Made by a program: the position numbers and the translations under genes. From an uncultured Candidatus Saccharibacteria bacterium (GTDB taxonomy: Bacteria; Patescibacteriota; Doudnabacteria; UBA920): a DNA stretch of 64,000 nt. The notes under the pieces were generated by a model that saw nothing but the letters and a program-made list of their open reading frames with translations, had not been told where the DNA came from and did no database searches. This document shows, piece after piece, positions 1 to 64,000 of this stretch. Location: contig CAZHIA010000008.1 of the NCBI GenBank assembly GCA_964532425.1, positions 13,224-77,223 of the forward strand. The letters are read 5' to 3'. Within the stretch, counting starts at the first letter, position 1. Every line of letters starts with the position of its first letter.

Positions 1-1
1 A

Positions 2-205
2 CCCACAATTACCAATCCGGCTGCTACAACCAGTACAGCTCAGACTACGAGCAGTTCCCCAGTGCTTACCCAGAAATACAGTGTTAACCCTACTACCGGG
101 TTCTGCGATTGGGGTTCAGCTCCCCGTCTGAACTGTCCGGCAGGCCAGAGAGCTTTTGAAGATCCTAATAAGTGTACTCAGACGTGTACGGACCTCGGAT
201 TCTAG
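2..205 (+). CDS. 3' end of an upstream gene (partial); Thr/Ser/Pro-rich, Cys-containing C-terminal tail of a probable secreted protein
   Basis: Frame 2 is open from the window edge to TAG at 203-205 and is followed directly by a terminator hairpin. No start codon lies inside the window. Confidence 0.35.
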   Translation, partial: PTITNPAATTSTAQTTSSSPVLTQKYSVNPTTGFCDWGSAPRLNCPAGQRAFEDPNKCTQTCTDLGF

Positions 206-213
206 TATCAATC

Positions 214-246
214 AAAAATCCCCGCCTATAAGGCGGGGATTTTATG
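214..246 (+). terminator. rho-independent terminator
   Basis: Hairpin atccccgcc-tataa-ggcggggat followed by a T-run. Confidence 0.6.
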
Positions 247-377
247 TTTTTCTTCATTCATGGTATAATATTTAAAAGTTCCAATACGTAAGCCTGTTTT
301 TCTCGAAACAAATATTCCATCTGGCCAGACCATTGGACATCCTTCCTTTGTCTTTCTTTACTTAATACAAACTTAAA

Positions 378-393
378 TCCCGTCCCCACGGGA
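378..393 (+). promoter_or_regulatory. conserved 5' leader hairpin of paralog 1 (tcccg-tcccca-cggga), followed by AGAAA and about 22 nt to the ATG
   Basis: An equivalent hairpin plus AGAAA sits at the same distance upstream of all four paralogous genes (3833-3847, 44855-44870, 60409-60421). An A/T-rich -10-like hexamer (taatac) lies about 10 nt upstream. Confidence 0.45.
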
Positions 394-404
394 AGAAATC
401 AACA

Positions 405-3137
405 TTGAAGCACTCTATGTTCAAAAAACGCTTCTCAATGGCAGCCGTGCTCTGTCTGGCCCTTGCGGCCCTGCTGCCATCTTCGAGTTCGGCTTTAACT
501 TTAGCCGAACTGACCGGTACGGTAGCGAATTCCTCCTACACCCCGGTCACCATCACCTCAGCAACGAATAAGACCATAACCATTACGGCCACCCCGCTGT
601 CTTTTGCCAGCAACCAGTGGATGTACCAGGTCTCATGGAACCGGACCAAGAATGCCAAAGGATCTTTGTACGTCTCCTTAAAGTCCAACAACGGCACGAA
701 AGTTGCTGCGGTAGCTACCGCAGATCAGGCAGGATCGACTACCTTTACCGCTCTGCCTTCTACTGCTTACCGGGTCGAATTCTACTCCCAGCCAAATGGC
801 AAGGGCAGCCTGCTTGTCCGCAAGTACTTTACGGCACTGGCGGCAGATAAAGCGGTGGTGGGGAATTATAACCCTGCAAATTACAGCTCATTATATTCCG
901 GATTAACCGGAGTGGTTACGTCGGGTGGTAATCCTGCCACAGCTACTCCCGGAGCCACCAGCGGGTATACCCCGTCAGCCCAATTGATCCTCAGCCTTGC
1001 GTTGCCGGGCCAAGACCAGGCTATAAATAGTTCCAGTGGGTTAGATACTCCCGTAGAGGCCATTAGTACCAAAGTCGGCGGTCCTATTCCCATGAACAGC
1101 TCAGGCTTGGTTGTGGTTCGTCTGGCTTACCAGGGCAACGACGGCAAGTGCTATATGGCTAACCGCGACGGCACGTTCCTATTGCCGACTACGAACTGCA
1201 GTACTCTACCGAAATTACCGAATTCCAATTCAACTGTCTCTTTGTACGATATACCGTCCGTAGCGACTCCGTCTTTTAACTGGAATGCAGGCGGCGGCCA
1301 GTGCGCCTTCTGGGACAAGGATCAGCTGACAAAACAGCCATTCCTCAATCAGGCTATCTGTGGCACCATGGCCGGCCAGCCTATGCCGCCGACGAACTTC
1401 TGTGCCACGTACCCGAACGACTCCACGTGTGCCGGCGTCACTCAATCTGCACAAAAGATTCTTGATATGATCGCCGCAGTAGGACAAACCCAAAATATCG
1501 GCAGTACCGGAGGTTCTGATGCAGAAGTTGAAAGCATGAGCACCAGGGTTGGAGGTCCGATTCCCATGAACAACTCCGGATTAGTAGTTGTGCGTCTTGC
1601 GTATAAGGGCAATGACGGCAAATGCTACCTTTCCAACCGCGACGGTACATTCCTCCTGCCGACCACCAACTGCGGCAACCTGCCCACACTGCCAAATTCC
1701 AATAGCACCGTTTCTCCTTATGACATCAAGCCGGTAGCAACTTCTAATTTTAATTGGCTCGCAGGTTACGGTCAGTGTGCCTTCTGGGACAAGGACCGTA
1801 CAACCGGCGTGCCCTTCCTGAATCAGTCTATCTGCGGCACCATGGCCGGCCAGCCCATGCCAGTCATGAATTTCTGCGCAGCGCACCCTAATGATGAAAC
1901 ATGTAAAGGATATGTTCAATCCGCCCAAAACATTTTGAGTCTCGCTTTACCGGGCCAAGACCAGGCTATAAATAGTTCCAGTGGGTTAGATACTCCCGTA
2001 GAGGCCATTAGTACCAAAGTCGGCGGTCCTATTCCCATGAACAGCTCAGGCTTGGTTGTGGTTCGTCTGGCTTACCAGGGCAACGACGGCAAGTGCTATA
2101 TGGCTAACCGCGACGGCACGTTCCTATTGCCGACTACGAACTGCAGTACTCTACCGAAATTACCGAATTCCAATTCAACTGTCTCTTTGTACGATATACC
2201 GTCCGTAGCGACTCCGTCTTTTAACTGGAATGCAGGCGGCGGCCAGTGCGCCTTCTGGGACAAGGATCAGCTGACAAAACAGCCATTCCTCAATCAGGCT
2301 ATCTGTGGCACCATGGCCGGCCAGCCTATGCCGCCGACGAACTTCTGTGCCACGTACCCGAACGACTCCACGTGTGCCGGCGTCACTCAATCTGCACAAA
2401 AGATTCTTGATATGATCGCCGCAGTAGGACAAACCCAAAATATCGGCAGTACCGGAGGTTCTGATGCAGAAGTTGAAAGCATGAGCACCAGGGTTGGAGG
2501 TCCGATTCCCATGAACAACTCCGGATTAGTAGTTGTGCGTCTTGCGTATAAGGGCAATGACGGCAAATGCTACCTTTCCAACCGCGACGGTACATTCCTC
2601 CTGCCGACCACCAACTGCGGCAACCTGCCGAAGCTGCCGAACTCTAACTCAACCGTATCCTCAAGCGATATTCCCGCCATGGCCACCCCTTCATTCAATT
2701 GGATTGCCGGTTTTAGCCAATGTGCGTTTTGGGACAAAGACCAGATGACAAAAGAACCGTTCCTAAACCAGGCTATCTGTGGCACCATGGCCGGCCAGCC
2801 CATGCCGCCGACGAACTTCTGTACCGTGTATCCGAACGACCCAACCTGTAAGTTGCCAGCCGATGCTCCGTCCCAAGTGTATTATTCTGTCGGCCAAGTT
2901 ATCGACCCGAGACAGACATATGACTACGCAGGGCGTGCCATGTCCAAGAGTCAGTTCTGCGCAACGTATCCTTTCCAGAATTGTGGTGATTATTACGACA
3001 GCTGGTACCAGACTGGCGCTGCTCCGCAAACTTCCAGTCAGACCGCAACCGGCAAGGCGTGTTATGCGGCTTCGGATTGCTCGTCGGGCCAGGCCTGTTT
3101 CGGAGTATCTTACGGCAAGGCAGGAACCTGCCAATAG
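405..3137 (+). CDS. giant secreted Cys-rich tandem-repeat protein, paralog 1 of 4 (signal peptide, conserved N-domain, 4 x ~157-aa repeat modules with VGGPIPMN / NFNW / CAFWDKD / ICGTMAGQPMP motifs, Cys-rich C-tail)
   Basis: 910-aa ORF with an N-terminal hydrophobic signal peptide ending SSSA-LTLAELTG. Strong internal periodicity and many NxS/T sequons. The N-terminal ~140 aa are nearly identical to those of ORF 3872-6469. Confidence 0.85.
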   Translation: MKHSMFKKRFSMAAVLCLALAALLPSSSSALTLAELTGTVANSSYTPVTITSATNKTITITATPLSFASNQWMYQVSWNRTKNAKGSLYVSLKSNNGTKVAAVATADQAGSTTFTALPSTAYRVEFYSQPNGKGSLLVRKYFTALAADKAVVGNYNPANYSSLYSGLTGVVTSGGNPATATPGATSGYTPSAQLILSLALPGQDQAINSSSGLDTPVEAISTKVGGPIPMNSSGLVVVRLAYQGNDGKCYMANRDGTFLLPTTNCSTLPKLPNSNSTVSLYDIPSVATPSFNWNAGGGQCAFWDKDQLTKQPFLNQAICGTMAGQPMPPTNFCATYPNDSTCAGVTQSAQKILDMIAAVGQTQNIGSTGGSDAEVESMSTRVGGPIPMNNSGLVVVRLAYKGNDGKCYLSNRDGTFLLPTTNCGNLPTLPNSNSTVSPYDIKPVATSNFNWLAGYGQCAFWDKDRTTGVPFLNQSICGTMAGQPMPVMNFCAAHPNDETCKGYVQSAQNILSLALPGQDQAINSSSGLDTPVEAISTKVGGPIPMNSSGLVVVRLAYQGNDGKCYMANRDGTFLLPTTNCSTLPKLPNSNSTVSLYDIPSVATPSFNWNAGGGQCAFWDKDQLTKQPFLNQAICGTMAGQPMPPTNFCATYPNDSTCAGVTQSAQKILDMIAAVGQTQNIGSTGGSDAEVESMSTRVGGPIPMNNSGLVVVRLAYKGNDGKCYLSNRDGTFLLPTTNCGNLPKLPNSNSTVSSSDIPAMATPSFNWIAGFSQCAFWDKDQMTKEPFLNQAICGTMAGQPMPPTNFCTVYPNDPTCKLPADAPSQVYYSVGQVIDPRQTYDYAGRAMSKSQFCATYPFQNCGDYYDSWYQTGAAPQTSSQTATGKACYAASDCSSGQACFGVSYGKAGTCQ
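1005..2629 (+). repeat. perfect 945-bp tandem direct duplication inside paralog 1 (copy 1 1005-1684, copy 2 1950-2629; 680 bp at 100% identity, rest of each unit homologous)
   Basis: Read directly from the sequence. Identical minus-strand shadow ORFs at 1230-1493 and 2175-2438 (offset 945). Each 945-bp unit holds two ~157-aa protein modules. Confidence 0.9.
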
Positions 3138-3171
3138 TCGATTGTCTGAAGTTGTTCTTTAGTAATCTACA

Positions 3172-3206
3172 ATACAAGCCCCGTCCGAATGGATGGGGCT
3201 TGTTAT
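3172..3206 (+). terminator. rho-independent terminator after paralog 1
   Basis: Hairpin aagccccgtcc-gaat-ggatggggctt followed by a T-rich run. Confidence 0.55.
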
Positions 3207-3257
3207 TATTCGGTTAATCCAATGCTGGGTATTACTGTTTAGTGGTATAATAAATAC

Positions 3258-3803
3258 ATGCTTATCTATACTATATTTTTGTTTCTCATGCTGCTTTTGG
3301 CAATTGTAGTTTTGATTGTCATTACCAGCGCGTTTTTAGGTTTTTTACTCACCCGCGTGCCGTTCGTACCGACGGCTGCTAAGGACATTGAATTTGTAGT
3401 TGATGAATTAGGGATCTCAGGAAAAGATATCTTCTTTGACCTGGGTAGTGGAGACGGCAAGGTTGTTTTTTTAGTGCATGAACTCAGCGGCGCCAAATGC
3501 GTCGGATACGAACTTACCTGGTGGACCCATTTGCTGGCCAAGATCAAAGCAATGTTCAAAGGCGTGAGCCCGGATGTCCAGTTCAAGAATCAGAATTTTT
3601 TCAAACAGAGCTGGAGTGAAGCTGATTATGTGTATGGTTATCTCTATCCGCCTCTCATGGGCAGGGTAGAGGAGAAGTTCCTGAATGAATGTAAGCCGGG
3701 TAGTACGGCTGTTATTCGGGATTTTCCGCTGCCGAACTTAAAGCCAGTTGCAGTGTATAATCGGCCAAGGAACCATGAAATATATATTTATAAAAAACAG
3801 TAA
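3258..3803 (+). CDS. membrane-anchored class I SAM-dependent methyltransferase (small)
   Basis: N-terminal TM helix, then methyltransferase motif I DLGSGDGKVVF, with acidic and hydrophobic motifs downstream. Confidence 0.6.
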   Translation: MLIYTIFLFLMLLLAIVVLIVITSAFLGFLLTRVPFVPTAAKDIEFVVDELGISGKDIFFDLGSGDGKVVFLVHELSGAKCVGYELTWWTHLLAKIKAMFKGVSPDVQFKNQNFFKQSWSEADYVYGYLYPPLMGRVEEKFLNECKPGSTAVIRDFPLPNLKPVAVYNRPRNHEIYIYKKQ

Positions 3804-3832
3804 GCAATCTTTTTATAATCCAAATTAAGCAC

Positions 3833-3847
3833 TCCTGTCCTGCAGGA
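3833..3847 (+). promoter_or_regulatory. conserved 5' leader hairpin of paralog 2 (tcctg-tcctg-cagga) with TATAAT at 3814-3819
   Basis: Same architecture as 378-393: -10 box, ~13 nt, hairpin, AGAAA, ~22 nt, ATG. Confidence 0.5.
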
Positions 3848-3871
3848 AGAAACCAAATCACAAATTACCCT

Positions 3872-6469
3872 ATGTTTAAAAAGCCCATCATGTTGGTAGT
3901 CGTACTTTGTTTGGCCTTGGCCAGTCTGGTTCCCGGCACAGGTTCGGCCCTGACGCTCTCCGAAATAACGGGGACGCAGGCCGTATCTTCCTACACCCCG
4001 GTCACCATCACCTCAGCAACGAATAAGACCATAACTATTACGGCTACGCCGCTGTCTTTTGCCAGCAACCAGTGGATGTACCAGGTCTCATGGAACCGGG
4101 CCAAGAACGCCAAAGGGTCTTTGTACGTCTCTCTCAAGTCCAACAACGGCACGAAAGTTGCTACGGTAGCTACCGCTGACCAGGCAGGATCGACCACCTT
4201 TACCGCTTTGCCCTCCACTGCTTACCGGGTCGAATTCTACTCCCAGCCGAATGGCAAGGGGAGTCTCCTAGTCCGCAAGTACTTTACGGCGCTGGCGGCG
4301 GAGAAGGCAAGTGTTATTGCTAATCAACAAAATCCGATCACTCAGACAATTCCGAATGGTACTGCTCTTACTAGTCAGCAGCTATTGAATCTCGTCAAAG
4401 TGGATGCTGGGTGCCAAAGCCCTTCCCATGGTTGCGGTTATGCGGGCCTGCTCGCATCGTATGCAGCAAAAGTCGGTGGACCAATTGATATGAGCAAGAA
4501 TACCATGGTCCTGCAGATAGCGTACCGGACAACCGATGGCTGTTATTATTGGGACCGCGATGGGAAGTGGCAGCTGTCAGCTGACCCGAAAACCTGTACC
4601 GATTTGCCCGTCTTAGCTGGAGGGGTTATTCCCGATCCGGCCAATCCTGATTTTAATTGGACTGCCGCCCATGCCATGTGTGGTTGGAAGGATCGCGATA
4701 AAACATCCGGTATTCCTTTTATCAATAACAGCATTTGTGGCGGCACGACGTACATGCAGCGCGGGTTCCAGTGTTTGGAACACCAGGGTGATCCGAATTG
4801 CACAGGGTATACTGCAACAATCCAGGACTATATAAACTTGGTAAAGATGGATTCTGGTTGCCAGAGCGTGACTGACAATTGCGGGTATGGGGACCGGCTT
4901 GCGGCGGTATCCCAAAAAGTCGGGGCAGGAATTAACGTTAGTGCCAAACAAACTTCAGTAGTACAGATCTTCTATCGCACAGCTGACGGTTGCTACTACG
5001 CCGATCGCAGCGGGACATGGAAGATGCCGCTTGCTGCTTCCCAATGTACCCAGCTTCCGCTTATTGCGGGCAGTATTCCGGATCCGAACAATCCGGACTT
5101 TAACTGGACCGCGGCGCATGCTGCTTGCGCGTGGCTTGATCAGGACCATTTAACCAAACAACCGTTCATGAATGCTTCCATATGCGGGGGAACGGTATAT
5201 ACTCAGCAAGGGTATAATTGTGTTGAACATCAAAATGATCCGAGCTGCACCGGGTATACACCAACCATCCAAGACTATATCAATTTGGTACAGCGCGATT
5301 CCGGCTGCCAGAGCGTAACGGATAATTGCGGGTATGGCGACCGTTTAGCTGCGGTGTCCCAGAAAGTGGGTGCAGGAATTAACGTTAATGCCAAACAAAC
5401 CTCGGTATTGCAAATTTTTTACCGAACCAATGACGGTTGTTACTATTGGGACCGATCTGGCCAATGGAAACTTCCCGTAAAGAGCTGCGGTGAATTGCCT
5501 TTGCTGGTGAACGGAAGCTTGCCCGACCCCGCGAATCCTGACTTTAACTGGAATGCGTCCCGCGCAACCTGCGGCTGGCTCGACCAGGACCATTTAACCA
5601 AGCAGCCATTCATGAACAACAGTGTGTGCGGCGGTACAGTATATATGCAAAAAGGTTTTAACTGCGTGGAGCATTCGACCGATCCGACTTGTTCCGGATA
5701 TGCCAAGACAGTACAGGATTATATCAATCTCGTGCAATGGGATTCCGGCTGCCAGAGCGTGACTGACAATTGCGGGTATGGGGACCGGCTTGCGGCGGTA
5801 TCCCAGAAAGTGGGTGCAGGCCTGAATGTGACAGCAAAACAAACATCGGTACTGCAAATCTTCTATCGCACTGCGGACGGTTGTTACTACGCCGACCGTA
5901 GCGGGACGTGGAAGATGCCGCTTGCTACTTCCCAATGTACCCAGCTTCCGCTGGTCACGGGTAACTTGCCTGATCCCAATAATCCTGACTTTAATTGGAA
6001 TGGCGCACATGCATCGTGCGGCTGGTTGGACCAGGACCATCTCACCAAGCAGCCATTCATGAACAATAGTGTATGTGGCGGTACTGTATACATGCAAAAT
6101 GGCTGGTGCTCAACCCATCCTTCTGACAGCAGCTGTCAAACCCCTTACCCGGTTCGCGGCATTATGGATGGCAAACCGGCGTACCCGTGGACAACGCCAT
6201 CTCAGACCAGCAGCGGATATATGACCATAGACCAATTCTGTAGTTACTACAGCAATCTAGCTACCTTCCCGTACACGTATAAGTACAATGAATGCGTGGC
6301 ATACTACACAAGCATCCAGCAAAATGCATCTTTCGATACGTCCTCGCAAAGCGGCGCACAAGCGACGACCGGCAGCGGGGTAGGAGCCCCCTGTCGCGTT
6401 TGGACCCAGTGTGCAGCCGGTTTATGGTGTTATGATGTTACCCCTGACCATAACGGGTATTGCAGATAA
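3872..6469 (+). CDS. giant secreted Cys-rich tandem-repeat protein, paralog 2 of 4 (conserved N-domain; 4-5 x ~150-aa modules with QDYINLV / GCQS / DPxNPDFNW / CGW-D-D / ICGGT motifs; Cys-rich tail)
   Basis: 865-aa ORF with signal peptide. The N-domain is ~90% nt-identical to paralog 1 (3988-4299 vs 534-845). Internal repeats with period ~435-450 bp. Confidence 0.85.
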   Translation: MFKKPIMLVVVLCLALASLVPGTGSALTLSEITGTQAVSSYTPVTITSATNKTITITATPLSFASNQWMYQVSWNRAKNAKGSLYVSLKSNNGTKVATVATADQAGSTTFTALPSTAYRVEFYSQPNGKGSLLVRKYFTALAAEKASVIANQQNPITQTIPNGTALTSQQLLNLVKVDAGCQSPSHGCGYAGLLASYAAKVGGPIDMSKNTMVLQIAYRTTDGCYYWDRDGKWQLSADPKTCTDLPVLAGGVIPDPANPDFNWTAAHAMCGWKDRDKTSGIPFINNSICGGTTYMQRGFQCLEHQGDPNCTGYTATIQDYINLVKMDSGCQSVTDNCGYGDRLAAVSQKVGAGINVSAKQTSVVQIFYRTADGCYYADRSGTWKMPLAASQCTQLPLIAGSIPDPNNPDFNWTAAHAACAWLDQDHLTKQPFMNASICGGTVYTQQGYNCVEHQNDPSCTGYTPTIQDYINLVQRDSGCQSVTDNCGYGDRLAAVSQKVGAGINVNAKQTSVLQIFYRTNDGCYYWDRSGQWKLPVKSCGELPLLVNGSLPDPANPDFNWNASRATCGWLDQDHLTKQPFMNNSVCGGTVYMQKGFNCVEHSTDPTCSGYAKTVQDYINLVQWDSGCQSVTDNCGYGDRLAAVSQKVGAGLNVTAKQTSVLQIFYRTADGCYYADRSGTWKMPLATSQCTQLPLVTGNLPDPNNPDFNWNGAHASCGWLDQDHLTKQPFMNNSVCGGTVYMQNGWCSTHPSDSSCQTPYPVRGIMDGKPAYPWTTPSQTSSGYMTIDQFCSYYSNLATFPYTYKYNECVAYYTSIQQNASFDTSSQSGAQATTGSGVGAPCRVWTQCAAGLWCYDVTPDHNGYCR

Positions 6470-6496
6470 ACCCTGGAATATTCAATATCTTTTAAA

Positions 6497-6531
6497 CCCC
6501 CTGGCAAGCCAGGGGGTTTTAAAATGCTTGC
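6497..6531 (+). terminator. rho-independent terminator after paralog 2
   Basis: aaaccccctggc-aagcc-agggggtttt hairpin plus T-run. Confidence 0.6.
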
Positions 6532-6696
6532 TCCAATCCATCGCAAATACGGGTGGAAATTTATTTTTTGTCTTTAGCACGAGGTTTCGTATTGTCTGTG
6601 GGCTGGCCGCCGTCCATTTAGTCAATGGTTTTATCAGTACTTGCAAAGTAAGGCGGGTGTCCGGTATCCGGCTTCCGCTGGCAAAAGGAATGGTAC

Positions 6697-8049
6697 ATGA
6701 AAAGCATATTGCATAGCATGGGAGGGATTGTACTCGTGTTCATTGTCGTGTTACTGCTGTCCGGACCGGCCGTTCAGGCAGCCGCACTCAATCATCAGAT
6801 AAGCCTGCCTGACGGCTATACGTGGTGTTCGGATAGCGATATTACAGGCCTGTTAGACCAAATTAATGCCTTGCGGGCCAAAAATAACTTGCCAGCGCTG
6901 GTGATGGACCAGGTTGGTATGAAAGACGCCGAATTGCGGGCGGTACAGGCGGCCGAGTATTTGCAAAGCCATGCTCCGGGTTCACCCGGCTTCTTCCCGC
7001 ACGAAGGCTATGATACTACAGCCTCATCGCTCGGGTATAACCTCGTGAGCGAGAATATTGCTCTCTATTCGAACGATCCTTCAGCTATCGTAAACGGATT
7101 ATGGCAGGACAATTTGCATTTGGCTGCAATGCTGGATCGGCAGGCTAATGTCGCGGGTGTTTCCTGCGTAGTAAATGGCATTCCGTATTGGACGTTTGAA
7201 CCGGGAATTGGTTCTGCTGCTTCCGTTACCACCCCAACCCCAATCCAACCATCCGCTGCACCGGTCCCTGCGCCAGTGCTAAATCCGAACCCGATTACAA
7301 CTGCCACCGCCACTACTACAGCCAGCAGTGCTGTCACATCCGATGAATCAGATTTCCTGAGCTTGCTGAATACATACCGTACGCAGCAGGGGTTGGGAAC
7401 GGTTCAAATTTCACCGGTACTTCAGAGCGCTGCCAACTGGATGAGTAACGATATGGCCACGAGTAACAATATGGGCAGCCATATCGACACGTTAGGGCGC
7501 AACCCCTATAGCCGCCTGGCCGCGTTCGGTTACACCGGCTCTCCGTGGGGAGAGGTAATCGCCGGCGGGTATCAAAGCGCCCAAGATGTTCTCACGGGGT
7601 TCATTAATGCCTGCGATCCGGATGTAACCGGGGCATGCACGTATAATCACCGCAAAATGCTGCTTGGGGCAGGTTTTCAGACTGTAGGTATTTCTACTGT
7701 AAACGGGTATTGGGTAATAGATTTAGGGGGTGCACCGGACCAGTCAAGCGGTAGTCAGCAACCGCCAGCAACCAGTATGCCCAATCTGCCTGCAGGTACC
7801 ATACCAGCGGCACCCACGCCCACAACGGTAGGGGATCCTGTCCAGACAAGCCCGGCTCTACCGGGCGAACAAACGGACAATCGTGCTGCTCGCGGGCAAT
7901 CTGTCGACCCTTCTCCATTGCTGCCACCAGCACAATCAACGGCCTCCTCGACTGATGGTTTGTCACCAAATACTTACACAACCCCCAGGACGCAATCTTC
8001 TGGCAGGCACCGCAGGCATCGCATAGTATTCCATCCGGGCGCTCATTAA
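6697..8049 (+). CDS. secreted protein with two CAP/SCP (YkwD-like) domains and a Pro/Thr-rich C-terminal tail
   Basis: Signal peptide. Two segments match the CAP-domain pattern (LRAKNNLPAL...HAPG...GENIA... and FLSLLNTYRTQQGL...MSNDMA...SH...GEVIAGG...YW). Low-complexity P/T/S tail. Confidence 0.65.
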   Translation: MKSILHSMGGIVLVFIVVLLLSGPAVQAAALNHQISLPDGYTWCSDSDITGLLDQINALRAKNNLPALVMDQVGMKDAELRAVQAAEYLQSHAPGSPGFFPHEGYDTTASSLGYNLVSENIALYSNDPSAIVNGLWQDNLHLAAMLDRQANVAGVSCVVNGIPYWTFEPGIGSAASVTTPTPIQPSAAPVPAPVLNPNPITTATATTTASSAVTSDESDFLSLLNTYRTQQGLGTVQISPVLQSAANWMSNDMATSNNMGSHIDTLGRNPYSRLAAFGYTGSPWGEVIAGGYQSAQDVLTGFINACDPDVTGACTYNHRKMLLGAGFQTVGISTVNGYWVIDLGGAPDQSSGSQQPPATSMPNLPAGTIPAAPTPTTVGDPVQTSPALPGEQTDNRAARGQSVDPSPLLPPAQSTASSTDGLSPNTYTTPRTQSSGRHRRHRIVFHPGAH

Positions 8050-8051
8050 AA

Positions 8052-8083
8052 AGTAAATCCCCCATATTTGGGGGATTTATTAT
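8052..8083 (+). terminator. rho-independent terminator
   Basis: aaatccccca-tatt-tgggggattt hairpin plus T-run. Confidence 0.55.
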
Positions 8084-8197
8084 TGAGGGGTGTGGAAAAG
8101 TCAGTAATATGAAGGATTGTTTCTACAATATATTATTAAAAATATGCTTTATAATAAGGGATAAGCGATAAAATATGTAAACTTTGTAGAAATTTTC

Positions 8198-8226
8198 TTG
8201 ACAAATATTTACCGGTGGTTTACTCT
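8198..8226 (+). promoter_or_regulatory. candidate sigma70 promoter (TTGACA-17-TACTCT) upstream of the GNAT gene
   Basis: Consensus -35 hexamer, a weak -10 at 17-nt spacing, and a GGAGG RBS at about 8254. Confidence 0.3.
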
Positions 8227-8271
8227 GGATATAGGAGTGTGATTTTTCAGAAGGAGGAAGCATTCTAAGCA

Positions 8272-8727
8272 ATGGAGATCGGGTACCGGTATATATTGCC
8301 CGGGGAAGTAGAGGGAGGTAGCCTTACGAGCGAGATTAACCGCCTGCTGCGCCAGCTATCACCCAATTGTTGTCCACTGGATGCATCGCATCTGTCCCTG
8401 GCTACCAGTCATTCTCGCGTATTGACCGCGTGGAAAGGTCAACAACTGGTTGGCATGGCAACCCTGGTTCCTGTGTTCGCTCCGAGCGGATCCAGCGGGT
8501 TCATCCACGATGTGGTGACGGACGTGTCGGTACGCGGTTGGGGAGTTGGCCGCGAACTCATGAAACGCCTCGTCGAGGAAGCCGGACTCTTAGGTCTCAA
8601 GTTCGTAGAGCTCACTTGCCGCAGCGATCGCGTTGCGGCTAACCGTCTCTACCAGGACTCGGGATTCGTTGCGCGGGACACGAATGTGTACCGCAAAGCT
8701 ATTCTGCAAGGAGGAATAGTCATGTGA
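8272..8727 (+). CDS. GNAT family N-acetyltransferase
   Basis: Acetyl-CoA binding motif RGWGVGRELMKRLVEEA (Q/RxxGxG/A) in a ~150-aa protein. Confidence 0.7.
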   Translation: MEIGYRYILPGEVEGGSLTSEINRLLRQLSPNCCPLDASHLSLATSHSRVLTAWKGQQLVGMATLVPVFAPSGSSGFIHDVVTDVSVRGWGVGRELMKRLVEEAGLLGLKFVELTCRSDRVAANRLYQDSGFVARDTNVYRKAILQGGIVM

Positions 8728-9066
8728 ATAGGATTGATCGTAACGTTCTGTATCGCAAAGGAATATAATCTTTAGGCTCGCATCCTTTGTCTGCAGACCG
8801 CCATACATCCATTCACACCCAATATCAGGAGAGGAACACGCACGTCGTAAAAAGCTTTTCTTGCTTGCTTCATGCAAACAATATCAGCTTTTTACCCGAC
8901 TAACCCATAAATCTTCCGCCCCCGTCGTTCCTCTCCTCCTTTTCTTTTATAGATACTGATATACGGATTTGTACTGACGATACGGATGAATGCGGATAGA
9001 ATGCATCAGTATTATCAGTATCATCCGTACCAATCAGTATATCGGTATCATATTAATATTCGTAAC

Positions 9067-9870
9067 ATGAACATAAGATCAATTCTCAAAAATTTCGGCC
9101 TGAATGAAAAAGAGATAGCCGTGTATCTCGCTCTCGTGGAACTCGGTCCTTCACCGGTACGTACGGTGAGCGCAAAGACCGGTGTGAACCGGGGAACATC
9201 GTACGATATCTTGAAATCCCTCATTGAGCAGGGGATCGTCGCATATTACAACAAACAGACCAAGCAATACTTTGCTGCGGAATCTCCGGAAAAGCTTCTC
9301 AGTGCCCTGGAGGCTAAAGAGCAGCAGCTTGAGGAGGTCAAACAGCAGATCAAGGACAGCATGCCGGAGCTAAAGGGGCTGTTCGAAAAAGAAGGCGGCC
9401 GTCCTATAGTGAAACTGTACGAGGGTGGAACGGGGATCCGGTTCATCTTAGAAGATGTCTTACAAACGATGAAACGCGCCAGTCAAAAACTCTATTACGT
9501 TTATTCCTCAGCAGATATTAAGACTCATTTATACCGCAGTTATAAGGATTTTAACCGGGACCGTCTGAAAGCCAAGGTGAGCAACCGCGTCATAGCTTTT
9601 GGCAAGGGTGGGGAACTGGTCGGTCTTGATGAGCGCAAGTGGATGCCCGCCGAAAGTCCTGAAGGATATTCAGGCGGGTCCGCCACAATAGCCAGTAGGC
9701 CTTTGGGCGGAAATCTTGATACAAGTCCCGCTTACATTCTCATTTATGACGGTAAAGTGGCGATGATCTCGTTGACCGCGGCCCATGACCCCGTCGGTGT
9801 GATTATCGAAGACCAGGCATTATACCAGACCCAGCGAATGATCTTTGAATTTAACTGGAGCAAGTTATAA
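9067..9870 (+). CDS. TrmB-family transcriptional regulator (sugar/glycolytic regulator type)
   Basis: N-terminal winged HTH LNEKEIAVYLALVELGPSPVRTVSAKTGVNRGTSYDILKSLIEQGIV, coiled-coil linker and C-terminal effector domain. The longer ORF begins at 8986, but the ATG at 9067 fits the family N-terminus. Confidence 0.75.
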   Translation: MNIRSILKNFGLNEKEIAVYLALVELGPSPVRTVSAKTGVNRGTSYDILKSLIEQGIVAYYNKQTKQYFAAESPEKLLSALEAKEQQLEEVKQQIKDSMPELKGLFEKEGGRPIVKLYEGGTGIRFILEDVLQTMKRASQKLYYVYSSADIKTHLYRSYKDFNRDRLKAKVSNRVIAFGKGGELVGLDERKWMPAESPEGYSGGSATIASRPLGGNLDTSPAYILIYDGKVAMISLTAAHDPVGVIIEDQALYQTQRMIFEFNWSKL

Positions 9871-9909
9871 TTATGGTTTTGTGCGAAGTTATAAACTGAA
9901 CACGGAGGA

Positions 9910-10971
9910 ATGATGACTGAAACGTTAACGCGTATCGTAACCATCGGCGGCGGTGGAGGCCATGCCCAAATTCTCAAGGGATTAGGAGAGGATGAAGGAT
10001 TGCAAATTACGGCAATCACTACAGCCAGTGATGGCGGTGGCGACACGGACACCATAGCGAGGGAATTCAAGAGTTACGGGGTCAACGGGTCGCTTGGTGA
10101 TGTCGGCAAGTGCTTGTGCGCCCTTTCGCCTGATCGGCAGCTCGCGGAAGAGCTTCTTTACCGGTTCCCCTGTGGCAGCCGGAAAGGGCAGTCGTTGAAG
10201 AACAGCCTATTTTTGGCACTGATCTGCAAATACGGACCCGAGCGAGCGCTTGATCGCATGCACCGACTGCTTTCCATCCATCCTCGCCATCAGGTTTTGC
10301 CGGTAAGTTTCGAGCGAACCAACCTTATGGTAAGGCTGAAAAGCGGTCAGATCCTGTCTGGCGAGGGGTATATCGATACGCTCTCACAGAACAAACTCTG
10401 GAAAGCTGAACATCACCAGATTGTTGATGTCTGGCTGAAACCTAAGATTCCGGCGCAACCCGCGGCAATCAGGGCAATCGAACAAGCTGACTTTATCATT
10501 CTGGGCGTAGGTGACTTGTACACGAGTGTCATACCGGCACTCTTGCCGGACGGCTTAGCTCAGGCGATCAAGCATTCGTCCGCCCCGGTCATTGCACTCA
10601 TCAACCTTATGACTAAGATAGGAGAAACGGACGGGTATGCGGCGAGCGATTTTGTGCAGGAGATGACCCGCCGGATTGGGGACCGTTACCCGGATTTTAT
10701 TGTGTGTAATGCCAGCCCTATTCCCAAAAACCTCTTGAGGCGGTATCATCGAAAGGAGCACAAAGTAGCCGTGGTCGCAGATACTCTCGGGGATATCGGC
10801 AACCAGTCGGTCCTCGTACGGGCAGATCTGTGGACTTCCAACGAGCAAGGCCACATTATCCATGACCCGGTAAAGACTGCGGCTGCCCTGAAAGAGATCA
10901 TGGCAGGGGAGATGGCAGGAGTGAGCTCAGCGCGTTCAACGTATAAAGTGCTGCAGGCGCGCGCAAGTTAG
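9910..10971 (+). CDS. YvcK/CofD-family protein (UPF0052; gluconeogenesis factor / 2-phospho-L-lactate transferase-like)
   Basis: N-terminal IVTIGGGGGHAQILKGL...ITAITTASDGGGDTDTI signature of the CofD/YvcK family. Confidence 0.7.
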   Translation: MMTETLTRIVTIGGGGGHAQILKGLGEDEGLQITAITTASDGGGDTDTIAREFKSYGVNGSLGDVGKCLCALSPDRQLAEELLYRFPCGSRKGQSLKNSLFLALICKYGPERALDRMHRLLSIHPRHQVLPVSFERTNLMVRLKSGQILSGEGYIDTLSQNKLWKAEHHQIVDVWLKPKIPAQPAAIRAIEQADFIILGVGDLYTSVIPALLPDGLAQAIKHSSAPVIALINLMTKIGETDGYAASDFVQEMTRRIGDRYPDFIVCNASPIPKNLLRRYHRKEHKVAVVADTLGDIGNQSVLVRADLWTSNEQGHIIHDPVKTAAALKEIMAGEMAGVSSARSTYKVLQARAS

Positions 10972-11048
10972 TCTTGCACCCGCCATACCGCTACCGACCG
11001 GCGACACGCAGTACTGTCGTCGGTTTCCCAAAATTATTTTAATATATC

Positions 11049-11789
11049 ATGAGAAGCCAGATCATTATCTTAGCTGCCGGCAAAGGAACGAGAATGAACA
11101 ATGCTGACGTTCCCAAGGTCCTGGTCATGCTCAAACAAAAACCGTTGATCCTTCACCTACTCCATGAGCTGGAAAAGATCAATCAGCTGGCGAAGCCTAT
11201 TGTGGTCGTCGGGTACCAGCACACGCTTGTCCGCGGAGTGCTCGGTGACTCGTATGAATATGCCTACCAGGAACAGCAGCTCGGAACTGCCCATGCGGTC
11301 ACATGCGCGGACAGTAAGATACGCGCGCAAAATGTTTTAGTCTTGTACGGCGATATGCCGTTTATTCGGGCAGAGAGCCTGAAAGAGCTTATCCGATATC
11401 ACCACGGGTACCGGGAGGTTCTCACGATGTTCACTTCCACGGTTCCGAGTTTTGATGAATTTCCCTCATTACTCCGTTTTGGTAGGATCATCCGGAATGT
11501 TTCGGGCCAGGTAGTAAAGATCACCGAATACAAGGATGCTACGCCTGAAGAGCAGGCGATCAGGGAGGTTAATCCGGGTATTTATATGTTCAATACCGAC
11601 TGGCTTCGGGCAAATATCGGCAAGGTCGGACGCCTGAATGTCCAGGGGGAATTTTATCTCACTGACATGGTCGAAGTGGCTATTCGCGATGGCCACCGTG
11701 TCCGCACCTTGCCGGTTCCCCCCGCGCAGGTGCTCGGAGTCAACAGTCCCGAAGAGCTGCAGTTTGCCGAACGGGTGAGCGTCGGATAA
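11049..11789 (+). CDS. sugar-phosphate nucleotidyltransferase, GlmU N-terminal-domain-like (no acetyltransferase domain)
   Basis: LAAGKGTRM pyrophosphorylase signature, VPKVL, QEQQLGTAHAV, VLYGDMPFI motifs. 246 aa. Confidence 0.7.
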   Translation: MRSQIIILAAGKGTRMNNADVPKVLVMLKQKPLILHLLHELEKINQLAKPIVVVGYQHTLVRGVLGDSYEYAYQEQQLGTAHAVTCADSKIRAQNVLVLYGDMPFIRAESLKELIRYHHGYREVLTMFTSTVPSFDEFPSLLRFGRIIRNVSGQVVKITEYKDATPEEQAIREVNPGIYMFNTDWLRANIGKVGRLNVQGEFYLTDMVEVAIRDGHRVRTLPVPPAQVLGVNSPEELQFAERVSVG

Positions 11790-11882
11790 AGGAAGAGCGG
11801 AAAGGAAAACAGCGGAGCTGTCCGGATTTTGGAAAATTCAAAATCAGGCGGACATATCCGCTGTAGTACAAGGGGAAGACTG

Positions 11883-12314
11883 CTACCGGTAGAGCCGTTC
11901 CTTGATCCAAGGCTCGCTGCCTTTGATATTGTAGAGAACAAGGTCCGGGCTGACCCTGCTCATCCGGTGGAATACCCCGGGAGGAAGCACGATGGCTTGC
12001 GGAGCATGAAGATAGTATGTGGTGCCGTCTTCTAATTCTAACTCCATTTCTCCACGCAAGACAGTGTATACTTCCGGCGTATTGGGTCCATGGTGGTGGT
12101 AGTGTTGTTCTACACAGACCGTTGAATGCTCGCTGGTTGCGTAGTGGACCTGGAGATGGTTAAAGCGATAGCCGTCCTCTCCAGGATCTGGACCGATAAG
12201 GATGCAAAGAGGTTTTGCTCCCAGCGTGTGAACTTGGCATCCGGAAGCATCGCCTTGTGGCTCATGTACAGCAATATCTGCAAGGTCTAAGGCTCCCATA
12301 GCGTCTGGTCCCAT
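11883..12314 (-). CDS. cupin-domain protein
   Basis: Cupin motifs HYHHHGPNTPEVYTVLRGE ... LPPGVFHRM. Confidence 0.5.
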   Translation of the reverse strand: MGPDAMGALDLADIAVHEPQGDASGCQVHTLGAKPLCILIGPDPGEDGYRFNHLQVHYATSEHSTVCVEQHYHHHGPNTPEVYTVLRGEMELELEDGTTYYLHAPQAIVLPPGVFHRMSRVSPDLVLYNIKGSEPWIKERLYR

Positions 12315-12401
12315 AATAAATCTCCTCCTGTATTTCCGAATGCAGTATAGGACGAACGTTCAAATAACCTCTTATGGCATTTGCTGTTTCAGTAGGCAGT
12401 C

Positions 12402-13205
12402 TTATTGTTCGAAGATCTGGAAATCATTTCCTATAATTATTTCTCCGCCATAACCGGCTTTTTTTATTTCTGCGATAATGGTTTCGTCAGAATCCAATCC
12501 GGTATAGTGAAACAGAATGGCTTTTTTTACGTCAGCAGCGGCACAAATAGCACCCACATCGTGCGGACTCAAATGTCCGTAGTCGCGGGCAGCTCGTTGG
12601 TCGCCGACCCTGGCCGACGCCTCGCAGACGAACCAGTCCGCGCCTTTGGCAATCTCTCGAATGCCGGGGCATTCGCCGGTATCGCCAGAATACACAAATA
12701 TCCCATCTGGAGTTTCCAGACGGAAACCAATGGCATCCATCTTGCCCCACTCGTGGTACATACTGGCAGCGCTCAACCGGGCTGTACCGATACTAATTTT
12801 ATTTGAAGACGGCAAGGGAACGAAATTGAGCTTGGTTTTGAGTTTTTCTAAAGGAAAATTCGGCGATTGCATGTTCCATCGGGCCTGGTAGGTTTCCACA
12901 ATATGTCGGGGACAGTATATGGTAACTTCCGGCAAGGCAAAATGTTCTCCGCCCCAGTTCCATCGGTTGGCCATGCTTTGGTGGTACTGTACCAATGCGT
13001 CATGATCGGGATTGGCGTGGCTAATGGCAATATGGCGGATTTTCGATGGGTCAAATCCCGCTTCCTCGAGTCGCCAGCGGACTCCCTCACTGCATTCAAA
13101 AAGCATGATCTGGTCTTCCCACTCTACAACGAATGCGGGCGGTTTGCGGTTAGAAATATTCGGAATAGTCGAGCAGGTGCCGGAGCCTAAGATGGTCAGT
13201 TTCAT
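12402..13205 (-). CDS. metallo-beta-lactamase-fold hydrolase
   Basis: ILGSG..., ISHANPDHDAL (HxHxDH variant), downstream His/Asp ligands. Confidence 0.6.
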   Translation of the reverse strand: MKLTILGSGTCSTIPNISNRKPPAFVVEWEDQIMLFECSEGVRWRLEEAGFDPSKIRHIAISHANPDHDALVQYHQSMANRWNWGGEHFALPEVTIYCPRHIVETYQARWNMQSPNFPLEKLKTKLNFVPLPSSNKISIGTARLSAASMYHEWGKMDAIGFRLETPDGIFVYSGDTGECPGIREIAKGADWFVCEASARVGDQRAARDYGHLSPHDVGAICAAADVKKAILFHYTGLDSDETIIAEIKKAGYGGEIIIGNDFQIFEQ

Positions 13206-13247
13206 GATTTTACGATAGTATTATGATGATTGTAATAACGTATATCT

Positions 13248-14573
13248 ATGCGTATTATTGCTGATTTGCACATTCATTCCAAATATAGCAGGGCTTGCTC
13301 GCAGGATCTGACTCCTGAAAACATTGCGGTTTGGGCAGCTAAAAAGGGTATTGGCCTGATGGGTACCGGGGATTTTACCCATCCGGCCTGGCTCGATATT
13401 TTAAAAAGCGGTTTAGAGGAGACTAAACCCGGGTTGTATCAGTTGCGAAAAATTGTGACAGATGCCAGGCCGTCCTCCGTAGTTTTAGCGAAGGAGGGCC
13501 ATATTCAAACCTTCTTTATGCTTACCGTCGAAGTATCTTCGATATACAAGTTCGGTGACAAGGTTCGTCGCGTGCACAATTTGATTTTTGCTCCTAATTT
13601 CGAGGCGGTGGATCGTATTGTAGCCGGTCTCGAACAAGCTGGAGCAAATTTAAAAGCCGACGGCCGGCCTATAATGGGCGTGCATTGCGACGAATTGGTT
13701 AAGATCGTCAAAGAGGCGGACGAGCGGGCCGAGGTTATTCCGGCGCATGCCTGGACGCCGCACTTCGGGCTGTTCGGTTCTTTATCAGGCTTTGATTCGG
13801 TGGAAGAGGCATTCGGTGACCAGAGTAAATATATTTTTGCTATTGAAACGGGGCTGTCTTCGGATCCTAAAATGAATTGGCAGGTCTCCGGTCTCGACCG
13901 GTACACGCTCATTTCCAATTCAGACGCCCACAGTTTACGCAAAATAGGGAGGGAGGCGAATGTTTTTGAAGTTGATGCGGAAAAATTGTCTTATGGCGAG
14001 ATTATCCGCATTATTAAAGACAAGAACCCGTCAGAGTTTTTGCATACCATCGAGTTCTTCCCGGAGGAGGGTAAGTACCATTTGGATGGGCATGCAGACT
14101 GCAAGTTTTCCTGTTTGCCGGAAGAAACCAAAGCGCTCGGCGGTATTTGTCCGGTATGCGGCAAGAAACTGCTGGTAGGAGTTTTAAATCGAGTCGATCA
14201 ATTGGCTGACCGCACTTTTGGATTTGTGCCACCACATTCTGTGCCGTTTAGGAACGTGATCCCTTTGGAAGAGGTTATCGCTGAAACTCTGGAAGTTGGG
14301 GTAAGCAGCAAGAAGGTGTTGGCGATGTATGAGAAGATGACCTCAGCTCAAATTACAAATGACAAATTTCAAATTGCAAATGAGTTTCAAATTTTGCTTG
14401 ATTTAGCTGAAGAGGAAATTGTTACAATCTCCACCTCTGAAATCACCAAGTCCGTTATTCGTGTGCGGCAAGGCCAGGTGCACGTGGAGGGCGGGTATGA
14501 CGGAGTGTTTGGCAGGATTCACATTTACCCAGGCACCAAACCCTGGAAAAAAGTACAAAGTGCGTTATTCTAA
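13248..14573 (+). CDS. endonuclease Q (EndoQ; acts 5' of deaminated bases), archaeal type
   Basis: PHP-like N-domain DLHIHSKYSRA, GTGDFTHPAW, PAHAWTPHFG, ETGLSSDP, SNSDAHS...GREANVFEV, plus C-terminal zinc finger CKFSC...CPVCGKK. This matches the EndoQ family (Pyrococcus PF1551-like) along its whole length. Confidence 0.75.
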   Translation: MRIIADLHIHSKYSRACSQDLTPENIAVWAAKKGIGLMGTGDFTHPAWLDILKSGLEETKPGLYQLRKIVTDARPSSVVLAKEGHIQTFFMLTVEVSSIYKFGDKVRRVHNLIFAPNFEAVDRIVAGLEQAGANLKADGRPIMGVHCDELVKIVKEADERAEVIPAHAWTPHFGLFGSLSGFDSVEEAFGDQSKYIFAIETGLSSDPKMNWQVSGLDRYTLISNSDAHSLRKIGREANVFEVDAEKLSYGEIIRIIKDKNPSEFLHTIEFFPEEGKYHLDGHADCKFSCLPEETKALGGICPVCGKKLLVGVLNRVDQLADRTFGFVPPHSVPFRNVIPLEEVIAETLEVGVSSKKVLAMYEKMTSAQITNDKFQIANEFQILLDLAEEEIVTISTSEITKSVIRVRQGQVHVEGGYDGVFGRIHIYPGTKPWKKVQSALF

Positions 14574-14856
14574 GAAAGTGTACGGAGCCGATCATTATTA
14601 AATATTGTAATTTGGTGCCTGGGTTTATGATGAGACTGAACGGGATCAGTTATTTCATAAACCGAAGCAAATGGGGTTATTCTAAAAAGCACCAAGTTCC
14701 AAATAACAAATTTCAAATAAATTCCAATACCCAAATTTCTAATAATTGAACTATTCATGTTTGAAATTTTGGATGTGTTGTTTGTTTGTTATTTGATGCT
14801 TGTGATTTGGAATTTTAACATATAAAATGCTTGGGAGTTTATAATAAGGAGATGTC

Positions 14857-16377
14857 ATGATGACTTATAACCAGGTTGTTCTTATTATTCTCGATGGCTG
14901 GGGGCATCGCGAGGATTCAAAACATAATGCTATCGCAGAGGCGAGGACGCCTTTTTTTGACTCGTTGATTGAGAAATATCCGCATAGCCTGCTTGATGCC
15001 AGTAGTTCAAGTGTCGGTCTGCCCGAAGGGCAGATTGGCAACAGTGAAGTCGGCCACATGACTATAGGCGCCGGTAAGGTGATCGACACGGATCTGGTCC
15101 GCATTAATAAGGCGGTGACGTCCGGCGAGTTTGAGACGAACCCTGCTTTCGTGCAGCTGTTTGACCATGTTAAGAAAAATAATTCCGTTTTACACGTCTT
15201 AGGCTTGGTCAGCCCCGGGGGAGTGCACAGCCATCAGGACCATTTGCATGCGTTCCTGCGTGCGGCTAAGAAGGCCGGTATATCGCAGGTGGTGATCCAT
15301 GCCTTTACCGACGGACGCGATGTGCCGCCCCAGAGCGCCCATGAATATTTGCGGGAGTTGGAACGAGTGATTGCGGAAGTCGGGTTGGGGTTTATCGCCA
15401 CCGCAACCGGCCGTTTCTATGCCATGGACCGTGATAAAAATTGGGATCGGGTGGCCAAAGCCGAGGCGGCGATTTTCGAAGGGGAGGGAAAAGTCGCTGG
15501 TGCGCAGAAGCCTTCTGCTGCGCTGGAACTCCTGCACGGAAAAGGTATGCTGGATGAACATCTCGAGCCCGTGATATTTCTGGATGACACGGGTAAAAAC
15601 TATCAAGTCTCTCCACACGACGGTATGTTTTTCTTCAACTATCGGGCCGACCGGGCCCGGCAGATAAGCCAGCGGGTCATAGAAAGGACTCGCGATCAAG
15701 ATATCCTATTTGTTACTTTGACGGAGTATGAGGCGGGCATGAATTCGGTAGTTGCCTTCCCGCCGCAAAAGATCGAAACCACGCTTGCTGCTGAGGTTTC
15801 CAAAGCCGGCTTGTCCCAAGCACATATCGCGGAAACGGAAAAGTACGCGCATGCCACATATTTTCTCAATGGCGGCAGGGAAGAGAAGCATCCTGGAGAA
15901 GAACATATACTCATCGAGAGCAGGAAAGACGTTAAGACACACGACGAAGCGCCGGAAATGCGCGCCAGGGAGATCGCGGATGAGGCGATTCGCCAGATCG
16001 AAAAAGGCACGAACTTTATTTTTATCAACTTCGCCAATGCGGATATGGTCGGGCATACCGGGAAGAAGGATGCGATCGTGAAGGCAGTGGAAGAAGTCGA
16101 TCACCAATTGTCCCGTGTTATAGGGTCGAGCTTGAGCCGTCCGTCGTGTGCCGTATTTATCACTGCTGACCATGGTAATGCCGAAACTAATGTCGATCCG
16201 GCTACCGGAGTCATGCATACCGCCCACACTACCAATTTTGTTCCTGCTATCGCTACTGCGGATTATGGAAAACTCGTGAATGGGGGGTTGGCTGACGTGG
16301 CTCCCACCATACTCCACTTGCTCGGCCTGCCGCAACCGGAAGCAATGACTGGTAAGAATTTGTCCATAACGGAATAA
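14857..16377 (+). CDS. gpmI: 2,3-bisphosphoglycerate-independent phosphoglycerate mutase
   Basis: N-terminus VLIILDGWG, NSEVGHMTIGAG, DGRD, and phosphatase C-domain motifs. 506 aa. Confidence 0.9.
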   Translation: MMTYNQVVLIILDGWGHREDSKHNAIAEARTPFFDSLIEKYPHSLLDASSSSVGLPEGQIGNSEVGHMTIGAGKVIDTDLVRINKAVTSGEFETNPAFVQLFDHVKKNNSVLHVLGLVSPGGVHSHQDHLHAFLRAAKKAGISQVVIHAFTDGRDVPPQSAHEYLRELERVIAEVGLGFIATATGRFYAMDRDKNWDRVAKAEAAIFEGEGKVAGAQKPSAALELLHGKGMLDEHLEPVIFLDDTGKNYQVSPHDGMFFFNYRADRARQISQRVIERTRDQDILFVTLTEYEAGMNSVVAFPPQKIETTLAAEVSKAGLSQAHIAETEKYAHATYFLNGGREEKHPGEEHILIESRKDVKTHDEAPEMRAREIADEAIRQIEKGTNFIFINFANADMVGHTGKKDAIVKAVEEVDHQLSRVIGSSLSRPSCAVFITADHGNAETNVDPATGVMHTAHTTNFVPAIATADYGKLVNGGLADVAPTILHLLGLPQPEAMTGKNLSITE

Positions 16378-16391
16378 TCAATTATGTCCTA

Positions 16392-16431
16392 AAGAGACTC
16401 TTTGGCTTCTTAATTGAAGAGTCTTTTTTGT
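16392..16431 (+). terminator. rho-independent terminator after gpmI
   Basis: aaagagactctt...aagagtctttttt hairpin plus T-run. Confidence 0.5.
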
Positions 16432-16504
16432 ATTAGACCGGATCTCTTTACAGAACATGCTCGTTGTGATATTATGGTTCGTTCACAAGGGGAAAGGAGG
16501 TACC

Positions 16505-16927
16505 ATGCCGCACAAGAAACCGATCGGGATCGCAGTACACGTGGCGGTTTTCCGGTCCGGAAAAATTCTGCTCGGAAAGAGAAAGGGACGGATCGGTGAC
16601 GGCACGTGGTGCCTTCCCGGAGGAAAGCTCGAGCCTGGCGAGCATCTCGCCGAAGGAGCATGCCGCGAATTGCTGCAGGAGACTGGCCTGCAGGCTAATG
16701 CTGCGGACCTCAGGCTCATCAATATAACCAATGGCCCGACCGATAGGGGTCATTATATCCACTTCACTTTTTTGGCGCCGGAAATACCGGGGGAGCCCGC
16801 GGTCACTGAGCCGGATGAGTTCGAGCAGTGGGAATGGTTCAGTCTTCATGCCCTTCCGGAGCCAGTTTTCTTCGGCCAAGTCAAACTGCTGGAAGCTTTG
16901 CGGGGCCAGGTGTTTCTGGCCGATTAG
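16505..16927 (+). CDS. NUDIX hydrolase
   Basis: Nudix box GGKLEPGEHLAEGACRELLQETGL. AGGAGG RBS 7 nt before the ATG at 16505. Confidence 0.75.
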   Translation: MPHKKPIGIAVHVAVFRSGKILLGKRKGRIGDGTWCLPGGKLEPGEHLAEGACRELLQETGLQANAADLRLINITNGPTDRGHYIHFTFLAPEIPGEPAVTEPDEFEQWEWFSLHALPEPVFFGQVKLLEALRGQVFLAD

Positions 16928-16956
16928 CTTGCAGTGGCTACGGTTCGATTGTGTTC

Positions 16957-16995
16957 AAACGAAAAACAGTATTCACGTTATGTGAATACTGTTTT
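16957..16995. terminator. bidirectional terminator hairpin between convergent NUDIX and glycerate kinase genes
   Basis: aaaacagtattcacg-ttat-gtgaatactgtttt, a perfect 14-bp stem flanked by A- and T-runs. Confidence 0.6.
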
Positions 16996-17122
16996 GATTT
17001 TGTTGGAGAGCTATGTGCTGGCAATTTGATATGCCCAACACAATGTATTTAAATGATTGCCATGAATAAGCAGCTTCTACTCTTTTAAATCTTGTTCAAC
17101 CATGTCAATCTTTTAAATCTAT

Positions 17123-18412
17123 TTATTTCCTATACCACACCAGAAAATCCGATACATTAGATTCCGTCGGACCGGTAAATACCAGTTCGTGTCCGAGTTT
17201 TTCGAAGAATGTGTACCCGTCGAACCGTTCCAGATACTCTTGGACCGCAATGTCCATGGTACGGGCGCGACTGATCGTTTCGGCGTCCAGAATTACTCCT
17301 GCGGAATCGGAATTATCCAGTCCGTCGGAAGCCATGCAAGCCAGCGTATCATTGGTGGTAACGTAATTGAACGCCTTCATTCCCGTATAGGAATTTCTGC
17401 CGCCTTTGCCGTCAGGTTTGTCCACGACAATTTTTATCTCGCTACCGGCGAGTACGACGGAGCCGGGTTCCAGGGCATCGAGCAGCTTCTTGAGGGTCCC
17501 GTCAGCGGTTTCAAACAGCTCTGCAGAAACGATGCGGGGTTTGAGGCCGAACCAGCTGGCGGTCTTGGCCATGGCATCCAACGCAATGACATTGGACACT
17601 ATGGGGATATTGTAGACTTTTTCGAAGTATTTCGGTTCTTTTGGCGTTTCAATAAGATCGTACTTTCCCAAGTCGTATCTTTCAATCACCGCTTTGGCAT
17701 CGGCAATGGTGGAACTATCAAGATAGGTCGGGCCGCTGTCGACAAAGTTGTAACTGTCACCGGCTACATCGGAAAAAATTAGGCTGATGACCGTTGCGGG
17801 GTAGAGCAGTTTGGCCAGACCGCCGCCTTTAACCGGGGAGAGGTGCTTGCGGACCGTGTTGAGGTCTTTAATATCTCCCTCAGCTTTGAGAAACGCGTTG
17901 TAGAGCCGAACGCCCTGGTTACATTCTTCCTGGTTCCAGCAGAGCAGGGCCGAACCGCCGCCTGAAATTAGATTGATGACCAGGTCTTTTTCGGAAATAT
18001 CCTTGACCATCTCCGCCATCTTTTCCGCCACTTCGACGTTCTGCAGAGAGGGGAGGGGGTGGGTTCCGACAAATGTTTGAATAGTCTTCGTCGGGGCTTG
18101 TTTGATGCTGATAACGATGCCGGCAGTGATTTTCTCTCCCAGGATCCTTTCCAGACTGACGGCTGCTTTTGCTGAAGCTTTGCCGAAGCCAAGAACCAGT
18201 ACGCGGTTGTACTGGTTCAAATCAAAATGGCGGTCCTGAATGAATAGGATATTTCCTTGCAGCCGCACTTGGGAGCGCATGACCTTCTCGGTACTGATGG
18301 CATCAAAGCCGGCGTTGACGATCTCCAGTACCTTTTGCCGTTCTTCGGTAATGGCAAGTTGGTTGTAATTTTGTATCCAGCGGTTGGACATTTTGTTTTC
18401 TTTCGGCGTCAT
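17123..18412 (-). CDS. glycerate 2-kinase (MOFRL family)
   Basis: 429 aa. N-terminal DUF4147-like and C-terminal MOFRL-like regions (VLGFGKAS..., GGE..., C-terminal GPTGTNV-like TGPTESNVSD). Confidence 0.65.
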   Translation of the reverse strand: MTPKENKMSNRWIQNYNQLAITEERQKVLEIVNAGFDAISTEKVMRSQVRLQGNILFIQDRHFDLNQYNRVLVLGFGKASAKAAVSLERILGEKITAGIVISIKQAPTKTIQTFVGTHPLPSLQNVEVAEKMAEMVKDISEKDLVINLISGGGSALLCWNQEECNQGVRLYNAFLKAEGDIKDLNTVRKHLSPVKGGGLAKLLYPATVISLIFSDVAGDSYNFVDSGPTYLDSSTIADAKAVIERYDLGKYDLIETPKEPKYFEKVYNIPIVSNVIALDAMAKTASWFGLKPRIVSAELFETADGTLKKLLDALEPGSVVLAGSEIKIVVDKPDGKGGRNSYTGMKAFNYVTTNDTLACMASDGLDNSDSAGVILDAETISRARTMDIAVQEYLERFDGYTFFEKLGHELVFTGPTESNVSDFLVWYRK

Positions 18413-18516
18413 TCCGAGGGAGTGCTTCCGACCGAGGAATCCCTTATACTTTATTGTTTAAGAGATCCTTCGCCCTTCAGATGCATTCAGGACTCAGGAT
18501 GACGCCTTTATAGACG

Positions 18517-19533
18517 TCACTTTGCCAGATTCTTCGCTTCTCCTTTGCTAAACGCGACAATATTGTCTACGCTCGTCTGGAGAATTTCCCGCTTGGCTTC
18601 TTTTGAGTAGAATGCGATATGCGGAGTGTAAGCGACTTCGGGCAAGCCAATAAGTACATGGTCTTCAATGAGTGTGCGCATCTCTTCCTGGTGGTCTCCA
18701 TTCTGTACCAGAAGCTTCCATTCGTCCTGCAGCTGGCGTTCGCCTTCAATAACATCGAGTCCGACACCGGCCAGCAGCCCTTCTTTAACCGCATACAGAA
18801 TCGCTTCGGAATCGGCGACCTCGCCACGGCTGGTGTTGATGAGCAGAGAACCTTTTTTGACCAGGGCGATGTTGGTTTTGTTGATGAGATGGTGGGTGTC
18901 CTTGTTATACGGTACATGCAGGGTGATGACATCGGATTTTGCCAGCAGCTCGTCGAGCGTTACGTAGGTAAAACCCAGGCGGGTTGCAGCTTCCTGGTTG
19001 GGGTAGGCATCAAACGCCAGCATAGTCATGTCGAAACCTTTGGCGATTTGGGCGACATTCTGGCCGATGCGGCCGGTGCCCACAATACCGAGGGTCTTGC
19101 CCTGGAGGTTAAATCCTTCAAAACCGGTTATGTCGAAGCCTCGGCCGTCTTTCATTTGGCGGTAGGCGGCAAAGGCTTTGCGCGACAGACCGAGCATAAG
19201 GGTGAACGTGAATTCAGCTACAGTGCGGCTGCCATAGGCTGGGACCGTAGCAACCGGAATGTTCTTGCCGGCTGCGTACGCGATATCGATATGGTCGAAA
19301 CCCGTAGACCTGGTCTCGATGAATTTAAGATTTGGCAGTTTGTCTATGACGTCTTGCTTAACGACCGAACCGATAAAGACCGACACGGCATCCGCGTCCG
19401 CATATTGGGGGGCATTCTCGGGGGTTAATTTTTCTTCCACATAAGTGACCGTGGCTTGCAGCCCCGAAGCGGCCAGGAGTTCGGGAAGCACGGTTTTGTC
19501 TTCCTCATTGCACTCGAAAAAATAGATGTTCAT
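18517..19533 (-). CDS. D-isomer-specific 2-hydroxyacid dehydrogenase (D-lactate dehydrogenase-like)
   Basis: NAD-binding GKTLGIVGTGRIGQNVAQIAKGFDM and catalytic R/E/H positions. Overall architecture resembles LdhA. Confidence 0.75.
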   Translation of the reverse strand: MNIYFFECNEEDKTVLPELLAASGLQATVTYVEEKLTPENAPQYADADAVSVFIGSVVKQDVIDKLPNLKFIETRSTGFDHIDIAYAAGKNIPVATVPAYGSRTVAEFTFTLMLGLSRKAFAAYRQMKDGRGFDITGFEGFNLQGKTLGIVGTGRIGQNVAQIAKGFDMTMLAFDAYPNQEAATRLGFTYVTLDELLAKSDVITLHVPYNKDTHHLINKTNIALVKKGSLLINTSRGEVADSEAILYAVKEGLLAGVGLDVIEGERQLQDEWKLLVQNGDHQEEMRTLIEDHVLIGLPEVAYTPHIAFYSKEAKREILQTSVDNIVAFSKGEAKNLAK

Positions 19534-19614
19534 ATTTTAATTGACAAAAATGAACAAAATTGACAAAAATGAACAAAAATTACCGCAGTTCATTTTCGTC
19601 GTTTTTTCATTTTT
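19534..19614. repeat. AT-rich intergenic tandem repeat (2 x ttgacaaaaatgaacaaaa) plus inverted copy gttcatttt
   Basis: Read directly. Sits between the eno stop and the ldh-like start on the minus strand. Confidence 0.5.
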
Positions 19615-20880
19615 TTAATTTTTTTCATTTATTAATTTCTCTTCTATTCTCATCAGCCGGTTGTACTTGCAGACGCGCTCGCCGCGGGTGGGGCCGACTT
19701 TGATGAGCGGACTGCCAACGGCCGTGGCGACATCGACCAAGAAGGTGTCGTTGGTTTCTCCACCGCCTCGGTGGGAGGGGATAGTGGGGAAATTATGCTG
19801 GGTGGCCAACAGGCAGCAGTCCATGGTCTCGGTGACGGTTCCGGCCTGATTCAGCTTGATCAGGATGGCATTCGCGGCCTTTTCGTCGATGGCTTTCTGC
19901 CAGAGTTTGGTATTCGTGACCGTCAGGTCATCGGCAACGATCTTGACATTCCCTGCAGCGGAGACCAGCACCGGCCAGTGTTCCCAGTCGAATTCGGACA
20001 ATCCGTCTTCCAGGTAGAGGATGGGGTATTTTTTCATCCAGCTGTCGTACTTGGCGATCATCTCTTCCGGGGACAGGACGGCTTGTTCGGTTGCTAGGTC
20101 GTATTTGCCGTCCTTGTAAAATTCCGATGCTGCAGCGTCAATGTAAATGCCTGCATCAACCCCAGGCTGGTAGCCAGCAGCCGTGATGGCTTCCGCCAGC
20201 ATTTCCAGCGGCAGTTCGTTGTTGGCAATGCCTTCCGGTGCAAATGCCCCCTCGTTGCCGACGTTGGTCGAATAACCTCGCGTTTTGAGGATCTTTTTTA
20301 TGCTCTTGTAGCATTCTTCCATGAGCCGGACGTTTTCCACGGTTGATTGATTCTTGACCACGGCGAGGGCATACTCCTGCAGGTCAGTGGAGTTGTCGGC
20401 ATGCTTGCCGCCTTCGATAAAGACGGCCAGGGGCTTTGGGAGGCTGGTGATTGAATAAGCCGGGTTGAATGTGAGCCGTAAGTATTCGTACAATTCGACC
20501 CCGGCGCTTGCTGCGGTAGCGCGGGCGACGGCCATCGATACCCCCAGTATGGCATTGGCGCCAAAGTTCGACTTATTTTCCGTTCCGTCGGCGTCGATCA
20601 TTATTTGGTCGATCACGCGCTGGTCGCCCGCTTCCTGGCCGAGCAGTAGCGGCTTGATCTTGTCGTTAACATGGGACACTGCCTGGAGCATACCTTTGCC
20701 GTTATACCGTTTCTGATCTCCGTCGAGCAGGACAAATGCTTCTTTGCTGCCGGCCGAAGCTCCGTACGAAACCGAGGCTTCGCCCTGGCTGCCGTCATCC
20801 AAAACCGCTGTAACTTCCACGCTCGGTTCGCCTCCGCTCGCTAATATTTCTCGCGCCTGAATATCCTTGATTTTTGCCAT
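19615..20880 (-). CDS. eno: enolase (phosphopyruvate hydratase)
   Basis: MAKIKDIQAREILASGGEPSVEV... with canonical enolase motifs along 421 aa. Confidence 0.95.
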   Translation of the reverse strand: MAKIKDIQAREILASGGEPSVEVTAVLDDGSQGEASVSYGASAGSKEAFVLLDGDQKRYNGKGMLQAVSHVNDKIKPLLLGQEAGDQRVIDQIMIDADGTENKSNFGANAILGVSMAVARATAASAGVELYEYLRLTFNPAYSITSLPKPLAVFIEGGKHADNSTDLQEYALAVVKNQSTVENVRLMEECYKSIKKILKTRGYSTNVGNEGAFAPEGIANNELPLEMLAEAITAAGYQPGVDAGIYIDAAASEFYKDGKYDLATEQAVLSPEEMIAKYDSWMKKYPILYLEDGLSEFDWEHWPVLVSAAGNVKIVADDLTVTNTKLWQKAIDEKAANAILIKLNQAGTVTETMDCCLLATQHNFPTIPSHRGGGETNDTFLVDVATAVGSPLIKVGPTRGERVCKYNRLMRIEEKLINEKN

Positions 20881-20996
20881 AGCTATGAAGATTAATGTCT
20901 ATTCTATTATACCATTAAAAAGACGAATCTTATATAGAAAATCTCCAAAAAAACTGGTATACTTGAAGGGCTTTTATAAGTAATTCATCCGTAGGT

Positions 20997-21024
20997 ATCT
21001 GTAGATTTGTTTTAATCTGTAGAT
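20997..21024. promoter_or_regulatory. two copies of the palindromic decamer ATCTGTAGAT (20997-21006, 21015-21024) in the eno/pyk divergent promoter region, ending 15 nt before the pyk ATG
   Basis: Direct reading. The site is dyad-symmetric (ATCT-nn-AGAT) and duplicated 18 bp apart. Confidence 0.4.
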
Positions 21025-21038
21025 CTGCATAACTTTCC

Positions 21039-22430
21039 ATGAAAAAAACTAAGATTATCTGCACCATCGGCCCCACGTCCGGAACCGTTAAGACTTTGAC
21101 TGATATGGTCGAAGCTGGTATGAATGTGGCACGTTTGAATTTTTCGCACGGCGACTACAGCAGCCATGAGCAGTTCATTCAAAATATCCGCAAGGTTTCC
21201 GAAAAGACAGGTAAGCCTATTGCCATCATTCAGGACCTGCACGGCCCCAAGATTCGGGTTGGGGACATGAAGCAGCCGCTCACGGTCAAGGTCGGGCAGC
21301 GGGTCATTCTGGGTCAGGACGTTCCGGTGGCAAAAGAGATTTTAAAATCGGTCCGTCCCCGGCAGCGCATTCTCATCGAGGACGGGTTGATTGAATTGGA
21401 AGTCGAAAAACTTTCCGGTGACCATGTGCACTGCATTGCCTTGTCTGACGGCAAGATTCAATCGCGCAAAACTATCAACCTGCCGCGTACCAAGCTAAAG
21501 ATCCCGATCTTTACCGATAAGGATATTGAGGACCTAAAGTTCGGATTGAAGCAGGACGTGGACTATGTCGCCCTGTCATTCGTACGCAACCGCTCTGACG
21601 TAGTCAAGCTCAAGAACTATATCAAGAAGTTCAATCCGAAAGGAAATACGCCGCCTAAAATCATCTCCAAAATAGAAAAGCCTGAGGCAGTCAAGAATTT
21701 TGACAGCATTCTGAAAGAGTCCGACGCTATCATGGTGGCGCGTGGCGACCTGGGTGTGGAGATGCCGGAGTCGCAAGTACCGATTATTCAAAAGACCATC
21801 ATTCAGAAGTGTTTGCGCGCAGCCAAACCGGTCATCGTAGCCACCCAGATGCTCGATTCCATGATTCATAACCCGCGTCCGACTCGCGCCGAAGTCTCCG
21901 ACGTGGCTAACGCGGTCATTGACCAGGCTGACTGCGTCATGCTATCGGGGGAGACCGCGTTCGGCCGTTACCCGGTCCGCACGGTCCAGCAGATGGCGCG
22001 CATTATCGAGACCACGGAACATTCCCCGTTCCTGCCCGGCCACCAGCATTTGATCGAAAAGGTAGTATCGCGCACCGATGCCATGGCCGAAAGCATTTAC
22101 GACCTGGCACTGCATAGCAAGGCCCATGTAATTGTCGGTGCGACCATGAGCGGGTTTACCGCCCGCGAGATCGCGCGCGAGCGCCCGCCGTTCACCCGCA
22201 TTATCATGCTGACCCCGAATGCGAAAGTCATGCGGCAGATGGCCATGATGTGGGGCGTGACTCCCTTTATTTCCCCGCTCGTCAAAAAGTACGAAGACCT
22301 GCTGGCCATTATGATCGAGACCGTCAAGAATCACAAGATCGTCAAGAAAGGGGAGCAGCTCATCATTGCCACCGGAGAACCCTTAGGCCAGCGCGAGAAT
22401 TTGAATTTGGTCGAGGTGAAGACCGCGTAG
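21039..22430 (+). CDS. pyk: pyruvate kinase
   Basis: MKKTKIICTIGP..., NFSHG, MVARGDLG and other PK signatures. 463 aa. Confidence 0.95.
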   Translation: MKKTKIICTIGPTSGTVKTLTDMVEAGMNVARLNFSHGDYSSHEQFIQNIRKVSEKTGKPIAIIQDLHGPKIRVGDMKQPLTVKVGQRVILGQDVPVAKEILKSVRPRQRILIEDGLIELEVEKLSGDHVHCIALSDGKIQSRKTINLPRTKLKIPIFTDKDIEDLKFGLKQDVDYVALSFVRNRSDVVKLKNYIKKFNPKGNTPPKIISKIEKPEAVKNFDSILKESDAIMVARGDLGVEMPESQVPIIQKTIIQKCLRAAKPVIVATQMLDSMIHNPRPTRAEVSDVANAVIDQADCVMLSGETAFGRYPVRTVQQMARIIETTEHSPFLPGHQHLIEKVVSRTDAMAESIYDLALHSKAHVIVGATMSGFTAREIARERPPFTRIIMLTPNAKVMRQMAMMWGVTPFISPLVKKYEDLLAIMIETVKNHKIVKKGEQLIIATGEPLGQRENLNLVEVKTA

Positions 22431-22473
22431 GAGATAAAAAGATTTAAAAATAGAAAAATAAAAGATTGCAAAC

Positions 22474-22505
22474 CAAATGCCGCTACTTTCGTAGCGGCAT
22501 TTTGA
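22474..22505 (+). terminator. rho-independent terminator after pyk
   Basis: aaatgccgctac-tttc-gtagcggcattt hairpin plus T-run. Confidence 0.6.
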
Positions 22506-22535
22506 TTGTTGCAATGTATAAGCCATATAAAAGAC

Positions 22536-22646
22536 CTATAGGACTTATCGGACCTATTCGCCTCATTTATCCTATTAATCCTATTTGTCCCATCTGCCTT
22601 ATTCGACTCATTTGTCCCATTAGACCCTTTTAGCCTTATTTTTCGA
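22536..22646. repeat. degenerate ~9-10-bp periodic repeat array (about 11 units such as cctatttgtc / ccttattcga / cccttttag)
   Basis: Pyrimidine-rich units with phased A/T tracts, read directly from the sequence. Confidence 0.5.
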
Positions 22647-22689
22647 AGAAAATTACTAAACCGCTCTTGACATTCAGTTTGATTTATTG

Positions 22690-22981
22690 TATTATTGATT
22701 GTTTCCTAGAAAGAAACCCTCGCGTCCCGAAGGTATCGGGCATTTGTTCTTGCAAAGACAAAGAACACACTCCGGTGTGTCGGCAAGAGGAGGAATACTT
22801 TTACTGCTTTCCTCTCCCCAAGCGTGGGGAGAGTGTCCCGAGTTCATCGAGGGACGAGAGAGGTTGTCGATAGCACGATGGCCTATCTTTAAAGCCCGAA
22901 GATCCTCCAGGCTTGCCCACAGCGCCACCCATTCGACTGTCCGCCCAAGGCCGACAGTGTTTCGGTTAAAAGGAGAAGAAG
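22690..22981 (+). ncRNA. candidate structured RNA / long structured 5' leader upstream of ORF 22982 (several GC hairpins: cccgaaggtatcggg, tgttcttgcaaagacaaagaaca, ctcccca-agcg-tggggag, gtccc...gggac, ctgtccgcc-caa-ggccgacag)
   Basis: About 290 nt of GC-rich, hairpin-dense sequence with no convincing ORF, between a repeat array and a well-placed RBS and ATG. No known RNA family recognised. Confidence 0.25.
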
Positions 22982-23830
22982 ATGTCTGAAAACAGAGATG
23001 TGAGATTAAGTGAACAGCTGGAGAAGATGACCGCAGTGAAGCGGGGAGGCTTTACGGCGGTTAACTATGTGATGATTTGGGTCTCCATGATCTGGCTCAC
23101 ATACAAGCTGGTAGCAGTTCCTCAGGACCGTGTGTACACTGGCATCAGAATTGCAGCTTTCGCCGTTGTGGCACTGCTATTCGGGTTGCATGGCAAGTTC
23201 GGTTTTACCTGGAAGCGATACCTGCGTTGTAACGTGCGCGGCTATTCCATATATTTTTGGATCACTCGATCCGAGAATGGGCTCGAATATGCCATGAGCT
23301 GTCCAGACCAGGTGTCGTCCCGTGGGTTCATTTGGAAGTATCCGCTCGGCGGCTGGTTCAATCGCGGACCACAGCTGCTCGAGTGGCGGTCGGACGCTTA
23401 CTGCGTGTATGGTCTCCATAAGGCCAAGACCGACTGGCGGCTGATTCATCCGAAGTCAAGCGCTGTCCCGGTCCAGTATGGCAAGCCAGAGGTGATCAAG
23501 GTCTTGCTTGGGACCAAAGACGGCACCATGGCATTAATGTGGCTGCCGGATGCGCTGCGCTGGATGGCTGACAATCCGTCTGGAGACTTCGACAACTTGT
23601 TCGAGAGTTGGAAGGTAAACTGCCAGAGCCGCGAATTCTTGCAGCAGCTCATAGAAGGCGTGCTTGCTCAAATCGAGGATACCACGAGGTTCCGAATGAC
23701 CAAGGAGGCCGGTGAGCTGGTGCAGTTTATAGACGGGAAACTGCGGGACGTCTTCCCCGAGTACCGTGCTCGGCGCGAGCGGGAAGAGGCGCTCCGGCCA
23801 AGAACCGGCGGGCATGGCATAAAAGCATAA
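22982..23830 (+). CDS. hypothetical membrane protein
   Basis: 282-aa ORF with a good RBS (aaaggagaagaag-ATG) and two predicted TM helices. No recognisable domain. Confidence 0.5.
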   Translation: MSENRDVRLSEQLEKMTAVKRGGFTAVNYVMIWVSMIWLTYKLVAVPQDRVYTGIRIAAFAVVALLFGLHGKFGFTWKRYLRCNVRGYSIYFWITRSENGLEYAMSCPDQVSSRGFIWKYPLGGWFNRGPQLLEWRSDAYCVYGLHKAKTDWRLIHPKSSAVPVQYGKPEVIKVLLGTKDGTMALMWLPDALRWMADNPSGDFDNLFESWKVNCQSREFLQQLIEGVLAQIEDTTRFRMTKEAGELVQFIDGKLRDVFPEYRARREREEALRPRTGGHGIKA

Positions 23831-23956
23831 ATAAGAGTCGTGAGGGTTACCCCTCCTGACATTTCCGCACCGCGTCCGCAAGGATGCCGGTGCGGATTTT
23901 TGTTTGCATCAGCTTCGGCTTTGGGGTATACTACTATTTCGTAAAGGAGGTCAGTC

Positions 23957-24559
23957 ATGGTTGCAGCTTTGGCAGAAGTCTCGTGTGCTGTTGCGCGGTA
24001 CGTGCGTGACAAGAAGTTTTCAGCTCTTGTCATCAGCGGCGGCAGCCACCTGCTGTCCGAGCATTTACTGGTCTGTGGCTGGCGCAAGCTGTATGGCACC
24101 GTTCCCTTGCCGAGGATATTCGTCATCTCACGGACGGTCAACCATCTCATGTACAAGCCAGTCAGGGAAATTCCACTGTACCTGGAATACGTTACGCGGT
24201 GGATGCATAATTATCTCCCTGACCTGGAGAACTTGAAGGATGGTTCCCTGTGCTGCGTGGATGACTATGCCATCAGTGGCCTCAAGTGTACGGGGCTTGC
24301 GAAGGCTTTTTCCGCCCTCGGATTTTCCTGTGTCGAATTTGCCGTGTTTGCGGCATCCGACAGGGCCGAGCTGCCACCGGGAACATTTGTCGCCCGGACG
24401 GATGACGAGCTGGCCAAGGAGTTGTACGAGCTGTCTATGCTCATCCAGGGGGAGCCGACTTGCTATGACTTGTTGGAGCGGAAGCAGGAGTCTCCTGCTG
24501 AACGGCGCCGGCGAGCGCACTGTGTTCTCGATGCGGTAGCATCGGAGTTGGGCGCGTAG
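23957..24559 (+). CDS. hypothetical protein with phosphoribosyltransferase-like motif
   Basis: RBS aaaggagg. LCCVDDYAISGLKCT matches the type I PRTase PRPP-binding pattern (hydrophobic-DD-x3-SG-x-T). Confidence 0.4.
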   Translation: MVAALAEVSCAVARYVRDKKFSALVISGGSHLLSEHLLVCGWRKLYGTVPLPRIFVISRTVNHLMYKPVREIPLYLEYVTRWMHNYLPDLENLKDGSLCCVDDYAISGLKCTGLAKAFSALGFSCVEFAVFAASDRAELPPGTFVARTDDELAKELYELSMLIQGEPTCYDLLERKQESPAERRRRAHCVLDAVASELGA

Positions 24560-24829
24560 GAAACTGCGCGCCTTTTATTGTGGTCAAAGGGGATGTGAGA
24601 TTATACCTAGAAAATTTGATCTGATTTAATTTTTATGGTATAATTACCTTACAGTTTTTCCACCTGACATCCAAACACAACTAAAAAATTAACCGTCATT
24701 CAAGATTCTTTGAAAGCTCTGCGGTAAACTGCGTGGAGCGATCCCTTGAAGTTTTTTGTTGAAGGGATTCCTCGACGGAGCCTGCCCAAGGCTACAACGA
24801 AACTTGAAGACAAAAGAAATAAAAGTTGT

Positions 24830-27295
24830 ATGACAACACAAAAAGAACACTCGTACACTCTTTGGTTCGATGAGATCACCAAAGAGGATATTCCCTATGT
24901 CGGCGGTAAGAATGCCAACTTGGGGGAAATGTACCAAAAGTTAACCAAGACGCCGAGTGATATCTTCAAAGGCGAGAAGATCTCGGTGCCGTACGGGTTT
25001 GCGGTCACAGCTAATGCCTATCGCTACTTTATCCGCGCCAACCAGCTGGATGTGAAGATTAAGGAAATCCTCAAAGGCCTGGACACCGGCAATATCAAAC
25101 AGCTCGAAGAAAAAGGCCAGCAAGTGCGCCAGGCTATTTTGTCTGCTACTTTCCCTCAGGATCTGGAACGCGCCATCAAGCAGGGGTATGAGCAGATGGC
25201 CAAGAAACTAAAAATCCCGCTGGCTGACCTGGATGTGGCAGTGAGATCGTCCGCGACCGCCGAAGACCTGCCGAATGCCAGCTTTGCCGGCCAGCAGGAA
25301 TCCTATTTGAATATCAAAGGCGACTATCAGCTGCTCGAAGCCATCAAGAAATGTATTGCTTCCCTGTTTACCAACCGCGCCATTTCCTACCGCGTTGACC
25401 AGAAGTTCGATCATTTCAAGATTGCACTGTCAGTGGCTGTCCAGAAGATGGTCCGGTCCGACCGGGGAGCGAGCGGGGTCATGTTCACGCTGGACACCGA
25501 TTCCGGCTTCCGCGAAGTTGTGCTTATTAACGCGGCCTACGGTCTCGGCGAATACGTGGTCAAGGGTGTGGTCACGCCGGACGAGTATATGGTCTTTAAG
25601 CCGACCCTGAAGCAGGGATTTAAATCCATCATTTCCAAACAGCTTGGCAGCAAGGAAAAGAAGCTCATCTATGCCAGCGAAGGCATTAACCCCACCAAAG
25701 AAGTACCGGTGCCGGAGCATGAGCGCCACCAGTTTGTGTTGTCCGATGAACAGATCCTTCAGCTGTCCCGCTGGGGTGTGATGATTGAAGAGCACTACGG
25801 CCGGCCTATGGATATTGAGTGGGCATACGATGCTCAAACCAAACAGCTCAACATAGTCCAGGCCCGTCCGGAGACCGTCCAGGCCAGGAAAGATAGTAAT
25901 GTTCTGGAAGAATTCGTAATGGTAGAAAAAGGCGGCAAGGTTTTAACGCATGGTGCGGCTGTAGGAGCCAAAATCGGCCAAGGTAAAGCCCATTACATTA
26001 AAGATGCTTCTCAGATTAGTGAGTTCAAGCAGGGTGAAGTATTGGTCACGGAAATTACGGACCCAGACTGGGAGCCTATTATGAAAATGGCTTCAGCCAT
26101 CGTGACCAACAGCGGCGGCAGAACCAGCCACGCGGCCATTGTTTCGCGCGAGCTCGGCATTCCGGCCGTGGTCGGCTGCGGCAATGCCACCAAAGCGGTG
26201 CCGACCGGTACGCCGGTGACGGTCTGCTGCGCCGAAGGCGAGACCGGTAAGGTCTATGAAGGACTGCTCAAATTCACCATCAACCGGACCGACCTCAAAG
26301 ACTTCAAACAGCCTAAGACCCAGGTTAAGATGATTGTGGCCGACCCTGAATTGGTCTTCGGTTACTCCTTTATTCCGAACCGGGGCGTCGGGCTGGCTCG
26401 CGAAGAGTTCATTATTTCCAACTACATCAAAGTCCACCCGAACGCGCTGTTGTACTTTGACCAGCTGGAAGATCCGGCAGTCAAAAAGCAGATTGAAGAA
26501 ATTACAGTTGGGTACGACAACAAGCTGGACTTTTATGTGCACAAGCTGGCTTATGGAATCGGCATTCTGGCTTCGGCCTTCTATCCGTATGAAGTCATTT
26601 TGCGCTTCTCCGATTTTAAGACCAATGAGTATGCCAGTTTGATCGGTGGACACCAGTTCGAACCCAAGGAAGAGAACCCCATGATCGGCTGGCGCGGGGC
26701 GAGCCGCTACTATGATCCGAATTTCTCACCTGCGTTTGCCCTGGAGTGCCAGGCGGTCAAGAAAGTTCGCGAAGAGATGGGGCTCTATAACTTAAAGACA
26801 ATGATCCCGTTCTGCCGCACGCCGGAAGAAGGACAGAAGGTGCTGGACGAGATGGCCAAGAATGGTTTGAAGCGCGTCAAAGGCCAGGGCAAGGCTGATA
26901 AGAACGGCATCAAGAAAGAACTGGAGGTCTGGGTTATGGCCGAAATCCCATCCAACATTCTGCAGGTCGAAGACTTCGCTGCGCTGTTTGATGGTTTCTC
27001 CATCGGTTCAAACGATCTGACCCAGCTGACGCTGGGACTTGACCGTGACAGTAAGATTGTGGCCCACATTGGCAACGAAAAGAACAAGTCAGTCCTGACG
27101 CTCATCCATAACCTCATCCAAAAAGCCCACAAGGCAGGTCTCAAGGTCGGCATCTGCGGCCAGGGACCGTCCGACTTCCCGGACCTTGCCGAGTTTCTGG
27201 TCCGCGAAGGGATTGATTCCATTTCGTTGCAGCCTGACACGGTCTTAAAGACTACTCTGCGGATTAAGGCTATGGAAGACAAACTCAAACACTGA
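24830..27295 (+). CDS. ppsA: phosphoenolpyruvate synthase (pyruvate, water dikinase)
   Basis: PEP-utilisers ATP-grasp N-domain (VGGKNANLGEMY), central phospho-His domain (GGRTSHAAIVSRELGIPAVVG), C-terminal PEP/pyruvate-binding TIM barrel. The ORF is open from 24746, but the ATG at 24830 matches the family N-terminus. Confidence 0.9.
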   Translation: MTTQKEHSYTLWFDEITKEDIPYVGGKNANLGEMYQKLTKTPSDIFKGEKISVPYGFAVTANAYRYFIRANQLDVKIKEILKGLDTGNIKQLEEKGQQVRQAILSATFPQDLERAIKQGYEQMAKKLKIPLADLDVAVRSSATAEDLPNASFAGQQESYLNIKGDYQLLEAIKKCIASLFTNRAISYRVDQKFDHFKIALSVAVQKMVRSDRGASGVMFTLDTDSGFREVVLINAAYGLGEYVVKGVVTPDEYMVFKPTLKQGFKSIISKQLGSKEKKLIYASEGINPTKEVPVPEHERHQFVLSDEQILQLSRWGVMIEEHYGRPMDIEWAYDAQTKQLNIVQARPETVQARKDSNVLEEFVMVEKGGKVLTHGAAVGAKIGQGKAHYIKDASQISEFKQGEVLVTEITDPDWEPIMKMASAIVTNSGGRTSHAAIVSRELGIPAVVGCGNATKAVPTGTPVTVCCAEGETGKVYEGLLKFTINRTDLKDFKQPKTQVKMIVADPELVFGYSFIPNRGVGLAREEFIISNYIKVHPNALLYFDQLEDPAVKKQIEEITVGYDNKLDFYVHKLAYGIGILASAFYPYEVILRFSDFKTNEYASLIGGHQFEPKEENPMIGWRGASRYYDPNFSPAFALECQAVKKVREEMGLYNLKTMIPFCRTPEEGQKVLDEMAKNGLKRVKGQGKADKNGIKKELEVWVMAEIPSNILQVEDFAALFDGFSIGSNDLTQLTLGLDRDSKIVAHIGNEKNKSVLTLIHNLIQKAHKAGLKVGICGQGPSDFPDLAEFLVREGIDSISLQPDTVLKTTLRIKAMEDKLKH

Positions 27296-27338
27296 TTGAT
27301 CACTGATGAACACTGCTTGAAACAGATTAACACAGATT

Positions 27339-27368
27339 AAAACCCCCGGCAGATGCCGGGGGTTTTAA
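27339..27368. terminator. bidirectional terminator between convergent ppsA and glnII
   Basis: aacccccggc-agat-gccgggggtt hairpin flanked by A- and T-runs. Confidence 0.6.
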
Positions 27369-27397
27369 TATCCGAAGTTCTTTTCGGAATGACTAGC

Positions 27398-28540
27398 TTA
27401 ATGTGCGGTCTGTTCCACCTGAGAAGCAACCGATACCGGCAAGTCTTGTTCTTTTTTTATGATCACGTATTTATTTTCCGGAAATTCGAAATTGCCCCAG
27501 CCGTACTTGTCGGGATCAAAACCGTTACCGCAAGCAGTTTCGATAAGTGCGGTGCAAATTTGGTACGGGTCTAAGTTGGCCGCTGGTCTGCGATCCTCGA
27601 GATAGCCGCGGCCTTTGTTCGCCGTGTCCATGGGGATGCGGATAGAAGCGCCGCGGTCGCTGACGCCGTAGCGGAAATCAAAAATGCTGCAGGTCTCATG
27701 CTTGCCGGTCAGGCGCTTGTCATTGTCCGCTCCGTACACGCGAATATGCTGCTTATGTAATTTGCCGAGCCGTTCGCATGTTTGCTTAATGTATTCGAGT
27801 CCGCCTTCCTCACGCATCTTGCGCGTGGAGAAGTTTGTGTGTCCGCCTGCTCCGTTCCAGTCGCCGCTCATAGGCTTAGGGTCAAGTTTTGCATAGGCAT
27901 TGTAGTCTTCACCCAGGCGGTAGAGGAGCCAGCGCGCCAGCCAGAGCTGGTCGGAAACTTCCAGGGGTGGCAGAGCGCCGATCTGGAATTCCCACTGGGC
28001 AGGCATAACTTCCGCATTAATGCCGGACAAAGCCAGGCCTGCTTCCAGACAAGCTCTGGCATGGGCTTCGACGAGCGGTCTTCCGTGGACTTCGTCGTAA
28101 CCGACTCCGCAATAATAGCGTCCTTGCGGGTGAGGAAATCCTTTTTCAGGCCAGCCAAGCGGCCAATCTTTGTCATAGAGCGTGTATTCCTGTTCGATGC
28201 CAAACAGCGATTCGTGGTCTTGGTAGGCTTCCGTTACCTTGGCCAATACATGGCGCGTGTTGCTCGGATGGGGCGTACCGTCCGCATTCATGACTTCACA
28301 CAGTACAAGGATGTTTTCACCGCCAGCTATGGGATCATTGGTAAAACAGGCGGGTTGCAACCTGCAGTCGGAGAAATGCCCTTCGGCCTGCTCAGTGGAA
28401 GAGCCATCAAAGCCCCACTGGGGGATGTCCTGCAATTTTCTGACCGGTCCGTCGATGATTTTTGTTTTTGACCGCAGCTTGGCGGTGGGCTTGCGCCCGT
28501 CTATCCAGATATACTCAGCCATGATTTTATGGTTGGACAT
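27398..28540 (-). CDS. glnII: glutamine synthetase type II (eukaryote-like GSII)
   Basis: AEYIWIDG..., GFDGSST, conserved GSII catalytic motifs. 380 aa, not the ~470-aa GSI. Confidence 0.85.
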   Translation of the reverse strand: MSNHKIMAEYIWIDGRKPTAKLRSKTKIIDGPVRKLQDIPQWGFDGSSTEQAEGHFSDCRLQPACFTNDPIAGGENILVLCEVMNADGTPHPSNTRHVLAKVTEAYQDHESLFGIEQEYTLYDKDWPLGWPEKGFPHPQGRYYCGVGYDEVHGRPLVEAHARACLEAGLALSGINAEVMPAQWEFQIGALPPLEVSDQLWLARWLLYRLGEDYNAYAKLDPKPMSGDWNGAGGHTNFSTRKMREEGGLEYIKQTCERLGKLHKQHIRVYGADNDKRLTGKHETCSIFDFRYGVSDRGASIRIPMDTANKGRGYLEDRRPAANLDPYQICTALIETACGNGFDPDKYGWGNFEFPENKYVIIKKEQDLPVSVASQVEQTAH

Positions 28541-28740
28541 ATATATGGGGCTCCTTTCTAAATTAATAGTGATTTTAAATTAAAAAACCCCGGCGGGGTG
28601 CCGGGGGTCTTAAAAACGCGCAGAGATGGTCGAGCGGGTGGAAGAGGAATGATCAATACAGATTGTTCGGTAGGGTGTAAACATATAAAAAATAATACCA
28701 AGATAAAAATATTAATGCAATGGGGAGAACTTCCAAATAA

Positions 28741-28768
28741 AAAACAGCCGTTTTTGCGGCTGTTTTTA
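28741..28768. terminator. terminator hairpin after the minus-strand membrane protein gene
   Basis: aaaacagccg-ttttt-gcggctgtttt. Confidence 0.5.
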
Positions 28769-28781
28769 TCTGCGCATCTAG

Positions 28782-29183
28782 CTATTGCGGTGGCAGCTGG
28801 ACGGGTTCTGAAACAGAACGTTTCTTTAAAGTCAGTCCCATGGCTATAGGGATCATGGGAATAAGCAGGTAGGTCAAACCAATGTCTTTAATGTAGTCGG
28901 CTACGGACATCTTCATGGGGCCCCAGTTAAAGAAGAACTGGTCGATGACTAGACTGGTCAGTAGCCAGATTATGCCGCTCTGCAAGCCAACTCGCAGGGG
29001 GCTGCCGGTGCTTTCTCGGAACTGCCTGACCGACATCCAGCAGGTAACAAACGTGATCACGACCGGCATGATCGATTCGAACAGTGCACGCTGGTTCTCC
29101 CGCAAAGGGAATGCCAGGATTCCAGCAATGAACGCTATGGCCCAAATTGCCAGACCGTAAATGAATGTATGCTTATAGGACAT
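28782..29183 (-). CDS. small hypothetical membrane protein (4 predicted TM helices)
   Basis: 133-aa hydrophobic ORF. No recognisable domain. Confidence 0.45.
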   Translation of the reverse strand: MSYKHTFIYGLAIWAIAFIAGILAFPLRENQRALFESIMPVVITFVTCWMSVRQFRESTGSPLRVGLQSGIIWLLTSLVIDQFFFNWGPMKMSVADYIKDIGLTYLLIPMIPIAMGLTLKKRSVSEPVQLPPQ

Positions 29184-29227
29184 GTTTATAGAATGAATGG
29201 TTGTTTACAGTATATCAGAAAAATTCC

Positions 29228-29875
29228 TTATATTGAACGTATTTCTCCGTAGATGGCGAATGGTTTTCCAAGGTCGAACGCCCAAAGCTGGTTGCCGTAA
29301 TCGAAGTGCCACCATTCTTCTTGATATTCATGGAAACCGGCGGCTTCCATAGCCTCGCGCAGGAGTTTGCGGTTGTTTTGGACGGTTTGGTCGATGGAAT
29401 GCTCGTCAAAGTACCGCGAGCGGGCAGCGGGTCCGAAAAAATCGAAACCTGTTCCCATGTCGAGTTCCTGTCCGTTCGCATCAACCAGCGTGAGATCGAC
29501 CGCCCCGCCCGTGGCATGGGGTGGAATAATTGCCTGGTCAGAGGCACTCGCGATATAGATTGTTGCCTCTGTTTCGATTTTTTCTTGCGGCCATTCCGGA
29601 TGCTGCGCACGTAAATGGTCAAAATATTTTCGGTACAATGCATCCTGCACGCCTCTTGGGCGGTAGCCGTCCCAAATTTTCAGTTTATAATTACCCAGGG
29701 ATTGCTGTGCAGTTACCAGCTTTTCCGCGGCACCCTCCCTGAGCAGGATCCTACGTTCCGCGGTCAGGCCCGTACGGAAGTACCGCGGCTCGAGGACAAA
29801 ATCGAAAATGGCAAGATCCACGAGTGGTTCATTGTTGTCGCGGATGGGAATGGATGAAGGGCTTTGGTCGCTCAT
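29228..29875 (-). CDS. D-alanyl-D-alanine dipeptidase (VanX/DdpX family, M15D)
   Basis: Zn-ligand motifs PPHATGGAVDLTL (SxHxxGxAxD) and EWWHFD. The ORF extends to 29965, but the M at 29875 is the more likely start. Confidence 0.75.
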   Translation of the reverse strand: MSDQSPSSIPIRDNNEPLVDLAIFDFVLEPRYFRTGLTAERRILLREGAAEKLVTAQQSLGNYKLKIWDGYRPRGVQDALYRKYFDHLRAQHPEWPQEKIETEATIYIASASDQAIIPPHATGGAVDLTLVDANGQELDMGTGFDFFGPAARSRYFDEHSIDQTVQNNRKLLREAMEAAGFHEYQEEWWHFDYGNQLWAFDLGKPFAIYGEIRSI

Positions 29876-29978
29876 GGAAGTATTATACAGCAATCGTAAG
29901 GAGTGGTGTTTCCGGTCGCGGTTTTCGTCTGGTATAATTGTTTCAGTAATGCTTACCAGAAGCAAAGTAACTATACAT

Positions 29979-30818
29979 ATGAATTTTAATATCGCTCATC
30001 GGCCCAAGATCGGACTGGCTCTCGGCAGCGGGGGAGCCAGGGGACTTTCGATTATTGGCGTGCTGAAAGTGCTGGAAGCCGAAAAGATTCCCATCGACTG
30101 CATTGCCGGGTCGAGCATTGGCGCCATGATCGGCGGTTTTTACGCGGCCGGCCTCACTGTGTCCGAAATAGAAAAGATCGCGCTCAATACCAACTGGAAA
30201 CTAATGTTTTCTCTGCTCGATCCGCACATGAGGGATGGTCTCATCGGCGGCGAAAAAGTAAAGAAATTCATTGAGGATCATCTCGGGAAAAAGACTTTTG
30301 CCGAGTGTCGGCTCCCCTTTGCCGCGGTCGCCACCGACCTCAAGAGCGGGGAAGAAGTTGTGATGGATGCCGGCGATCTGGCCAGTGCCATTCGGGCGAG
30401 TATATCCGTACCGCTCGTGTTCCAGCCGGTTAAGCGGGAGGAACGGGTTTTGGCCGACGGCGGTCTTTCCTTGCCTGTACCGGTAAGTCCAGCCCGGCGT
30501 TTGGGGGCGGACTTTGTGATTGCGGTGAATCTCGATAATTATAGTGCTGAGAAGGACGGGAAACTCGGGCTGTATGATGTAGCGGATATGTCCCTAAGTA
30601 TCGTGCGTCATCAGCTGGCCATGCGAGATTGCAGAGATGCAGACCTGACCATTGCTCCCAACGTTTCCAAAACCGGCTGGCACCAGTTCTTGGACGGCAA
30701 GGATTTGGTCGAGGCTGGAGAAAAAGCTGCCATGTCCTTAATGCCCCAGCTGCACGAACTTCTCCATCGCCATACGGGTATGCATTTGGATAAGTTCTTG
30801 AAGTTCTTTGAAGGGTAA
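29979..30818 (+). CDS. patatin-like phospholipase
   Basis: GLALGSGGARG (oxyanion GGxR/GxGxxG), GSSIG (GxSxG nucleophile), downstream DGG. The start at 29979 (MNFNIAH) is in frame with the longer ORF from 29808. Confidence 0.75.
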   Translation: MNFNIAHRPKIGLALGSGGARGLSIIGVLKVLEAEKIPIDCIAGSSIGAMIGGFYAAGLTVSEIEKIALNTNWKLMFSLLDPHMRDGLIGGEKVKKFIEDHLGKKTFAECRLPFAAVATDLKSGEEVVMDAGDLASAIRASISVPLVFQPVKREERVLADGGLSLPVPVSPARRLGADFVIAVNLDNYSAEKDGKLGLYDVADMSLSIVRHQLAMRDCRDADLTIAPNVSKTGWHQFLDGKDLVEAGEKAAMSLMPQLHELLHRHTGMHLDKFLKFFEG

Positions 30819-30943
30819 TCGTCAGTTTTGGTGAATATGTTGTACAACGATTTGTACTGCCATGACTTCAGTTGACAATGTGAAGCGTGAGTATAATAAA
30901 ACGCGCGTCTGCGCGTTTTATTAGTCGTGTTATTAGAACAGGC

Positions 30944-31729
30944 TTAGCGGGTGGATTTTCCCCACAATGACTCAAATAGTGTTTTGAAGTTGTCCGCCAA
31001 ATGTTGGTTGGTGATTTTTATGCCGACCAAGTTGTTCTGTTCCATGGAGAGAATGCTGGTAATGTCGCCAATGATATACATGGCGAATTGTTTGACGGCA
31101 TGCTGTTTGGGTAGGAATCGGAATTCCAGCGCTTTCTTGGTCTGGTAGAGCTTGTTTGATCGGGCCTCGACGGGGGAGCGGTTAACCAGTAGTTTGGTAT
31201 GGATATTCTTTTCGATCTTGAGCCGTTTGACCCGGTCGTGCCAGTCCTGCGCAAAGATAAATTCCCAATCTTTTTGCCAGACGAACTCATCGCGCAATAA
31301 ATAGAGGGTGGATTCAGGCGGGGCTTCCCGCATCATGGAAAGGTAAACTTTCTTGAGTCCTTCCTGGCCTTCGAAGATCACCACTTGCGGCACGTTCAGG
31401 CCTTTCCTACCAAACATGGTAAAGGTATCTTTCAGCGCTTCTAGCATCTTGAACTTGCCGTCAAGTTCATTCTTTTCTTTTTGGAGAAGCTGTTCCAGGG
31501 TTGTATGGTCCTGGGCAATGAACTGTTTGACGTTATTTTTGTAGGTGGTTGACACGAGACCCTTCGCGGTCAGTGCATGGAGGGTGGTGTAGACGCTGCT
31601 GCGCGAGAGGTTGCATTTTTTCGCGATGTACGTGGCGCCGGCAGGGGAGGACTGCAAAAGCACGGCATAGATGAGTGCCTCGTAGTCGGAAAGCCCGAGC
31701 TGCTTGAATTGTTGGGTGACTTGGTCCAT
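30944..31729 (-). CDS. TrmB-family transcriptional regulator (second copy)
   Basis: wHTH LSDYEALIYAVLLQSSPAGATYIAKKCNLSRSSVYTTLHALTAKGLV with a TrmB-like C-domain. Start taken at MDQVTQQ (31729). Confidence 0.7.
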   Translation of the reverse strand: MDQVTQQFKQLGLSDYEALIYAVLLQSSPAGATYIAKKCNLSRSSVYTTLHALTAKGLVSTTYKNNVKQFIAQDHTTLEQLLQKEKNELDGKFKMLEALKDTFTMFGRKGLNVPQVVIFEGQEGLKKVYLSMMREAPPESTLYLLRDEFVWQKDWEFIFAQDWHDRVKRLKIEKNIHTKLLVNRSPVEARSNKLYQTKKALEFRFLPKQHAVKQFAMYIIGDITSILSMEQNNLVGIKITNQHLADNFKTLFESLWGKSTR

Positions 31730-31824
31730 ATAGATTCTGTTGTCGGAATTGTACGACACATTGTACAATCTTGTCAACCGCGATATGGTGAGGGTGGTAC
31801 ATTCGAAAATCAAGGAGGCAGTGT

Positions 31825-33267
31825 ATGGGACAGCCGGGTTTTACCTCAGCACCGATTATTCAGCAGCAGGAGTTGACCTGGAAATGTAATAACTCCTGCG
31901 CGTTTTGTTACAATCCGGAACGCTGCGTGGAGCAGTTCCAACCGCGCGCGAGCGACCGGAAGTGCAATGTGGCCGTAGCCGAAGAATCGGTAAAACGGGG
32001 AGTTATGGCAGTCTGCCCGACCGGCGGCGAACCGTTGCTTGTCGGAGATCATTTGTTCGAGATACTTGATATCTACAAGCAGGCCGGGTGCTATACCAGT
32101 ATCAATACGAACGGTCGGCTAGTGACAGAAGTGAATGCGGGCAAGCTGGCGCAGGCCAAGCTCAACACGGCACTGGTCTCCATTCATGGGGTTGGCGAGC
32201 TCCACGACCGGATGGTTGGCATCCCTGGTGCGTTCGCAGAAACCCTTGGTGGAATTGAGCGACTGCGCGGCCAGGGAGTGTCAGTCACTCCCAATTTCGT
32301 GGCTACGGCCAAGAACATTTCGGGACTGCGCCCGGTAGGGCAGCTGCTGGCAATCCATGGCCTGAAGGCTATGACAGTCACGCCTTTTCTACCTTCGTGG
32401 GGATCGCAGGGACATTGCGGATTTGTGCTGCAGACCGCAGACTATCGTGCCTACTTTGAAGCCATACGGTACATTCGGACACTTGGCGTGACGATTGATT
32501 CCACGTTGCCTATCCCGCCGTGCGTACTGGTGCGGCATTTTCCTCAAAACTGGCAAGAGTATCTCGACGTGCATTCCCCCCGGGTCTGCATGGCCGGACG
32601 CTCGTTCGGTGTCGTCTCGCCGGATGGCAAGTTCCGGGCCTGTATCCAGGCGCCCTATTTGGTAGACTTCGGGGGATTGGTTACAGAGAGTTATTCGGCG
32701 AGCTGGCGTAGAGCGAATGGGTGGGCGGATCTTACCATGATCCCTGATGCGTGCCGCGACTGTGCCGCTCTGGATGTGTGCGGTGGTGGATGTCGGACTA
32801 GCTGTATGTGGGAAAATAACGGCTCGGTGACCGGGTCGACCATGTATATGGGAAAGCCGTTAACTTCGCAGGAAGCCCGGCCTTTTCTCGATCGGGTAGT
32901 GTGGACAGGGGAGCTGCCGGCAGGCACCTGCTTCCGCTTGGCCGAAGGAGTAAAAGTGAGGGATGAAGGCTGGGGTGTGATCGCTTGTAATCCTGCATAC
33001 CAGTCGTTTACCGTTCTCTCCCCGGAAGCACGATCCTATCTCAATCGGGGAGTGGTATACACCTTCAATTCTCAAAAGATTGCCCGGGTACTGTCCGCCA
33101 TCAAGGCGATCGAGCCCGTGAGTAGTATTGGGCAGGTTGCGCAGTGGCCGGATACTATTTCCGTCCTGCCGGGCAATATCCTGCTCCCGCGTCTGGCGCG
33201 GCATTTAACCGATTCAGGTCATATTTACTGCCTGCGGGCAGATACGGGAGAGAGGTATTTCTTTTAA
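31825..33267 (+). CDS. radical SAM enzyme with C-terminal SPASM/twitch domain (peptide/protein-modifying maturase type)
   Basis: CNNSCAFC (Cx3Cx2C) near the N-terminus, a GGEPLL motif, and a C-terminal Cys cluster CRDCAALDVCGGGCRTSCMW. Confidence 0.7.
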   Translation: MGQPGFTSAPIIQQQELTWKCNNSCAFCYNPERCVEQFQPRASDRKCNVAVAEESVKRGVMAVCPTGGEPLLVGDHLFEILDIYKQAGCYTSINTNGRLVTEVNAGKLAQAKLNTALVSIHGVGELHDRMVGIPGAFAETLGGIERLRGQGVSVTPNFVATAKNISGLRPVGQLLAIHGLKAMTVTPFLPSWGSQGHCGFVLQTADYRAYFEAIRYIRTLGVTIDSTLPIPPCVLVRHFPQNWQEYLDVHSPRVCMAGRSFGVVSPDGKFRACIQAPYLVDFGGLVTESYSASWRRANGWADLTMIPDACRDCAALDVCGGGCRTSCMWENNGSVTGSTMYMGKPLTSQEARPFLDRVVWTGELPAGTCFRLAEGVKVRDEGWGVIACNPAYQSFTVLSPEARSYLNRGVVYTFNSQKIARVLSAIKAIEPVSSIGQVAQWPDTISVLPGNILLPRLARHLTDSGHIYCLRADTGERYFF

Positions 33268-33350
33268 AGGGGGATTAGAGCCAAGAGAAAATTACAATCA
33301 AAAAGAGCAATGGGAATTCCCATTGCTCTTTAATTTGTTGTGGTTCCAGG

Positions 33351-33707
33351 CTATTGCTTCGGTTCAACTACCACTGCCGTACCGTAAGCAAGGACTTCGG
33401 TGACGCCGCCCATGATTTCCGTGGCATCGTAGCGCGCGCCAATGACGGCGTTGGCGCCCATTTCGCCTGCGTGGTCCAGCATGAGATTGAATGCGTCTTC
33501 GCGGGTTTTTTCGCAGAGCTCGGTATAGAGGGAAATGTTGCCCCCTACGATTGTCTGGAGTGCTGCTCCGATATTACCTATCACGGATCGCGACCGGACA
33601 ATAATGCCCCGGGAAACCCCAAGGGTTTTCACAATTCGGAAATTGTCCAATTCAAACCCTGTCGTGACCATAGTGTGGCTGACCGGAGCTTTGGGAGTGG
33701 TTTCCAT
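33351..33707 (-). CDS. YbjQ/UPF0145 family protein
   Basis: 118 aa with conserved GG...IVGG...GANAV...G(T/S)AV pattern typical of YbjQ. Confidence 0.6.
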
Positions 33708-33803
33708 ATATTTGTACAGTTAATAACTGGTTTGATTGTAGCACGTTTTATCTCCTGGTGGATTTCAGAACGATATACCCGTGTGCAATTATTGTGTTAT
33801 CAT

Positions 33804-34541
33804 ATGGTCATGAAAAACATAAGCCACGTGGACCCTGTTGCGTTGAGTAAATTCATTAATATCTTGAGGGGGCATCTTGCCTCAAAGGGGTTTTTTGAAT
33901 ATCATTTGTATTCCACTCAGGATTACAAGATAGAAGGTGCTCGAACTTTTCAAATTAAGCCGGAGCTTTATTTGCGTTATAATCCTGAACCGGACATTTG
34001 GCAGATAGGAAATCAGTTCGATAAATTTTTTTGGATAGGGAGCATGTATCGTGACGAGGAGCGGTTGACTCGGTTCCACCGGTATGAATTTACAGTTATG
34101 GACGTGTATATGAGCAATGGTAAAGTGCGGGATGTGGTAGGTTATTTTATCGAATACCTTAAAGTTTTGGAGAAAGGATTGAAGCTCAAAAATAAACTTT
34201 CTCGACTACCAGTCAAATTTTGCAAATACAAGGAGTTTAAAATGCTCACTAGGACCGAAAAAGAAAGAGCATGGTACGTAGTAACCGGTTATCCAAAAGA
34301 CGAGTCTTTCTATGATGAGCTGGAAGCTGGTGGGGATGCTACGAGGAAATTTGAGATATTCCATTATAGTACGGGTAGAGTGTTAGAGATTGCGGCTTGC
34401 GGGATCTTGGGAGAAAATCATAATCCGAAGATGTTTGTCAGGGACGGTAAAAAGTTTTTACAGGGAGAAGTCTTAAGAAAAAAATTTGTAGGCTTTGGCA
34501 TGGGCATTGAGAGGCTTATGTATTTATATTGCATGAATTAG
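33804..34541 (+). CDS. class II aminoacyl-tRNA-synthetase-like catalytic core protein (AsnA/EpmA-like stand-alone domain)
   Basis: Class II motif 2 (FHRYEFTVMDVY) and motif 3 (GFGMGIERLMYLY). About 245 aa only. The longer ORF from 33354 overlaps the opposite-strand YbjQ gene, so it is trimmed to the ATG at 33804. Confidence 0.5.
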   Translation: MVMKNISHVDPVALSKFINILRGHLASKGFFEYHLYSTQDYKIEGARTFQIKPELYLRYNPEPDIWQIGNQFDKFFWIGSMYRDEERLTRFHRYEFTVMDVYMSNGKVRDVVGYFIEYLKVLEKGLKLKNKLSRLPVKFCKYKEFKMLTRTEKERAWYVVTGYPKDESFYDELEAGGDATRKFEIFHYSTGRVLEIAACGILGENHNPKMFVRDGKKFLQGEVLRKKFVGFGMGIERLMYLYCMN

Positions 34542-34593
34542 GTTGGTGTTGACTACAAAATACCCTATGGTCTTTAGACCATAGGGTATTTTA

Positions 34594-34683
34594 TGGCGGA
34601 GAGAGGGGGATTCGAACCCCCGAGGCCCTTTCGAACCTACTTGCTTTCCAAGCAAGCGCACTCGACCACTATGCGATCTCTCC
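34594..34683 (-). tRNA. tRNA-Ser (anticodon GGA) with long variable arm and encoded CCA
   Basis: Reverse complement folds as a cloverleaf: 7-bp acceptor ggagaga/tctctcc, anticodon loop ttGGAaa, long extra arm, T-arm gggggttcgaatccccc, 3' gcca. Confidence 0.85.
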
Positions 34684-34777
34684 AGAACGCCTAATTGCTC
34701 AATAATTCTAGCATCATTACGACAATTTGCCAAGGTTGCTTAAGCTGCGGTTTTTCTGGTACAGTGAAAGTAGGAAT

Positions 34778-35359
34778 ATGCAATATTTAAACGAAAAAAT
34801 CCTTAAAGCGTTCCAATTCGCAGCCATTGCCCATACGGGCCAAAAGCGGAAAGATCCTTTTGCAACCCCCTATTTTTCCCATCCGGCGGCTGTGGCCATG
34901 GTCCTCGCCAGGGCCGGTTTTAGCGATGAACTGGTGATGGCCGGGGCGCTGCACGATACGATAGAGGATGCTACGGTGACCTTGCCGCAATTACAGCAGG
35001 AATTCGGCGACCATGTGGCGGAATTGGTGTTCGGCGTTACGGAAGATAAAAAGCTCCCCTGGGCTGAACGCAAAAAGGCTTATAACGAAAGCATTGCAAT
35101 CGCTTCCGACGAGGTGAAGATTTTAAGCGCGGCTGATCTTTTGGCGAACTGCACTTCGCTGCTCCTGGTTCTGCAAGCAGGGGTAAACCCATGGCCCAGT
35201 TTTTCGAAAGATCCTAAGGAATATGTCCAGCGTGTTCGCGCAGTCGACCGCCAGCGTCTGGCCTGCATTAAAGAGAACTTCTATCATCCGCTCGTGGACG
35301 AATTGGAGAAGGTGATGGGGGAAGTGGAGAAGCTTACGGATAAACTTAACTGGAATTGA
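34778..35359 (+). CDS. HD-domain phosphohydrolase (SpoT/Mesh1-like (p)ppGpp hydrolase domain)
   Basis: AIAHTGQKRK...PYFSHPAAVAMVL...ALHDTIEDA HD motif. 193 aa from MQYLNEK. Confidence 0.6.
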   Translation: MQYLNEKILKAFQFAAIAHTGQKRKDPFATPYFSHPAAVAMVLARAGFSDELVMAGALHDTIEDATVTLPQLQQEFGDHVAELVFGVTEDKKLPWAERKKAYNESIAIASDEVKILSAADLLANCTSLLLVLQAGVNPWPSFSKDPKEYVQRVRAVDRQRLACIKENFYHPLVDELEKVMGEVEKLTDKLNWN

Positions 35360-35410
35360 CAAAATTTAAATAATTTAAAAAATTGACAAAAACGGCAAAC
35401 GATAATTTCT

Positions 35411-35470
35411 TTAGATAGCTGCCGTCCCGAGCACGCGAGGGATCCCTCACTGCGTTCGGGACGACCTGAA
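35411..35470 (+). promoter_or_regulatory. GC-rich nested palindrome (gtcccgagc...gagggatccctc...gttcgggac) flanked by TTGACAAAA motifs on both strands, upstream of dnaG
   Basis: Read directly from the sequence. Either a terminator for the HD gene or a regulatory or structured element in the dnaG leader. Confidence 0.35.
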
Positions 35471-35520
35471 GGTCGTTTTGCTCAATTTTGTCAATTATGT
35501 CATTTTTGTCAATATAACTT

Positions 35521-37311
35521 ATGTCCGATACTACCATCCAAGAAATTAAAGACCGGCTGAATATTGTCGATGTCATCTCGAGTTATATCCAGGTCAAGCG
35601 CGCCGGGACGTATTTTAAAGCACTCTGCCCTTTCCATAACGAAAAGACGGCGAGCTTTAGCATATCTCCCCAGCGTCAGGTCTGGCACTGTTTCGGCTGC
35701 GGGGAAGGCGGAGACGTGTTCAGTTTCGTCCAGAAGTACGAGAATATGGAGTTTCGGGATGTTTTGAAAATCCTGGCTGACCGGGCCGGGGTCAAATTGC
35801 CCGAGTACCACCCTCAAGACAAGCACTTGGAGGATGAAAAAGAGCGCCTTGTTCGCATTAATGCGTTTGCCGCCCGGTTTTACCACGAACTGCTGCTCAA
35901 AGACCGGCGCGCCCAGGGCGCCCGGGAATACCTGCAAAGGCGCGGATTGAACGAAGCGACCATTAAACAATGGCAGGTCGGCTATGCTCCCGACGAGTTC
36001 CATGCCTTGGAGCAGGCGCTGCTGACCAAGAAGGTTCCGCTTGCCGACTTGGTCAAAGCCGGTGTTTCTACCCGCAATGAGCGTGGCCAGGTGTATGACC
36101 GGTTTCGCGACCGGGTGACGTTTCCGATCTTTAATTATGTGGGAGACATCGTCGGTTTCTCCGCCCGCACCTTGCATGAGAAAGATTCTAAAGGGCAGCC
36201 CGTCGCTAAATATGTGAACTCGCCTGAGACGCCGGTGTATAACAAGAGCCGCGTGCTATTCGGGCTCAATTTTGCAAAACAGAGCATCCGTAAGCAGGAC
36301 GAAGTGGTAATAGTGGAAGGACAGATGGACTGCATTCAGGCGCACCAGGCGGGCTTCACAAATATCGTCGCCACCAGCGGCACTGCCCTGACCGAATACC
36401 AGTTGGACCTGCTTTCCCGGCAGACCAAAAATATGAAGTTTTGTTTTGATGCCGACGCAGCTGGCCTGAAGGCAATGCGCCGGGTATTGGAATTGTATTT
36501 TGGCAAGGATTTGGTCATTAAGGTGGTGCCGCTTGTCGGGGCCAAGGATCCCGACGAGCTCATTAAAAAAGACCCGGCGGAATTCGCGCGCTTGGTGGCC
36601 GGGGCGCCTCTGTTCCTTGATTACTATATCGAGCAGGCATTCGTGGCTTTTCATGGCGATTCCATCGAGCAGAAAAAAACCATAGCTAAGGAGCTGCTAC
36701 CGCTTATAGGCCATTTGTCCGATCCGATAGAGCTCGATCATTACCTGACCGTGTTGTCAGAAAAACTCGGTACCCCTACGGATGTCTTGAAGCAGGCTCT
36801 CGAACGCGGTGCCAAGCCGAAAAAGCCGTCCGGGGCCCGGCCTCCTGAGGCGCCGGTTGTTTCCCGGAGCGCCCGCTCAAAACAGGATGACCAGCTTGAG
36901 ATGCAAGTGCTCGGCGGTATGCTCAGGTTTGCCGAGTTCAGGCAGATTGTCGCAGCGGAAGGGGACATTCTGGATTTCGGCAATCCTGAAATTAAAAGTG
37001 CAGCCGAGCAGCTCATGAAGACCGGTGGTATGGCTCCGGAGCAGGCACAGAGCGTTCTTGCCAAGGAAGCGGCATTTATGGTAGAATCCCAAGTAACAGA
37101 GGCCGAAGGGAATGATGAGGCTGTGCGCAGAGAGCTGAATAAAGCATTTGCGCTCCTCCGCCTTTCCGGTATAAAAAGAAAACAGAAACAGCTCAATTCA
37201 GAAATAAAAAACACGGAGCAACAAAAGGATAAAACCCACCTTTTGGAGCTCAACCAACAATTCGCCCAGCTGGCCCAGCAGAGGTCTGATCTGGAGAAAA
37301 AATATTTATAG
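35521..37311 (+). CDS. dnaG: DNA primase
   Basis: Zinc ribbon CPFHNEKTASFSISPQRQVWHCFGCGEGGD, TOPRIM domain (VIVVEGQMDCI), 596 aa, upstream of rpoD. Confidence 0.95.
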   Translation: MSDTTIQEIKDRLNIVDVISSYIQVKRAGTYFKALCPFHNEKTASFSISPQRQVWHCFGCGEGGDVFSFVQKYENMEFRDVLKILADRAGVKLPEYHPQDKHLEDEKERLVRINAFAARFYHELLLKDRRAQGAREYLQRRGLNEATIKQWQVGYAPDEFHALEQALLTKKVPLADLVKAGVSTRNERGQVYDRFRDRVTFPIFNYVGDIVGFSARTLHEKDSKGQPVAKYVNSPETPVYNKSRVLFGLNFAKQSIRKQDEVVIVEGQMDCIQAHQAGFTNIVATSGTALTEYQLDLLSRQTKNMKFCFDADAAGLKAMRRVLELYFGKDLVIKVVPLVGAKDPDELIKKDPAEFARLVAGAPLFLDYYIEQAFVAFHGDSIEQKKTIAKELLPLIGHLSDPIELDHYLTVLSEKLGTPTDVLKQALERGAKPKKPSGARPPEAPVVSRSARSKQDDQLEMQVLGGMLRFAEFRQIVAAEGDILDFGNPEIKSAAEQLMKTGGMAPEQAQSVLAKEAAFMVESQVTEAEGNDEAVRRELNKAFALLRLSGIKRKQKQLNSEIKNTEQQKDKTHLLELNQQFAQLAQQRSDLEKKYL

Positions 37312-37622
37312 GGTGGCAATGCCGCCCGTTTATTCCAGCCGCCCGTTTGGCGGTACCGTATGAGGTTTAAGGCTGTCCCACCGCCACCAATGCGCTGGCG
37401 GATATATGGGATTAGCTGGTCTATTTTTGTCCGTTGCGGTTTTATTAGCGACGTAGGCGAGTCTGTTCTGTCCGCCTAAGGCGGACAAGACAAGCGAGCC
37501 GAGAAGCCAATATAGGTTTAATACTTCGCGGCTTGCCGCGAAAGGGTTGAGAGTTTTGCAGTAATACCCCGCTGCTTGCGGCGGGGAACCTTTATTAATC
37601 AATTTTTATAGGTTGTATCTTT
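37312..37622 (+). other. 310-nt dnaG-rpoD intergenic region packed with 6 GC-rich hairpins sharing CCGCC...GGCGG cores
   Basis: Hairpins gggtggc-aat-gccgccc, ccgccc-gttt-ggcgg, ccgcca...tggcgg, tgtccgcc-taa-ggcggaca, ttcgcgg-cttg-ccgcgaa, ccccgc-tgcttg-gcgggg. Direct repeat gccgcccgttt occurs twice. Confidence 0.4.
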
Positions 37623-38900
37623 ATGGCAAAGAATAAGAAGGCAAAAAAGCAGGCTCGGCGCGCAGCATTGAGGCGGATCAAGGGAGCGGCGAAGAAAAAA
37701 GACAAAGCGGGAAAGAAGCTTCACAAGCCGGTCGCAAAGGTGGTACGCAGCGCCAAGCATGAGCCCGTCCGGGCAGGTGTGGAACCACACCCCAACACTG
37801 AACTGCAGCTCAAGGCGCTATTTGCCAAGGGCTCGGAGCGCGGCTTCGTAACTGAAGCTGAGATTTTGCATGCTTTGCCACAGTTTGAAGACGATATCAA
37901 GGGCCTCGAGGGTGTCATGGACAAACTGGAATCACGCGGTATTGAGATTGTCGACCAGGAAGTAGCCTCGGTGTGGGAACAGAACAAGCCGACCGAGGAT
38001 GCACCGGAAGGAAAAGGCAAAGGAAAGAAGAAGAAACAGGATGACATGGTTGATGCCTTTGATTTGGGCGATATTTATGATGATTCCATCCAGATGTACC
38101 TGCGCGAGATCGGCAAGGTACCGCTGCTGACCGGCGAAGAAGAGATTGATCTCGCCAAACGCATCGCCAAGGGCGATGTGGCGGCGCGCAAGAAGTTGAC
38201 TGAAGCCAACCTCCGGTTGGTCGTTTCTATTGCCAAGAAATACATGGGTCGCAACCTCGGGTTGTTGGACTTAATCCAGGAAGGCAACTTGGGACTGTTC
38301 CGCGCTGTTGAGAAGTTCGACTGGAAGAAAGGGTACAAGTTTTCGACGTATGCCACCTGGTGGATCCGCCAGGCTATTACCCGCGCCTTGGCTGACCAGA
38401 GCCGCACCATCCGTATTCCTGTGCATATGGTGGAAACGTTGAATAAGTACGCCCAGGCCGAACGCCAGCTGGTCCAGGATTTGGGACGCGAACCGCTGCC
38501 GGAAGAGATCGCCGCAGAAATGGGTATCGAGGTGGAGAAGGTTTATCACTTGAAGAAGATCTCTCAGGAGACCGTCTCTATCGATTCTCCAGTGGGGGAG
38601 GATGAAGGTGAGGATTCTTCGCTCGGTGACTTTATCGTGGACGAAGATACGACCAAACCGAACGAGGTAGCCGGACGCCAGCTACTGAAGGAATATGTCC
38701 AGAATATTTTGAAGGACCTCGATCCGCGCGAACAGAAGATTTTGAAGATGCGTTTCGGGCTGGAAGACGGCGTTACCCATACCCTAGAAGAGGTTGGTGA
38801 AGAGTTCGGGGTTACCCGCGAGCGCATCCGGCAGATCGAAAGCAAGGCACTAGAGCGCATCCGCGAACATATTGATATCAATAAATTGAGAGACTATTAG
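37623..38900 (+). CDS. rpoD: RNA polymerase sigma-70 factor RpoD (short form, basic N-terminus)
   Basis: Regions 1.2, 2 ([13 protein letters not shown]), 3 and 4 ([18 protein letters not shown]). 425 aa. Confidence 0.95.
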
Positions 38901-38902
38901 AC

Positions 38903-38926
38903 TAAAATCCCCGAAAGGGGATTTTA
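38903..38926 (+). terminator. rho-independent terminator after rpoD
   Basis: aaaatccccgaaaggggatttta. A second perfect palindrome cctgcctgccggcaggcagg lies at about 38951-38974. Confidence 0.6.
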
Positions 38927-39376
38927 TTTAATTTCTAATTCTAATTTCCAACCTGCCTGCCGGCAGGCAGGTTTCCAATAAAATACCCAATGTCCAAATT
39001 TGGAAATTATTGCATTAGAAATTTTATTAGGAATTAGGAATTGGATATTGGAAATTAAGATCATCTTGCTTTTCCCTTCTCCTCGTGTTCTGCCCATACT
39101 TTAACTTTTCCACCGTCGCTGAATAACTGCTTATTTTAGCCGAAATTTTAGCTATTGACCCCCGTCAAATTAGGTGTATCCTGTAAATAGGAAAGGAATT
39201 AACGGATGCAAAACCAGGTACTGGTTAGGGTGACTTTTCAATGAAGTCGCGATAAGCCCAAGGCCGCTTAAGGCCGTTGCATCAAGCACCAAATAGGAAC
39301 ACACAATTCGCACAATGAGAAAAGTACACCCTTAGCGGCAGGCTTGTTCTTGAAAAAGACAAAGCCTGCTGCTGTT

Positions 39377-40051
39377 TTATTTATAGTTATTTGTATCTTT
39401 TTCAGCCGGACGCAAACCGCTCGCCGCTTCCCCGGTCCTGACAATCCGACGGTCGGGAATGAACCACATGAGCGCCACGAGCACAAAGAGAATATCGGAA
39501 ACCCATGGAAGCCAGAAAGCAGCGCCGACTGCCAGTGCATACAAGGTGAGTGATAGCCATCCTTTGTAGTCCTCGCCGAGTGCGGAGGCAAGCCGCGAAT
39601 CCTTGCCCTGGCTGGCAACAATAGCGCGCTGCAAAATTTGGTAAGCAATGGCAGAAAGCAGCAGAATGCCGGCATACAGGGCAGTAGGCCATGAGCCGCC
39701 ATGGTTCTCACCAAGCCAGCCGGTCACGAACGGGACCAGTGAGAGCCAAAATAACAAATGAAGGTTGGCCCACATAATTTTCCCGGTTACTTTTTTTGTG
39801 ACATGCAGCAAATGGTGGTGGTTGTTCCAGTATGCACCGACCACTTCGAAGCTTAAGGCATACGTTAAAAATACCGGCAGCAGCGGCTTAAACACGGCCG
39901 GGTTGGACCCGGAAGGTACTTTCATTTCCAATACCGTGATAGTGAGTATAATGGCAAACACGCCGTCGCTGAATGTCTCTAAACGCGCCGGTCCGGGCGG
40001 TTCGGTTGTGGCAACCGGCTGGTTCTGTTCGTTTGGAAGAGGTAAATCCAT
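39377..40051 (-). CDS. TMEM175/DUF1211-family membrane protein (putative K+ channel)
   Basis: RLETFSDGVFAIILTITVLE signature and 6 TM helices. Confidence 0.7.
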   Translation of the reverse strand: MDLPLPNEQNQPVATTEPPGPARLETFSDGVFAIILTITVLEMKVPSGSNPAVFKPLLPVFLTYALSFEVVGAYWNNHHHLLHVTKKVTGKIMWANLHLLFWLSLVPFVTGWLGENHGGSWPTALYAGILLLSAIAYQILQRAIVASQGKDSRLASALGEDYKGWLSLTLYALAVGAAFWLPWVSDILFVLVALMWFIPDRRIVRTGEAASGLRPAEKDTNNYK

Positions 40052-40144
40052 ACGTACTTACACGATCACGGCTATTTTTTCTTGCATCCAATAAAAAACC
40101 GGGGGGCCTTTTCAGGTCCCCCGAAGGGTTGTTGTTGGCCTGGA

Positions 40145-43100
40145 TCAGAAAATGAAGCGCAGGCCGAGCTGCAGGCGTCGGGCATTGGTGCCGTCAGGGA
40201 ATCCCTGGGCGGCCGTGCCAGTGCCGAGACTGGTTTGATAGGTAAGCGTGGGAACGCCGGAGACGAGCGCATACGTGTACGCGCGGGTATTCACCGAAGT
40301 GAAGTACGGGCTGTTGAACACGTTGAATCCGTCAAACGTGAACATGGCTTTGTAGCGTTCATGAATCGTGACGGATTTGCTCAGGCGCAGGTCAATGCGG
40401 GTGATCTGGTCAACGAGCACGCTGGACGTCGGTAGGAATGGCGCACGGGTGTTGCCGCCGTACCCGTTCAAAGTGCTACCGGTGAAAGCGACAGCATAGC
40501 CGGCAGGCACATAGGCCGAAGACAGTGAGACCACCGGTGTAACAGCCGGGGCTGACTGGAACGTACCCAGGCCTGAAAGGCTCCAGCCGTTGAGCAAATA
40601 CTTCAAGCGATGGTCATTGCTGACGAGTGTCGGGCTGTAGCTGCCGTTCATGACGAGCCGGTGCCGGACATCGAGCGCAGCCGTGCCTTTTTCCACGCGG
40701 TAGTTGCCGGGCATGTAGCTCTGCGGGCCGCCGCTGGCGAAAATATTTGGCGTGCCGGCGAAGCCTTGTCCCTGATCAATCGCATGCGACCATGTATAGG
40801 CGGCGCTGCCGGTCAGTCCGTGACTGAAACGCTTGCTCAATTGGACAGACAGGCCGTTGTACCAGCTGTTCAAGCCGGCATCAATGATGTTGATGCGGCT
40901 GTAGCGAGTATCGACGCGGTTGCTGCGAATGTAGACCGGCGTCGAATATGTGAATGCCTGCGTCGGGTTGCCCGGGGTGCCGATGACGTTGTAAGTCACG
41001 GTCGGGCCCGGGGCGCCGATGTTGATGTCATTGACCGAGGTCAGATGCAGTCCACGGCTCCACATGCCGGAGACCGTGAGTGCGAGGTCGCGGGCAAGCT
41101 GCCGTTCAATGGCGAGATTTGCTTGCTGCGTGTACGGAGCGCGGAAGTCGCTGGCTGCAATATTCAGACTAACCGAACCGGCCGGAGGGTTGTAGTTTCC
41201 GGAGTTCGGCAGCACATTCGGGAAGACCGGTCCTGCCGCCTTGTCAGCGGCATTCGACGATTGCAGCGAGATCGACTTTTGGTAGATGCCGTTACCGAGG
41301 AAGAACGTATTGATAAGTCCTCCCGGGTAGCGGGCATAAAACATGCCGTATCCTCCGCGCAGGACAGTCTTGCTTTGGCTGTCGAGCGAGTAGGCAAAGC
41401 CGATGCGCGGCGCAAAGGCTCCGGCAAACGTCGGGATGACCCCGGTAGCCTTATAGTCAGGGTTGGTGACGGTCGGCTGGGGTAGGGCGCTGTAGTCGTA
41501 GCGGACGCCTAAGTTCAAGGTCAGACGCTGCGTGATTTTGAGCTGGTCCTGAACGAAGAACGCGTAATCCTTAATCGCGAAGTCGACCAGGGGATTGCCG
41601 ATAGTCTGCGAAAAAGACGTCCAGTTTTTGGTTCCAGTCGTATTGCCGGTCAGGTCAGCCGCCAGAGCGCTGAATGACGGATAGCTGTAGGTACCGGTGC
41701 GGTTGAACAGCATATTCGTCAGGTCGCGTGTGCGCATGAACTCAAAACCGAACTTGACGGTCTGGGAGCCTTTGATCCAGGTGAGCGTATCCGCAATTTG
41801 GTGGCGCGTTTCGATCGGGTTCAGGCGCGGATAATCCGTAGCCGTTCCAAGGTAGCTCTGTCCCGTGATGCTGATGCCCAAGAAACCTTGCGGCACAATA
41901 CTCGAGGGAAGAGCTAAGCTCTGGTTCGGGTAGTCGAACAACTTGTCGTAAAACCAGTTGTATCGAAGCTCGTTGACCATGGTCGGCGTGGGGATGAAGG
42001 TCCACGAGGCGCGGCCGTATTTGTCGCGCACCGAGGAATCGACGTTGTTGCCGACGCCATTTCCGTTATTCAGTACTGCCTGGGTTTGCAGCCCGTTGGG
42101 TGAGACCCAGCGAAGCATATTCATCCCGACAGTAAACGAGTGGCGTTCATTCGGCCGGTAGTCAATCTTGGCATACCCAAGGTTCTGGTTGACCGAACGC
42201 GGAACGGTTTGAAATTCGCGATTGAGGAACGTCCGGGCGGCCGCACATTGTTCCGGCGTAGCCGGGGCGCCGCAGGTGCCGATGAACTGGCCGGTAGTGC
42301 TAAACAGCGGATTTCCTGCTCCGGTGATTGAAGCGATGAGAGGGAAGTCCCGCCACAAGCCTTCGTAGTTAACGAAGTAGAACAGCTTGTCGCGGATGAT
42401 CTTGCCACCAAGGCTGCCGCCGAGCTGGTTGCGCTTTTCGGTCGGGTTGAACCGCTTGCCCGTGGTCGGGTCAATGGTTGCAAAAATATCCGTGGCATTA
42501 AAGTTCTGGTTCCGGAAGAACCAGTACCCGGTTCCGTGGAATTCATTGCCGCCGCTGCGGGTCACCGTGTTGACGACACCGCCCATGGCGCGTCCGAATT
42601 CAGCGGAAAAGTTGTTGGAAACAACTTGGAACTCCTGTACCGCATCTTGTCCGATTTGGGATCCGATGCGGGTACGGCCGGCGTTTTCATTATAGTAACC
42701 GTTGGTCGTATCGCCGCCGTCCGTTAGGAAGGTGTTGCCGCCGGCAATGCCGCGGAACGAGATAAGCCCGAACGTACCGTCAGGAACGACCGCGGGCGAC
42801 AGGAGAACGAACGAGTCCACGCGGCGGCCATTGATCGGGAGATCCTGAATCTGGGTCGATCCAACCACTTGTGACACGTCGGTCTTGGTGGAATCGACAA
42901 TAGGCGCTGCAGCCTCGACTTGCACTGAGGTTGCGGCGCTGGCCAGCTGGAGTTCGATGTTGAGCATCAAATTTTGGCCGACCAGGACCTGGATGTCCTT
43001 GGCTTTGTACTCGGCAAAACCGGGACTTGAGACCATAACGCTGTAGCCTTCCGCAGGCGTCAGCGAGGGAGCGGAGAATATTCCGGCCTCGGTTGTCGCC

Positions 43101-43282
43101 ATAGCGCGCTGAATACCTTTGGTTTCATTGACAATGAAGACCTTGGCATTCGGAATGGCAGCGCCTGACGGGTCATGTACGGAGCCGGAAATGGCTCCGA
43201 GACCGGCCACAGACTGGCCGAAGGCCAGCGAGGCGAAGATAAACAAAAATACGACTCCCGCGAGCGCGGTAAATCGTCTCAT
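40145..43282 (-). CDS. TonB-dependent outer-membrane receptor with N-terminal carboxypeptidase-regulatory-like domain
   Basis: Signal peptide, CarbopepD_reg-like beta-sandwich (SGSVHDPSGAAIPNAKVFIVNETKG...), plug domain (TFLTDGGDTTNGYYN), a 1045-aa beta-barrel and C-terminal LRFIF with a terminal aromatic. Locally higher GC. Confidence 0.8.
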   Translation of the reverse strand: MRRFTALAGVVFLFIFASLAFGQSVAGLGAISGSVHDPSGAAIPNAKVFIVNETKGIQRAMATTEAGIFSAPSLTPAEGYSVMVSSPGFAEYKAKDIQVLVGQNLMLNIELQLASAATSVQVEAAAPIVDSTKTDVSQVVGSTQIQDLPINGRRVDSFVLLSPAVVPDGTFGLISFRGIAGGNTFLTDGGDTTNGYYNENAGRTRIGSQIGQDAVQEFQVVSNNFSAEFGRAMGGVVNTVTRSGGNEFHGTGYWFFRNQNFNATDIFATIDPTTGKRFNPTEKRNQLGGSLGGKIIRDKLFYFVNYEGLWRDFPLIASITGAGNPLFSTTGQFIGTCGAPATPEQCAAARTFLNREFQTVPRSVNQNLGYAKIDYRPNERHSFTVGMNMLRWVSPNGLQTQAVLNNGNGVGNNVDSSVRDKYGRASWTFIPTPTMVNELRYNWFYDKLFDYPNQSLALPSSIVPQGFLGISITGQSYLGTATDYPRLNPIETRHQIADTLTWIKGSQTVKFGFEFMRTRDLTNMLFNRTGTYSYPSFSALAADLTGNTTGTKNWTSFSQTIGNPLVDFAIKDYAFFVQDQLKITQRLTLNLGVRYDYSALPQPTVTNPDYKATGVIPTFAGAFAPRIGFAYSLDSQSKTVLRGGYGMFYARYPGGLINTFFLGNGIYQKSISLQSSNAADKAAGPVFPNVLPNSGNYNPPAGSVSLNIAASDFRAPYTQQANLAIERQLARDLALTVSGMWSRGLHLTSVNDINIGAPGPTVTYNVIGTPGNPTQAFTYSTPVYIRSNRVDTRYSRINIIDAGLNSWYNGLSVQLSKRFSHGLTGSAAYTWSHAIDQGQGFAGTPNIFASGGPQSYMPGNYRVEKGTAALDVRHRLVMNGSYSPTLVSNDHRLKYLLNGWSLSGLGTFQSAPAVTPVVSLSSAYVPAGYAVAFTGSTLNGYGGNTRAPFLPTSSVLVDQITRIDLRLSKSVTIHERYKAMFTFDGFNVFNSPYFTSVNTRAYTYALVSGVPTLTYQTSLGTGTAAQGFPDGTNARRLQLGLRFIF

Positions 43283-43591
43283 ATACCGAATCCTCCTTAA
43301 GGAGTTGAAATGTGATTTCCCAAAGCACGCCCCTGAAGCTGTGTGAGGTGGGATGTTTGAGAAATGGTTTGATCGAGATCAATCCACTTTTGGTATAGCG
43401 AAAAAACAGCAATCTGTCTAATTGTTATTTTTCATAATTTGTGATATAATTAAGATAGATTTTATATAAAGCTGCTTAAGAAAAGCGAAAGTTTAATGTA
43501 TCTGACAAACGAGTATGTTTGTCAGGATTAATTGCTTTTTTGAGCATTCGAAATAAAAGGTCTGGCAGCGTCAAAATAATTTTTATATACC

Positions 43592-44818
43592 ATGGATATG
43601 GTTAAAATAAAACGGGTCAAGCGCCAGAAAAAGCGGAGCACTGCAGCCGAAAAGATTATGGCGGGTTTGGGACTTGGAACGACCTTGCTCGGTATGACCG
43701 GCGGTGCAGTAGCGCCAAAAAAAAGCAATAAGGCTATAGTCCGCACCAACGCTTCATCACGAGCCCGTCAAATCGGCTTGATGATGCACCAGGCCCTGCA
43801 GTCAAGCGTGGGTACGCCGACGGCCAAGGCGGCAGAAACCGATGAAGAATGGGAGGGTGATGACGAAGCTACCCCAACCGATACGACCCCGAGCGATGAC
43901 GTGGAAAATTCCGATGATGCTGCGTCTTCCAATGATTGGCAATATGGGACACCGGACGATGCCGAGACAGAAACCAGTGAAAGCGGTACGGAAGCCACAG
44001 ACGATACCGATACCGATATCGAAAACGGAGAGGATGCCGTAGGGGAGGGGCAGGATATTGAATTGGCTGATGATCAGGAAACGGCGGATGAAACCGAACT
44101 GGCTGAAGTTGATAATGAGGACGTAAATATTGTGAACGGACAGGTGTATACAACGAACGGGAGTACGGTTGCCAATAACCAAAGTGGAACCAGCGTGTTA
44201 GATTCGCATGGGGTCTTGGCCATAAACGGGCAGGTCTATAATCAGGGAGATACTGATGTGGAAGAGTCAGAGGATGGTTCAGGTAATTTGGTTGCAGCTG
44301 CCGCTGACAGCATCGAGATGGCCAATAATTTCGGCAATCCCCAAGGCTTACAGATGCCGACCGGTTACCAAACTTTCCAGGATGAGAGCGAAACGTCTGA
44401 AGCAGAGGCGGATTCCGAAGCGGAGCCGGCTGCTGCCCGTACCTATAAGGTTAAGAAAGGTGACACCTTATGGGGTATTTCGCGAAAGTATTATGGCCGC
44501 GGCATCCTGTGGCGGAAGATTATGAATGCCAATGCAGACAAAGTAACTGAGCCGAGGCTTCTTCAGATCGGTACTGTGTTGACTATCCCGCCGCTTGAAC
44601 AGTCGGATCTGGAATCTATTCCCAGAGCTGCCGTGAAAACAAAAACCCAAACCCATGCTTCCCCGTCAACCGGTGATCCATTCGGCAGCCAGCAGTATGG
44701 ATATGATTCCGGCTCAAGCAATAGCGGGGGATATACTCCGGGATTCCTACTGCAGGATTTTCAGACACAAAACAACACTGACTCGTCACAAGAGGGATCT
44801 GATATCGAGAGTGAATAA
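43592..44818 (+). CDS. LysM-domain protein with long acidic (D/E/T-rich) low-complexity region
   Basis: LysM: [18 protein letters not shown]...IMNANADKV...[11 protein letters not shown]-terminal TM/signal segment. Confidence 0.65.
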
Positions 44819-44854
44819 TTTCATTTTAGGTTAATTCAACCTTATATCAACTAA

Positions 44855-44870
44855 TCCCGCCCCTGCGGGA
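44855..44870 (+). promoter_or_regulatory. conserved 5' leader hairpin of paralog 3 (tcccgc-ccct-gcggga), followed by GGAAATAAAC and 21 nt to the ATG
   Basis: Same element as upstream of the other three paralogs. Preceded by tatatcaa, a -10-like box. Confidence 0.45.
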
Positions 44871-44891
44871 GGAAATAAACACACACGTTCT

Positions 44892-47800
44892 ATGTTCGCA
44901 AAGCGTCTTTCCTGGGTAGCCGCGCTCTGCCTTGCCCTCACGGCCCTGTTGCCGTCTTCGGGTTCGGCACTGACTCTGGCTGAGCTGACCGGCACGGCAG
45001 CCACCTCAAGCTATAGCCCGATCACCATCACTTCGGCTTCCAATAAAACCATTACCATCACTGCGACGCCGCTGTCCTTTGACGGTTCAGCCTGGACCTA
45101 CCAAGTCGCCTGGAACCGGGCCAAGAATGCCAAGGGTTCGCTCTATGTTTCGCTTAAGTCCAATGCCGGCATCAAGGTTGCCAGCGTGGCTGCCGCTGAC
45201 CAGGCCGGGACAGTGGCCTTCACCGCGCTGCCTGGAACAGTTTTCCGGGTCGAATTCTACTCCCTGCCGAATGGCAAGGGGAGCCTCTTAGTCCGTAAGT
45301 ACTTTACGAGCCTCTCGGCAGACAAGGCGGTAGCAACGACAGGGGCAGCAAGCAATTCTCCATATTTAATGGGAACTAATGGTTATACGTTTGCAAATAC
45401 CGGCACGAGTTCCACATATGGAGTTGGAACGAGTGGTTATACTGCCGTAGGTACTGCCACAAGCCCTGCTTTAGCGGTGACAAATGGCAATACTGTGTAC
45501 TGGCCGGTTTCCACTTTACAGAAAGACCCAAGCCCAACCAGTGCCAATAATCCATACTGCAAAAGTTCTAACGGACAATCCTGTTATGCCATACCTGCAG
45601 CTTTAGACCCTGTTCAAAACTATGATTTGAGCCTTAAGCATTCAACTCCGGAACAAAGCAGCCAGTGGGTGGTCGCATACAATTATCGATCGGCAACTAC
45701 AGGCAAGTGTATGCACTATGACGCAGCGGGGACGCGCTCGGAAATTCCTTGCTATGCCGACCATCCGCTGCCGACCGTATCCGACAGTTATGTCCCGACC
45801 TTTAACGATCCGACTTTCCGTTTTGATTTAGCAAATGCGACTTGTGTGTATACCGGTGCGTATTCTGCCTATAAAGACTGGGGTCATAGCCATTGGGACT
45901 TCTGTACCGGTTATGGCGGCACTGCCTGGGCGGGCGCTGTCCCTTATACCGTAGTTGATTCCAATAATCCCGTTTCCGGCAACCCAACTATCACCACTAC
46001 AACCACCACCACTACCAATCCTAACCCTGCTCTTACTACCGTTAATCCTACAACTACTGTCATCGGTAATGTTGAATATAAAACCGTCGGCCAAATTTTA
46101 CAGGAAAAGTACGGTATCAACTGGGATCCGACAAACAAGCCAAAAGATCCGCAACCTTCAGGGATAAACAATTATTACTCCTCAACCTATCTTGCCCCGC
46201 TTCCCAGTCAGAGTGTTGGTCTGAATTATGTTAATGCCAACAAGGGTGCGAGTGTACAAATGGTGCTGGGTATGAATTACACCGACGGCAAAGGCAATTG
46301 CTATCACGTCGATTTTTCAACCGGTCAAAAAGTAGTATCGCACCTTGATTGTTATGCTGACCGTCCTTTGCCTGTAATTACCGGTGATGTCCCGGCTCCA
46401 ACCAATGACAACTCGAATTTCCCTTGGTCATTGGCGAATGCCACATGTATTTATATAGCCGGTAACAGTCCATATAAAAATCCGGGAGCGAGCCACTACA
46501 ATAGCTGTGGGGGTACTGACCCGGCAAATATCCCAGGTCCCAGCACGACAGTTGATGTGAATGAAAAAGTTGCTATTAAATATAACGGGGTGAGTATTGA
46601 TACTGACCCGTATAATCCAAAAAATCCGTATGCTCCGCGCGTAGATAATTACTCCTACGCGATGCCCACAATTGACACAGGTCTTAAATTGGTGGATGCC
46701 AATGGCGGTATGAGTGTGCTTTGGGTTCAGAGCTTCCTGTATAAAGACGCCAGTGGCGCATGCCATAAAATGGATAGCACGAGCGGTACGCCGGTTGTGA
46801 GCGACATCCCGTGTTACGCCAACCATCCGCTTCCAACATGGACAAAATCTACCCCGCCCGCCCAAAATGACCCGACTTTCGATTGGACCATGTCCAACGC
46901 CCAGTGTTTGTACACTGCCGGCAGGGGTAAACCGATACCCGGTGCCAGCGAACTCTTGAGTTGCGGGGTGGCTGGTGTAAATCGAGACCCCGGTTACTTC
47001 CAGAATCCTATTTATCCGGTAAACCCTGATGTCAAATTGCCGTCTTCCACAGACCCGTCAATTGTAACTTCTGTAACTTATCGTCAGGTTTCGGGAACCA
47101 CCAGCGGCGCCGTGATTTGTTATAAAACTCAGCGGGTAAAGGGCGCTAACTCTTTGTACCCCAATGAATACACGATGGTTACCACTACTGTCACTTGTCC
47201 AGACCCGCTTCCTCCGGTTTTGGTGGTTGGCCAGGTACCAAGCGCCAATGATACGAATTTTAACTGGGCGGCGGCTAACGCTACTTGCGTGAGAAAAGCT
47301 GACAACTCTCCTGTTCCTTGCGGAACCAGCGCGGCTTCTACCGGTATAAATGGACAGTGTGGCTCGGTCTCCGGACAGATCTATACCTCGTTAAGTTCCT
47401 CAGCTTCTGGTTTGTGTACGGTCGGCACGATGTCAGGTTTTTCCGGCACCGGCCCCTGGAGTTGGTCATGCAGCGGTAATAACGGTGGTATTGCGGCAAC
47501 CTGCTCCGCGTATGCCAACTCGAGCCAGCAGCAGGCAGGCCAGCAGACTTTGTATGCCAAGCAAACCGCATGCCAGACTTCCGGCGGGACCTGGGTTGCC
47601 AGTACTTCTGTATGCGTGCCTCCCAGCTCAACTACCACCAATCAGCCCGCTATCAACGAGCCTTCTTCCGGTTCTGTCGGCCAGAAAGCGACAATTAACA
47701 CTCCTAACACTGGTGGAGTTGGCGCGTTCCTGAACATGTCGAGCAGTAACCCCAGTGTATGTTCCGTACCTTCGACGGTATACGTAAAGCCGAATGATCC

Positions 47801-47903
47801 ACTCAGTACGCCGTCCTGCACCTGCACGGGCAAGGGGACCACCACTGTCACCATTTCCGGCGCGGGTTTTCAGACCTCGACCGAAACGATCACCTGCAAC
47901 TAG
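44892..47903 (+). CDS. giant secreted Cys-rich tandem-repeat protein, paralog 3 of 4 (conserved N-domain; 4 modules with CYADHPLP / NDPTF-F / ANATC-Y motifs; poly-Thr linker; Cys-rich tail)
   Basis: 1003-aa ORF. Signal peptide and N-domain align with paralogs 1, 2 and 4 (ALTLAELTGT...SSY.P.TITSA.NKTITITATPLSF...RAKNAKGSLYVSLKSN...RVEFYS.PNGKGSLLVRKYFT). Confidence 0.85.
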   Translation: MFAKRLSWVAALCLALTALLPSSGSALTLAELTGTAATSSYSPITITSASNKTITITATPLSFDGSAWTYQVAWNRAKNAKGSLYVSLKSNAGIKVASVAAADQAGTVAFTALPGTVFRVEFYSLPNGKGSLLVRKYFTSLSADKAVATTGAASNSPYLMGTNGYTFANTGTSSTYGVGTSGYTAVGTATSPALAVTNGNTVYWPVSTLQKDPSPTSANNPYCKSSNGQSCYAIPAALDPVQNYDLSLKHSTPEQSSQWVVAYNYRSATTGKCMHYDAAGTRSEIPCYADHPLPTVSDSYVPTFNDPTFRFDLANATCVYTGAYSAYKDWGHSHWDFCTGYGGTAWAGAVPYTVVDSNNPVSGNPTITTTTTTTTNPNPALTTVNPTTTVIGNVEYKTVGQILQEKYGINWDPTNKPKDPQPSGINNYYSSTYLAPLPSQSVGLNYVNANKGASVQMVLGMNYTDGKGNCYHVDFSTGQKVVSHLDCYADRPLPVITGDVPAPTNDNSNFPWSLANATCIYIAGNSPYKNPGASHYNSCGGTDPANIPGPSTTVDVNEKVAIKYNGVSIDTDPYNPKNPYAPRVDNYSYAMPTIDTGLKLVDANGGMSVLWVQSFLYKDASGACHKMDSTSGTPVVSDIPCYANHPLPTWTKSTPPAQNDPTFDWTMSNAQCLYTAGRGKPIPGASELLSCGVAGVNRDPGYFQNPIYPVNPDVKLPSSTDPSIVTSVTYRQVSGTTSGAVICYKTQRVKGANSLYPNEYTMVTTTVTCPDPLPPVLVVGQVPSANDTNFNWAAANATCVRKADNSPVPCGTSAASTGINGQCGSVSGQIYTSLSSSASGLCTVGTMSGFSGTGPWSWSCSGNNGGIAATCSAYANSSQQQAGQQTLYAKQTACQTSGGTWVASTSVCVPPSSTTTNQPAINEPSSGSVGQKATINTPNTGGVGAFLNMSSSNPSVCSVPSTVYVKPNDPLSTPSCTCTGKGTTTVTISGAGFQTSTETITCN

Positions 47904-47918
47904 AGCAGTACAGCATAA

Positions 47919-47955
47919 AAAACAAGCCTCCGGAAAATGCCGGAGGCTTGTTTGT
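47919..47955. terminator. bidirectional terminator between paralog 3 and the convergent minus-strand gene
   Basis: aaaaacaagcctccgg-aaaat-gccggaggcttgtttgtttt. Confidence 0.6.
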
Positions 47956-47982
47956 TTTACAAGTCCATGAGCTGTACTTGTA

Positions 47983-48777
47983 CTAGCGCAGGACTGACAT
48001 ATCCTTAACCGATGTGGCAGTAATAGCAGGACTCTCCGCCAGGTGTTTGCCCTGAACGCGGACCGTGTCGTTGTAATTGAACTGGTTGAGGGTGGCGGAT
48101 TTGCCGTTTTTCTTTTGCAGCTTGGCTTTGCTGATATCGACCGAATAGATGACATTATTGGCCACGACGGTCATCCAACCGTCGCCTTTCATGGTCAGAG
48201 TGCCGGTTATGTCGATATTGACCAAGCGCATGGTGGCCTGGACATCGGTTGCTTTTATGTCGGAATTGGAACGGTCCCATATGCCTTTTACCGTGGCATT
48301 CATTCCTGTTTGCAGGTCTCTGAGTCCGCCATTGCTGCCGCTGACTTTGAACATGGTGTAACTGTCGGTATGAATGGTTTGGGTTCCGAACTGGCTGCTT
48401 TGGAGCAGGAAACTTGAGGTGCTGGCATCAACCTGCGTAATTTTTCCGTTAAACGTTCCGGTGTGAGTATAGAGCGACAGATCTCTCACGGTAGCGGCGT
48501 TCATACTGTTGTCTGGCCACAGTGTACCGCTGACTTCGATCTTGTCGCCGGCAAGTATCTCCGAAAATTGCATAGGGGTTCCGTTCTTGCGCATGAGGGT
48601 CGCCTTCGAGGTTTCTGCCACGTAGACAGCCCCGCTGCCGGCCTTGAAGGCGATCTGGTTGCCCCAGGTGTGCGTAACTGTTCCGGCCAGGGTTTGCTGG
48701 ACTGCCGCCGTAGCGGTTGCCGGAAGGAGGCAGGTTATGGCTAGAGCCATGAGGCCTGCAGTACCGATTTTTTTCAT
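47983..48777 (-). CDS. secreted protein with two internal ~90-aa repeats (DUF5666-like)
   Basis: Signal peptide MKKIGTAGLMALAITCLLPATATA. The duplicated segment contains S-K-A-x-L-x-x-K-N-G. Confidence 0.5.
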   Translation of the reverse strand: MKKIGTAGLMALAITCLLPATATAAVQQTLAGTVTHTWGNQIAFKAGSGAVYVAETSKATLMRKNGTPMQFSEILAGDKIEVSGTLWPDNSMNAATVRDLSLYTHTGTFNGKITQVDASTSSFLLQSSQFGTQTIHTDSYTMFKVSGSNGGLRDLQTGMNATVKGIWDRSNSDIKATDVQATMRLVNIDITGTLTMKGDGWMTVVANNVIYSVDISKAKLQKKNGKSATLNQFNYNDTVRVQGKHLAESPAITATSVKDMSVLR

Positions 48778-48980
48778 AGGAATGGAGTAAATTTTGTTTC
48801 TAAAAAGTTGCCTTATTTACGCCCCCAGTATACACCGAAACGCCTGGCGTGTTAAGGGAAGAGTGTTGCGGGGATAAAACGACTTTTGTTACGCAGGAAA
48901 ATATTTTTTTGATTGCAATTTCGGTTTGTAATGGAATATAGCCGTAAAAAATCTTGCATAACAAGGAGTGCCATCGTAGA

Positions 48981-49802
48981 ATGAACGAAAGTCTTCCATT
49001 AAAATGCAAAAGCTTGATCAAACCAATTAAAATTATTTCCGGAGTCTCGGTGGCAAGTGTTCTCTTATTGGCCGGATACTTGTACGCTTCGTCCTTGCCG
49101 CTTCGGGAACCGGTGCAACATAGTCCTGTTGGGGACACGGCAGTCGCCGTCCTCCAGGAAACTGCATCTTCGTCTCAACCGGCTGTAGAAGCTCCTGCTG
49201 CAACCACAACAGGCAACAGTTCTGCAACGGCCAAAGTACAGAATCAGGGTTTGCTTTCTAAGGCGGTGAGTACGGCAGATGCGCAGGAGGAGTCGCCGTC
49301 GAGTTTGCAGGCTCTGGCCAACAGCGTTACGCCTGATCCGGTGACGCTTCGTATCCCGTCTATTCAACTGGTCGCACCCATCGTCAAGACCGGACTTGAG
49401 AAGGACGGTTCCTTGCACGTGCCGAGTTCGCCGGACCAGACAGGATGGTACTCTCTTGGCACCAGGCCGGGGGACATTGGCCCTGCTGTCATTACCGGAC
49501 ATTATGATTCAAAATTTGGCCCAGGAATTTTATATAATTTAAAGAATATCAAGGCAGGTGATCAGATCCAGGTGGTGAGGGACGACGGAACAGTCGCGGT
49601 GTTTGCAGTCGATCGCCTTGCACTCTATCCGCAGGACAATTTTGCCACCCAGGAAGTCTATGGCAGTATTGAGAGCGCCGGTTTGCGCATTATTACTTGT
49701 GCCGGAACCTATAGCAAGAAAACCGGCCATTATTCGGATGATCTGGTCGTGTATGCTACGTTGAGGCAGGTGCTGGTGCCGGGTGCGTATCAGCCGCTCT
49801 GA
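48981..49802 (+). CDS. sortase-family transpeptidase
   Basis: N-terminal TM anchor, catalytic His (VITGH), TLxTC-like RIITCAG Cys, conserved Arg downstream. Confidence 0.7.
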   Translation: MNESLPLKCKSLIKPIKIISGVSVASVLLLAGYLYASSLPLREPVQHSPVGDTAVAVLQETASSSQPAVEAPAATTTGNSSATAKVQNQGLLSKAVSTADAQEESPSSLQALANSVTPDPVTLRIPSIQLVAPIVKTGLEKDGSLHVPSSPDQTGWYSLGTRPGDIGPAVITGHYDSKFGPGILYNLKNIKAGDQIQVVRDDGTVAVFAVDRLALYPQDNFATQEVYGSIESAGLRIITCAGTYSKKTGHYSDDLVVYATLRQVLVPGAYQPL

Positions 49803-49834
49803 AGGCCATATTAGCATTTAAACATAGAAACATA

Positions 49835-49860
49835 AAACACCACATGCAGTGGTGTTTTTG
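49835..49860. terminator. bidirectional terminator between the sortase and SemiSWEET genes
   Basis: aaacaccac-atgca-gtggtgttt plus T-run. Confidence 0.55.
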
Positions 49861-49874
49861 ATTTATTTTATACC

Positions 49875-50120
49875 TTATCGATAGATGAGGGCGCCGATCG
49901 CGACAAGTCCGTTGAGAATAAACCATAGGCAATAGGTAAAGATAATGGTTTTTTCCTTGTGGAGAATGCCGTATGCGATCCAGAAGACGGAAAAGATGAA
50001 GTATGACATCCAGGAGATAGCCGAGACGCCTTCAACGGAATGATCGACCCAAATTTTGACAACTTGCGGGACAGTCATAATCGGGCCGAGGGCGCCGATA
50101 ACGTACATGACTTTGTCCAT
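49875..50120 (-). CDS. SemiSWEET / PQ-loop sugar transporter (3-TM)
   Basis: PQ motif in TM1 (TVPQVVKIW). About 82 aa with three hydrophobic helices. The upstream in-frame extension to 50198 is unlikely to be translated. Confidence 0.6.
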   Translation of the reverse strand: MDKVMYVIGALGPIMTVPQVVKIWVDHSVEGVSAISWMSYFIFSVFWIAYGILHKEKTIIFTYCLWFILNGLVAIGALIYR

Positions 50121-50423
50121 GACTCGAACTGCGGGCCGTTCCGGAATTTCTGTGCCGGCACGTTTGCGTTGGTGGAGGTGGTGGAATCCTTCGTGCATAT
50201 ATATAGTATATCAAATTCAAATCAATATTGTTTATGACAGTATTAATCACTATCTCTCGTAGGCAGGCAGGCTGGTAAAATTTTTTTGCCCTGCGCCTTG
50301 CCTGCTGCGCGTTTACTATCAATGAAAGTCCGTAGAGGGCAAGGCGTTATGGCAAAACAAATTTTATCCAGCCTGCCTGCCTACCATGGTCTGCTATAAT
50401 ACAAAACCGGGATATTATGTATG

Positions 50424-51047
50424 TTACTTTGCGATATCCGGAGCCGGAGCCGCTTTGGTCACCTGCCTGACCAGGACGGCATCGCTTGTGGTGGCAATGC
50501 CTTTCACCGTTACCGATTGCCCGTTCGTGAGACCGAAGTCGGAAACGCTCAGCAGCATACAGCCGATGCGGTGCTGCTCGTCCCCGCACACGCTATTCAT
50601 GTCAAAATCTAGGCGCGCTTTGAGTGCCGGCTTGCCCGGTTCTTCGTATACTAGGTAGAGGCGTTCGCCGTTGCGCGACGGTTTTTCTTTGACGACCACG
50701 CCCGCATGAGAGAAATTAATCTCCGTCTCGCATAGTTCTTCCCACGGCCGCTGGCATTTCTGGGTAGCCGCGCACCACTGGTAGCCGGCAGAGCCAATGC
50801 ATCCATGTTCGTCTCGATCGCTACCCGGCGCGGGCTGGACAGCGGCTTGCTGCGTGCTGGTAGCTGTTTCTTGCGGTGTGTGTCCGCAGCCGGTGGTCGG
50901 TTTTGGCGCAGCTGGTTTGCCATGGGCAGTCCACTGCCCGTTCTGGCAGATCCACGTGTCCTCGGGACCGCTAAAAACCCGCAGTGCCAGCATGGCACCG
51001 CCAAGTGCAAACAAAGCAATAATGAGGGCAAAAAGTGTTTTTTTCAT
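50424..51047 (-). CDS. secreted or membrane-anchored protein with DRDxHGCIGSAGYQWC module (paralog of the N-part of the 58610-59122 protein)
   Basis: Signal/TM segment MKKTLFALIIALFALGGAMLAL. Shares the ~30-aa motif DRDEHGCIGSAGYQWCAATQKCQRPWEELC with the MliC-like protein. Confidence 0.55.
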   Translation of the reverse strand: MKKTLFALIIALFALGGAMLALRVFSGPEDTWICQNGQWTAHGKPAAPKPTTGCGHTPQETATSTQQAAVQPAPGSDRDEHGCIGSAGYQWCAATQKCQRPWEELCETEINFSHAGVVVKEKPSRNGERLYLVYEEPGKPALKARLDFDMNSVCGDEQHRIGCMLLSVSDFGLTNGQSVTVKGIATTSDAVLVRQVTKAAPAPDIAK

Positions 51048-51315
51048 GGAACTATATAGAAGAATTAAGCGTATATAACAGTTTACCCGCGCACCAAATT
51101 TATAAGCAATGCATCAAAGTGCATGCCGGGGCAAATGATCATTTAGCACACTTCCCCGTTTAATGAATTTGGTGCATGGGTATAGTATACGCCCGATTGC
51201 CTTGTGGATACAAAAATGATAAACAATTAACCATTAACAGTTGGCCTTTGACTCTCTTCGGGCACCCTGATGTCGAGAAGGGGTTATCATGGTACAATAG
51301 AATTGAAAAACAGCC

Positions 51316-52932
51316 ATGAATATCCAAAAAGTATTCGACAACCTTACCCAAACACCCATGACCATACCCGGCTGGCTCGCCGGGTTTGGAGGAATTGTGT
51401 TTGTACGGTTCTTGCTCGAGAACCTGTCCAACCCATCGAGCAGCGGCAGTCTCACTACTGATGCGGCCACCTTGGTCCATTATGCACTCTTTTATTTAGC
51501 CGCAACCTTGCTCATTGCACTCATTCTCCACTGGTTCTCCGGCAAACCGGCATTGGCAGTAATGAAATTTACGCTGTTCGGCCTTCTTATTACATGGCTA
51601 CCGCCGCTGATCGATCTGGCGGCCAGAGGCGGGCAGGGAAGTGTCATGGCTTATTTGTTCAGTCCAAAACCGCTGCTGTGGCAGCAGTTGATTAGCTTCT
51701 TTGGTCCGCTGACTTTGTCGGGCATTACGCTCGGGATCAGGATTGAAGTTGCAATTATCTGCCTGGTTGCCGGATTATTTGTATACTCTGCAAAACGGCA
51801 AATTGTTGTGAGCGTACTAGCGGCGCTTGCAGTCTATGCGGTGCTGTTCGTTCTGCTTGCGCTGCCGGCCGTAGTTGGGTTAATGTGCGTCTCATGTCAG
51901 ACAGGCTCCAGTGTTCTGGCCTATTGGCACACAACACTTGCCAGTTCTGCCATCAGCTTGAATTTTTTGCACCCCACCATCCGCCTGTCAGAAAGCCGGG
52001 CGTTTGAGATTTACTTCGATGTAGCCATGGCTCAGCTGTTCTACTTGCTCGCCCTTGCTGCGGGAATGATATTGGCCTGGCGCGCACACAAAAACGCAGT
52101 CATTCATATTTGGAAAAATTCCCGGTTCCTGCGGGTCATACATTACTTTCTGTTGATTGTCCTTGGCATGCTGTTGGCTCAGGCACCGGCGATGAGCCGG
52201 AATTGGGTCCTGGCAACTACGCTCATTATGTTGTTTTTGTCATTCTATTTCTCGTGGATGTTTGCCGTGGGCACGAATGACATTGCTGATGTCGGCATTG
52301 ATCAGATTAGTAACCAGGACCGGCCGCTTGTGACGGGCTCAGTTAACGCGGAAGTCATGAAAGGGTATAACTGGATTTTTCTGCTGCTGTCCCTGACCGC
52401 GGGTTTTTTGGCCGGGCACAATACGTTTTTCTTGGTGCTTGCCTTTACTGCCGTCTATTATGTATATTCCATGCCGCCGCTGCGGCTCAAACGCATTATT
52501 GGACTGTCAGTCGCACTGGTGGCGCTGGCCGGCGTATGCGCAGCTATGGCAGGGTTTCTATTTTGGAATTGGGATAAATCGGTCAGTGCTATTCCGTTGC
52601 AATATGCCCTGCTTCTTTTTCTCGTTTTGTTTCTTACGGTGAATTTTAAAGATTTGAAGGATGTGGACGGGGATCGCCAGGAAGGTATCCTGACCGTGCC
52701 AGTTCTGCTGGGGAAGCGGACGGGGACAACTGTGGTACTGGTACTCTGGCTTATTGCCGGAGCGTTGGGCGCCGTTATAATCGGCCACTGGTGGTTGTCC
52801 ATTCTCCTGGCCGTCATGCTCGCCTGGGCCCAGTGGCGCATAATCTCCAAAGGCTACAACGAACGGATCATGTTCGCGGTCTATTACGCGTATGTCTTGT
52901 TGTGTGCGGGAGTAGTGGTATGGTTGAAATAA
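51316..52932 (+). CDS. UbiA-family prenyltransferase fused to an N-terminal polytopic membrane domain
   Basis: UbiA motif NDIADVGIDQISNQDRPL. 538 aa, more than 12 predicted TM helices. Confidence 0.65.
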   Translation: MNIQKVFDNLTQTPMTIPGWLAGFGGIVFVRFLLENLSNPSSSGSLTTDAATLVHYALFYLAATLLIALILHWFSGKPALAVMKFTLFGLLITWLPPLIDLAARGGQGSVMAYLFSPKPLLWQQLISFFGPLTLSGITLGIRIEVAIICLVAGLFVYSAKRQIVVSVLAALAVYAVLFVLLALPAVVGLMCVSCQTGSSVLAYWHTTLASSAISLNFLHPTIRLSESRAFEIYFDVAMAQLFYLLALAAGMILAWRAHKNAVIHIWKNSRFLRVIHYFLLIVLGMLLAQAPAMSRNWVLATTLIMLFLSFYFSWMFAVGTNDIADVGIDQISNQDRPLVTGSVNAEVMKGYNWIFLLLSLTAGFLAGHNTFFLVLAFTAVYYVYSMPPLRLKRIIGLSVALVALAGVCAAMAGFLFWNWDKSVSAIPLQYALLLFLVLFLTVNFKDLKDVDGDRQEGILTVPVLLGKRTGTTVVLVLWLIAGALGAVIIGHWWLSILLAVMLAWAQWRIISKGYNERIMFAVYYAYVLLCAGVVVWLK

Positions 52933-52952
52933 CATCAGAGAAGTATATACAG

Positions 52953-53036
52953 AACTCCTACGAACATACGAAAATTACGAACTACGAACCGTTGTAAATT
53001 TCGTAGTTCGATCAGTTCGTACGTTCGTAGGAGTTG
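52953..53036. repeat. long imperfect inverted repeat (about 37-nt arms, aactcctacgaacRtacgaa...cgaactacgaa) with internal tacgaac direct repeats
   Basis: Read directly. Sits between the UbiA gene and the ABC-F gene. Acts as terminator, attenuator or operator. Confidence 0.55.
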
Positions 53037-53140
53037 TGAAGATTGCCCGGTATCCATAATGTGAGAGATTGACACGCCTCGTTATTTTTACTATAATTTT
53101 TAGGCAATTTCTACCCCTTTGCGGGGTTATTTTATATAGT

Positions 53141-54634
53141 ATGAACGACAGCGTTATTTTGCGGTTTTCCGATGTCAGCTTTGAATATTCCCACAACAAG
53201 CCTCTGCTACAAGAGGCGAGTTTTTCCGTGCGTACCGGCAGCCGCATTACGCTTATGGGCCAGAACGGGGCGGGTAAGAGCACGCTACTCAAACTGGTGA
53301 CTGGGGAATTAAAGCCCGCTGAGGGCAGTATTTCTATAACCCCGCGCGATGCTACCATTGCCATAGCCCGCCAGGTCATGCCTAAGGAATGTGCAGACCT
53401 GACCGTGCGCGAATACTTTGCCACTGCTTTTACTGAAACTAAATACAATCTCGACAAGCTTATTAAGGATGTCTTCGAAGTGGTCAATGCGAATCTGGCG
53501 CTCGACAAGCGGGTAGGCAATTTGTCCGGCGGCCAGCAGGCTCGGTTGTTGTTGGCTCATGCGCTCATCCAGAATCCAGACATTTTGCTGCTCGACGAGC
53601 CGACCAACAACTTGGATCAGCAGGGGATCGAGCATCTGACCGGCTTTTTGATGATGTACGAAAAAACCGTACTGGTCATTTCCCACGACGCGGACTTTTT
53701 GAATGCATTCTCCGACGGCGTCTTGTACCTCGATGTCTTTACGCATAAGATCGAACAGTACTCCGGTAACTACTATGACGTGGTCGAGGAGATTAAGAAC
53801 CGCATCGAGCGCGAGAATCTGCAGAACGCGCGCATGCAGACCCAGATTAAGGAAAAGCTGGCCCAGGCCGAGGTTTTCGCCCACAAAGGCGGCAAGCTGC
53901 GCGCCGTAGCCAAGCGCATGCGCGAGTCGGCTGAAGAAGCGGAAGAGAGCATTGTTGACGTGCGCCGGGAAGACAAGACCATCCGTGATTTCGATATCCC
54001 GGTACAGGAATTCGACCCGTTCTTTGACGGCAAGATTTTGACGTTCAATTCGGTTTCGGCCTTTAACGGCCATGAAGTGGTACAGAAAGATATCGACCTA
54101 GTGGTCAGGAAGGGAATGCATGTCATAATTTCAGGACCGAATGGCATTGGCAAATCGACGTTATTGGAAAAGATTGCTGGTGTTTTCGGTACGGGAGGGT
54201 CGCGACCCTCCCCTACAGAGGAAGGGTTTGTTGTTGCAAAAGACACGGTTATCGGTTACTACAAACAGGATTTCGGCAACCTGGATTTCCAGCAAAAAGC
54301 TTTTGATGCCCTGAAAGAAGTCATGCAAAAGTTCGATGAGCATGTGTTGCGATCGACCGCCGCCGGTTTTTTGCTGGATGGTAAGCTGCTCGACCAGCCC
54401 ATTGCCGCCCTTTCCGAAGGGCAGAAGGGGCTCTTAGCCTTTTGCCGGTTGGTTCTGCTTAAACCCGGCCTGCTCATTTTGGACGAGCCGACCAATCACA
54501 TTAACTTCCGCCACCTGCCCGTTATTGCCAAGGCGCTCGACAATTACCAGGGTGCCATGGTCATGGTCTCCCACATTCCGGATTTTGTGTCGCAGATCAG
54601 GATCGACCAGAATATAGATCTTGATAATCTATAA
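53141..54634 (+). CDS. ABC-F family ATPase (two ABC domains, no TMD; EttA/Uup-like translation factor)
   Basis: Walker A GQNGAGKST and GPNGIGKST, two LSGGQ signatures (LSGGQQARL, LSEGQKGLL), inter-domain linker. Confidence 0.85.
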   Translation: MNDSVILRFSDVSFEYSHNKPLLQEASFSVRTGSRITLMGQNGAGKSTLLKLVTGELKPAEGSISITPRDATIAIARQVMPKECADLTVREYFATAFTETKYNLDKLIKDVFEVVNANLALDKRVGNLSGGQQARLLLAHALIQNPDILLLDEPTNNLDQQGIEHLTGFLMMYEKTVLVISHDADFLNAFSDGVLYLDVFTHKIEQYSGNYYDVVEEIKNRIERENLQNARMQTQIKEKLAQAEVFAHKGGKLRAVAKRMRESAEEAEESIVDVRREDKTIRDFDIPVQEFDPFFDGKILTFNSVSAFNGHEVVQKDIDLVVRKGMHVIISGPNGIGKSTLLEKIAGVFGTGGSRPSPTEEGFVVAKDTVIGYYKQDFGNLDFQQKAFDALKEVMQKFDEHVLRSTAAGFLLDGKLLDQPIAALSEGQKGLLAFCRLVLLKPGLLILDEPTNHINFRHLPVIAKALDNYQGAMVMVSHIPDFVSQIRIDQNIDLDNL

Positions 54635-54639
54635 ATCAA

Positions 54640-54668
54640 AAAGCCCCGCTCCGTGCGGGGCTTTTATG
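54640..54668 (+). terminator. rho-independent terminator after the ABC-F gene
   Basis: agccccgc-tccgt-gcggggct plus T-run. Confidence 0.6.
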
Positions 54669-54753
54669 TTACTTTTCCTCACAAATATCGTAAACAGTGG
54701 TATACTATCTTTAAGGAAATCTTCCTTAAAGAAACCAAATTAACTTATTCTAT

Positions 54754-56766
54754 ATGAGCAATAAGAAGCCCCTGGCGGTGCTGTTTCTCTCGGCCTGTGT
54801 TGTGGCCGGGATGGTAGCGCTCCAGGTCCAGGCTGCCAGCACCCCAAAAGCGGCAGTGAAAAAAACGTCTGTCTCTGGCGTGGTAAAATTCACCAGCACT
54901 GCGGACTTTAAGAATTATCTGGCCAAGTCCCGCAATGTTACCGGCGGGGGAGGGTTCGGCATGTCCCGGTCCGGAGGTTTAGCTCTTCCGACTATGGCCC
55001 TGGAAGCAGCGCCGGCTCCAAGCGCTTTTGCTGCCAACTCTAAATCAGACAGTATGGTCGGCAGCGCCGGAGCTACTCAGTACTCCCAGACCAATGTGCA
55101 AGTTGCCGGCATTGATGAGCCGGACATTGTTAAAACCGATGGACAATCCATTTTCTTCTCGCAGCAAGGGTATGGCTATATGTACGACTACATGCCATCG
55201 CCTACGCTTAAGGTCGGTTCCGCGGAAGCGGTTATGCCGCCGGGTTATCAGTCCGGCGGGACCCGTGTTATTGATGCCTTGCCTGCCCAGGACGCCAAAG
55301 TTGATTTTACAATCAGCAAGACGGGGCAATTGCTGCTTTCCGGCAACAACCTGCTGGTCTTTGATTATGATAAAGTCTACGGCTACGACGTGACAGACCG
55401 CTCAAACCCCAAACAGGTCTGGAGCGTTAAGTACGAGAATAGCAACAGTATGGTCTCGGCCCGGCTTTCGAACGGCAAGATCTATCTGGTGACAAAGGGA
55501 AATATCCGCCAGTCCGCGCCGTGCCCAATGCAACCGCTCTCTGCTAACGGAACCATGATCGCCATCCCGTGCACCGGCATATACCATCCGGTCAGTCCGG
55601 TACCGAGCCCGGTGGTCTTTACAGCGTTCGTTATCAACCCTTCTTCCGGTGCAGTAGAGAATAAAGTATCATTCGTGGGCTCGGATAGCCAACCGCTGGT
55701 CTATATGTCAGACGGTTCGCTCTATGTTACATATGCCCTGCCGGAACAGACCTTAAAACTCATGATCGATTTCTTAAAGCAGCGCGCTCAGGACTTGGTG
55801 CCCGGTGACGTGATTGCCCGGCTCGACAGACTGAATGGGTACGATATCAGCGACAGCTCGAAATTGAACGAAATGACTCTTATCTTGGACCAATATGAGA
55901 GCGGGCTGAGTGACGACGACCGTAGCCGTATGGATACAGAGCTGCAGAACCGCATGCAGGATTTTGCCAAAGCGCACAAGCGCGATTTGGGTCAGACCGG
56001 GATTGTCAGAATTAATTTGGGAAACTTTGCCGTCGCGGCTTCCGGCAGCGTGCCGGGAACGCCGCTCAACCAGTTCTCGCTTGATGAGTACCAAGGGTAC
56101 CTGCGCGTGGCTACGACCGTAGGTGGTAATTGGTCTTCCTTGTGGCGCATGGGCCGGGTGGAGTCGGCTAACGACGTATATGTACTCGACGGTAATTTGA
56201 AGACAGCGGGACAGATTCAGGATTTGGGGGTGACCGAACGTATTTATTCCGCCCGTTTCATCGGCGACCGCGGCTACCTCGTAACCTTCCGCCAGACTGA
56301 TCCATTCTATGTCTTGGACTTGAGCCGTCCATCGGCTCCGGTCATGGCCGGCGAGCTCAAGATCCCGGGTTTCTCATCGTACTTGCATCCGCTGGCGCCG
56401 AACCGCATCCTGGGAGTGGGAATGGAAAATTCCAAGGTCAAGCTGTCGCTCTTTGATGTCAGTGACCCGAAAAATCCATCCGAGATCTCGAAATATTCAC
56501 TGGATGCCTACTGGACCGACGTATCTAACGATCACCATGTCTTCCTACAGGATGAACGCCATCATATTTTCTTCATCCCGGGAGGGGACAAGGGGTATGT
56601 ACTTAGCTATGAAGGCGATCAGATCAAGCTTAACAAGGTCATTAGCAGCATCCAGGCCAAGCGCGCCGTGTATGTCGGCGATTATCTCTACATTCTTGGT
56701 TCCGACAAGATGGTCGTCGTCGACGAACAGAGTTGGGACAAGGTTAAGGAAGTGAGTCTGGATTAG
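54754..56766 (+). CDS. secreted beta-propeller-domain protein (COG4880-like)
   Basis: Signal peptide. The C-terminal region, with repeated hydrophobic-strand motifs (YVLD, YLVT, YVLS, YILG) and FDVSDPKNP, resembles the COG4880 secreted propeller family common in archaea and small-genome bacteria. Confidence 0.5.
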   Translation: MSNKKPLAVLFLSACVVAGMVALQVQAASTPKAAVKKTSVSGVVKFTSTADFKNYLAKSRNVTGGGGFGMSRSGGLALPTMALEAAPAPSAFAANSKSDSMVGSAGATQYSQTNVQVAGIDEPDIVKTDGQSIFFSQQGYGYMYDYMPSPTLKVGSAEAVMPPGYQSGGTRVIDALPAQDAKVDFTISKTGQLLLSGNNLLVFDYDKVYGYDVTDRSNPKQVWSVKYENSNSMVSARLSNGKIYLVTKGNIRQSAPCPMQPLSANGTMIAIPCTGIYHPVSPVPSPVVFTAFVINPSSGAVENKVSFVGSDSQPLVYMSDGSLYVTYALPEQTLKLMIDFLKQRAQDLVPGDVIARLDRLNGYDISDSSKLNEMTLILDQYESGLSDDDRSRMDTELQNRMQDFAKAHKRDLGQTGIVRINLGNFAVAASGSVPGTPLNQFSLDEYQGYLRVATTVGGNWSSLWRMGRVESANDVYVLDGNLKTAGQIQDLGVTERIYSARFIGDRGYLVTFRQTDPFYVLDLSRPSAPVMAGELKIPGFSSYLHPLAPNRILGVGMENSKVKLSLFDVSDPKNPSEISKYSLDAYWTDVSNDHHVFLQDERHHIFFIPGGDKGYVLSYEGDQIKLNKVISSIQAKRAVYVGDYLYILGSDKMVVVDEQSWDKVKEVSLD

Positions 56767-56774
56767 ACTCAACA

Positions 56775-56806
56775 AAAACACCCTCTTGAATAAGAGGGTG
56801 TTTTTA
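56775..56806 (+). terminator. rho-independent terminator
   Basis: aaaaacaccctctt-gaat-aagagggtgttttt. Confidence 0.6.
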
Positions 56807-56921
56807 GTATGTTGAGATGTTTTGTAGTGCAAGCCCGTGGCCTGCCCCCGTCGGTTGTCAACTCCGACGCAAGGTCGGAGTCCCGACTAAAGCGTCGGGG
56901 TTATCATCTCTTGTCCTCATT

Positions 56922-57320
56922 CTACCACGTCACGCTTGGGCCGATAGTGAAGAGGCGCTTGATGCGGTTGGACAGCGTGCCGAAATTAATGTCCGATTTC
57001 ACGAAGTACTCTTCAATGTGGTACTGGTTGGCTTTGTCCATGGAAGCCTGATCGCTTAAATTGCTTACCACCACTACCGGAATGTGGGCCAGTTCTTGCT
57101 CGGGCATGGCACGAAGCTTTTCCAGAACGCCGAAACCGTCGAGTTTCGGCAGGAGCAGGTCAAGTACAATGGCATCCGGGCGGTTGGCGGCGATTTGGGC
57201 AATAGCGTCTTCCCCGTCTTCGGCAGAGGTAATGACATACTCATCGATGAGCTGGTCAATAATGATCTTGCGAAGTTCTGCATCATCCTCCACGACCAAT
57301 ATCTTTTTATTGAGATCCAT
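56922..57320 (-). CDS. stand-alone response-regulator receiver (CheY-like REC) domain protein
   Basis: ILVVEDD...D (phospho-acceptor in IVLDLLLP), T/S and K positions. 132 aa, no output domain. Confidence 0.8.
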   Translation of the reverse strand: MDLNKKILVVEDDAELRKIIIDQLIDEYVITSAEDGEDAIAQIAANRPDAIVLDLLLPKLDGFGVLEKLRAMPEQELAHIPVVVVSNLSDQASMDKANQYHIEEYFVKSDINFGTLSNRIKRLFTIGPSVTW

Positions 57321-57400
57321 ATGATTATGTAGGCCTTTTATCTGATAGCTAAAGCTGTTTGTATTTTACCGCGAAATACCAGAATAGGGAAGTTGGGTGT

Positions 57401-57916
57401 TTACGACTCGTGCCGCCGGTCTTCGACTCCGAGGCTACGCAAGCTCGAGGAGCGGACCAGCCGGTATTCGTGCCAGGTCAGCGCCACGACTAGAAAATCC
57501 AATATGGTTAGCACCGAGATCGTTAGGGTGGGAGTACGCCAATAGGCGACCGTTTGGTACACGCCAAACCCGGTAAAAAGGATGAGTCCCAAAGGATACG
57601 CCCAGAGCCGGTTCTTGAGCAGGTTTGTGGCAATGAAGATTTTAGTAATACCGTGGGAGAGGAGGAACAAGACAACAAAACTACCGGAGGTTGCCGGTAT
57701 ATGGCCGAGCCGGATCAATGAATTGGCTACGAAGTCGCTCGGGTCCTCGGCAAGTTCTGTCGCTGTCAAGCCGCGCAATAACCGGTTGATTGCAGCCGGA
57801 CCAGCCAGCCAAAATGCAAGTCCGGCAGCGGTTTGCACGAGTCCGTCAATCAACTTTAGTATAATGCCGGCGTCGAATAATTTCCGTAGATATTTTTCTT
57901 GTCGTGGCTTTGTCAT
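57401..57916 (-). CDS. hypothetical membrane protein (DUF2127-like)
   Basis: 171 aa with 4 predicted TM helices. Confidence 0.45.
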   Translation of the reverse strand: MTKPRQEKYLRKLFDAGIILKLIDGLVQTAAGLAFWLAGPAAINRLLRGLTATELAEDPSDFVANSLIRLGHIPATSGSFVVLFLLSHGITKIFIATNLLKNRLWAYPLGLILFTGFGVYQTVAYWRTPTLTISVLTILDFLVVALTWHEYRLVRSSSLRSLGVEDRRHES

Positions 57917-58437
57917 GGCTGCTTTTGGAGGAGGCCAATTCTTTTCAGGATTGTTTGGCCTAATAGGCTATGTTTCAGTGTGATAAAACTTATGACGCAA
58001 GCCAAAATAGCCAGGACCATGCTAGCCAGAACGTCTACGGGGTGGTGAATCCCGGCCAAGACCCGCGAGAGTGCAACCAGTGCGGTCAGAATCCAGAGTA
58101 CCCAGCTGAGCTTACGGCTATACGGGAAGACCAGCGAAGCAATGGTGGCGCTGAGAATCGTATGATCAGAAGGGAAACCGTTGTCAGCCGCGTGGGGAAT
58201 GAGCGGGGTAAAATGTCCTGTAACGAACGGCCGCGGATTATAATATATGAGTGCTGCTAACTTGAGTAGGATAAAAGCTAGTGGAAGAGTTATTATTGCT
58301 AGAATAGCCAGTTCTTTTTGCCGGGCTCTCTGCAAGGTAAAGAACCATGCAGCAGCCAGCGCAATGATGACGAGAAACAAATATTTGGCTCCGAAAATAA
58401 TGAGCGTTGGTGCGAGGGTAATCATAGTATCTTTCAA
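57913..58437 (-). CDS. PAP2-family phosphatase (undecaprenyl-diphosphatase-like)
   Basis: PAP2 motifs: PSDH (PSGH variant) and SRVLAGIHHPVDV (SRxxxxxHxxxD). 5-6 TM helices. Confidence 0.7.
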   Translation of the reverse strand: MKDTMITLAPTLIIFGAKYLFLVIIALAAAWFFTLQRARQKELAILAIITLPLAFILLKLAALIYYNPRPFVTGHFTPLIPHAADNGFPSDHTILSATIASLVFPYSRKLSWVLWILTALVALSRVLAGIHHPVDVLASMVLAILACVISFITLKHSLLGQTILKRIGLLQKQP

Positions 58438-58487
58438 ATGGGATAATAGGAGAATATCCTATATGACGCATGACTTCAAGGGTTTTT

Positions 58488-58560
58488 GTCACCCCTCCAT
58501 GGTCACCATGGAGGGGGATAGAAAACCCCTCTCTTTTACAAAGAGAGGGGGTAGGGGCTG
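58488..58560 (-). terminator. two tandem perfect hairpins (cccctccatgg-tca-ccatggagggg; cccctctcttt-tacaa-agagagggg) downstream of the MliC-like gene
   Basis: Read directly. On the minus strand the second hairpin is followed by ttttct. Confidence 0.5.
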
Positions 58561-58609
58561 TGCCCTGTACCGGAATCCGCCTGAGGCGGATGACTGGTGC
58601 AGGGTGAAT

Positions 58610-59122
58610 TTATGGTTTGACCGTGCAGTCCTTGAATGTTTGTACGCCGTTCTCTTCCAGGAAGGCAGTATCGCCTTTATTCCAGAAGACCTGAGTCTCG
58701 TCGCTATTGGCATAGCGGGCGCCGGAAGCGGATATGGCAATAGGCAGTGTCAGCTTCCTGCCATCACTGAGCGTAAGGTCCACCTTGGCTGACGGTTCGC
58801 TTTCATATACGGCGGTCATATATTTTTTCCCGGTACAGACAAAACCAACCGGCGTCGAGGGGTTGCAGGCTTCTTCCCACGAACGCAAACATTTTTGCTT
58901 GGTTTCGCACCATTGGTAGCCAGCAGAGCCAATACAGCCGTGGCTGTCGCGGTCATTGCCAACCATTTGATTTTCCTGCACAGGAGTTTTTTTGGGGAAC
59001 GAGCTGGCGTCGACCGCTACGGAACTTAGGTCAGCTTGTTTGCGGACATAGTAGTAGGTGCCGCATGCTGCTGCGATGACGCCGACAATAATAAGGACTG
59101 TTACTGATATTTTTTTATGCAT
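58610..59122 (-). CDS. membrane-anchored MliC-like (C-type lysozyme inhibitor) protein with N-terminal DRDxHGCIGSAGYQWC module
   Basis: MHKKISVTVLIIVGVIAAACG anchor. The C-terminal ISASGARYANSDETQVFWNKGDTAFLEENG matches the MliC/PliC SxSGAxY...FWxKGxEA signature. The 526-aa ORF 58610-60190 is an over-extension through the opposite-strand CDF gene. Confidence 0.6.
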   Translation of the reverse strand: MHKKISVTVLIIVGVIAAACGTYYYVRKQADLSSVAVDASSFPKKTPVQENQMVGNDRDSHGCIGSAGYQWCETKQKCLRSWEEACNPSTPVGFVCTGKKYMTAVYESEPSAKVDLTLSDGRKLTLPIAISASGARYANSDETQVFWNKGDTAFLEENGVQTFKDCTVKP

Positions 59123-59236
59123 TTTGGTTTCTGGTGTTATTGGTTCACTGGTAGTATAGCGCAAAAATATTATTGGTAAAACCTCTTGCATTGCTTGGGA
59201 ATTTGCAGTATAGTATATGGTCTTAAGGAGGGCATT

Positions 59237-60193
59237 ATGGAAAACAGGCTGGACAGGGTCCAGAACGTCCTGGTCTGGACGTTTGTCATGAATGCAACCG
59301 TGTGTGTGATCAAAATTGTCCTTGGCCTTGCCACCGGAGTCATGGCTATTACTGCCGATGGTCTCCATTCGCTGGGGGATACGCTTTCCAACATTGTCGG
59401 ATTCGTCGGTATCCGTTTGGCCAAGCGCAAGCCGGACAATCATCACGGGTACGGCTATGAGCGGTTCGAGGCCGTGGCCACGCTGGCGATTGTTGCATTG
59501 ATCTCCATCACCTGCTACAAGGTGTTTGAAGGCGGATTCACCCGGCTCATTCATCCGGTGTCGGTGCGGATTGAACCGTTCATGCTGGCGGTCATGCTGG
59601 CGTCTATGGCCATAAATGTACTGACCGTGGTCTACGAGGGCGGGGCTGGCAAAAAATATCATAGCCCGCTGCTCATTGCAGACAGCAATGAAACGAAAGG
59701 GGACCTGTGGGTATCGGGCGGGGTCATTGCCAGTACCTACGTAGTCAGCCTGACTGGCTGGATGCGACTTGACGGGCTCGTTGCCGTCGGTATCGGGTTC
59801 CTTATTGTGCGCGTCATTTGGGAAATTATCGTGCCGACGGCCGAACAGCTGGCAGATGCGCAAGCAGTCGAGCCGTCGGAAGTTCTCTCGGCTGCCATGG
59901 CAGTGCCCGACGTACGGTTTTGCCATGCTATCCGTTCCCGCGGCAGCAAAGAAGCATTCTTTCTTGACCTTCACCTTGGGGTGGACCGGCGCATGACCAT
60001 CGAAGAAGCCCATGACCGGGTGTGCCACCAGGTAAAAAAGGCTTTGCACGAACAGTTCCCCGGCCTGAAGAGCGCGATGGTGCACATAGAGCCTGACAAC
60101 GAAGCTGGTCGGTTGCGTGGCAACAGCGTATTTCGCGACCGCGACCAGTATGGACTCGAGGAGTCTCATATCCCGGCAGCACAGCCGCACTAG
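59237..60193 (+). CDS. cation diffusion facilitator (CDF) family metal efflux transporter
   Basis: HSLGDTLSN...HHGYGYERFEA metal-site motifs, 6 TM helices and cytoplasmic C-domain. AGGAGG RBS before the ATG at 59237. Confidence 0.8.
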   Translation: MENRLDRVQNVLVWTFVMNATVCVIKIVLGLATGVMAITADGLHSLGDTLSNIVGFVGIRLAKRKPDNHHGYGYERFEAVATLAIVALISITCYKVFEGGFTRLIHPVSVRIEPFMLAVMLASMAINVLTVVYEGGAGKKYHSPLLIADSNETKGDLWVSGGVIASTYVVSLTGWMRLDGLVAVGIGFLIVRVIWEIIVPTAEQLADAQAVEPSEVLSAAMAVPDVRFCHAIRSRGSKEAFFLDLHLGVDRRMTIEEAHDRVCHQVKKALHEQFPGLKSAMVHIEPDNEAGRLRGNSVFRDRDQYGLEESHIPAAQPH

Positions 60194-60218
60194 CTCTGGG
60201 GTATAGGGTGCCCCTATG

Positions 60219-60247
60219 GCCGCCTTGCTTGTAAGGCGGCTTTTTTT
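60219..60247 (+). terminator. rho-independent terminator after the CDF gene
   Basis: gccgcctt-gcttgt-aaggcggc plus T7. Confidence 0.65.
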
Positions 60248-60408
60248 ATTCGCATAATTATGCTATAATATATGTACTTACCGGTGATCCTGTGCTGATG
60301 AGCACGGTACAACCTGTCTTGAAATCAAAGCATAATCTCAACGCCTGGTTCCACTCGCGGTATTTCTTTCCGCCGCTTATTTTGCTCGTACATAATAACA
60401 ATTTAAAA

Positions 60409-60421
60409 TCCCTTTTAGGGA
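60409..60421 (+). promoter_or_regulatory. conserved 5' leader hairpin of paralog 4 (tccct-ttt-aggga), followed by AGAAAAATTAAAAC and 19 nt to the ATG
   Basis: Same element as upstream of the other three paralogs. cataataac, a -10-like box, lies about 10 nt upstream. Confidence 0.45.
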
Positions 60422-60440
60422 AGAAAAATTAAAACATCCT

Positions 60441-63400
60441 ATGCTCAAAAAGCGTTTTTCATGGATGGCTATGCTCTGCCTGGCGCTGGCCGGTCTTTTG
60501 CCGTCCTCGGGTTCGGCTTTGACATTGGCCGATCTGACCGGTACTGTAGCTGCCTCAAGCTATAGTCCCGTGACCGTTACTTCGGCAGCTAACAAGACCA
60601 TCACCATAACAGCCACGCCGCTTTCATACAACAACAGCCAGTGGACATACCAGATTGCCTGGAACCGGGCCAAGAACGCCCAAGGTTCGCTTTATATTTC
60701 GCCGAAGTCCAATGCTTCGACCAAAGTTGTCAGTATAAGTCCGGCTGACCGGGCTGGTTCGTCGTCTGTGGTCCTGCAGCCTTCTACGGCCTATCGTGTG
60801 GAATTCTACAGCTCGCCGAATGCCAAAGGCAGCCTGCTCGTCCGCAAGTATTTCACGACCCGGCAGGCTGACCTGAGCCAGGCTTTTATGCTCAATAGCG
60901 GATCAGCGGGCAGCACCTATTACAACAATAATTCAACTTATTCGGGTCTCTCAGGGAATCTGAATGCAGCAACAGGGAATAGCGCCGTTTCTTCAACGGG
61001 TACAACCGGCCAAGCGCCTGCTTCCTACATGAGCGCCGTGACCATGGCACAGTGGAGCTGTGGCAGCGATGGTACGCACTGTATGGATAAATACGGCACA
61101 CAGGTCGGCCCGGGAATTGGCGCTAATTTGTATGCCAATGGCAGCTGCAGTCCTGACCGGATCACCGGAGCAGGAGTAGCCCAGGGCGGCACCGGCAACC
61201 CGACCTCCAACGTCGGACCAGGATTGGCTTGCAAGGTGCTCAATAAGAATTTTGTCGCTGCGATCGACTATACTGACGGCGGCAAGTGTTTTCACGTCGA
61301 TGATACCGGTACCTACCAGGTGGACTGCGGGATCATGAAAGCCATGACCGGCAGTATTCCTCCACCACTGCCGTCCGGATTCTCTCTGAATTCCATTTTG
61401 AACGCTTCCTTCGATGCCAATACCGGCGGTACATCTGTTGACTGGGGTCAATATCATGCCGAGTGTTCTCAGGTCAAATGGAACGGCCAGAACGGCTACG
61501 TGAACGGTATCCTCTGCGGCGGACCCGGGGCGACGGTGCCGACCAAGCAGCAGCTGGTGGATGCCATCAATCAGCAGTCTGCCGGCATCAACAATGGCAG
61601 TTCTCTTCTCTATAACGCCCAAATTACTCTTGGAGTTGACCAAGGCCGGGCGATTAACCAGTATGGCACCCAGGTCGGCCCGGGCATCGGTGCCAATTTA
61701 TCTGCCAACCCCGCCTGTAATCCGGATGCTATTAACGGGGCTGGTGTGACCCAGGGCGGCACTGGCAACCCGGCGTCCAACGTCGGACCGGGACTGGCCT
61801 GTAAGGTCCTCAACAAGAACTTCATTGCCCAAATGTGGTATAGCGACGCCTCCGGACAGTGCCATCACTTGGATGACACCGGTGACTATGTTATGGATCA
61901 GGCCATTTGTAAATGGGCCAATGGCGGCCATGTGCCTCCGCAGTTACCGGCCGGCTATTCCTTAGCTTCGATTATCAACGCCTCCTTTGATGCCAATACC
62001 GGCGGCACATCTGTGGACTGGGGCCAGTACGGCGCCCAGTGCAGCCAGGTGAAGTGGAATGGTACAAGCGGCTATGTGAATGGTATTCTGTGCGGCGGAC
62101 CGGGAGCGACTCGGCCGACCACGCAGCAGCTCATTGATGCTTATAAGCAGCAGGCGGCCGGCATCAATAATGGTAGCTCTATTTTGAGCAATGCCCAGAT
62201 CACATTAGGGGTTGACCAGGGCCGGGCCATAGACCAGTATGGCACCCAGGTCGGTCCGGGCATCGGCGCCAATCTTTATTCGGCGAGCGGCTGCAATCCT
62301 GACAATATCAATGGTGCCGGTGTGACCCAAGGTGGTACCGGCAATCCGGCATCCAACGTCGGGCCGGGCCTAGCCTGCAAAGTGGTCAACAAGAATTTTA
62401 TTGCCCAGATGTGGTATAGCGACAGCCAGGGCAGGTGCCATCACTTGGACGATAATGGTGACTTTGTGCTCGACAATGCCATTTGCACGGGTGTGCTCGG
62501 TCATATGCCGCCGCAGTTGCCAGCTGGCTACTCATTAGCCTCCATAATCAATGCTTCGTTTGATGCCAACACCGGTGGTACTTCCGTGGACTGGAACCAG
62601 TACGGCGCCCAGTGCAGCCAGGTGAAGTGGAATGGCCAGACCGGGTATGTGAACGGTATTCTGTGCGGCGGACCGGGAGCGACGGTACCGACGACTCAAC
62701 AACTTATTACTGCCATCAACCAGCAAGCTGCTGGAGTCAACAATGGCAGTGGCATATTGAATAATGCCATTCATATCCAGGATGATCAGGGTCGCGGCAT
62801 TAACATGTACGGATCCCAGGTCGGGCCGGGCATCGGTCAAAATCTCTACTCTAACTCTAGCTGCAATCCGGACAATATAATCGGTGCGGGCGATCCGAAC
62901 GGCGGCAATGGCGGTAATCCGGCATCGAACGTAGGACCGGGGTTGGCCTGCAAGGTCCTCAACAAGAACTTTATTGCCCAGATGTGGTATACCGACGCCT
63001 CTGGTCAGTGCCATCACTTGGATGATACCGGTGATTATGTGTTCGATGCTTCCATCTGCAAGTGGGCTAATGGCGGAAAACTTCCGCCGCAGTTGCCGTC
63101 CGGATATTCTTTGAGCTCTATTGTGAATGCTTCGTTTGATGCTAATACGACCGGTAACAGCGTTGATTGGTCCCAGTACGGTGCCCAGTGCAGCCAGGTC
63201 CGGTGGAATGGTTCTTCCGGTTACGTGAACGGCATCCTCTGCGGCGGGCCGGGCGCTACTCAGCCGACCACGAGCCAGGTCCAGTCAGGTGCGAATGCGA
63301 CCCAGTCAGGTACCATGCCTGCCGGTTGTCTGCCAGGAATGGTCATGAGTCCGTTCGGACAGCCCTGCAATAGCAGCGGTTCGGGTACCGGCTCAACCGG

Positions 63401-63518
63401 TTATTCGGGTATTGTGCCCGGCACCAGGATCCAGTGCACCTCCGACGCCATGTGCGGCAGCAATAAGTGCATGGGTGCCACGGCGACTATGGCCGGATCC
63501 TGTACCTACCAGCCATAA
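60441..63518 (+). CDS. giant secreted Cys-rich tandem-repeat protein, paralog 4 of 4 (conserved N-domain; 4 x ~190-aa modules YG(T/S)QVGPGIG...NPASNVGPGLACKV...SFDANTGGTSVDW...GYVNGILCGGPGAT; Cys-rich tail)
   Basis: 1025-aa ORF. Signal peptide and N-domain homologous to paralogs 1-3. Repeat period about 570 bp starting near 61090, 61660, 62230 and 62800. Confidence 0.85.
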   Translation: MLKKRFSWMAMLCLALAGLLPSSGSALTLADLTGTVAASSYSPVTVTSAANKTITITATPLSYNNSQWTYQIAWNRAKNAQGSLYISPKSNASTKVVSISPADRAGSSSVVLQPSTAYRVEFYSSPNAKGSLLVRKYFTTRQADLSQAFMLNSGSAGSTYYNNNSTYSGLSGNLNAATGNSAVSSTGTTGQAPASYMSAVTMAQWSCGSDGTHCMDKYGTQVGPGIGANLYANGSCSPDRITGAGVAQGGTGNPTSNVGPGLACKVLNKNFVAAIDYTDGGKCFHVDDTGTYQVDCGIMKAMTGSIPPPLPSGFSLNSILNASFDANTGGTSVDWGQYHAECSQVKWNGQNGYVNGILCGGPGATVPTKQQLVDAINQQSAGINNGSSLLYNAQITLGVDQGRAINQYGTQVGPGIGANLSANPACNPDAINGAGVTQGGTGNPASNVGPGLACKVLNKNFIAQMWYSDASGQCHHLDDTGDYVMDQAICKWANGGHVPPQLPAGYSLASIINASFDANTGGTSVDWGQYGAQCSQVKWNGTSGYVNGILCGGPGATRPTTQQLIDAYKQQAAGINNGSSILSNAQITLGVDQGRAIDQYGTQVGPGIGANLYSASGCNPDNINGAGVTQGGTGNPASNVGPGLACKVVNKNFIAQMWYSDSQGRCHHLDDNGDFVLDNAICTGVLGHMPPQLPAGYSLASIINASFDANTGGTSVDWNQYGAQCSQVKWNGQTGYVNGILCGGPGATVPTTQQLITAINQQAAGVNNGSGILNNAIHIQDDQGRGINMYGSQVGPGIGQNLYSNSSCNPDNIIGAGDPNGGNGGNPASNVGPGLACKVLNKNFIAQMWYTDASGQCHHLDDTGDYVFDASICKWANGGKLPPQLPSGYSLSSIVNASFDANTTGNSVDWSQYGAQCSQVRWNGSSGYVNGILCGGPGATQPTTSQVQSGANATQSGTMPAGCLPGMVMSPFGQPCNSSGSGTGSTGYSGIVPGTRIQCTSDAMCGSNKCMGATATMAGSCTYQP

Positions 63519-63548
63519 TGAATCGGATTATATAAAGCAATGCAACAT

Positions 63549-63581
63549 GCAGGCGCCCGCCTCTGAGTGGGCGCCTGTTTT
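63549..63581 (+). terminator. rho-independent terminator after paralog 4
   Basis: caggcgcccgcc-tctgagt-gggcgcctg plus T-run. Confidence 0.6.
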
Positions 63582-63776
63582 GCTGCATTTGCCTGGAAGG
63601 AGCAAACCGTCGGAATTTGCTTGGGCAGGGGTTGCCAAAATCCGAAAAATGCCTTATACTAGCCAGATATTTCCGCTTGTGAGTATTTGGCGGGAATAAC
63701 ATAAGGAGGATTGTTTGTTTACGGTTCCTCCTCGGGCCTGCTAAGGCTTCTCTATCGTTCCGATCACGGAGACCCA

Positions 63777-64000
63777 ATGAAAGCATTTGTCGCTCTTGCT
63801 GTTTTTTGCTGCTGTTCAACAATGCTTGCCCAAGAGCTGCTCGTGGAAGCTGTCAATGTTTCCAAAGCTCCTGTTGTCTGGGGGCCTCACACCGACCGCA
63901 ATAGCGCGCTGGTGTTTACGACCGGCAACCTGGTTCAGTTCCGAGTTACTAATCTGAATCAGATGAATGCCGCGACGTGCACTCTCAACTCACTCGCTTC
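63777..64000 (+). CDS. 5' end of a secreted protein gene (partial; signal peptide MKAFVALAVFCCCSTMLAQE)
   Basis: ATG with upstream RBS-like sequence (cacggagaccc). Open to the window edge. Confidence 0.4.
   Translation, partial: MKAFVALAVFCCCSTMLAQELLVEAVNVSKAPVVWGPHTDRNSALVFTTGNLVQFRVTNLNQMNAATCTLNSLA

Follow-up and report, generated by a model that had tools for sequence, protein, structure and literature searches.

A stem-loop at a conserved distance from the start codon in leaders of secreted-protein genes of an uncultured Doudnabacteria-like bacterium

In the leaders of a family of secreted surface proteins of an uncultured bacterium, a short stem-loop was identified, which ends 14–24 nt before the AUG and is followed by a G-poor, A/C-rich linker that is predicted to be unstructured and usually starts with RGAAA(Y). 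As judged from the comparison of these leaders, neither the hairpin and the RGAAA element nor their fixed distance to the ATG is a product of chance; these features are real and appear to be under structural selection. The element is an uncatalogued cis-acting leader stem-loop of a familiar kind in a poorly studied lineage, and a role at the level of the mRNA, such as stabilisation, is plausible. To our knowledge, post-transcriptional control in Patescibacteria (CPR) is almost unexplored. These bacteria cannot be grown alone, and the interaction with their hosts depends on the cell surface. A covarying helix that is common to the dominant variable surface-protein family and to another secreted protein is a concrete cis-element that can be tested. 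It bears on the expression of the surface proteome without Shine-Dalgarno (SD) sites in CPR and is a potential marker for co-expressed surface genes in related MAGs.

The window, i.e. the whole stretch of 64,000 nucleotides that was analysed, is a segment of a bacterial chromosome with dnaG, rpoD, eno, pyk, ppdK and other genes. The RpoD protein encoded in the window showed 82–92% identity to proteins of Patescibacteria, and the named matches belonged to Candidatus Doudnabacteria. The organism appears to be an uncultured, Doudnabacteria-like member of the Patescibacteria (CPR). Four paralogous genes (p1 to p4) encode signal-peptide proteins of 906, 865, 1003 and 1025 aa, which have an N-terminal domain of 145 aa in common (65–80% identity) and diverge beyond it. 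The earlier note had called these proteins giant, which is overstated for lengths of 865–1025 aa and genes of about 3 kb. All four genes stand alone or in second position of short units. The same note had referred to all four paralogs; four are indeed present, but they are not the complete set, as a fifth paralog (P0243) reaches into the window with its 3' end, and two further close paralogs, P0245 and P0246, were found in the database in addition to about 90 more distant members in public data. The family was found by an exhaustive HMMER search, which yielded 98 members. With the N-terminal domain as query, neither a word-indexed search of proteins nor pattern scans gave a match in genome contigs, the protein database or metagenome contigs, and a search with an alignment of nine sequences led to a single metagenome locus. 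Given the 98 members detected by HMMER, the empty first searches with the N-terminal domain are an artefact of sensitivity.

The hairpins described upstream of p1 to p4 were recovered at exactly the positions given by the earlier note, all of them occur in the minimum-free-energy (MFE) folds, and their 3' ends lie at the reported distance of 19–24 nt from the ATG (Table 1). The hairpin of p2 is located in a spacer of 68 nt behind the gene 3258–3803, and that of p3 in a spacer of 73 nt behind a LysM gene (43592–44818). Directly 3' of the hairpins, AGAAAT (p1), AGAAAC (p2), GGAAAT (p3) and AGAAAA (p4) were found. The A-rich tract that had been proposed as (a/g)GAAA(N)AAAC is consequently present after each hairpin in its RGAAA part, but its (N)AAAC part is matched only loosely.

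Table 1. Positions of leader elements and candidate promoters in the window, and leader elements of distant family members in other assemblies
Feature	Position	Strand	Sequence	Remarks
P0243, fifth paralog	1–204			3' end only
p1, extended -10, likely promoter	261–269	+	TGGTATAAT	perfect; 108 nt before hairpin
p1, hexamer of the earlier note	363–368	+	TAATAC	
p1, leader stem-loop	378–393	+	TCCCGT-cccc-ACGGGA	6 bp; MFE fold, z = -2.5; 3' end 23 nt from ATG
p1, linker	394–416	+	AGAAATCAACATT...	23 nt; G-poor, without SD; ATG 417
Gene 3258–3803 (leaderless), extended -10, likely also promoter of p2	3243–3251	+		perfect
p2, hexamer of the earlier note	3814–3819	+	TATAAT	
p2, leader stem-loop	3833–3847	+	TCCTG(T)-cct-(G)CAGGA	includes a U.G pair; MFE fold; 3' end 24 nt from ATG
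p2, linker	3848–3871	+	AGAAACCAAATCAC...	24 nt; ATG 3872
LysM gene 43592–44818, extended -10 upstream of it, likely also promoter of p3	43442–43450	+		perfect
p3, hexamer of the earlier note	44843–44848	+	TATATC	
p3, leader stem-loop	44855–44870	+	TCCCGC-ccct-GCGGGA	MFE fold; 3' end 21 nt from ATG
p3, linker	44871–44891	+	GGAAATAAACACAC...	21 nt; ATG 44892
Partial sixth instance, linker	48778–48801	-	AGAAACAAAATTTAC...	24 nt before ATG 48777; without stable hairpin
p5, extended -10	54698–54706	+	TGgTATACT	4 nt before hairpin
p5, stem-loop	54711–54729	+	TTAAGGAA-atc-TTCCTTAA	8 bp, extendable to 11; MFE fold, z = -4.4
p5, linker	54730–54753	+	AGAAACCAAATTAAC...	24 nt; ATG 54754
p4, extended -10, likely promoter	60261–60269	+	TGCTATAAT	perfect; 139 nt before hairpin
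p4, hexamer of the earlier note	60391–60396	+	CATAAT	
p4, leader stem-loop	60409–60421	+	TCCCT-ttt-AGGGA	MFE fold; 3' end 19 nt from ATG
p4, linker	60422–60440	+	AGAAAAATTAAAAC...	19 nt; ATG 60441
L085, leader			AGAAACAAAG	without G+C helix; AGAAAC begins 24 nt before ATG
L086, leader			GGGA	helix ambiguous; GGGA 9 nt from ATG
L087, stem-loop			TCCCAT-aggt-ATGGGA	then GAAAAG; 15 nt to ATG
L088, first gene, stem-loop			CCCTTATT-gcggaaat-AATAGGGG	then AGAAATATAAAC; 16 nt to ATG
L088, second family gene, stem-loop				13-bp helix; 3' end about 20 nt from the called ATG (4867)
L089, stem-loop			TCCGC-atgtac-GCGGA	then a real SD; 14 nt to ATG

A scan of the window for the same motif in front of unrelated genes, as had been suggested by the earlier note, revealed one full copy and one copy of the linker only. 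The full copy precedes p5, a 2-kb gene for a secreted Beta_propel (PF09826) protein that is not homologous to the paralogs. The stem of this hairpin is unrelated in sequence to those of p1 to p4, and its purine and pyrimidine arms have changed places in comparison to them. The hairpin directly precedes AGAAACCAAAT, which stands 24 nt before the ATG, and the initial 11 nt of the linker are identical to those of the p2 linker at an equal distance from the ATG. The linker-only copy belongs to a secreted DUF5666 protein encoded on the minus strand (47983–48777), and AGAAACAAAAT occurs exactly 24 nt before its ATG. Every gene carrying the motif encodes a signal-peptide protein. The sequence RGAAAYMAAA occurs 11 times in the window, three times exactly 24 nt before the start of a gene for a secreted protein, and AGAAAC at position -24 recurs in L085, a locus of another assembly. 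RGAAAY thus precedes the AUG by exactly 24 nt in three genes of the window, which belong to different families, and the same distance recurs in a distant homolog of a different metagenome.

When both strands (128 kb) were searched for a perfect stem of at least 5 bp with a loop of 3–7 nt followed by RGAAA, about 14 sites were obtained, five of which stand 19–24 nt before a genuine start codon. Among the other genes of the window, a comparable hairpin ending 9–26 nt before the start was present in 3 of 29, which corresponds to a background of about 10%; one of these three resembles, by eye, the terminator of the preceding gene.

The absence of a canonical SD sequence was confirmed for the region from -22 to -1 of the motif genes. 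An SD duplex of -6 kcal/mol or stronger was predicted for none of the six motif genes and for 8 of 27 other genes. Within the 24 nt before the ATG, the six genes had a G fraction of 0.10 (0.19 in the 27 others) and an A fraction of 0.47 (0.33 in the others), and folding of the start region was weaker as well (-1.8 in comparison to -3.5 kcal/mol). Since the leaders of beta-propeller homologs in other CPR bacteria are as a rule likewise SD-less and A/T-rich, the lack of an SD sequence is normal for the lineage and the helix represents the added feature. An alternative start of p1 at TTG 405, with GGGAAG serving as SD, was considered and rejected; the other paralogs possess no equivalent, and the signal peptide begins at the ATG.

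For the comparison of the stems, eight clear helices were aligned from the stem base and the pairs were tabulated by script, because MAFFT in combination with RNAalifold lost the register of such short stems. The three outer pairs are mostly U-A, C-G and C-G, and at the stem positions 4, 5 and 6, five, four and five different pair types occur without any mismatch; as the helices were located sequence by sequence, this pairing of 100% is partly given by construction and is a tabulation rather than a formal covariation statistic. The stronger evidence is that a helix at the equivalent place was present in 9 of 11 leaders of the family or of associated genes, in comparison to about 10% of the control genes, and that its sequence changed from leader to leader. 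The loops (CCCC, CCT, CCCT, TTT, ATC, AGGT and so on) differ in sequence and in length (3–9 nt). Because pairing is kept while sequence and length of the loop vary, the structure is most probably the selected trait. The earlier note had proposed that structure rather than sequence is under selection, on the basis of compensatory changes; these changes are real, and they were also seen in the unrelated gene p5 and in the homologs of other assemblies. Of the 8 instances, 6 keep the outer TCC/GGA triplets and 7 a CC/GG core.

DNA of homologs was retrieved for six distant family members, and none of it showed nucleotide similarity to the window. In the homologs with a helix, the N-terminal domains are only about 36–46% identical to that of p1. 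Their stem-loops occupy the same place, 14–22 nt before the ATG (L087, L088 twice, and L089). In about 58 kb from rpoD-syntenic relatives (L082–L084), the order pyk-ppdK-dnaG-rpoD is kept and the paralogs are absent; the motif was not found there. The leaders at 80 loci for beta-propeller homologs with at most 52% identity, from other CPR and from DPANN genomes, are A/T-rich, SD-less and without the hairpin.

The position of the hairpin relative to the start of transcription was judged from candidate promoters. The -10-like hexamers upstream of p1 to p4 do exist, but their distance to the hairpins is 6–13 nt and not 10–13 nt as reported earlier. As -10 boxes they are weak: they possess neither a TG nor a -35 element, were not called by a consensus promoter scan and are not conserved in the homologs. 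The proposed placement of the hairpin at +5 to +20 depends on these weak hexamers and is not supported, and the stronger extended -10 boxes are mostly found farther upstream. In general, -10-like hexamers in A/T-rich spacers are poor evidence of transcription starts in these genomes, and some caution is advisable. The likely promoters of p1 and p4 follow directly behind upstream terminators (215–243 and 60218–60241, respectively). Between p2 or p3 and the respective preceding gene, no plus-strand terminator was found in the spacers of 68 and 73 nt. A 5'-terminal helix (0–4 nt from the end) would result from promoter geometry only for p5, and for p1 to p4 only if the weak hexamers act as promoters. 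In the homologs, 49 nt (L087), 37 nt (L088) and 44 nt (L089) separate an extended -10 box from the helix. Because the distance to the promoter spans 4 to about 140 nt, the hairpin is tied to the start codon (14–24 nt) and not to the start of transcription. It would lie inside the transcript under every promoter scenario.

With regard to its function, the module could be a cis-acting leader stem-loop serving as decay barrier and structural insulator beside an SD-independent ribosome-loading tract; preference is given to this explanation tentatively. Transcripts would begin at the extended -10 promoters farther upstream or arise by read-through from the preceding gene. The helix might then form a local barrier comparable to a 5' cap, which would block 5'-end-dependent or 5'-to-3' decay; alternatively, it might turn into a protected 5' end upon processing in p1 to p4 and the homologs, and would already represent the 5' end in p5. 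At the same time, it may hold the neighbouring G/C-rich segment in a local fold and thereby insulate the start region from upstream RNA, so that linker and start codon would stay single-stranded for SD-independent loading of the 30S subunit. The result would be a stable and well-translated mRNA for abundant secreted surface proteins.

Several known leaders resemble the module in part. The ompA, papA, aprE, ermC and cryIIIA mRNAs are stabilised by 5' stem-loops or other leader elements (reviewed in PMC3997798). Like the leaders of E. coli ompA and papA and of B. subtilis aprE and ermC, the module consists of a short helix with an unconserved loop, located upstream of the ribosome-binding region of genes for abundant exported proteins; a stable local helix of free sequence that stays paired, as in this class of stabilisers, was seen in the MFE folds. 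Processing of the papBA type, in which the helix becomes the protected 5' end of a longer transcript, would fit p2 and p3, which are located behind another gene. In contrast, helices of the ompA/aprE type have to be close to the 5' end, at a distance of a few nt, which in the present case would fit only p5 according to the promoters. Moreover, the helix described here is coupled to a linker that is A-rich and SD-less and in which RGAAA recurs. In the cryIIIA leader of B. thuringiensis, a far-upstream SD-like sequence (STAB-SD) stabilises the mRNA through binding of the 30S subunit (cited in PMC3997798). The module shares with it a purine-rich SD-like tract (GGGAGG, GGGGAG, GGGAAG) at a non-functional distance from the AUG; however, this tract is paired within the stem, and in p5 it is the opposite arm that carries the purines. 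It is neither single-stranded nor, throughout, strongly complementary to 16S rRNA, as predicted pairing ranged from -4.3 (p1, p2) to -10.3 kcal/mol (p3) with a generic anti-SD sequence, the organism's own 16S rRNA gene lying outside the window. The mRNAs of S-layer proteins (slp/sap/eag) are unusually stable, which was ascribed to the structure of their leaders (PMC8056022). These leaders also belong to highly expressed secreted surface proteins, and for the present family, formation of an S-layer is an analogy only; unlike them, the leader described here is much shorter.

The interpretation as barrier and insulator leaves some observations aside. With 5–6 bp and about -5 to -10 kcal/mol, the stems present a modest barrier. 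As the likely promoters leave 30–140 nt of unpaired RNA before the hairpin, classical 5'-terminal protection would require prior processing, except in p5. The leader of L085 is devoid of a G+C hairpin, that of L086 is ambiguous, the partial sixth instance in the window consists of the linker only, and neither the leaders of the beta-propeller homologs nor the rpoD-syntenic relatives carry it. Furthermore, a pure barrier or insulator does not explain the conserved RGAAA and the exact spacing of 24 nt in unrelated genes. If the module is only a stabiliser and insulator, it represents an ordinary mechanism in an unusual lineage.

Because the stems are short and the distance of RGAAA(Y) is exact across unrelated genes and in another organism, sequence-specific explanations stay in play. 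Translational control or binding of a regulator appears rather unlikely. In this case, the 3' arm and the following purines (GGGAAGAAA, GGGAGGAAA, GGGAGAAAA and GGGGAGAAA) would form an SD-like or protein-binding tract that is masked by the anti-SD-like UCCC of the 5' arm; translation of the set of secreted proteins would then be co-regulated, either when the helix melts or through an RNA-binding protein or sRNA that acts in trans. All carriers indeed encode signal-peptide proteins, the position is fixed relative to the AUG, and the conserved part of the sequence consists of the outer pairs U-A, C-G and C-G plus RGAAA. With a generic 16S tail, the 3' arm is predicted to form duplexes of up to -10.3 (p3), -8.3 (L088) and -7.3 kcal/mol (L087). 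In L086 a GGGA is placed 9 nt from the ATG, and in L089 the hairpin is followed by a real SD. The AGAAAC spacing of exactly 24 nt, which L085 has in common with unrelated genes, hints at recognition of this sequence. However, the SD-like tract of the window genes lies 19–24 nt from the AUG and thus beyond the normal SD range, pairing to the 16S tail is weak in p1 and p2 (-4.3 kcal/mol), in p5 the purines are found on the 5' arm, at a distance of 35 nt from the AUG, and the unconserved loops argue against loop-specific recognition. Hairpins that sequester the SD and RNA thermometers (ROSE, fourU) likewise pair a pyrimidine-rich 5' arm (UCCC/UCCU) with a GGGA/AGGA 3' arm upstream of the start, but the module shows no characteristic bulges or U-tracts and no match to an Rfam thermometer. 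Spacing for sequestration would be about 5–10 nt; it is 19–24 nt in the window and 14–16 nt in L087 and L088, and only L086 (9 nt) fits. It seems clearly unlikely that helix and RGAAAY together constitute a lineage-specific, SD-independent signal in a clade of CPR bacteria. Either the ribosome or a dedicated RNA-binding protein would recognise such a signal, and messages for secreted or surface proteins would thereby be singled out for translation, localisation or co-regulation. If this were true, the module, rather than being a generic stabiliser, would represent a novel type of element for initiation or targeting.

The remaining explanations fit the data less well. That the module has no dedicated function, its likeness being inherited by duplication or conversion of the 5' ends of the paralogs and the hairpin being a relic or chance palindrome, is disfavoured and appears improbable: the 65–80% identity of the N-terminal 145 aa does indicate that the 5' ends were homogenised or recently shared, the sample comprises few independent lineages, and the leaders of L085 and L086 have no clear helix, but the sequence upstream of the hairpin cannot be aligned, and yet the helix persists with double compensatory changes, the non-homologous gene p5 possesses a helix of unrelated sequence with the same linker, helices occur in homologs without DNA similarity to the window, and the background is only about 10%. 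A DNA-level operator, in which a dimeric transcription factor would bind the inverted repeat TCC...GGA for co-regulation, would explain a perfect inverted repeat near candidate promoters with mostly conserved outer TCC/GGA. Nevertheless, it is very improbable; the palindromes are 13–24 bp long with 3–9 nt between the arms and thus have no fixed spacing, the inner half-site bases vary freely while pairing holds, the arms of p5 are completely different, and the extended -10 promoters are anywhere between 4 and about 140 nt away. Since length, spacing and half-sites are variable, the element fits pairing of RNA and not binding of a rigid protein dimer. Processive antitermination, which the earlier note had offered as recruitment of a NusG paralog, would operate through a factor of the RfaH/LoaP type or a nut-like signal in long operons. 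LoaP- and nut-type systems use leader hairpins, and a small hairpin ahead of long surface-protein genes does resemble lambda nut boxB, RfaH ops and LoaP elements. This explanation is, however, extremely improbable and remained unsupported: the variable loops contain no conserved loop of the boxB type, a boxA is missing, an ops-like 12-mer (GGCGGTAGnnTG, at most 2 mismatches) is absent from all leaders, and Pfam scans of 38 window proteins gave no NusG/KOW match. In addition, the genes are only about 3 kb long and single or second in short units, the element also precedes the 2-kb gene at 54754, it follows the start codon in its position rather than the promoter, and it has no match in Rfam. 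At the gathering threshold, Rfam yielded only a tRNA in the whole window, and permissive scans of 200–460 and 60200–60480 gave only sub-threshold matches, located on the upstream terminators; a search of the literature returned no description of CPR leader motifs. Finally, it is scarcely conceivable that the hairpin, together with T-rich sequence on the opposite strand, acts as a minus-strand intrinsic terminator against antisense transcription. A consensus scan called the hairpins of p1, p2 and p4 terminator-like on the minus strand, but not those of p3 and p5; no minus-strand gene ends there, the hairpins of the homologs are not accompanied by a T-run on the other strand, and a terminator would leave the fixed distance to the plus-strand ATG unexplained.

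The extended -10 motif TGNTATAAT, with at most one mismatch, is enriched in this genome (70 observed, 41 expected), and 4 of its 10 perfect sites belong to transcription units of the paralogs. A leaderless start, or a start of transcription at AGAAA, was also considered for the motif genes and rejected; no -10-like sequence is located at the required place. Many genes of this genome look leaderless, with a TATAAT 6–7 nt before the ATG.

Many genes in the window have a leaderless appearance, with a -10 box located 6-7 nt 5' of the start codon. The extended -10 box TGNTATAAT is enriched in the window, with 70 observed matches (one mismatch at most) against 41 expected, and a Shine-Dalgarno site was detected in 8 of the 27 genes tested, i.e. 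in about one third. A 10-mer, TTTTGTCAAT, is present in the window in six exact copies, which are arranged in pairs at three intergenic sites; if one mismatch at most is allowed, 12 matches were found versus 6.1 expected. Two of the three sites are located immediately 5' of leaderless-looking genes, namely 18517-19533 (-) and dnaG. The 10-mer may be a transcription-factor box or a replication-related box.

If the extended -10 boxes are used as promoters, the secreted surface-protein paralog genes p4 and p1 would have 5' UTRs of about 165 nt and 140 nt, respectively. In this case, the 5' UTR of p4 would also comprise a further 7-bp helix, recognized by eye at about 60291-60308, and a mini-ORF of 8 codons (ATG 60271). 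A search against Rfam revealed no family match in the 5' UTR regions of p1 or p4.

Coordinates of the features in the window
Feature	Position	Strand	Remark
Leaderless-looking gene	ATG 3258		-10 box 3243-3251
Leaderless-looking gene	ATG 11049
Leaderless-looking gene	ATG 35521		dnaG
Leaderless-looking gene	ATG 43592
Putative 5' UTR stretch, p4	60269-60408
Putative 5' UTR stretch, p1	270-377
TTTTGTCAAT pair	19540-19568	-	exact, intergenic
TTTTGTCAAT pair	35355-35391	-	exact, intergenic
TTTTGTCAAT pair	35486-35513	+	exact, intergenic
CarboxypepD_reg + OMP_b-brl_4 protein	40145-43282	-	1045 aa, E 2e-117

In the leader of the distant family member L089 (769-785), a real Shine-Dalgarno sequence (UAAGG) follows 3' of the conserved hairpin. 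It is able to pair with CCUUA directly 5' of the AUG, and this second small helix would mask the Shine-Dalgarno sequence. The leaders of both homologs, L088 (2398-2409) and L089 (711-722), share the 12-mer ATTATTTCGTGT, which adjoins the extended -10 box on its 5' side in L088 and on its 3' side in L089.

Nucleotides 1-204 of the window represent the 3' end of another paralog, as they match the C-terminal end of P0243, a database protein of 831 aa. The locus thus comprises a tandem array of no fewer than three paralogs, namely P0243, p1 and p2. Within p1 (417-3137), a near-exact internal duplication of about 315 aa occurs, and residues ~233-316 and ~548-631 both match one and the same segment of p4. 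The C-terminal parts of the paralogs consist of Cys-rich repeats and terminate in a short Cys-rich tail.

The closest homologs of the leader-sharing Beta_propel gene (PF09826, 54754-56766), covered by 80 loci (L002-L081), show at most 52% identity and are scattered over CPR bacteria and archaea, the latter being DPANN (e.g. Aenigmarchaeota and Parvarchaeota), Altiarchaeum and Archaeoglobus. This distribution suggests an exchange of the gene between these groups.

The OMP_b-brl_4 protein is an outer-membrane-type beta-barrel, and its gene possesses a good Shine-Dalgarno site. The Patescibacteria lineage is regarded as lacking an outer membrane. The gene shares the genome with a Patescibacteria-like RpoD.

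Follow-up and report, generated by a model that had tools for sequence, protein, structure and literature searches.

A family of at least seven exported, cysteine-rich repeat proteins with a constant Ig-like N-domain and a candidate new module in an uncultured bacterium

The window, i.e. the whole stretch of 64,000 nucleotides that was analysed, contains four large genes, called A to D, which encode exported proteins with a common architecture: a Sec signal peptide, a conserved N-terminal domain (N-domain) of about 105 amino acids, and four tandem cysteine-rich modules (Table 1). The four full open reading frames are uninterrupted, and no frameshift or pseudogene signature was found in them. 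The dN/dS ratio is 0.07-0.37 throughout the N-domain and the modules, and because it is mostly as low as about 0.07-0.21, A to D are real genes and not chance open reading frames. They are intact and under purifying selection. The initial annotation had described them as secreted, cysteine-rich, modular paralogs, and the reading frames, the signal peptide and the tandem modules were all confirmed. The family is, however, larger than the four members assumed. Positions 2-202 encode the end of a fifth paralog, F (P0004), so that F, A, and B sit in a row, and the source contig of 81,404 bp holds no fewer than seven intact genes of this type, each encoding a large exported protein; among them are the additional paralogs P0003, P0004, and P0005. 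The database copies of A, B, C, and D are P0002, P0001, P0006, and P0007, respectively; P0007 begins 10 codons later than the reading frame in the window and thereby loses part of the signal peptide.

Table 1. Features of the paralog genes and their surroundings in the window.
Position	Strand	Feature	Details
2..205	+	Paralog F, 3' end	Last 67 codons and stop; when read in frame 2, identical to the end of P0004 (831 aa)
215..243	+	Terminator-like hairpin after F	13-bp stem and T-run
378..398	+	5' leader hairpin and RGGARGAAA motif upstream of A	Family-specific
417..3137	+	Paralog A	906 aa from ATG 417, ORF opens with TTG 405; signal peptide 417-494, N-domain 495-833, four modules 981-2873, 4-Cys tail 3051-3134
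3174..3203	+	Terminator-like hairpin after A	
3258..3803	+	Small protein between A and B	N-terminal transmembrane helix; weak DOT1-like methyltransferase match
3833..3852	+	5' leader hairpin and RGGARGAAA motif upstream of B	
3872..6469	+	Paralog B	865 aa; signal peptide 3872-3949, N-domain 3950-4288, four modules 4379-6154, 4-Cys tail 6383-6466
6697..8049	+	Secreted protein directly downstream of B	Two CAP/SCP domains
43592..44818	+	LysM protein directly upstream of C	Membrane-anchored
44855..44875	+	5' leader hairpin and RGGARGAAA motif upstream of C	
44892..47903	+	Paralog C	1003 aa; signal peptide 44892-44969, N-domain 44970-45308, four diverged modules 45504-47393, CGS...GPWSW...NGG Cys motif 47343-47513, different C-terminal domain 47739-47900, no 4-Cys tail
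47920..47953	.	Hairpin between the convergent C and DUF5666 genes	14-bp stem; scan reported minus strand
48954-49802		Sortase gene	
60409..60426	+	5' leader hairpin and RGGARGAAA motif upstream of D	
60441..63518	+	Paralog D	1025 aa; signal peptide 60441-60518, N-domain 60519-60857, four modules 61029-63320, 4-Cys tail 63423-63515

The leader element, which is private to the family, is common to all four genes in the window and suggests a common regulation. Its RGGARGAAA motif was rejected as a Shine-Dalgarno sequence for B, where it is 20 nt away from the sole possible start codon. The hairpin between C and the DUF5666 gene may act as a terminator for C as well.

A signal peptide with an AxA-type cleavage site is present in all seven paralogs, and its layout is that of type I (KKR, a hydrophobic core, and S-S-A followed after the cleavage site by L-T-L). 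A lipoprotein was rejected, because the lone cysteine of the signal peptide belongs to the hydrophobic core (A-V-L-C-L-A-L-A), Leu occupies position -1, and the lipobox [LVI][ASTVI][GAS]C is not formed; relatives from other lineages lack this cysteine. No anchoring or secretion signal (LPXTG, SLH, T9SS C-terminal domain, autotransporter barrel, lipobox) was found in the paralogs. Searches with Pfam and NCBIfam at E values of up to 1 detected no diderm secretion domain (T5SS translocator, TpsA, Por_Secre_tail, RTX) in any paralog, SLH and S-layer families gave no matches either, and a regex scan of the reading frames in the window for an LPXTG-like motif with hydrophobic helix and basic tail yielded no true sorting signal. 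LPXTG, T5SS/T9SS, and SLH anchoring were rejected on these negatives. The C-termini of the paralogs are formed by 4-Cys tails or another small domain and contain no transmembrane segment.

The strong conservation of the N-domain is seen at both the DNA and the protein level, as had been proposed: signal peptide and N-domain of A to D share 66-91% DNA identity and 56-79% protein identity. Novelty of the domain was not supported: at the fold level it is an ordinary Ig-like/FN3-type seven-stranded beta-sandwich. Its scores remain below the gathering cut-offs of Pfam and of the named beta-sandwich families. SdrD_B, SpaA, and Cadherin-like profiles match with 18-23 bits, the best being SdrD_B with 23 bits (cut-off 29.7); the best E value for fn3 is 0.036, obtained in two of 13 members, and the N-domain profile finds no match among PDB sequences below an E value of 0.2. 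It always directly follows the signal peptide and starts with a conserved A-L-T-L-x-E-L leader. In a relative of 1399 amino acids (L001) it is joined to unrelated C-terminal regions, and a C-type passenger (63% identity) occurs in P0008 without the N-domain, behind a coiled-coil N-terminus. Therefore, the N-domain behaves as an exchangeable constant unit. The N-terminal helices of some relatives presumably resemble those of surface proteins of the candidate phyla radiation.

The gene directly upstream of C encodes a protein composed of a basic N-terminus (VKIKRVKR), a transmembrane helix, an acidic linker, and a C-terminal LysM domain. In four of the five lineages with an N-domain (the window, L001, L004, and L005), an ortholog of this gene directly precedes the N-domain gene in the same orientation. 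The fifth lineage (L003) lacks it, as do all seven loci in which the modules occur without N-domain, and within this genome the LysM gene adjoins one of the seven paralogs. The coupling of the LysM gene to the family in four lineages suggests a wall-associated display. Further genes for exported proteins in the neighbourhood encode a sortase, a lysozyme inhibitor (MliC), and the CAP protein, whose gene is not separated from B by a predicted terminator. The gene between A and B had been annotated as a membrane methyltransferase. Its transmembrane helix was confirmed, while the match to class-I methyltransferases (DOT1-like) is weak (25 bits); it was not seen beside relatives elsewhere and is a neighbour only. 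The window also encodes an outer-membrane beta-barrel protein of 1045 amino acids. If the cell is a diderm, a protein that is exported solely by Sec would stay in the periplasm and would not reach the surface. As a side observation, the metagenome-assembled genome of L001 is labelled 'Ca. Saccharibacteria', its contig exhibits a sharp GC change, and the label conflicts with the barrel gene in the window.

Each of the proteins A to D contains exactly four modules, and not four to five as annotated initially. The period is about 157 (A), about 149 (B), 130-156 (C), and about 191 (D) amino acids, with 6 (A), 8 (B), 4-6 (C), and 6-8 (D) cysteines per module. The mature proteins of the seven paralogs contain 30, 38, 28, 32, 28, 28, and 24 cysteines; all numbers are even, as expected for exported proteins with all cysteines in disulfides. 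The short cysteine-rich tail that had been ascribed to all four proteins exists in A, B, and D, while C ends in a different domain. The view that the modules match no recognised family held: the module belongs to no catalogued family in Pfam and NCBIfam, its predicted fold has no counterpart in the PDB, which was the scope of the fold comparison, and it resembles no catalogued CBM, lectin, or C-type lectin in sequence or structure. No strong match to a characterised family was found, the sole above-threshold match being that of B to DUF7374. The module thus appears to be a new domain, with a model of medium confidence (pLDDT 78.5), so that the lack of a known fold could partly reflect model error. 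It is rare: a set of 1.84 billion protein clusters contains about two dozen representatives. The module occurs singly in small proteins of 270-310 amino acids (P0019, P0020) and is fused in the order CAP-CAP-module in P0026. A metagenome scan with the module motif yielded four loci, and a scan with N-domain patterns yielded no relatives in a collection that is devoid of such samples (P0010 is a JGI sequence). The WG-repeat protein P0030 (E value 7e-4) was discarded as a chance match to the motif Y/I-D-x-x-G-x...C. The literature on DUF7374 and on cysteine-rich surface proteins of Saccharibacteria or Patescibacteria contained nothing relevant among the items found.

The signature of 77 unique modules consists only of Y, G, C, Y, D, G, C, P, A, C, C, and G, and a conserved set of His, Ser, Glu, or Lys is absent from them. 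Because conservation is confined to Cys, Gly, Pro, Tyr, Ala, and one Asp, the pattern speaks for a binding or scaffold domain stapled by disulfides and against an enzyme. This bears on the idea that the proteins are secreted effectors or toxins, e.g. lytic or antimicrobial ones, which are aimed at neighbouring cells and use the modules as stable delivery or targeting domains. They are indeed exported, disulfide-rich, and present in several copies, and the adjoining CAP-domain, LysM, and MliC genes are all tied to cell-wall interactions; nevertheless, this seems quite improbable, as the modules contain no conserved catalytic residues, signatures of toxins, hydrolases, or immunity genes were not found, and no relatives were found on phages or plasmids. 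The latter result also led us to reject a phage or plasmid origin.

The purely structural nature of the conserved residues would also fit periplasmic or cell-wall proteins that build a scaffold, sheath, or S-layer-like lattice without specific ligand binding; here the modules would be rigid spacers, and the N-domain would mediate oligomerisation or contact with the wall. The barrel gene, which makes a periplasmic residence conceivable, the predicted peptidoglycan binding of the LysM partner, and the strong terminators and private 5' hairpins, which fit abundant transcripts, are all in line with such a role. We nonetheless regard it as unlikely. Seven paralogs with passenger regions that are only 20-34% identical to one another are hard to fit into one lattice, SLH and other S-layer signatures are lacking, and the module also exists as a single copy in the small proteins P0019 and P0020.

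The layout of a constant N-domain and variable modules in several copies had been interpreted as that of a diversifying family with recombinogenic identical blocks. In the corresponding model of antigenic or phase variation the N-terminus is a recombination handle and the modules are shuffled by gene conversion, in order to evade phages, predators, or a host. Several copies are indeed clustered within 81 kb, A and B have N-domains of 96% identity and a dS of 0.34 (above 1 for the other pairs), and the modules A1 and A3 share 96% DNA identity. However, near-identical blocks are confined to these two cases, while synonymous sites are saturated between most modules, and the dN/dS values (largely 0.07-0.2) are not those of relaxed or positive selection. 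All copies examined are full length with their own signal peptide, and those in the window have their own leader; together with the strong hairpins after A and C, no copy looks like a silent cassette. The picture does not match that of cassette families with silent or partial copies, recent gene conversion in the variable part, and relaxed or positive selection, and tandem simple repeats are absent near the four window genes. Moreover, counterparts in other organisms exist for C (63% identity), E (58%), and G (42%). In comparison with the 20-34% between the paralogs, this shows that the paralog types are old and conserved. Antigenic variation is therefore very unlikely, and a diversifying, recombinogenic family is not supported. 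The proposed glycosylation was not supported either, because the shuffle test for N-x-S/T sequons was inconsistent: they are above expectation in A and B only, depleted in C, and as expected in the other paralogs.

The explanation that we tentatively prefer, at somewhat less than an even chance, is that the family comprises Sec-exported, disulfide-stabilised envelope proteins with a role in binding and not in catalysis. An adhesin-like or binding function, as in the initial proposal of a surface adhesin or host-interaction family, is still the best guess, without the diversification. We infer that the proteins would be located at the surface or in the envelope. After removal of the type-I signal peptide, the constant Ig-like/FN3-type N-domain with its A-L-T-L-x-E-L leader would hold the protein at the cell envelope, probably together with the peptidoglycan-binding LysM protein encoded just upstream in most lineages. 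A Ser/Thr/Gly-rich linker would lead to the putative working part, three or four copies of the new module of about 110-190 amino acids, each of them presumably stapled by two conserved disulfides and by extra paralog-specific pairs, and a 4-Cys mini-domain or another small domain would form the cap. Because the module types of the seven paralogs diverged anciently, each paralog would bind a different ligand, for instance a glycan, a polymer of the cell wall, or a partner cell's surface.

It is doubtful that both a new disulfide-rich extracellular fold as the binding unit and a new non-covalent FN3-like/LysM display system are present together. In that case, the seven paralogs would be a repertoire of attachment specificities, e.g. 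for partner or host cells, and the fold may be used by a handful of uncultivated lineages. If the module binds, it would represent a new fold among microbial adhesion or lectin domains, and if the N-domain docks to the LysM protein, this would be a new mode of protein display on the wall of bacteria about which little is known. No long-standing question is settled by either point; the value lies in a well-defined new module family, which one genome has expanded to seven copies in 81 kb.

Several known systems are similar in part. B as a whole scores 32.6 bits with DUF7374 (PF24089; cut-off 27), but this score is the sum of matches of about 15 bits, single-module matches are found in three of 26 modules, the match spans only positions 28-91 of the 106 profile positions, and A, C, D, E, F, G, and ten relatives tested do not match. 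Therefore, membership in DUF7374 was rejected. From fn3 and DUF3244 domains the N-domain differs by the lack of a significant Pfam fn3 or PDB sequence match and by its invariant place behind the signal peptide. Surface proteins and autolysins of Firmicutes that are displayed non-covalently through LysM share the peptidoglycan-binding LysM domain, here genetically coupled in four lineages, but in the present family it is not fused to the displayed protein and resides on a separate, membrane-anchored putative partner. Gram-positive surface adhesins of the MSCRAMM/Sdr type and others with Ig-fold tandem repeats (SdrD B repeats, CnaB, SpaA-like) likewise carry a Sec signal peptide and Ig-like beta-sandwich domains, repeat a stable extracellular module in tandem, and form multi-paralog families, and the subthreshold N-domain matches mentioned above fall into this group. 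Unlike them, the family has no LPXTG sorting signal, its module does not have an Ig fold and finds no match in the PDB, and its stability would come from disulfides instead of isopeptide bonds or calcium sites. As a class, exported proteins with tandem repeats on Ig-like scaffolds are well known, and the new element here is the working module.

All four long open reading frames of the initial annotation (paralogs A to D) were found, without interruption (see table). However, four is too low a count, because a protein search with B retrieved seven proteins from one 81,404-bp NCBI contig, the products of the four window genes and P0003, P0004, and P0005. Nucleotides 2-202 encode the final 67 residues of P0004 (paralog F), and therefore paralogs F, A, and B stand in a row. 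Direct-repeat analysis revealed a common 5' region of A to D (66-91% DNA identity) and tandem repeats inside the genes, whose periods are about 474, 447, and 573 nt. In the public annotation paralog D (P0007, 1015 aa) starts 10 codons downstream, which cuts into the signal peptide; when D is aligned to the other paralogs, a start at ATG 60441 is favored. The family is a real, well-delimited paralogous set of exported proteins that have a common Ig-like head (the N-domain), a new and very rare Cys-rich domain (the module), and a conserved LysM neighbor.

Coordinates of the paralogs, neighboring genes, and RNA-level elements (window positions unless a locus is named)
Feature	Position	Strand	Remark
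Paralog A	405/417-3137	+	uninterrupted ORF, translated
Paralog B	3872-6469	+	uninterrupted ORF, translated
Paralog C	44892-47903	+	uninterrupted ORF, translated
Paralog D	60441-63518	+	uninterrupted ORF, translated
LysM protein, membrane-anchored	43592-44818	+	directly upstream of C
LysM protein	L001 4343-5461		directly upstream of N-domain protein, same strand
LysM protein, 2426 aa	L004 2356-9636		directly upstream of P0010, same strand
LysM protein	L005 3-383		directly upstream of P0025, same strand
Double CAP/SCP secreted protein	6697-8049	+	directly after B
Terminator-like hairpin, strong	215-243		before A
Terminator-like hairpin, strong	3174-3203		after A
Hairpin, 14-bp stem	47920-47953		just 3' of C
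5' leader element of A	378-398
5' leader element of B	3833-3852
5' leader element of C	44855-44875
5' leader element of D	60409-60426

In the signal peptide, a basic n-region (KKR) precedes the hydrophobic core, and the cleavage site is S-S-A|L-T-L. After cleavage, all seven mature proteins have an even number of Cys residues (30, 38, 28, 32, 28, 28, and 24), as exported proteins with full disulfide bonding should show. The N-domain is followed by a linker rich in Ser, Thr, Gly, and Asn. An iterative HMM seeded with one B module detected four modules in each of A to D, not four to five as had been assumed. The module signature is Y-x4-G-x-C-Y-x2-D-x2-G-x8-C-x4-P ... A-x-C-x19-C-G, with four conserved Cys, and in most paralogs a G-T-x-V-G-x-x-I motif lies upstream of it. 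Extra paralog-specific Cys pairs raise the number per module to 4-8. No conserved set of catalytic-type residues was present in the alignments of 26 modules (the seven paralogs) and of 77 unique ones (all relatives). A rival explanation is that the proteins are secreted effectors or toxins, for which no supporting signature was found. The Cys-knot tail proposed for all four proteins was confirmed for A, B, and D, and C lacks it; the four-Cys tail C-x5-C-x3/4-C-x10/11-C also ends paralog E and P0009, P0019, P0020, and P0025 from other lineages. Paralog C contains at residues 818-874 (47343-47513) the Cys motif CGS..G......LC..G..SGFSG.GPWSW.C.G.NGG....C.AY, which has no Pfam match and recurs in P0008 and P0021.

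The earlier view that the modules match no recognized family was borne out by Pfam, NCBIfam, a PDB profile search, and Foldseek, none of which gave a family-level match. The single above-threshold match, DUF7374 on B (32.6 bits versus a cut-off of 27), is the sum over three modules with about 15 bits each, and DUF7374 did not match the other paralogs or ten relatives. The best E-value of the module profile against PDB sequences was 0.82. An AlphaFold model of module B2 (pLDDT 78.5, pTM 0.76, core 81-91), which is of medium confidence, yielded a best Foldseek E-value of 0.59 in the PDB, with TM values below 0.22. An exhaustive hmmsearch of 1.84 billion cluster representatives (E <= 0.001) returned 29 proteins, including six of the contig's own paralogs, the borderline WG-repeat protein P0030, and about 22 representatives from other metagenomes. 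Judging from the clustering at 50%, P0008, which is 63% identical to paralog C, probably stands in for it among the representatives. No relatives were found in GenBank phages, PLSDB plasmids, or IMG/VR.

The domains occur in various combinations. N-domain and modules are joined in P0009, P0010, P0012, P0021, P0025, and P0027, while modules follow hydrophobic/coiled-coil N-termini, e.g., MQTLITLLQSVLVLL... or LLAQLQSLQALVVSLQ, in P0008, P0011, P0015, P0023, P0024, and P0028. At locus L001, the N-domain is joined to passenger regions without any module. P0026 (1969 aa; L006 10001-15910) contains two CAP domains, one module, and long Big-like repeats; its N-terminus resembles the double CAP protein encoded after B, a gene-fusion link between CAP and module.

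The dN/dS values (Nei-Gojobori) were 0.09-0.21 for the N-domain between paralogs and 0.07-0.37 for modules within one paralog, wherever dS could be estimated; for most module pairs synonymous sites were saturated. The paralogs are thus working genes. Just two pairs look recent, namely A1/A3 among the modules (99% protein and 96% DNA identity) and A/B among the N-domains (96% identity, dS 0.34). The passenger regions have a mutual identity of only 20-34% within the genome, but C, E, and G have counterparts in other organisms with 63%, 58%, and 42% identity; for C this is P0008, which aligns over 823 residues and lacks the signal peptide and the N-domain. Therefore, the paralog types are old and conserved, which argues against rapid diversification. 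The diversifying family suggested in the initial annotation, and likewise an antigenic-variation family, is contradicted by these counterparts as well as by the low dN/dS and the mostly saturated dS.

The LysM proteins of the window, L001, L004, and L005 have a basic N-terminal motif and a transmembrane helix; the linker that follows is variable, and the LysM domain lies at the C-terminus. They are orthologous at both ends and vary in size from 372 to 2426 aa. L003 encodes N-domain proteins and has no such gene, and it is missing from all seven loci that have modules without the N-domain. Because the gene is found beside N-domain proteins, and never beside modules lacking this domain, the link is to the N-domain and not to the module. 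L004 stems from a related organism, as it shares glycerate-kinase and 2-hydroxyacid-dehydrogenase neighbors with the window. L003 belongs to a second organism from the same sample (SRR11567520); there, the adjacent genes for P0021 and P0009 (4868-9642) lie beside five prepilin-type (N_methyl) genes.

Further exported proteins encoded in the window are a sortase and an MliC protein, and the remaining DNA is normal chromosomal sequence, with genes for enolase, pyruvate kinase, PPDK, DnaG, and RpoD. The 526-aa ORF at 58610-60190 (-) is overlapped by a 335-aa ORF on the plus strand and is probably over-called, with only its last ~170 residues (MHKKISVTVL..., a transmembrane helix and an MliC domain) resembling a real gene. 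The small protein encoded between A and B (3258-3803) carries an RVPFVPT motif as well as a transmembrane helix at its N-terminus, and it matches DOT1-like class-I methyltransferase weakly; it may resemble membrane-anchored lysine methyltransferases.

The leaders of A to D consist of a short hairpin, TCCY-N4-11-RGGA, followed by RGAAA, 20-28 nt before the ATG, and the stems show compensatory changes. On the two strands of the 64-kb window there are exactly four copies of the 9-mer RGGARGAAA, all at these leaders, which could be mRNA 5' stabilizers or operators. In L003 and L001, hairpins of a similar kind lie ahead of relatives.

The reading that we find best supported, somewhat short of an even chance, is that these are envelope-held binding proteins. 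They would be exported through Sec and folded oxidatively; the constant N-domain would keep them at the envelope, probably together with the LysM partner and peptidoglycan, and three or four disulfide-stapled modules would be displayed, whose variable surfaces might take different ligands. N-glycosylation, which had also been considered, is unsupported: only A and B have more sequons than shuffled sequences, C has fewer, and the other paralogs have the expected number. A non-specific structural role in the envelope is a rival that would gain weight if the cell is diderm, as the window's 1045-aa outer-membrane barrel protein may indicate. This protein (40145-43282, minus strand; CarboxypepD_reg and OMP_b-brl_4, 394 bits) is encoded in a stretch of higher GC content (0.57 versus ~0.51) and implies a diderm cell or horizontal acquisition. 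It is at odds with the 'Ca. Saccharibacteria' label of L001, the sole named related locus. In L001 (1-12315) the GC content is 0.58-0.67 in the first 10 kb, which contain the N-domain and LysM genes, and 0.45-0.49 in the last 2 kb; this drop points to either an acquired island or a chimeric join from co-assembly, and thus weakens the MAG label. As a class, proteins of this type are familiar; what is new is the module, and possibly also the docking arrangement.

Follow-up and report, generated by a model that had tools for sequence, protein, structure and literature searches.

Periscope Proteins are surface proteins whose repeat regions vary in length, as exemplified by Sgo_0707 SHIRT, Rib/alpha C, SasG/Aap, Esp, and CdrA, and the DNA-identical repeat segments they carry have been proposed as the substrate for intragenic recombination through which repeats are gained or lost (PMC8201768). 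Here, we analyzed a 64-kb stretch of DNA (the window) from an 81-kb contig, in which one gene encodes a protein, P0001, that resembles this group in being secreted and in having folded modules arrayed in tandem behind an N-terminal domain. Unlike Periscope Proteins, P0001 has only one pair of identical segments, the rest of the array being 65%–81% identical at the nucleotide level. It also differs from them in apparently lacking an LPXTG motif or other recognizable anchor and in the fold and sequence of its modules, which are unrelated to any periscope repeat family. Rather than long DNA-identical repeats along the stalk, we found near-identity confined to modules 1 and 3 (M1 and M3, 98%) and to the first half of modules 2 and 4 (M2 and M4). 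The A-B two-module register of the array is reminiscent of the G5-E unit of SasG.

Mosaic patches left by gene conversion, a form of concerted evolution, are known from bacterial multigene families and from antigenic variation (pilE/pilS and vlsE). Non-reciprocal homologous recombination classically leaves a sharply bounded patch in which identity is complete, even at synonymous sites. The identical block in P0001 is like such tracts in being fully identical, sharply bounded, and located within old paralogous sequence. Unlike in such systems, the donor and recipient lie in a single ORF, two modules apart, without silent cassettes and with no sign of a dedicated mechanism or of repeated switching. 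In yeast, the expansion of tandem arrays has been described through out-of-register double-strand-break repair (synthesis-dependent strand annealing), and a single event of that kind in P0001, starting from a putative ancestral state with three modules, would likewise give a tract across two module types, one additional module, and a chimeric junction module. Taken by itself, the P0001 block looks like a textbook case of the footprint that recombination leaves within a gene containing repeats.

The gene, its protein, and the protein family

The gene for P0001 (paralogue 1, 906 aa) occupies positions 417..3137 according to the ORF list and its translation, with an alternative TTG start at 405 (coordinates are those of the window, and all features given between positions 215 and 3203 lie on the + strand). 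It constitutes its own transcription unit. A terminator scan placed an intrinsic terminator 3' of the gene at 3174..3203, and a 13-bp terminator-like stem followed by a T run, at 215..243, is the intrinsic terminator of an upstream family paralogue, P0004, whose C terminus is encoded by window positions 1–204 (read by eye). The 5' leaders formed a hairpin in single-sequence folds, and RNAalifold gave no structure, with one hairpin misplaced in the alignment.

P0001 is composed of a signal peptide, an Ig/FN3-like N-domain, four Cys-containing modules of ~157 aa, and a C-terminal motif with four cysteines (4-Cys motif). Inspection of the translation by eye suggested a Sec-type signal peptide at 417..503 (MFKKRFSMAAVLCLALAALLPSSSSA, followed by LTL), in which a positively charged n-region precedes a hydrophobic core and a c-region of small residues. 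The N-domain (504..866), which is conserved and common to all paralogues, was modeled by AF2 as a beta-sandwich of seven strands (pLDDT 84). Foldseek matched it weakly to FN3, the chitinase A N-domain, and other Ig-like sandwiches (E values of 3e-3 to 3e-2), and its amino acid identity among the four copies in the window is 66%–92%. The 4-Cys motif (3060..3134; CYAASDCSSGQACFGVSYGKAGTCQ), identified from the translations, forms the extreme C terminus of many family members and had no significant match in Pfam. As judged by eye from the translation, P0001 combines a signal peptide with a C terminus that bears the 4-Cys motif instead of an LPXTG motif or a hydrophobic tail. Because a signal peptide, an Ig-like domain, and disulfide-type modules occur together, the function of P0001 is most likely extracellular binding.

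The family is extremely rare, with 31 proteins among 1.84 billion representatives, of which seven are encoded on one 81-kb contig, and we consider this family context to be more interesting than the recombination event described below. P0001 was itself present in the NCBI-derived protein collection as an identical protein in a singleton cluster. The family modules had no match above threshold in Pfam, nor to any solved or viral fold. When searched as a whole protein, paralogue 2 weakly matched Pfam DUF7374 (PF24089; E value of 7.7e-8, 32.6 bits, cutoff 27), with none of its stretches passing alone. A two-module fragment scored just under the cutoff (26.3 bits), and paralogue 1 had no match to DUF7374. 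Within a ~150-aa module, the match is limited to about 55 residues, and the function of DUF7374 is not known.

An identical block within diverged modules

The modules of P0001 have a period of 474/471/474 nt, with two modules spanning 945 nt, and adjacent modules are 66%–69% identical at the nucleotide level. Module 1 (975..1448, A type) was delimited by repeat family D1/D3, module alignment, and a profile match, and module 2 (1449..1919, B type) by repeats, module alignment, and a profile match; the two share 66% nucleotide and 69% amino acid identity. Module 3 (1920..2393) comprises an old A-type head of 30 nt (1920–1949), with the rest identical to M1. Module 4 (2394..2867) is a chimera. 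Its first 236 nt are identical to M2, whereas its tail (2630–2867) is nearer to the A-type tail of M1 (77% nucleotide and 84% amino acid identity) than to the B-type tail of M2 (65% and 70%, respectively). Grouping of the M4 tail with the A tail was favored by 42 sites versus 25 and 16 (bootstrap 0.98), with M4 on a long branch, and the A affinity of the tail is moderate. The A-B-A-B' arrangement given in the initial annotation hence describes the first half of M4 and does not extend to its second half.

Two copies of the block were confirmed, as previously annotated, to be identical at 680/680 nt in the assembly. Copy 1 (1005..1684) runs from codon 11 of M1 to codon 79 of M2, covering the first half of M2, and copy 2 (1950..2629) likewise runs from codon 11 of M3 to codon 79 of M4. 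They form the maximal exact run at offset 945, which equals two modules and agrees with the two-module register that had been proposed. The block is in frame, its first base lying on a codon boundary of the ORF at 417–3137, and no other exact repeat in the 64-kb window is as long, the second longest being 56 nt. Given a background identity of ~66% between modules, the probability of a 680-nt identity arising by chance is about 1e-123. With zero differences between the copies, the 95% upper bound on their divergence is 0.44%, which is in keeping with the earlier suggestion of a very recent event.

The first mismatches, at 1004 and 1685, lie directly beside the block, and at both of its edges identity falls to 58%–63% within one or two bases. 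On the left flank at offset 945, the heads of M1 and M3 are identical at 19/30 nt, but at 9/10 amino acids. On the right flank, the tails of M2 and M4 are identical at 147/235 positions (88 differences, compared with 0/680 in the block). Here, 57 of 79 codons differ (31 synonymously and 26 non-synonymously), and synonymous sites are near saturation. Because the fall in identity at either edge is abrupt and reaches that of non-equivalent modules, the flanks are old and the block is a patch within them. The spacer between the two copies (1685..1949), made up of the M2 tail and the 30-nt M3 head, is unique and shares no exact repeat of at least 31 nt with any other sequence.

These data bear directly on the perfect 945-bp tandem duplication described in the initial annotation, which was not borne out: only 680 nt are identical, and the other 265 nt of the unit match at 154/265 positions (58%). 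This remainder had been described as homologous, which holds for the M2 and M4 tails and fails for the last 30 nt, where 7/30 positions match and no homology is apparent. A very recent, clean duplication of the 945-bp two-module unit, with the non-identical remainder representing an older part, would account for an offset of exactly two modules (945 nt) and for perfect identity over 680 nt, and one of the recombination routes outlined below begins with just such a step. However, whether by unequal crossover or by slippage, one step at offset 945 must, from its geometry, leave at least 945 identical nt behind, and only 680 were seen. Moreover, divergence is not uniform along the unit (0/680 versus 88/235), and values of 0% and 37% in adjoining segments are incompatible with one duplication date. 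The near-saturated synonymous differences within the 265 nt also argue against it, as does the lack of a near-identical donor for either diverged tail in the window. We therefore regard a clean duplication as highly improbable.

It is instead probable, judging from the sequence of the array, that the block arose through recent homologous recombination within the gene, by either gene conversion or out-of-register break repair. The identity tract has abrupt edges, includes synonymous sites, and sits inside older homologous sequence. Phylogenetic incongruence of the kind associated with gene conversion is also present, as the head of M4 is that of M2 (B), and its tail goes with the A type. Starting from an array of old, diverged ~157-aa modules, a stretch of 680 bp, taking in the bulk of an A module and running through the first half of the B module that follows, would have been copied to a position two modules away. 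With the old flanks unaltered, identity would then be confined to a patch with sharp limits.

Three routes to this outcome were considered. Route (i) would be in-register gene conversion in an array that was already four modules long. Route (ii) would begin with a break within the third module of an A-B-A' array, after which one end would invade module A, synthesis would proceed into B, and the new strand would re-anneal one module out of register. The number of modules would thereby increase from three to four and a chimera with a B head and an A' tail would be formed (A-B-A' becoming A-B-A-B/A'). Route (iii) would consist of two unequal crossovers in succession, with a gain of 945 nt and then a loss of 474 nt. 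We favor routes (ii) or (i) over route (iii). By what mechanism the recombination took place, which way it ran, and from how many modules it started are points that we infer. The A-type head of M3 and the A-like tail of M4 could be remnants of one old A' module, and relatives with three modules include P0003, P0004, P0005, and P0011. A recombination event of this type is, in itself, ordinary. The event in P0001 appears exceptional and recent, and the arrays old, because modules of the other paralogues are 53%–77% identical at the nucleotide level with exact runs of at most 56 nt. The event probably leaves the protein with two A modules that are identical, and the 680-bp direct repeat would provide a substrate for more gain or loss of two-module units.

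Fidelity of the assembled locus

The source sequence is a metagenome-derived NCBI contig (81 kb), and the contig may misstate the locus, either because the assembler made the wrong number of passes through a block-spacer-block loop or because similar but not identical copies were merged, through bubble-popping or consensus, into a falsely perfect repeat. The block is the sole long exact repeat in 64 kb. Typical paired-end inserts, as a general matter and not specifically in the public run SRR11567520, are shorter than 680 nt, and because an exact repeat of this length exceeds them, the number of times that the loop was passed may have been set by the assembler. The matching run, SRR11567520, yields short k=31 contigs that are broken at every repeat. 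For example, the contig that covers 2771–4018 stops exactly at 32-nt and 47-nt repeats of the window.

Other evidence points away from an artefact. An independent k=31 assembly of SRR11567520 reproduced 2771–4018 and 38955–50380 with 0 mismatches (12.7 kb overall), showing that the window is true to the reads in these two regions. In a de Bruijn graph, the spacer (1685–1949), which is the arc of the loop, would attach to nothing but the block, whose end precedes it and whose start follows it. Any molecule with the spacer would then read block-spacer-block, making four modules the minimum. Merging would require copies that were already about 95% or more alike, and the sharp mosaic against flanks of 58%–63% identity would persist. 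In addition, the reading frame is intact throughout, and a similar patch is present in a homologue, P0011, from another assembly. An assembly artefact is consequently rather unlikely in our assessment, and recent intragenic recombination is the preferred explanation. Before confirmation by reads, neither the number of P0001 modules nor the 100% identity in the public assembly should be relied on.

Module variation across the family

Differences in length are known among surface proteins that carry DNA-identical repeats (PMC8201768), and the block could, in principle, be a snapshot of switching at a locus under programmed or selected variation, where module shuffling and changes in copy number would serve as contingency or antigenic variation. 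Several features are compatible with this scenario. The seven paralogues on one 81-kb contig have module arrays that are highly divergent, next to an N-domain that is nearly constant, and a direct repeat of 680 nt is a good substrate for recombination. Patches of identity at a two-module offset also occur in two independent proteins. In P0011, the distant homologue from another assembly, where it lies on a 24.8-kb NCBI contig, an exact patch of 133 aa, seen at the protein level only, is shared by modules 1 and 3 at this offset, with diverged module ends. No close relatives of P0011 were found.

The other modules in the window (at least 12), however, are old (53%–77% nucleotide identity), and their amino acid identity is greater than their nucleotide identity. 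As module amino acid identity exceeds nucleotide identity, the arrays appear to have been stable over the long term under purifying selection, as opposed to being frequently homogenized. Furthermore, scans near the gene turned up ordinary terminators only, with neither short sequence repeats nor invertase sites nor silent cassettes, and inverted repeats of at least 40 nt were absent from the window. Neither a hypermutable simple-sequence repeat nor an invertible element, as would mark phase variation, was thus identified, and, the repeat unit being a multiple of three, a change in copy number would keep the frame. Tandem Repeats Finder detected no arrays in positions 1–12000, its longest period being 500, so that the 945-nt unit was out of its reach. 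Overall, programmed or selected variation is a distinctly unlikely explanation for the block, and recent recombination within an otherwise old array is preferred.

A broader proposal is that the family constitutes a system of diversification by module shuffling, in which recombination would prefer modules two apart, the spacing observed in each of the independent proteins P0001 and P0011. We consider this quite unlikely on the present sequences. The family would then comprise lineage-restricted secreted proteins with a near-constant Ig-like "handle" and fast-diverging arrays of a previously unseen disulfide-type module, a characterization that we offer as speculative. If true, shuffling would give rise to arrays with novel combinations and counts of modules, comparable to antigenic or host-range variation, in an uncultured bacterium. 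If long reads were to give heterogeneity in module number, the family would be a candidate surface-variation system in an uncultured lineage.

Searches for further occurrences of the locus covered both genome and metagenome collections. An exact 60-nt pattern from the block was absent from genome_contigs, and an exact 67-nt pattern from the spacer was absent from metagenome_contigs. The family alignment had no match in metagenome_contigs, and no second assembly of the species was present in the collections searched. In genome_contigs, the one match to the family alignment was L004, a distant fusion from a Ca. Saccharibacteria MAG, in which the N-domain is fused to PA14-like repeats (identified by eye). 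Elsewhere in the sequence, we observed genes for DnaG, sigma-70, a sortase (48954–49802), and a protein with CarboxypepD_reg and an outer-membrane beta-barrel, as well as TrmB-like and aKMT-like matches. The TrmB-like and aKMT-like matches, together with the Saccharibacteria locus, had first suggested an archaeal or CPR host. The archaeal option was rejected because DnaG, sigma-70, the sortase, and the CarboxypepD_reg and outer-membrane beta-barrel protein point to a bacterium, probably a diderm.

Extent and age of the identical block

Paralogue 1 (P0001) is a 906-aa protein encoded on the forward strand at 417-3137, with an alternative TTG start at 405 and intrinsic terminators on either side (215-243 and 3174-3203). 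It contains four modules of 157-158 aa (M1-M4), whose DNA starts at 975, 1449, 1920 and 2394 (periods of 474, 471 and 474 nt). As the initial annotation stated, positions 1005-1684 and 1950-2629 are identical (680 of 680 nt), which is the maximal exact run at an offset of 945 nt. This block begins on a codon boundary, spans codon 11 of M1 to codon 79 of M2 (likewise M3 to M4), and is the longest exact repeat of the 64-kb window, the next being 56, 51 and 47 nt. TRF reported no repeat in the block, only because its period limit of 500 excludes a repeat at this offset. Taking a background identity of ~66% among modules, the probability of such identity arising by chance is ~1e-123, and zero differences place the divergence of the two copies below 0.44% (95% bound). 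Modules of the other paralogues share 53-77% of their nucleotides within each array, with amino acid identity higher still, indicating that those arrays are old, selectively maintained and seldom homogenised. Hence, the block is exceptional, and its proposed very recent origin is upheld. In paralogue 2, a 56-nt exact repeat (4859-4914 and 5750-5805) is likewise displaced by two modules (891 nt); it ranks second in length among exact repeats within genes of the family.

The duplication had been described as a perfect 945-bp unit, but identity ends at 680 nt. At this offset, one event of unequal crossover or slippage would leave at least 945 consecutive identical bases, and a clean one-step duplication is thereby ruled out. 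At the same offset, 19/30 nt match to the left of the block, and 147/235 and then 7/30 nt match to the right. Of the 79 codons following the block, 57 differ (31 synonymously), a divergence as great as that between M1 and M2 (66% nucleotide identity). Since 0 differences in 680 nt adjoin 37% differences in 235 nt, divergence after duplication cannot be the source, and the block is a patch over old sequence.

Assembly evidence and a possible artefact

P0001 is a singleton protein from an NCBI contig, and no other assembly of the same organism was found in the genome and metagenome contig collections searched. A perfect repeat could arise in assembly if passes through a loop were miscounted, or if two copies of ~95% identity or more were collapsed into one consensus. 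Logan contigs (k=31) of SRR11567520 have 0 mismatches to positions 38955-50380 and 2771-4018, so the window is faithful to those reads in both intervals; the latter contig ends exactly at repeats of 32 nt (2769) and 47 nt (3989). Moreover, graph logic indicates that the spacer between the block copies (1685-1949; the M2 tail plus a 30-nt M3 head) could be joined only to a block end and a block start. Any molecule carrying it would thus read block-spacer-block, which sets a minimum of four modules in P0001. We consider an artefact the less likely reading, with the module number and the strict identity of the copies provisional.

A proposed history by recombination within the gene

The flanks retain traces of the older array. 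Designating M1 as type A and M2 as type B, the 30-nt head of M3 is identical to M1 at 9 of 10 amino acids, yet differs at 11 of 30 nt, indicating an old A-type remnant. The previously proposed A-B-A-B' layout is correct for the head of M4, which is exactly B, but not for its tail, which resembles the A tail (77% nt, 84% aa) more than the B tail (65% nt, 70% aa). Among tail sites where two of the three modules agree, 42 unite M1 and M4, 25 M1 and M2, and 16 M2 and M4 (bootstrap 0.98). The simplest history would start from an A-B-A' array, where A' is an older A-like module that was broken between its positions 30 and 236. Repair from A, with synthesis running on into B and re-annealing one module out of register, would add one module and give A-B-A-(B/A'), exactly the array seen. 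Relatives with three modules include P0003, P0004, P0005 and P0011. Conversion in register within an older array of four modules would yield the same product, as would unequal crossover in two steps (first +945 nt, later -474 nt), and both are also plausible. All three histories represent intragenic homologous recombination, and recent copying within the gene is the probable origin of the block. In P0011, from a different assembly, modules 1 and 3 share a 133-aa exact patch with diverged module ends, an independent parallel at the protein level; no close relatives of P0011 were found.

The event resembles classical gene conversion or unequal recombination in repeat arrays. DNA-identical repeats have been put forward as the basis of length variation in Periscope Proteins (PMC8201768), and the 680-nt direct repeat is a substrate of this sort. 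However, P0001 has only one identical segment pair, no recognisable anchor and no documented length variation, and its assignment to these proteins is not supported. Nor is P0001 a contingency locus in the sense of simple sequence repeats (SSR) or invertible elements. The block is an ordinary recombination footprint in a very rare, uncharacterised secreted-protein family.

Protein family and genomic neighbourhood

A profile built from 27 modules retrieved only 31 of 1.84 billion cluster representatives. Seven paralogues lie on the 81-kb contig, four in the window (417-3137, 3872-6469, 44892-47903 and 60441-63518) and three more outside it; positions 1-204 are the 3' end of another family member, P0004. 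By inspection, P0001 begins with a Sec-type signal peptide, identical to that of P0004. This precedes an N-terminal domain of ~120 aa, predicted to be a seven-stranded Ig/FN3-like sandwich (pLDDT 84; weak Foldseek matches, E 3e-3 to 3e-2), and a Ser/Thr/Gly-rich linker. The module model (pLDDT 85) had no significant Foldseek match in PDB or BFVD, nor did the module profile match PDB significantly; Pfam DUF7374 matched paralogue 2 only, and weakly, and paralogue 1 matched no family at all. Between paralogues, N-domains (504-866, 3959-4321, 44979-45341 and 60528-60890) are 66-92% identical in amino acids, modules only 20-40%. The N-domains of paralogues 1 and 2 have exact runs of 51 nt (594/4049) and 47 nt (534/3989) in common, and the likeness of 5' ends suggests inter-paralogue homogenisation or very strong constraint. 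The C-terminal region of P0001 terminates in a 4-Cys motif (3060-3134; roughly C-x5/6-C-x3/5-C-x9/11-C) found at the extreme C-terminus of many members (P0002, P0003, P0005, P0008, P0019, P0021 and P0029). It gave only insignificant Dickkopf-like Pfam matches and could represent a small disulfide knot or serve as a signal for sorting or anchoring.

All four paralogues have a hairpin 25-40 nt before the ATG (378-393, 3832-3848, about 44855-44870 and about 60409-60421), whose stem varies among the copies by compensatory changes (CCCG/CGGG, CCUG/CAGG, CCCU/AGGG). Next comes a purine-rich GGAAGAAA, unusually distant (about 20 nt) from the ATG, and together these may form a leader element common to the family. 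Between paralogues 1 and 2 lies a small methyltransferase ORF (3258-3803) with weak matches to DOT1 and an archaeal protein-lysine methyltransferase family. DnaG and sigma-70 identify the host as a bacterium, and a sortase and a CarboxypepD_reg/outer-membrane beta-barrel protein indicate that it is probably diderm.

Directly after paralogue 2 is a secreted CAP/SCP-domain protein (6697-8049). By eye, P0027 (1969 aa, a distant family member from another organism) appears to join one module and Ig-like repeats to a CAP-like domain, which suggests a possible functional link. In a Ca. Saccharibacteria MAG (CAYOXN010000012, 9923-11398), a 491-aa protein adjoining recA has the family N-domain (33% identity) followed, by eye, by two PA14-like repeats separated by TP-rich linkers, which makes the N-domain a portable 'handle' that distant lineages combine with different binding modules. 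Both fusions would fit an extracellular binding role. On a Logan contig of SRR11567520 from a second, related organism of the same sample (L002, 4868-9642), the gene immediately upstream of P0009 (796 aa) encodes 753 aa. The same length is found in P0025, which belongs to the family and has both N-domain and modules; the L002 gene, identified from its length only, and P0009 may be tandem paralogues. Five N_methyl (pilin-like) genes follow in a row downstream on this contig.

Follow-up and report, generated by a model that had tools for sequence, protein, structure and literature searches.

A probable single-gene acquisition of an Acidobacteriota-type TonB-dependent receptor in a Candidatus Doudnabacteria genome

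The stretch of DNA analysed here (64 kb, hereafter the window) is, as judged from its rpoD gene and its gene order, part of the genome of a member of Candidatus Doudnabacteria (CPR/Patescibacteria). The rpoD gene (37623-38900, forward strand), which serves as both taxonomic and synteny anchor, is 82-90% identical to those of Candidatus Doudnabacteria MAGs, and the order g13248(EndoQ)-eno-pyk-ppdk-HD-dnaG-rpoD...ABC-F is common to the window and these MAGs. The anchor on the far side is an ABC-F ATPase gene (53069-54634, forward strand) with 76-79% identity to the genes of two related loci (L007 and L016), in which the ABC-F homologs lie 3-5 kb downstream of rpoD. Comparison of the loci identifies the stretch from the rpoD leader element to the ABC-F gene (39386-53068) as variable, or accessory; the matching interval in relatives measures only 3-5 kb and carries different genes. 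The leader element itself (39155-39385, forward strand) is a conserved structured non-coding element, predicted to be a small RNA or a leader and ending in a terminator of its own, which follows rpoD in 15 or more Doudnabacteria genomes. It matches no Rfam family and marks where syntenic native DNA gives way to the variable stretch.

At the start of the variable stretch lies a TMEM175/DUF1211 channel gene (39377-40051, reverse strand; assigned by Pfam), which is native-like in codon usage and has its best homologs, at 65-69% identity, in non-CPR proteins (5.8 billion proteins searched). Directly upstream of it lies the gene of main concern here, which encodes a TonB-dependent-receptor-like outer membrane protein (40145-43282, reverse strand). 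Divergent from the receptor gene runs a gene for an acidic LysM-domain protein (43592-44818, forward strand), also native-like in codon usage, which is an orphan with no relatives among the 5.8 billion proteins searched; it was compared, as a possible ortholog, with the gene found in relatives just after the rpoD leader element, and shows no similarity to it. The next gene encodes a secreted Cys-rich protein of 1003 aa (44892-47903, forward strand) and has a paralog at 60441-63518. The first ~140 aa of the 1003-aa protein are ~75% identical to the paralogous protein in an alignment read by eye, which ties this flank of the receptor to the same genome.

The context genes named in the original prediction were all found as claimed. 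Domain search confirmed the sortase (48954-49802), the two TrmB regulators (8986-9870 and 30944-31813), the COG4880/PF09826 propeller (54754-56766) and the MliC-like gene (58610-59122), and the EndoQ gene product (13248-14573) matches PDB 5zb8 with an E-value of 7e-41. The prediction had further placed AT-rich repeat DNA at the border of the receptor on its rpoD side. An AT-rich stretch does exist at about 38.9-39.1 kb (GC 0.33-0.38), but it consists of the rpoD terminator (38903-38926) and a perfect 24-nt palindrome in an AT-rich spacer (38950-38973), where a Logan contig ends, rather than of a repeat family, and it does not adjoin the receptor, from which it is separated by the conserved non-coding element and the TMEM175 gene.

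The receptor gene is an intact ORF of 1045 codons with an ATG start and neither stop codons nor frameshifts within it, and its reading and translation agree exactly with the predicted extent. Pfam assigns aa 31-112 to a CarboxypepD_reg domain (E 6e-18) and the barrel to PF25183, OMP_b-brl_4 (E 2e-117), with a weak additional match to PF00593 (E 0.002). These matches, together with the C-terminal LRFIF, bear out the carboxypeptidase-regulatory-like domain, the barrel and the terminal Phe that had been noticed before. By inspection, rather than by use of a predictor, the N-terminus MRRFTALAGVVFLFIFASLAFGQ appears to be a signal peptide of the Sec type, and the C-terminus QLGLRFIF, likewise by inspection, a beta-signal with an aromatic (Phe) end. 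In the AlphaFold2 model the barrel has about 22-24 long strands at a pLDDT of 70-90, and the top PDB matches of this model in Foldseek are all TonB-dependent transporters (TBDTs), with E-values down to 2e-23. By PF25183, the model and Foldseek the protein thus has the large (22-strand) outer-membrane beta-barrel of the TBDT superfamily. The predicted plug fared less uniformly. A plug motif, VQEFQVVSNNFSAEFGRAMGGVVNTVTRSG at aa ~206-255, is conserved and aligns weakly with the FepA/CirA/PRK13483 models, the YncD/PqqU plugs and one classical TonB-dependent receptor, yet the Pfam Plug family PF07715 gives no match in the receptor even at E<=10, and the region of aa 150-250 is modelled with low confidence (pLDDT <50). 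The stretch that links the CarboxypepD_reg domain to the plug motif contains TSVQVEAAAPIVDSTKT (aa 118-134), a conserved beta-strand-like motif that agrees with the family consensus and may be a TonB box. The receptor departs from 7 of the 317 columns that are conserved at 95% or more, which is inside the range of the family, and carries three private changes at columns that are invariant in 55 homologs, among them N190G in the plug motif.

All of the roughly ten named homologs found in the protein database search belong to the Acidobacteriota, mostly to the Bryobacteraceae, the best of them sharing 78% identity with the receptor. Over 98-100% of the length it is 55-78% identical to more than 100 proteins that carry this pair of Pfam domains. 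Full-length collinear and of shared architecture, the receptor is a member of the Acidobacteriota CarboxypepD_reg-TBDR family (PF13620 + PF25183), a type of receptor characteristic of soil Acidobacteria, and in a neighbour-joining tree it is nested within the Acidobacteriota clade among sequences from contigs of 58-65% GC. One such contig (L084) places the homolog beside a classical Plug+barrel receptor and an RND pump. The contigs of its relatives have 55-65% GC overall. Seventeen JGI metagenome loci that carry relatives of the receptor all provide contexts of 55-65% GC and share no CPR gene. DNA similarity between the receptor and its homolog loci ends inside the ORF, and the intergenic regions beside the receptor have no Acidobacterial match. 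Conversely, tblastn revealed no receptor homolog in 80 rpoD-anchored Patescibacteria loci (~1.3 Mb), and when the neighbours of the receptor were compared with the same 80 loci, nothing matched besides dnaG, rpoD and a small number of distant anchors. In its codon usage, its break in GC content, its lack of orthologs and its Acidobacteriota relatives the receptor gene does not behave as a vertically inherited Doudnabacteria gene.

The composition of the gene had been expected to be more GC-rich than its flanks, and this is so. Its GC content is 0.577 as compared to 0.509 in the remaining window, its GC3 of 0.715 is the highest of the 45 window genes (z 2.2), and the GC-elevated segment determined by maximum likelihood (40101-43230; 0.580 as compared to 0.496 in the surrounding 37-47 kb) coincides with it. 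The tetranucleotide distance of the receptor has a z of 4.1, and the composition break is confined to the receptor gene. When synonymous codons are scored under a window model versus an Acidobacterial model, the receptor is the only one of the 45 genes with a negative log-likelihood ratio (-0.036, z -2.3) and hence the only one to fit the Acidobacterial model, the adjoining genes scoring +0.12 to +0.15. Overall its compositional deviation is moderate (z 2-4). The GC of the gene does not exceed that of its flanks in 17 of 20 homolog loci, and the three in which it does (L090, L096 and L099) all have short flanks, none longer than 1.3 kb; the receptor of the window lies above its flanks by 0.068. 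Lineage-specific synonymous changes from GC to AT number 77 in the window receptor versus 30-46 in its relatives, an excess that would be consistent with some residence time in a genome of lower GC. As the GC of the receptor nevertheless falls inside the range of the Acidobacterial homologs (0.55-0.64), amelioration is no more than possible. The pairwise dN/dS of the receptor is about 0.09-0.10, a value which, since dS is saturated at ~2, mostly reflects the history of the donor lineage. With respect to tetranucleotides alone, the gene at 60.4-63.5 kb is as deviant as the receptor.

The gene appears to be a self-contained unit. A Shine-Dalgarno sequence, AAGGAGGA (43292-43299, reverse strand), can be read 9 nt upstream of its ATG, and ~20 nt past its stop codon lies an intrinsic-terminator-like site, a GC-rich hairpin followed by a U-run (40088-40126, reverse strand), on account of which we regard the receptor gene as a monocistronic cassette. 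A scan for the sigma-70 consensus gave no promoter-like site for it, and a relaxed scan gave weak candidates only. Carriage as cargo of a mobile element, be it an IS, a transposon, a prophage or an integrative element, was considered and rejected: there are no meaningful direct or inverted flanking repeats in 38.8-44.9 kb, the domain search found no integrase or transposase domain in any window gene, and the sole tRNA of the window (34594-34683) is 5.5 kb away from the receptor.

Is the foreign gene then part of the Doudnabacteria chromosome, or was it joined to it by the assembler? The original prediction had left both options standing. For a mis-spliced 3.2-kb Acidobacterial piece from the same sample speak the Acidobacterial type of the receptor, its donor-like codon usage and GC, and the fact that its arrangement is known from one sample only. 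A second assembly does, however, reproduce the arrangement. A Logan contig (L001; SRR11567520), built by a different assembler, equals positions 38955-50380 of the window with 100% identity and no gaps. It crosses both receptor junctions and bears on one side of the receptor the Doudnabacteria-specific element that comes after rpoD, and on the other the sortase gene together with the gene for the 1003-aa protein, whose paralog lies at 60.4 kb. The Logan contig with dnaG ends inside rpoD, and the link between rpoD and TMEM175 therefore rests on the NCBI contig together with the presence of the element on the second contig. Although the second assembly probably stems from the same read set, a chimera would have required two mis-joins that happened to fall precisely on either end of a single gene cassette, at junctions free of repeats, and a k-mer held in common with another genome would presumably have branched and thereby ended the contig, which at k=31 runs unbroken through both junctions into Doudnabacteria-specific sequence on either side. 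Moreover, the window sequence contains no N, the flanks retain the rpoD...ABC-F synteny of relatives, and the protein database, SRR11567520 included, holds neither another context of the receptor nor a homolog of more than 78% identity. The excess of GC-to-AT synonymous changes in the window lineage also argues against a mis-splice. When the LysM flank and TMEM175 were searched against 5.8 billion proteins, no empty site or second strain came to light, as is explained by the LysM flank being an orphan. With both junctions reproduced around a precise one-gene cassette, we consider an assembly chimera unlikely. The receptor is foreign, forms a precise cassette and has native flanks, and the second assembly reproduces them; of the two earlier options it is the foreign gene, of Acidobacteriota type and with a composition break confined to it, that finds support, while the chimeric one is disfavoured.

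A quite different explanation would be that the Doudnabacteria lineage is diderm and that the receptor belongs to its own outer membrane. The receptor is complete, and the window does encode a lysozyme inhibitor of the MliC-like type, whose family is known chiefly from Gram-negative bacteria and which had earlier been taken to argue for an outer membrane. This argument is not upheld. The MliC-like protein is small and has an N-terminal hydrophobic, membrane-anchor-like segment, with which it would fit a monoderm cell equally well, and the domain search found no genes for outer-membrane biogenesis (BAM, Lpt), Tol or TonB/ExbBD within the 64-kb window, which does contain sortase and LysM genes. 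The receptor is in addition the codon-usage outlier of the window, nested within the Acidobacteriota and missing from the 80 related CPR loci. Finally, the literature describes CPR as having no outer membrane and reports them to lack TonB-ExbB-ExbD and PilQ (PMC6744442). A native diderm origin of the receptor is therefore, in our estimate, extremely improbable.

Taken together, the data make it probable, with good though not full confidence, that the receptor gene is a single-gene horizontal acquisition from the Acidobacteriota, most plausibly from a Bryobacteraceae-like donor, and that it is now an intact passenger in a Doudnabacteria genome. Both the direction of transfer and the Acidobacterial donor are probable. 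The gene may have been taken up by transformation or recombination, as is suggested by the lack of mobile-element genes nearby, and it lies between rpoD and the ABC-F gene, in a variable stretch rich in surface proteins. Its donors would use the protein as an outer-membrane transporter that is exported by its Sec signal peptide, directed to BAM-dependent insertion by the C-terminal beta-signal with its Phe end, and opened at the plug inside its 22-strand barrel by energy from TonB/ExbBD. This machinery is not expected in the recipient because CPR are without outer membrane and TonB-ExbBD, and the receptor is thus most likely a still-intact passenger that is unable to act as a TonB-driven importer.

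But might a monoderm CPR episymbiont keep a receptor from its diderm host and put it to use, as a surface or secreted protein, as an adhesin, or by delivery to an Acidobacterial host's outer membrane? The ORF of 1045 codons is unbroken, and conservation extends to its signal peptide, TonB-box-like motif, plug motif and beta-signal; a strong Shine-Dalgarno sequence precedes the gene and a terminator of its own follows it. The gene shows signs of AT-ward synonymous drift along with low dN, and sits among genes for secreted and surface proteins (LysM, Cys-rich proteins, sortase). Intactness is, however, expected equally from a recent transfer, and we know of no mechanism by which a 22-strand barrel folds without BAM. 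Also against a retained function stand the want of a second CPR genome with the receptor, the three private substitutions at columns that do not vary among 55 homologs, one of them N190G in the plug motif, and the outcome of the promoter scans. We therefore see only a slim chance that a real transfer was followed by useful retention of this kind. Were this reading correct, the gene would in addition implicate Bryobacteraceae-like Acidobacteria as hosts to this soil member of the Doudnabacteria.

When outer-membrane proteins turn up in CPR genome bins, they are usually put down to contamination. The receptor described here is physically part of a CPR contig, and a second assembler recovers the same arrangement; it presents a fairly clean example of a diderm-only gene that has entered a presumed monoderm lineage. 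It follows that a TonB-dependent receptor gene alone cannot serve to infer envelope type. The case lends further support to the view that soil CPR acquire DNA from the bacteria around them, and the donor clade, Bryobacteraceae-like Acidobacteria, gives a lead, open to testing, on the physical partner or host of the soil Doudnabacteria. Should the receptor be expressed and retained, the role of a BAM-dependent barrel in a cell without BAM would become a real question.

How does the receptor compare with known systems? Closest are the PF13620 + PF25183 receptors of the Acidobacteriota (for example P0033 and P0037 from Bryobacteraceae MAGs), proteins of ~1030-1045 aa with the same architecture. 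The window receptor is 55-78% identical to them over its full length, keeps all ~215 invariant columns and shares with them the N-terminal consensus QSVAGLGAISG and the C-terminal GLRF-aromatic end. It differs in residing in a CPR genome of ~51% GC, whereas theirs are diderm genomes of 55-65% GC, its GC is the lowest among relatives of at least 70% identity, its branch is somewhat longer, and it carries the three private changes noted above. With the characterised TBDTs (YddB 6ofr, FusA 4zgv, Cir 2hdf/9nn6, PfeA, FepA 1fep, BtuB 1nqg, PqqU 9c4o) the receptor model has the barrel fold in common (Foldseek E 2e-23 to 1e-16, target-normalised TM 0.5-0.66), along with a plug motif that aligns locally and weakly, and an aromatic C-terminal residue. 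Sequence identity to these proteins is only 9-12%, and different from them the receptor has an extra N-terminal CarboxypepD_reg domain, a barrel larger by about 300 aa, no Pfam Plug match and a poorly modelled plug region (pLDDT <50). The SusC-type TBDTs of Bacteroidota (for example BT2264, PDB 5fq6) resemble it in placing a CarboxypepD_reg-like N-terminal extension ahead of a plug, or in the receptor a plug-like region, and a large barrel. SusC, however, appears only at rank 41 among the Foldseek matches with a much weaker fold match (TM 0.34-0.38), and in contrast to the SusC systems the receptor has no adjoining gene for a SusD-like partner and its homologs are Acidobacterial rather than of the Bacteroidota. 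As to the transfer itself, a parallel is found in the cyo (ubiquinol oxidase) operons that soil Doudnabacteria, Saccharibacteria and Parcubacteria gained laterally (Nicolas et al. 2021, PMC8407418), in which, as with the receptor, soil CPR took genes from co-resident non-CPR bacteria. The cyo genes plausibly work in a monoderm membrane, whereas in a CPR cell an outer-membrane barrel would lack any obvious compartment and any obvious partners.

The receptor is an ordinary member of an Acidobacterial receptor family that combines CarboxypepD_reg with PF25183, and the unusual part is its host genome. Its reading frame (40145-43282, minus strand; 1045 codons, ATG start) begins with a signal-peptide-like segment (MRRFTALAGVVFLFIFASLAFGQ) and ends, as originally predicted, in a terminal phenylalanine (...GLRFIF). 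Pfam bears out two elements of the predicted CarboxypepD_reg, plug and barrel architecture, namely CarboxypepD_reg at residues 31-112 (E 6e-18) and the barrel, which belongs to the large barrel family PF25183 (OMP_b-brl_4, E 2e-117), with PF00593 reaching only E 0.002. The Plug model PF07715 gave no match to the receptor even at E<=10, and the putative plug is recognizable only at the motif level, in that residues ~206-255 align to the plug in FepA/CirA models, in YncD/PqqU chains and in one classical receptor that contains a Plug domain. An AlphaFold2 model built from 56 homologs has a mean pLDDT of 70.5 (70-90 in the barrel, below 50 at residues 150-250), and its best Foldseek matches in the PDB are all TonB-dependent transporters, headed by YddB (E 2e-23) and followed by FusA, Cir, PfeA, PqqU, FepA and BtuB. 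A Shine-Dalgarno sequence (AAGGAGGA) lies 9 nt 5' of the ATG and a GC-rich hairpin with a U-run lies 3' of the stop codon; the gene is therefore a self-contained cassette.

The gene is foreign to the host genome. Protein searches returned more than 3,800 homologs, the best 78% identical, and the named ones are all from Acidobacteriota, mostly Bryobacteraceae. Neighbour-joining analysis of 56 sequences nests the receptor, on a somewhat longer branch, in a terminal clade of homologs (P0002-P0005, P0003/P0007), and its closest relatives lie on contigs of 58-65% GC. At one homolog locus (L084) an RND efflux pump and a classical Plug+barrel receptor adjoin the gene. Gene GC equals or lies slightly below that of the flanks at 17 of 20 homolog loci and exceeds it at three (L090, L096, L099), all with short flanks of 1.3 kb or less. 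As had been noticed from the sequence, the window receptor is more GC-rich than its flanks (0.577 vs 0.509); two-boundary likelihood segmentation delimits a GC-rich block at 40101-43230, which is almost exactly the gene. The break in composition extends to GC3 (0.715, the highest of 45 window genes) and to tetranucleotide distance (z 4.1), which is equally deviant elsewhere only within the gene at 60.4-63.6 kb. Finally, the synonymous-codon log-likelihood ratio of a window model against an Acidobacterial model is negative for the receptor alone (-0.036, z -2.3), with the immediate neighbours at +0.15 (TMEM175), +0.12 (LysM) and +0.15 (the gene of a 1003-aa protein).

The genome around it is that of a member of the CPR. 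Pfam annotation of about 45 window genes identified dnaG-rpoD, enolase, pyruvate kinase, PPDK, iPGM and CofD, together with a LysM protein, an MliC-like protein and a UbiA-family protein; the sortase, TrmB regulators (two), COG4880 propeller and EndoQ (13248-14573; PDB 5zb8, E 7e-41) that had been named beforehand were all recovered. A scan of species-representative genomes with RpoD yielded 80 loci, the best of which are from Candidatus Doudnabacteria MAGs and unnamed Patescibacteria (82-90% identity). These loci and the window have in common the order EndoQ-like gene, eno, pyk, ppdk, HD, dnaG, rpoD. At two of them (L007, L016) an ABC-F gene 76-79% identical to that at 53069-54634 follows 3-5 kb 3' of rpoD, as against 14 kb in the window. 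The window interval holds TMEM175, the receptor, LysM, the 1003-aa secreted protein, DUF5666, the sortase, a small SemiSWEET-like ORF, a 207-aa ORF and the UbiA-family protein, and for none of these was a counterpart found in the flanks of the relatives. The part of the CPR genome that holds the receptor is therefore variable and accessory.

Other features of this region deserve mention. The product of the TMEM175/DUF1211 channel gene adjoining the receptor (39377-40051, minus strand) is extended by about 30 aa at its N-terminus. Its best homologs, at 65-69% identity, belong to bacteria outside the CPR (Omnitrophica, Lysobacter, Holophaga), and a search of the 80 CPR loci found none. Because its codon usage is native-like, yet its best homologs are non-CPR, it may be an older lateral acquisition. 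In the 538-aa protein encoded at 51316-52932 (plus strand) the UbiA prenyltransferase domain is confined to the C-terminal half. CyoE is a UbiA-family enzyme, and a link of this protein with the acquisition of cyo genes by soil Doudnabacteria is possible. A second window-specific stretch (27398-34683) separates ppdk from the HD gene by 7.4 kb, compared with about 0.6 kb in relatives such as L016, and contains a GlnA-like gene that is truncated, genes for a patatin, a TrmB regulator and a radical-SAM protein, a low-GC (0.437) class II aaRS-like paralog, two small ORFs and tRNA-Ser(GGA).

The accessory stretch starts behind a conserved non-coding element of about 200 nt (39155-39385, plus strand). 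In at least 15 Doudnabacteria genomes an nhmmer profile located it directly behind rpoD, 100-500 nt past the gene (L006, at 5722-5957; L005, L010, L014, L009, L011, L038, L030, L019, L007, L035, L003, L002 and L018). It comprises a promoter-like TTGAC..TAAAAT, an invariant AGAAAGGAA..GATG that provides the Shine-Dalgarno sequence and ATG for a tiny ORF that is itself not conserved, a long-range stem (GGTAGCTTTTCC/GGGAAAAGCTACC) showing compensatory changes, an internal hairpin that shows covariation, and a terminator. No Rfam family matched the element, which resembles either a leader-peptide attenuator or a small RNA. The next gene in relatives, encoding a 445-aa coiled-coil, SLT-like protein, is missing from the window. 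Upstream, in the AT-rich spacer past the rpoD terminator, lies a perfect 24-nt palindrome (38950-38973, AACCTGCCTGCC/GGCAGGCAGGTT), to which L064 has a 21-nt match at the same relative position.

Could the receptor have been spliced into the contig by an assembly chimera? Looking up the exact protein retrieved an 11,426-bp Logan contig from run SRR11567520 that is 100% identical to window 38955-50380 without gaps and crosses both ends of the gene. On the TMEM175 side it includes the non-coding element (~39155-39385), and on the other side the LysM and sortase genes as well as that of the 1003-aa protein, whose first ~140 residues are ~75% identical, as read by eye from the alignment, to those of the protein encoded at 60441-63518, past the syntenic ABC-F and propeller genes. 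With a Doudnabacteria-type element on one side and a paralog-bearing flank on the other, this single contig of a second assembler thus has sequence specific to Doudnabacteria linked to the receptor at either end. It stops at 38955, within the palindrome, where a de Bruijn assembler would naturally break off. The same reads are probably behind both assemblies, which weakens this argument. A chimera would require two mis-joins exactly at the borders of a single gene cassette, there are no scaffolding gaps, and we infer that k-mers common with another genome would be needed at both joins and would have ended the contig. We regard a chimera as very unlikely. As to the route of transfer, a search around the receptor found neither mobile-element genes nor flanking repeats nor an adjacent tRNA, and we can only infer that free DNA was taken up and then recombined.

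The two proteins sharing this N-terminal region (44892-47903 and 60441-63518, both plus strand) are Cys-rich repeat proteins, secreted and each about 1000 aa long. They match no Pfam or NCBIfam family and are paralogs whose signal peptides and N-terminal domains closely resemble each other. The latter gene is the window's other tetranucleotide outlier.

The receptor gene is intact. It deviates at 7 of 317 columns of >=95% conservation, and at three of them (N190G, within the plug motif, G442N and N492T) the 55 other sequences do not vary at all; these counts lie within the family range (0-17 and 0-7, respectively) but are rather high for its own clade. Pairwise dN/dS against three relatives is 0.09-0.10, but dS is saturated (about 2) and the ratio therefore mostly reflects donor history. 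Private GC-to-AT synonymous changes number 77 in the window lineage, about twice those of its sisters (30 and 34; outgroup 46), which fits some time spent in a genome of 51% GC with its AT-ward pressure. The same excess would be expected from a donor of lower GC.

What could such a protein do in a Doudnabacterium? By homology with studied TonB-dependent transporters, in the donors Sec would export the precursor, the C-terminal aromatic beta-signal would direct BAM-dependent insertion into the outer membrane, and TonB energised by ExbBD would pull the TonB box, opening the plug for substrate import. In the present host the partners BAM, TonB and ExbBD are not expected. A study that compared thousands of genomes reported CPR to lack TonB, ExbB and ExbD, and also PilQ, in agreement with microscopy showing no Gram-negative envelope (PMC6744442). 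Among the about 45 annotated window genes there are none for outer-membrane biogenesis, Tol, Lpt or TonB/ExbBD, and the sortase and LysM are monoderm-type features. The MliC-like protein, put forward in the original prediction as a sign of an outer membrane, says nothing on this point: the real gene (58610-59122, minus strand) encodes 170 aa starting with a hydrophobic, membrane-anchor-like segment. A 526-aa GTG-start ORF at 58610-60190 (minus strand) is spurious and overlaps a CDF cation-efflux transporter gene on the opposite strand (about 59237-60193, plus strand; ORF 59186-60193). The most likely reading, which we hold with good confidence, is a real transfer whose product is unable to act as a TonB-driven importer; that the CPR cell has put the receptor to some other use seems unlikely.

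The case cautions that a single gene is a poor guide to envelope type, and it hints that soil Doudnabacteria may have Bryobacteraceae-like Acidobacteria as neighbours or hosts. A limited literature search found no paper on a CPR genome with a TonB-dependent receptor embedded in it, single stray genes in MAGs being seldom published. Both the protein family and the process of lateral transfer into CPR are known already, and a published precedent exists in soil Doudnabacteria, which gained cyo operons laterally (PMC8407418).
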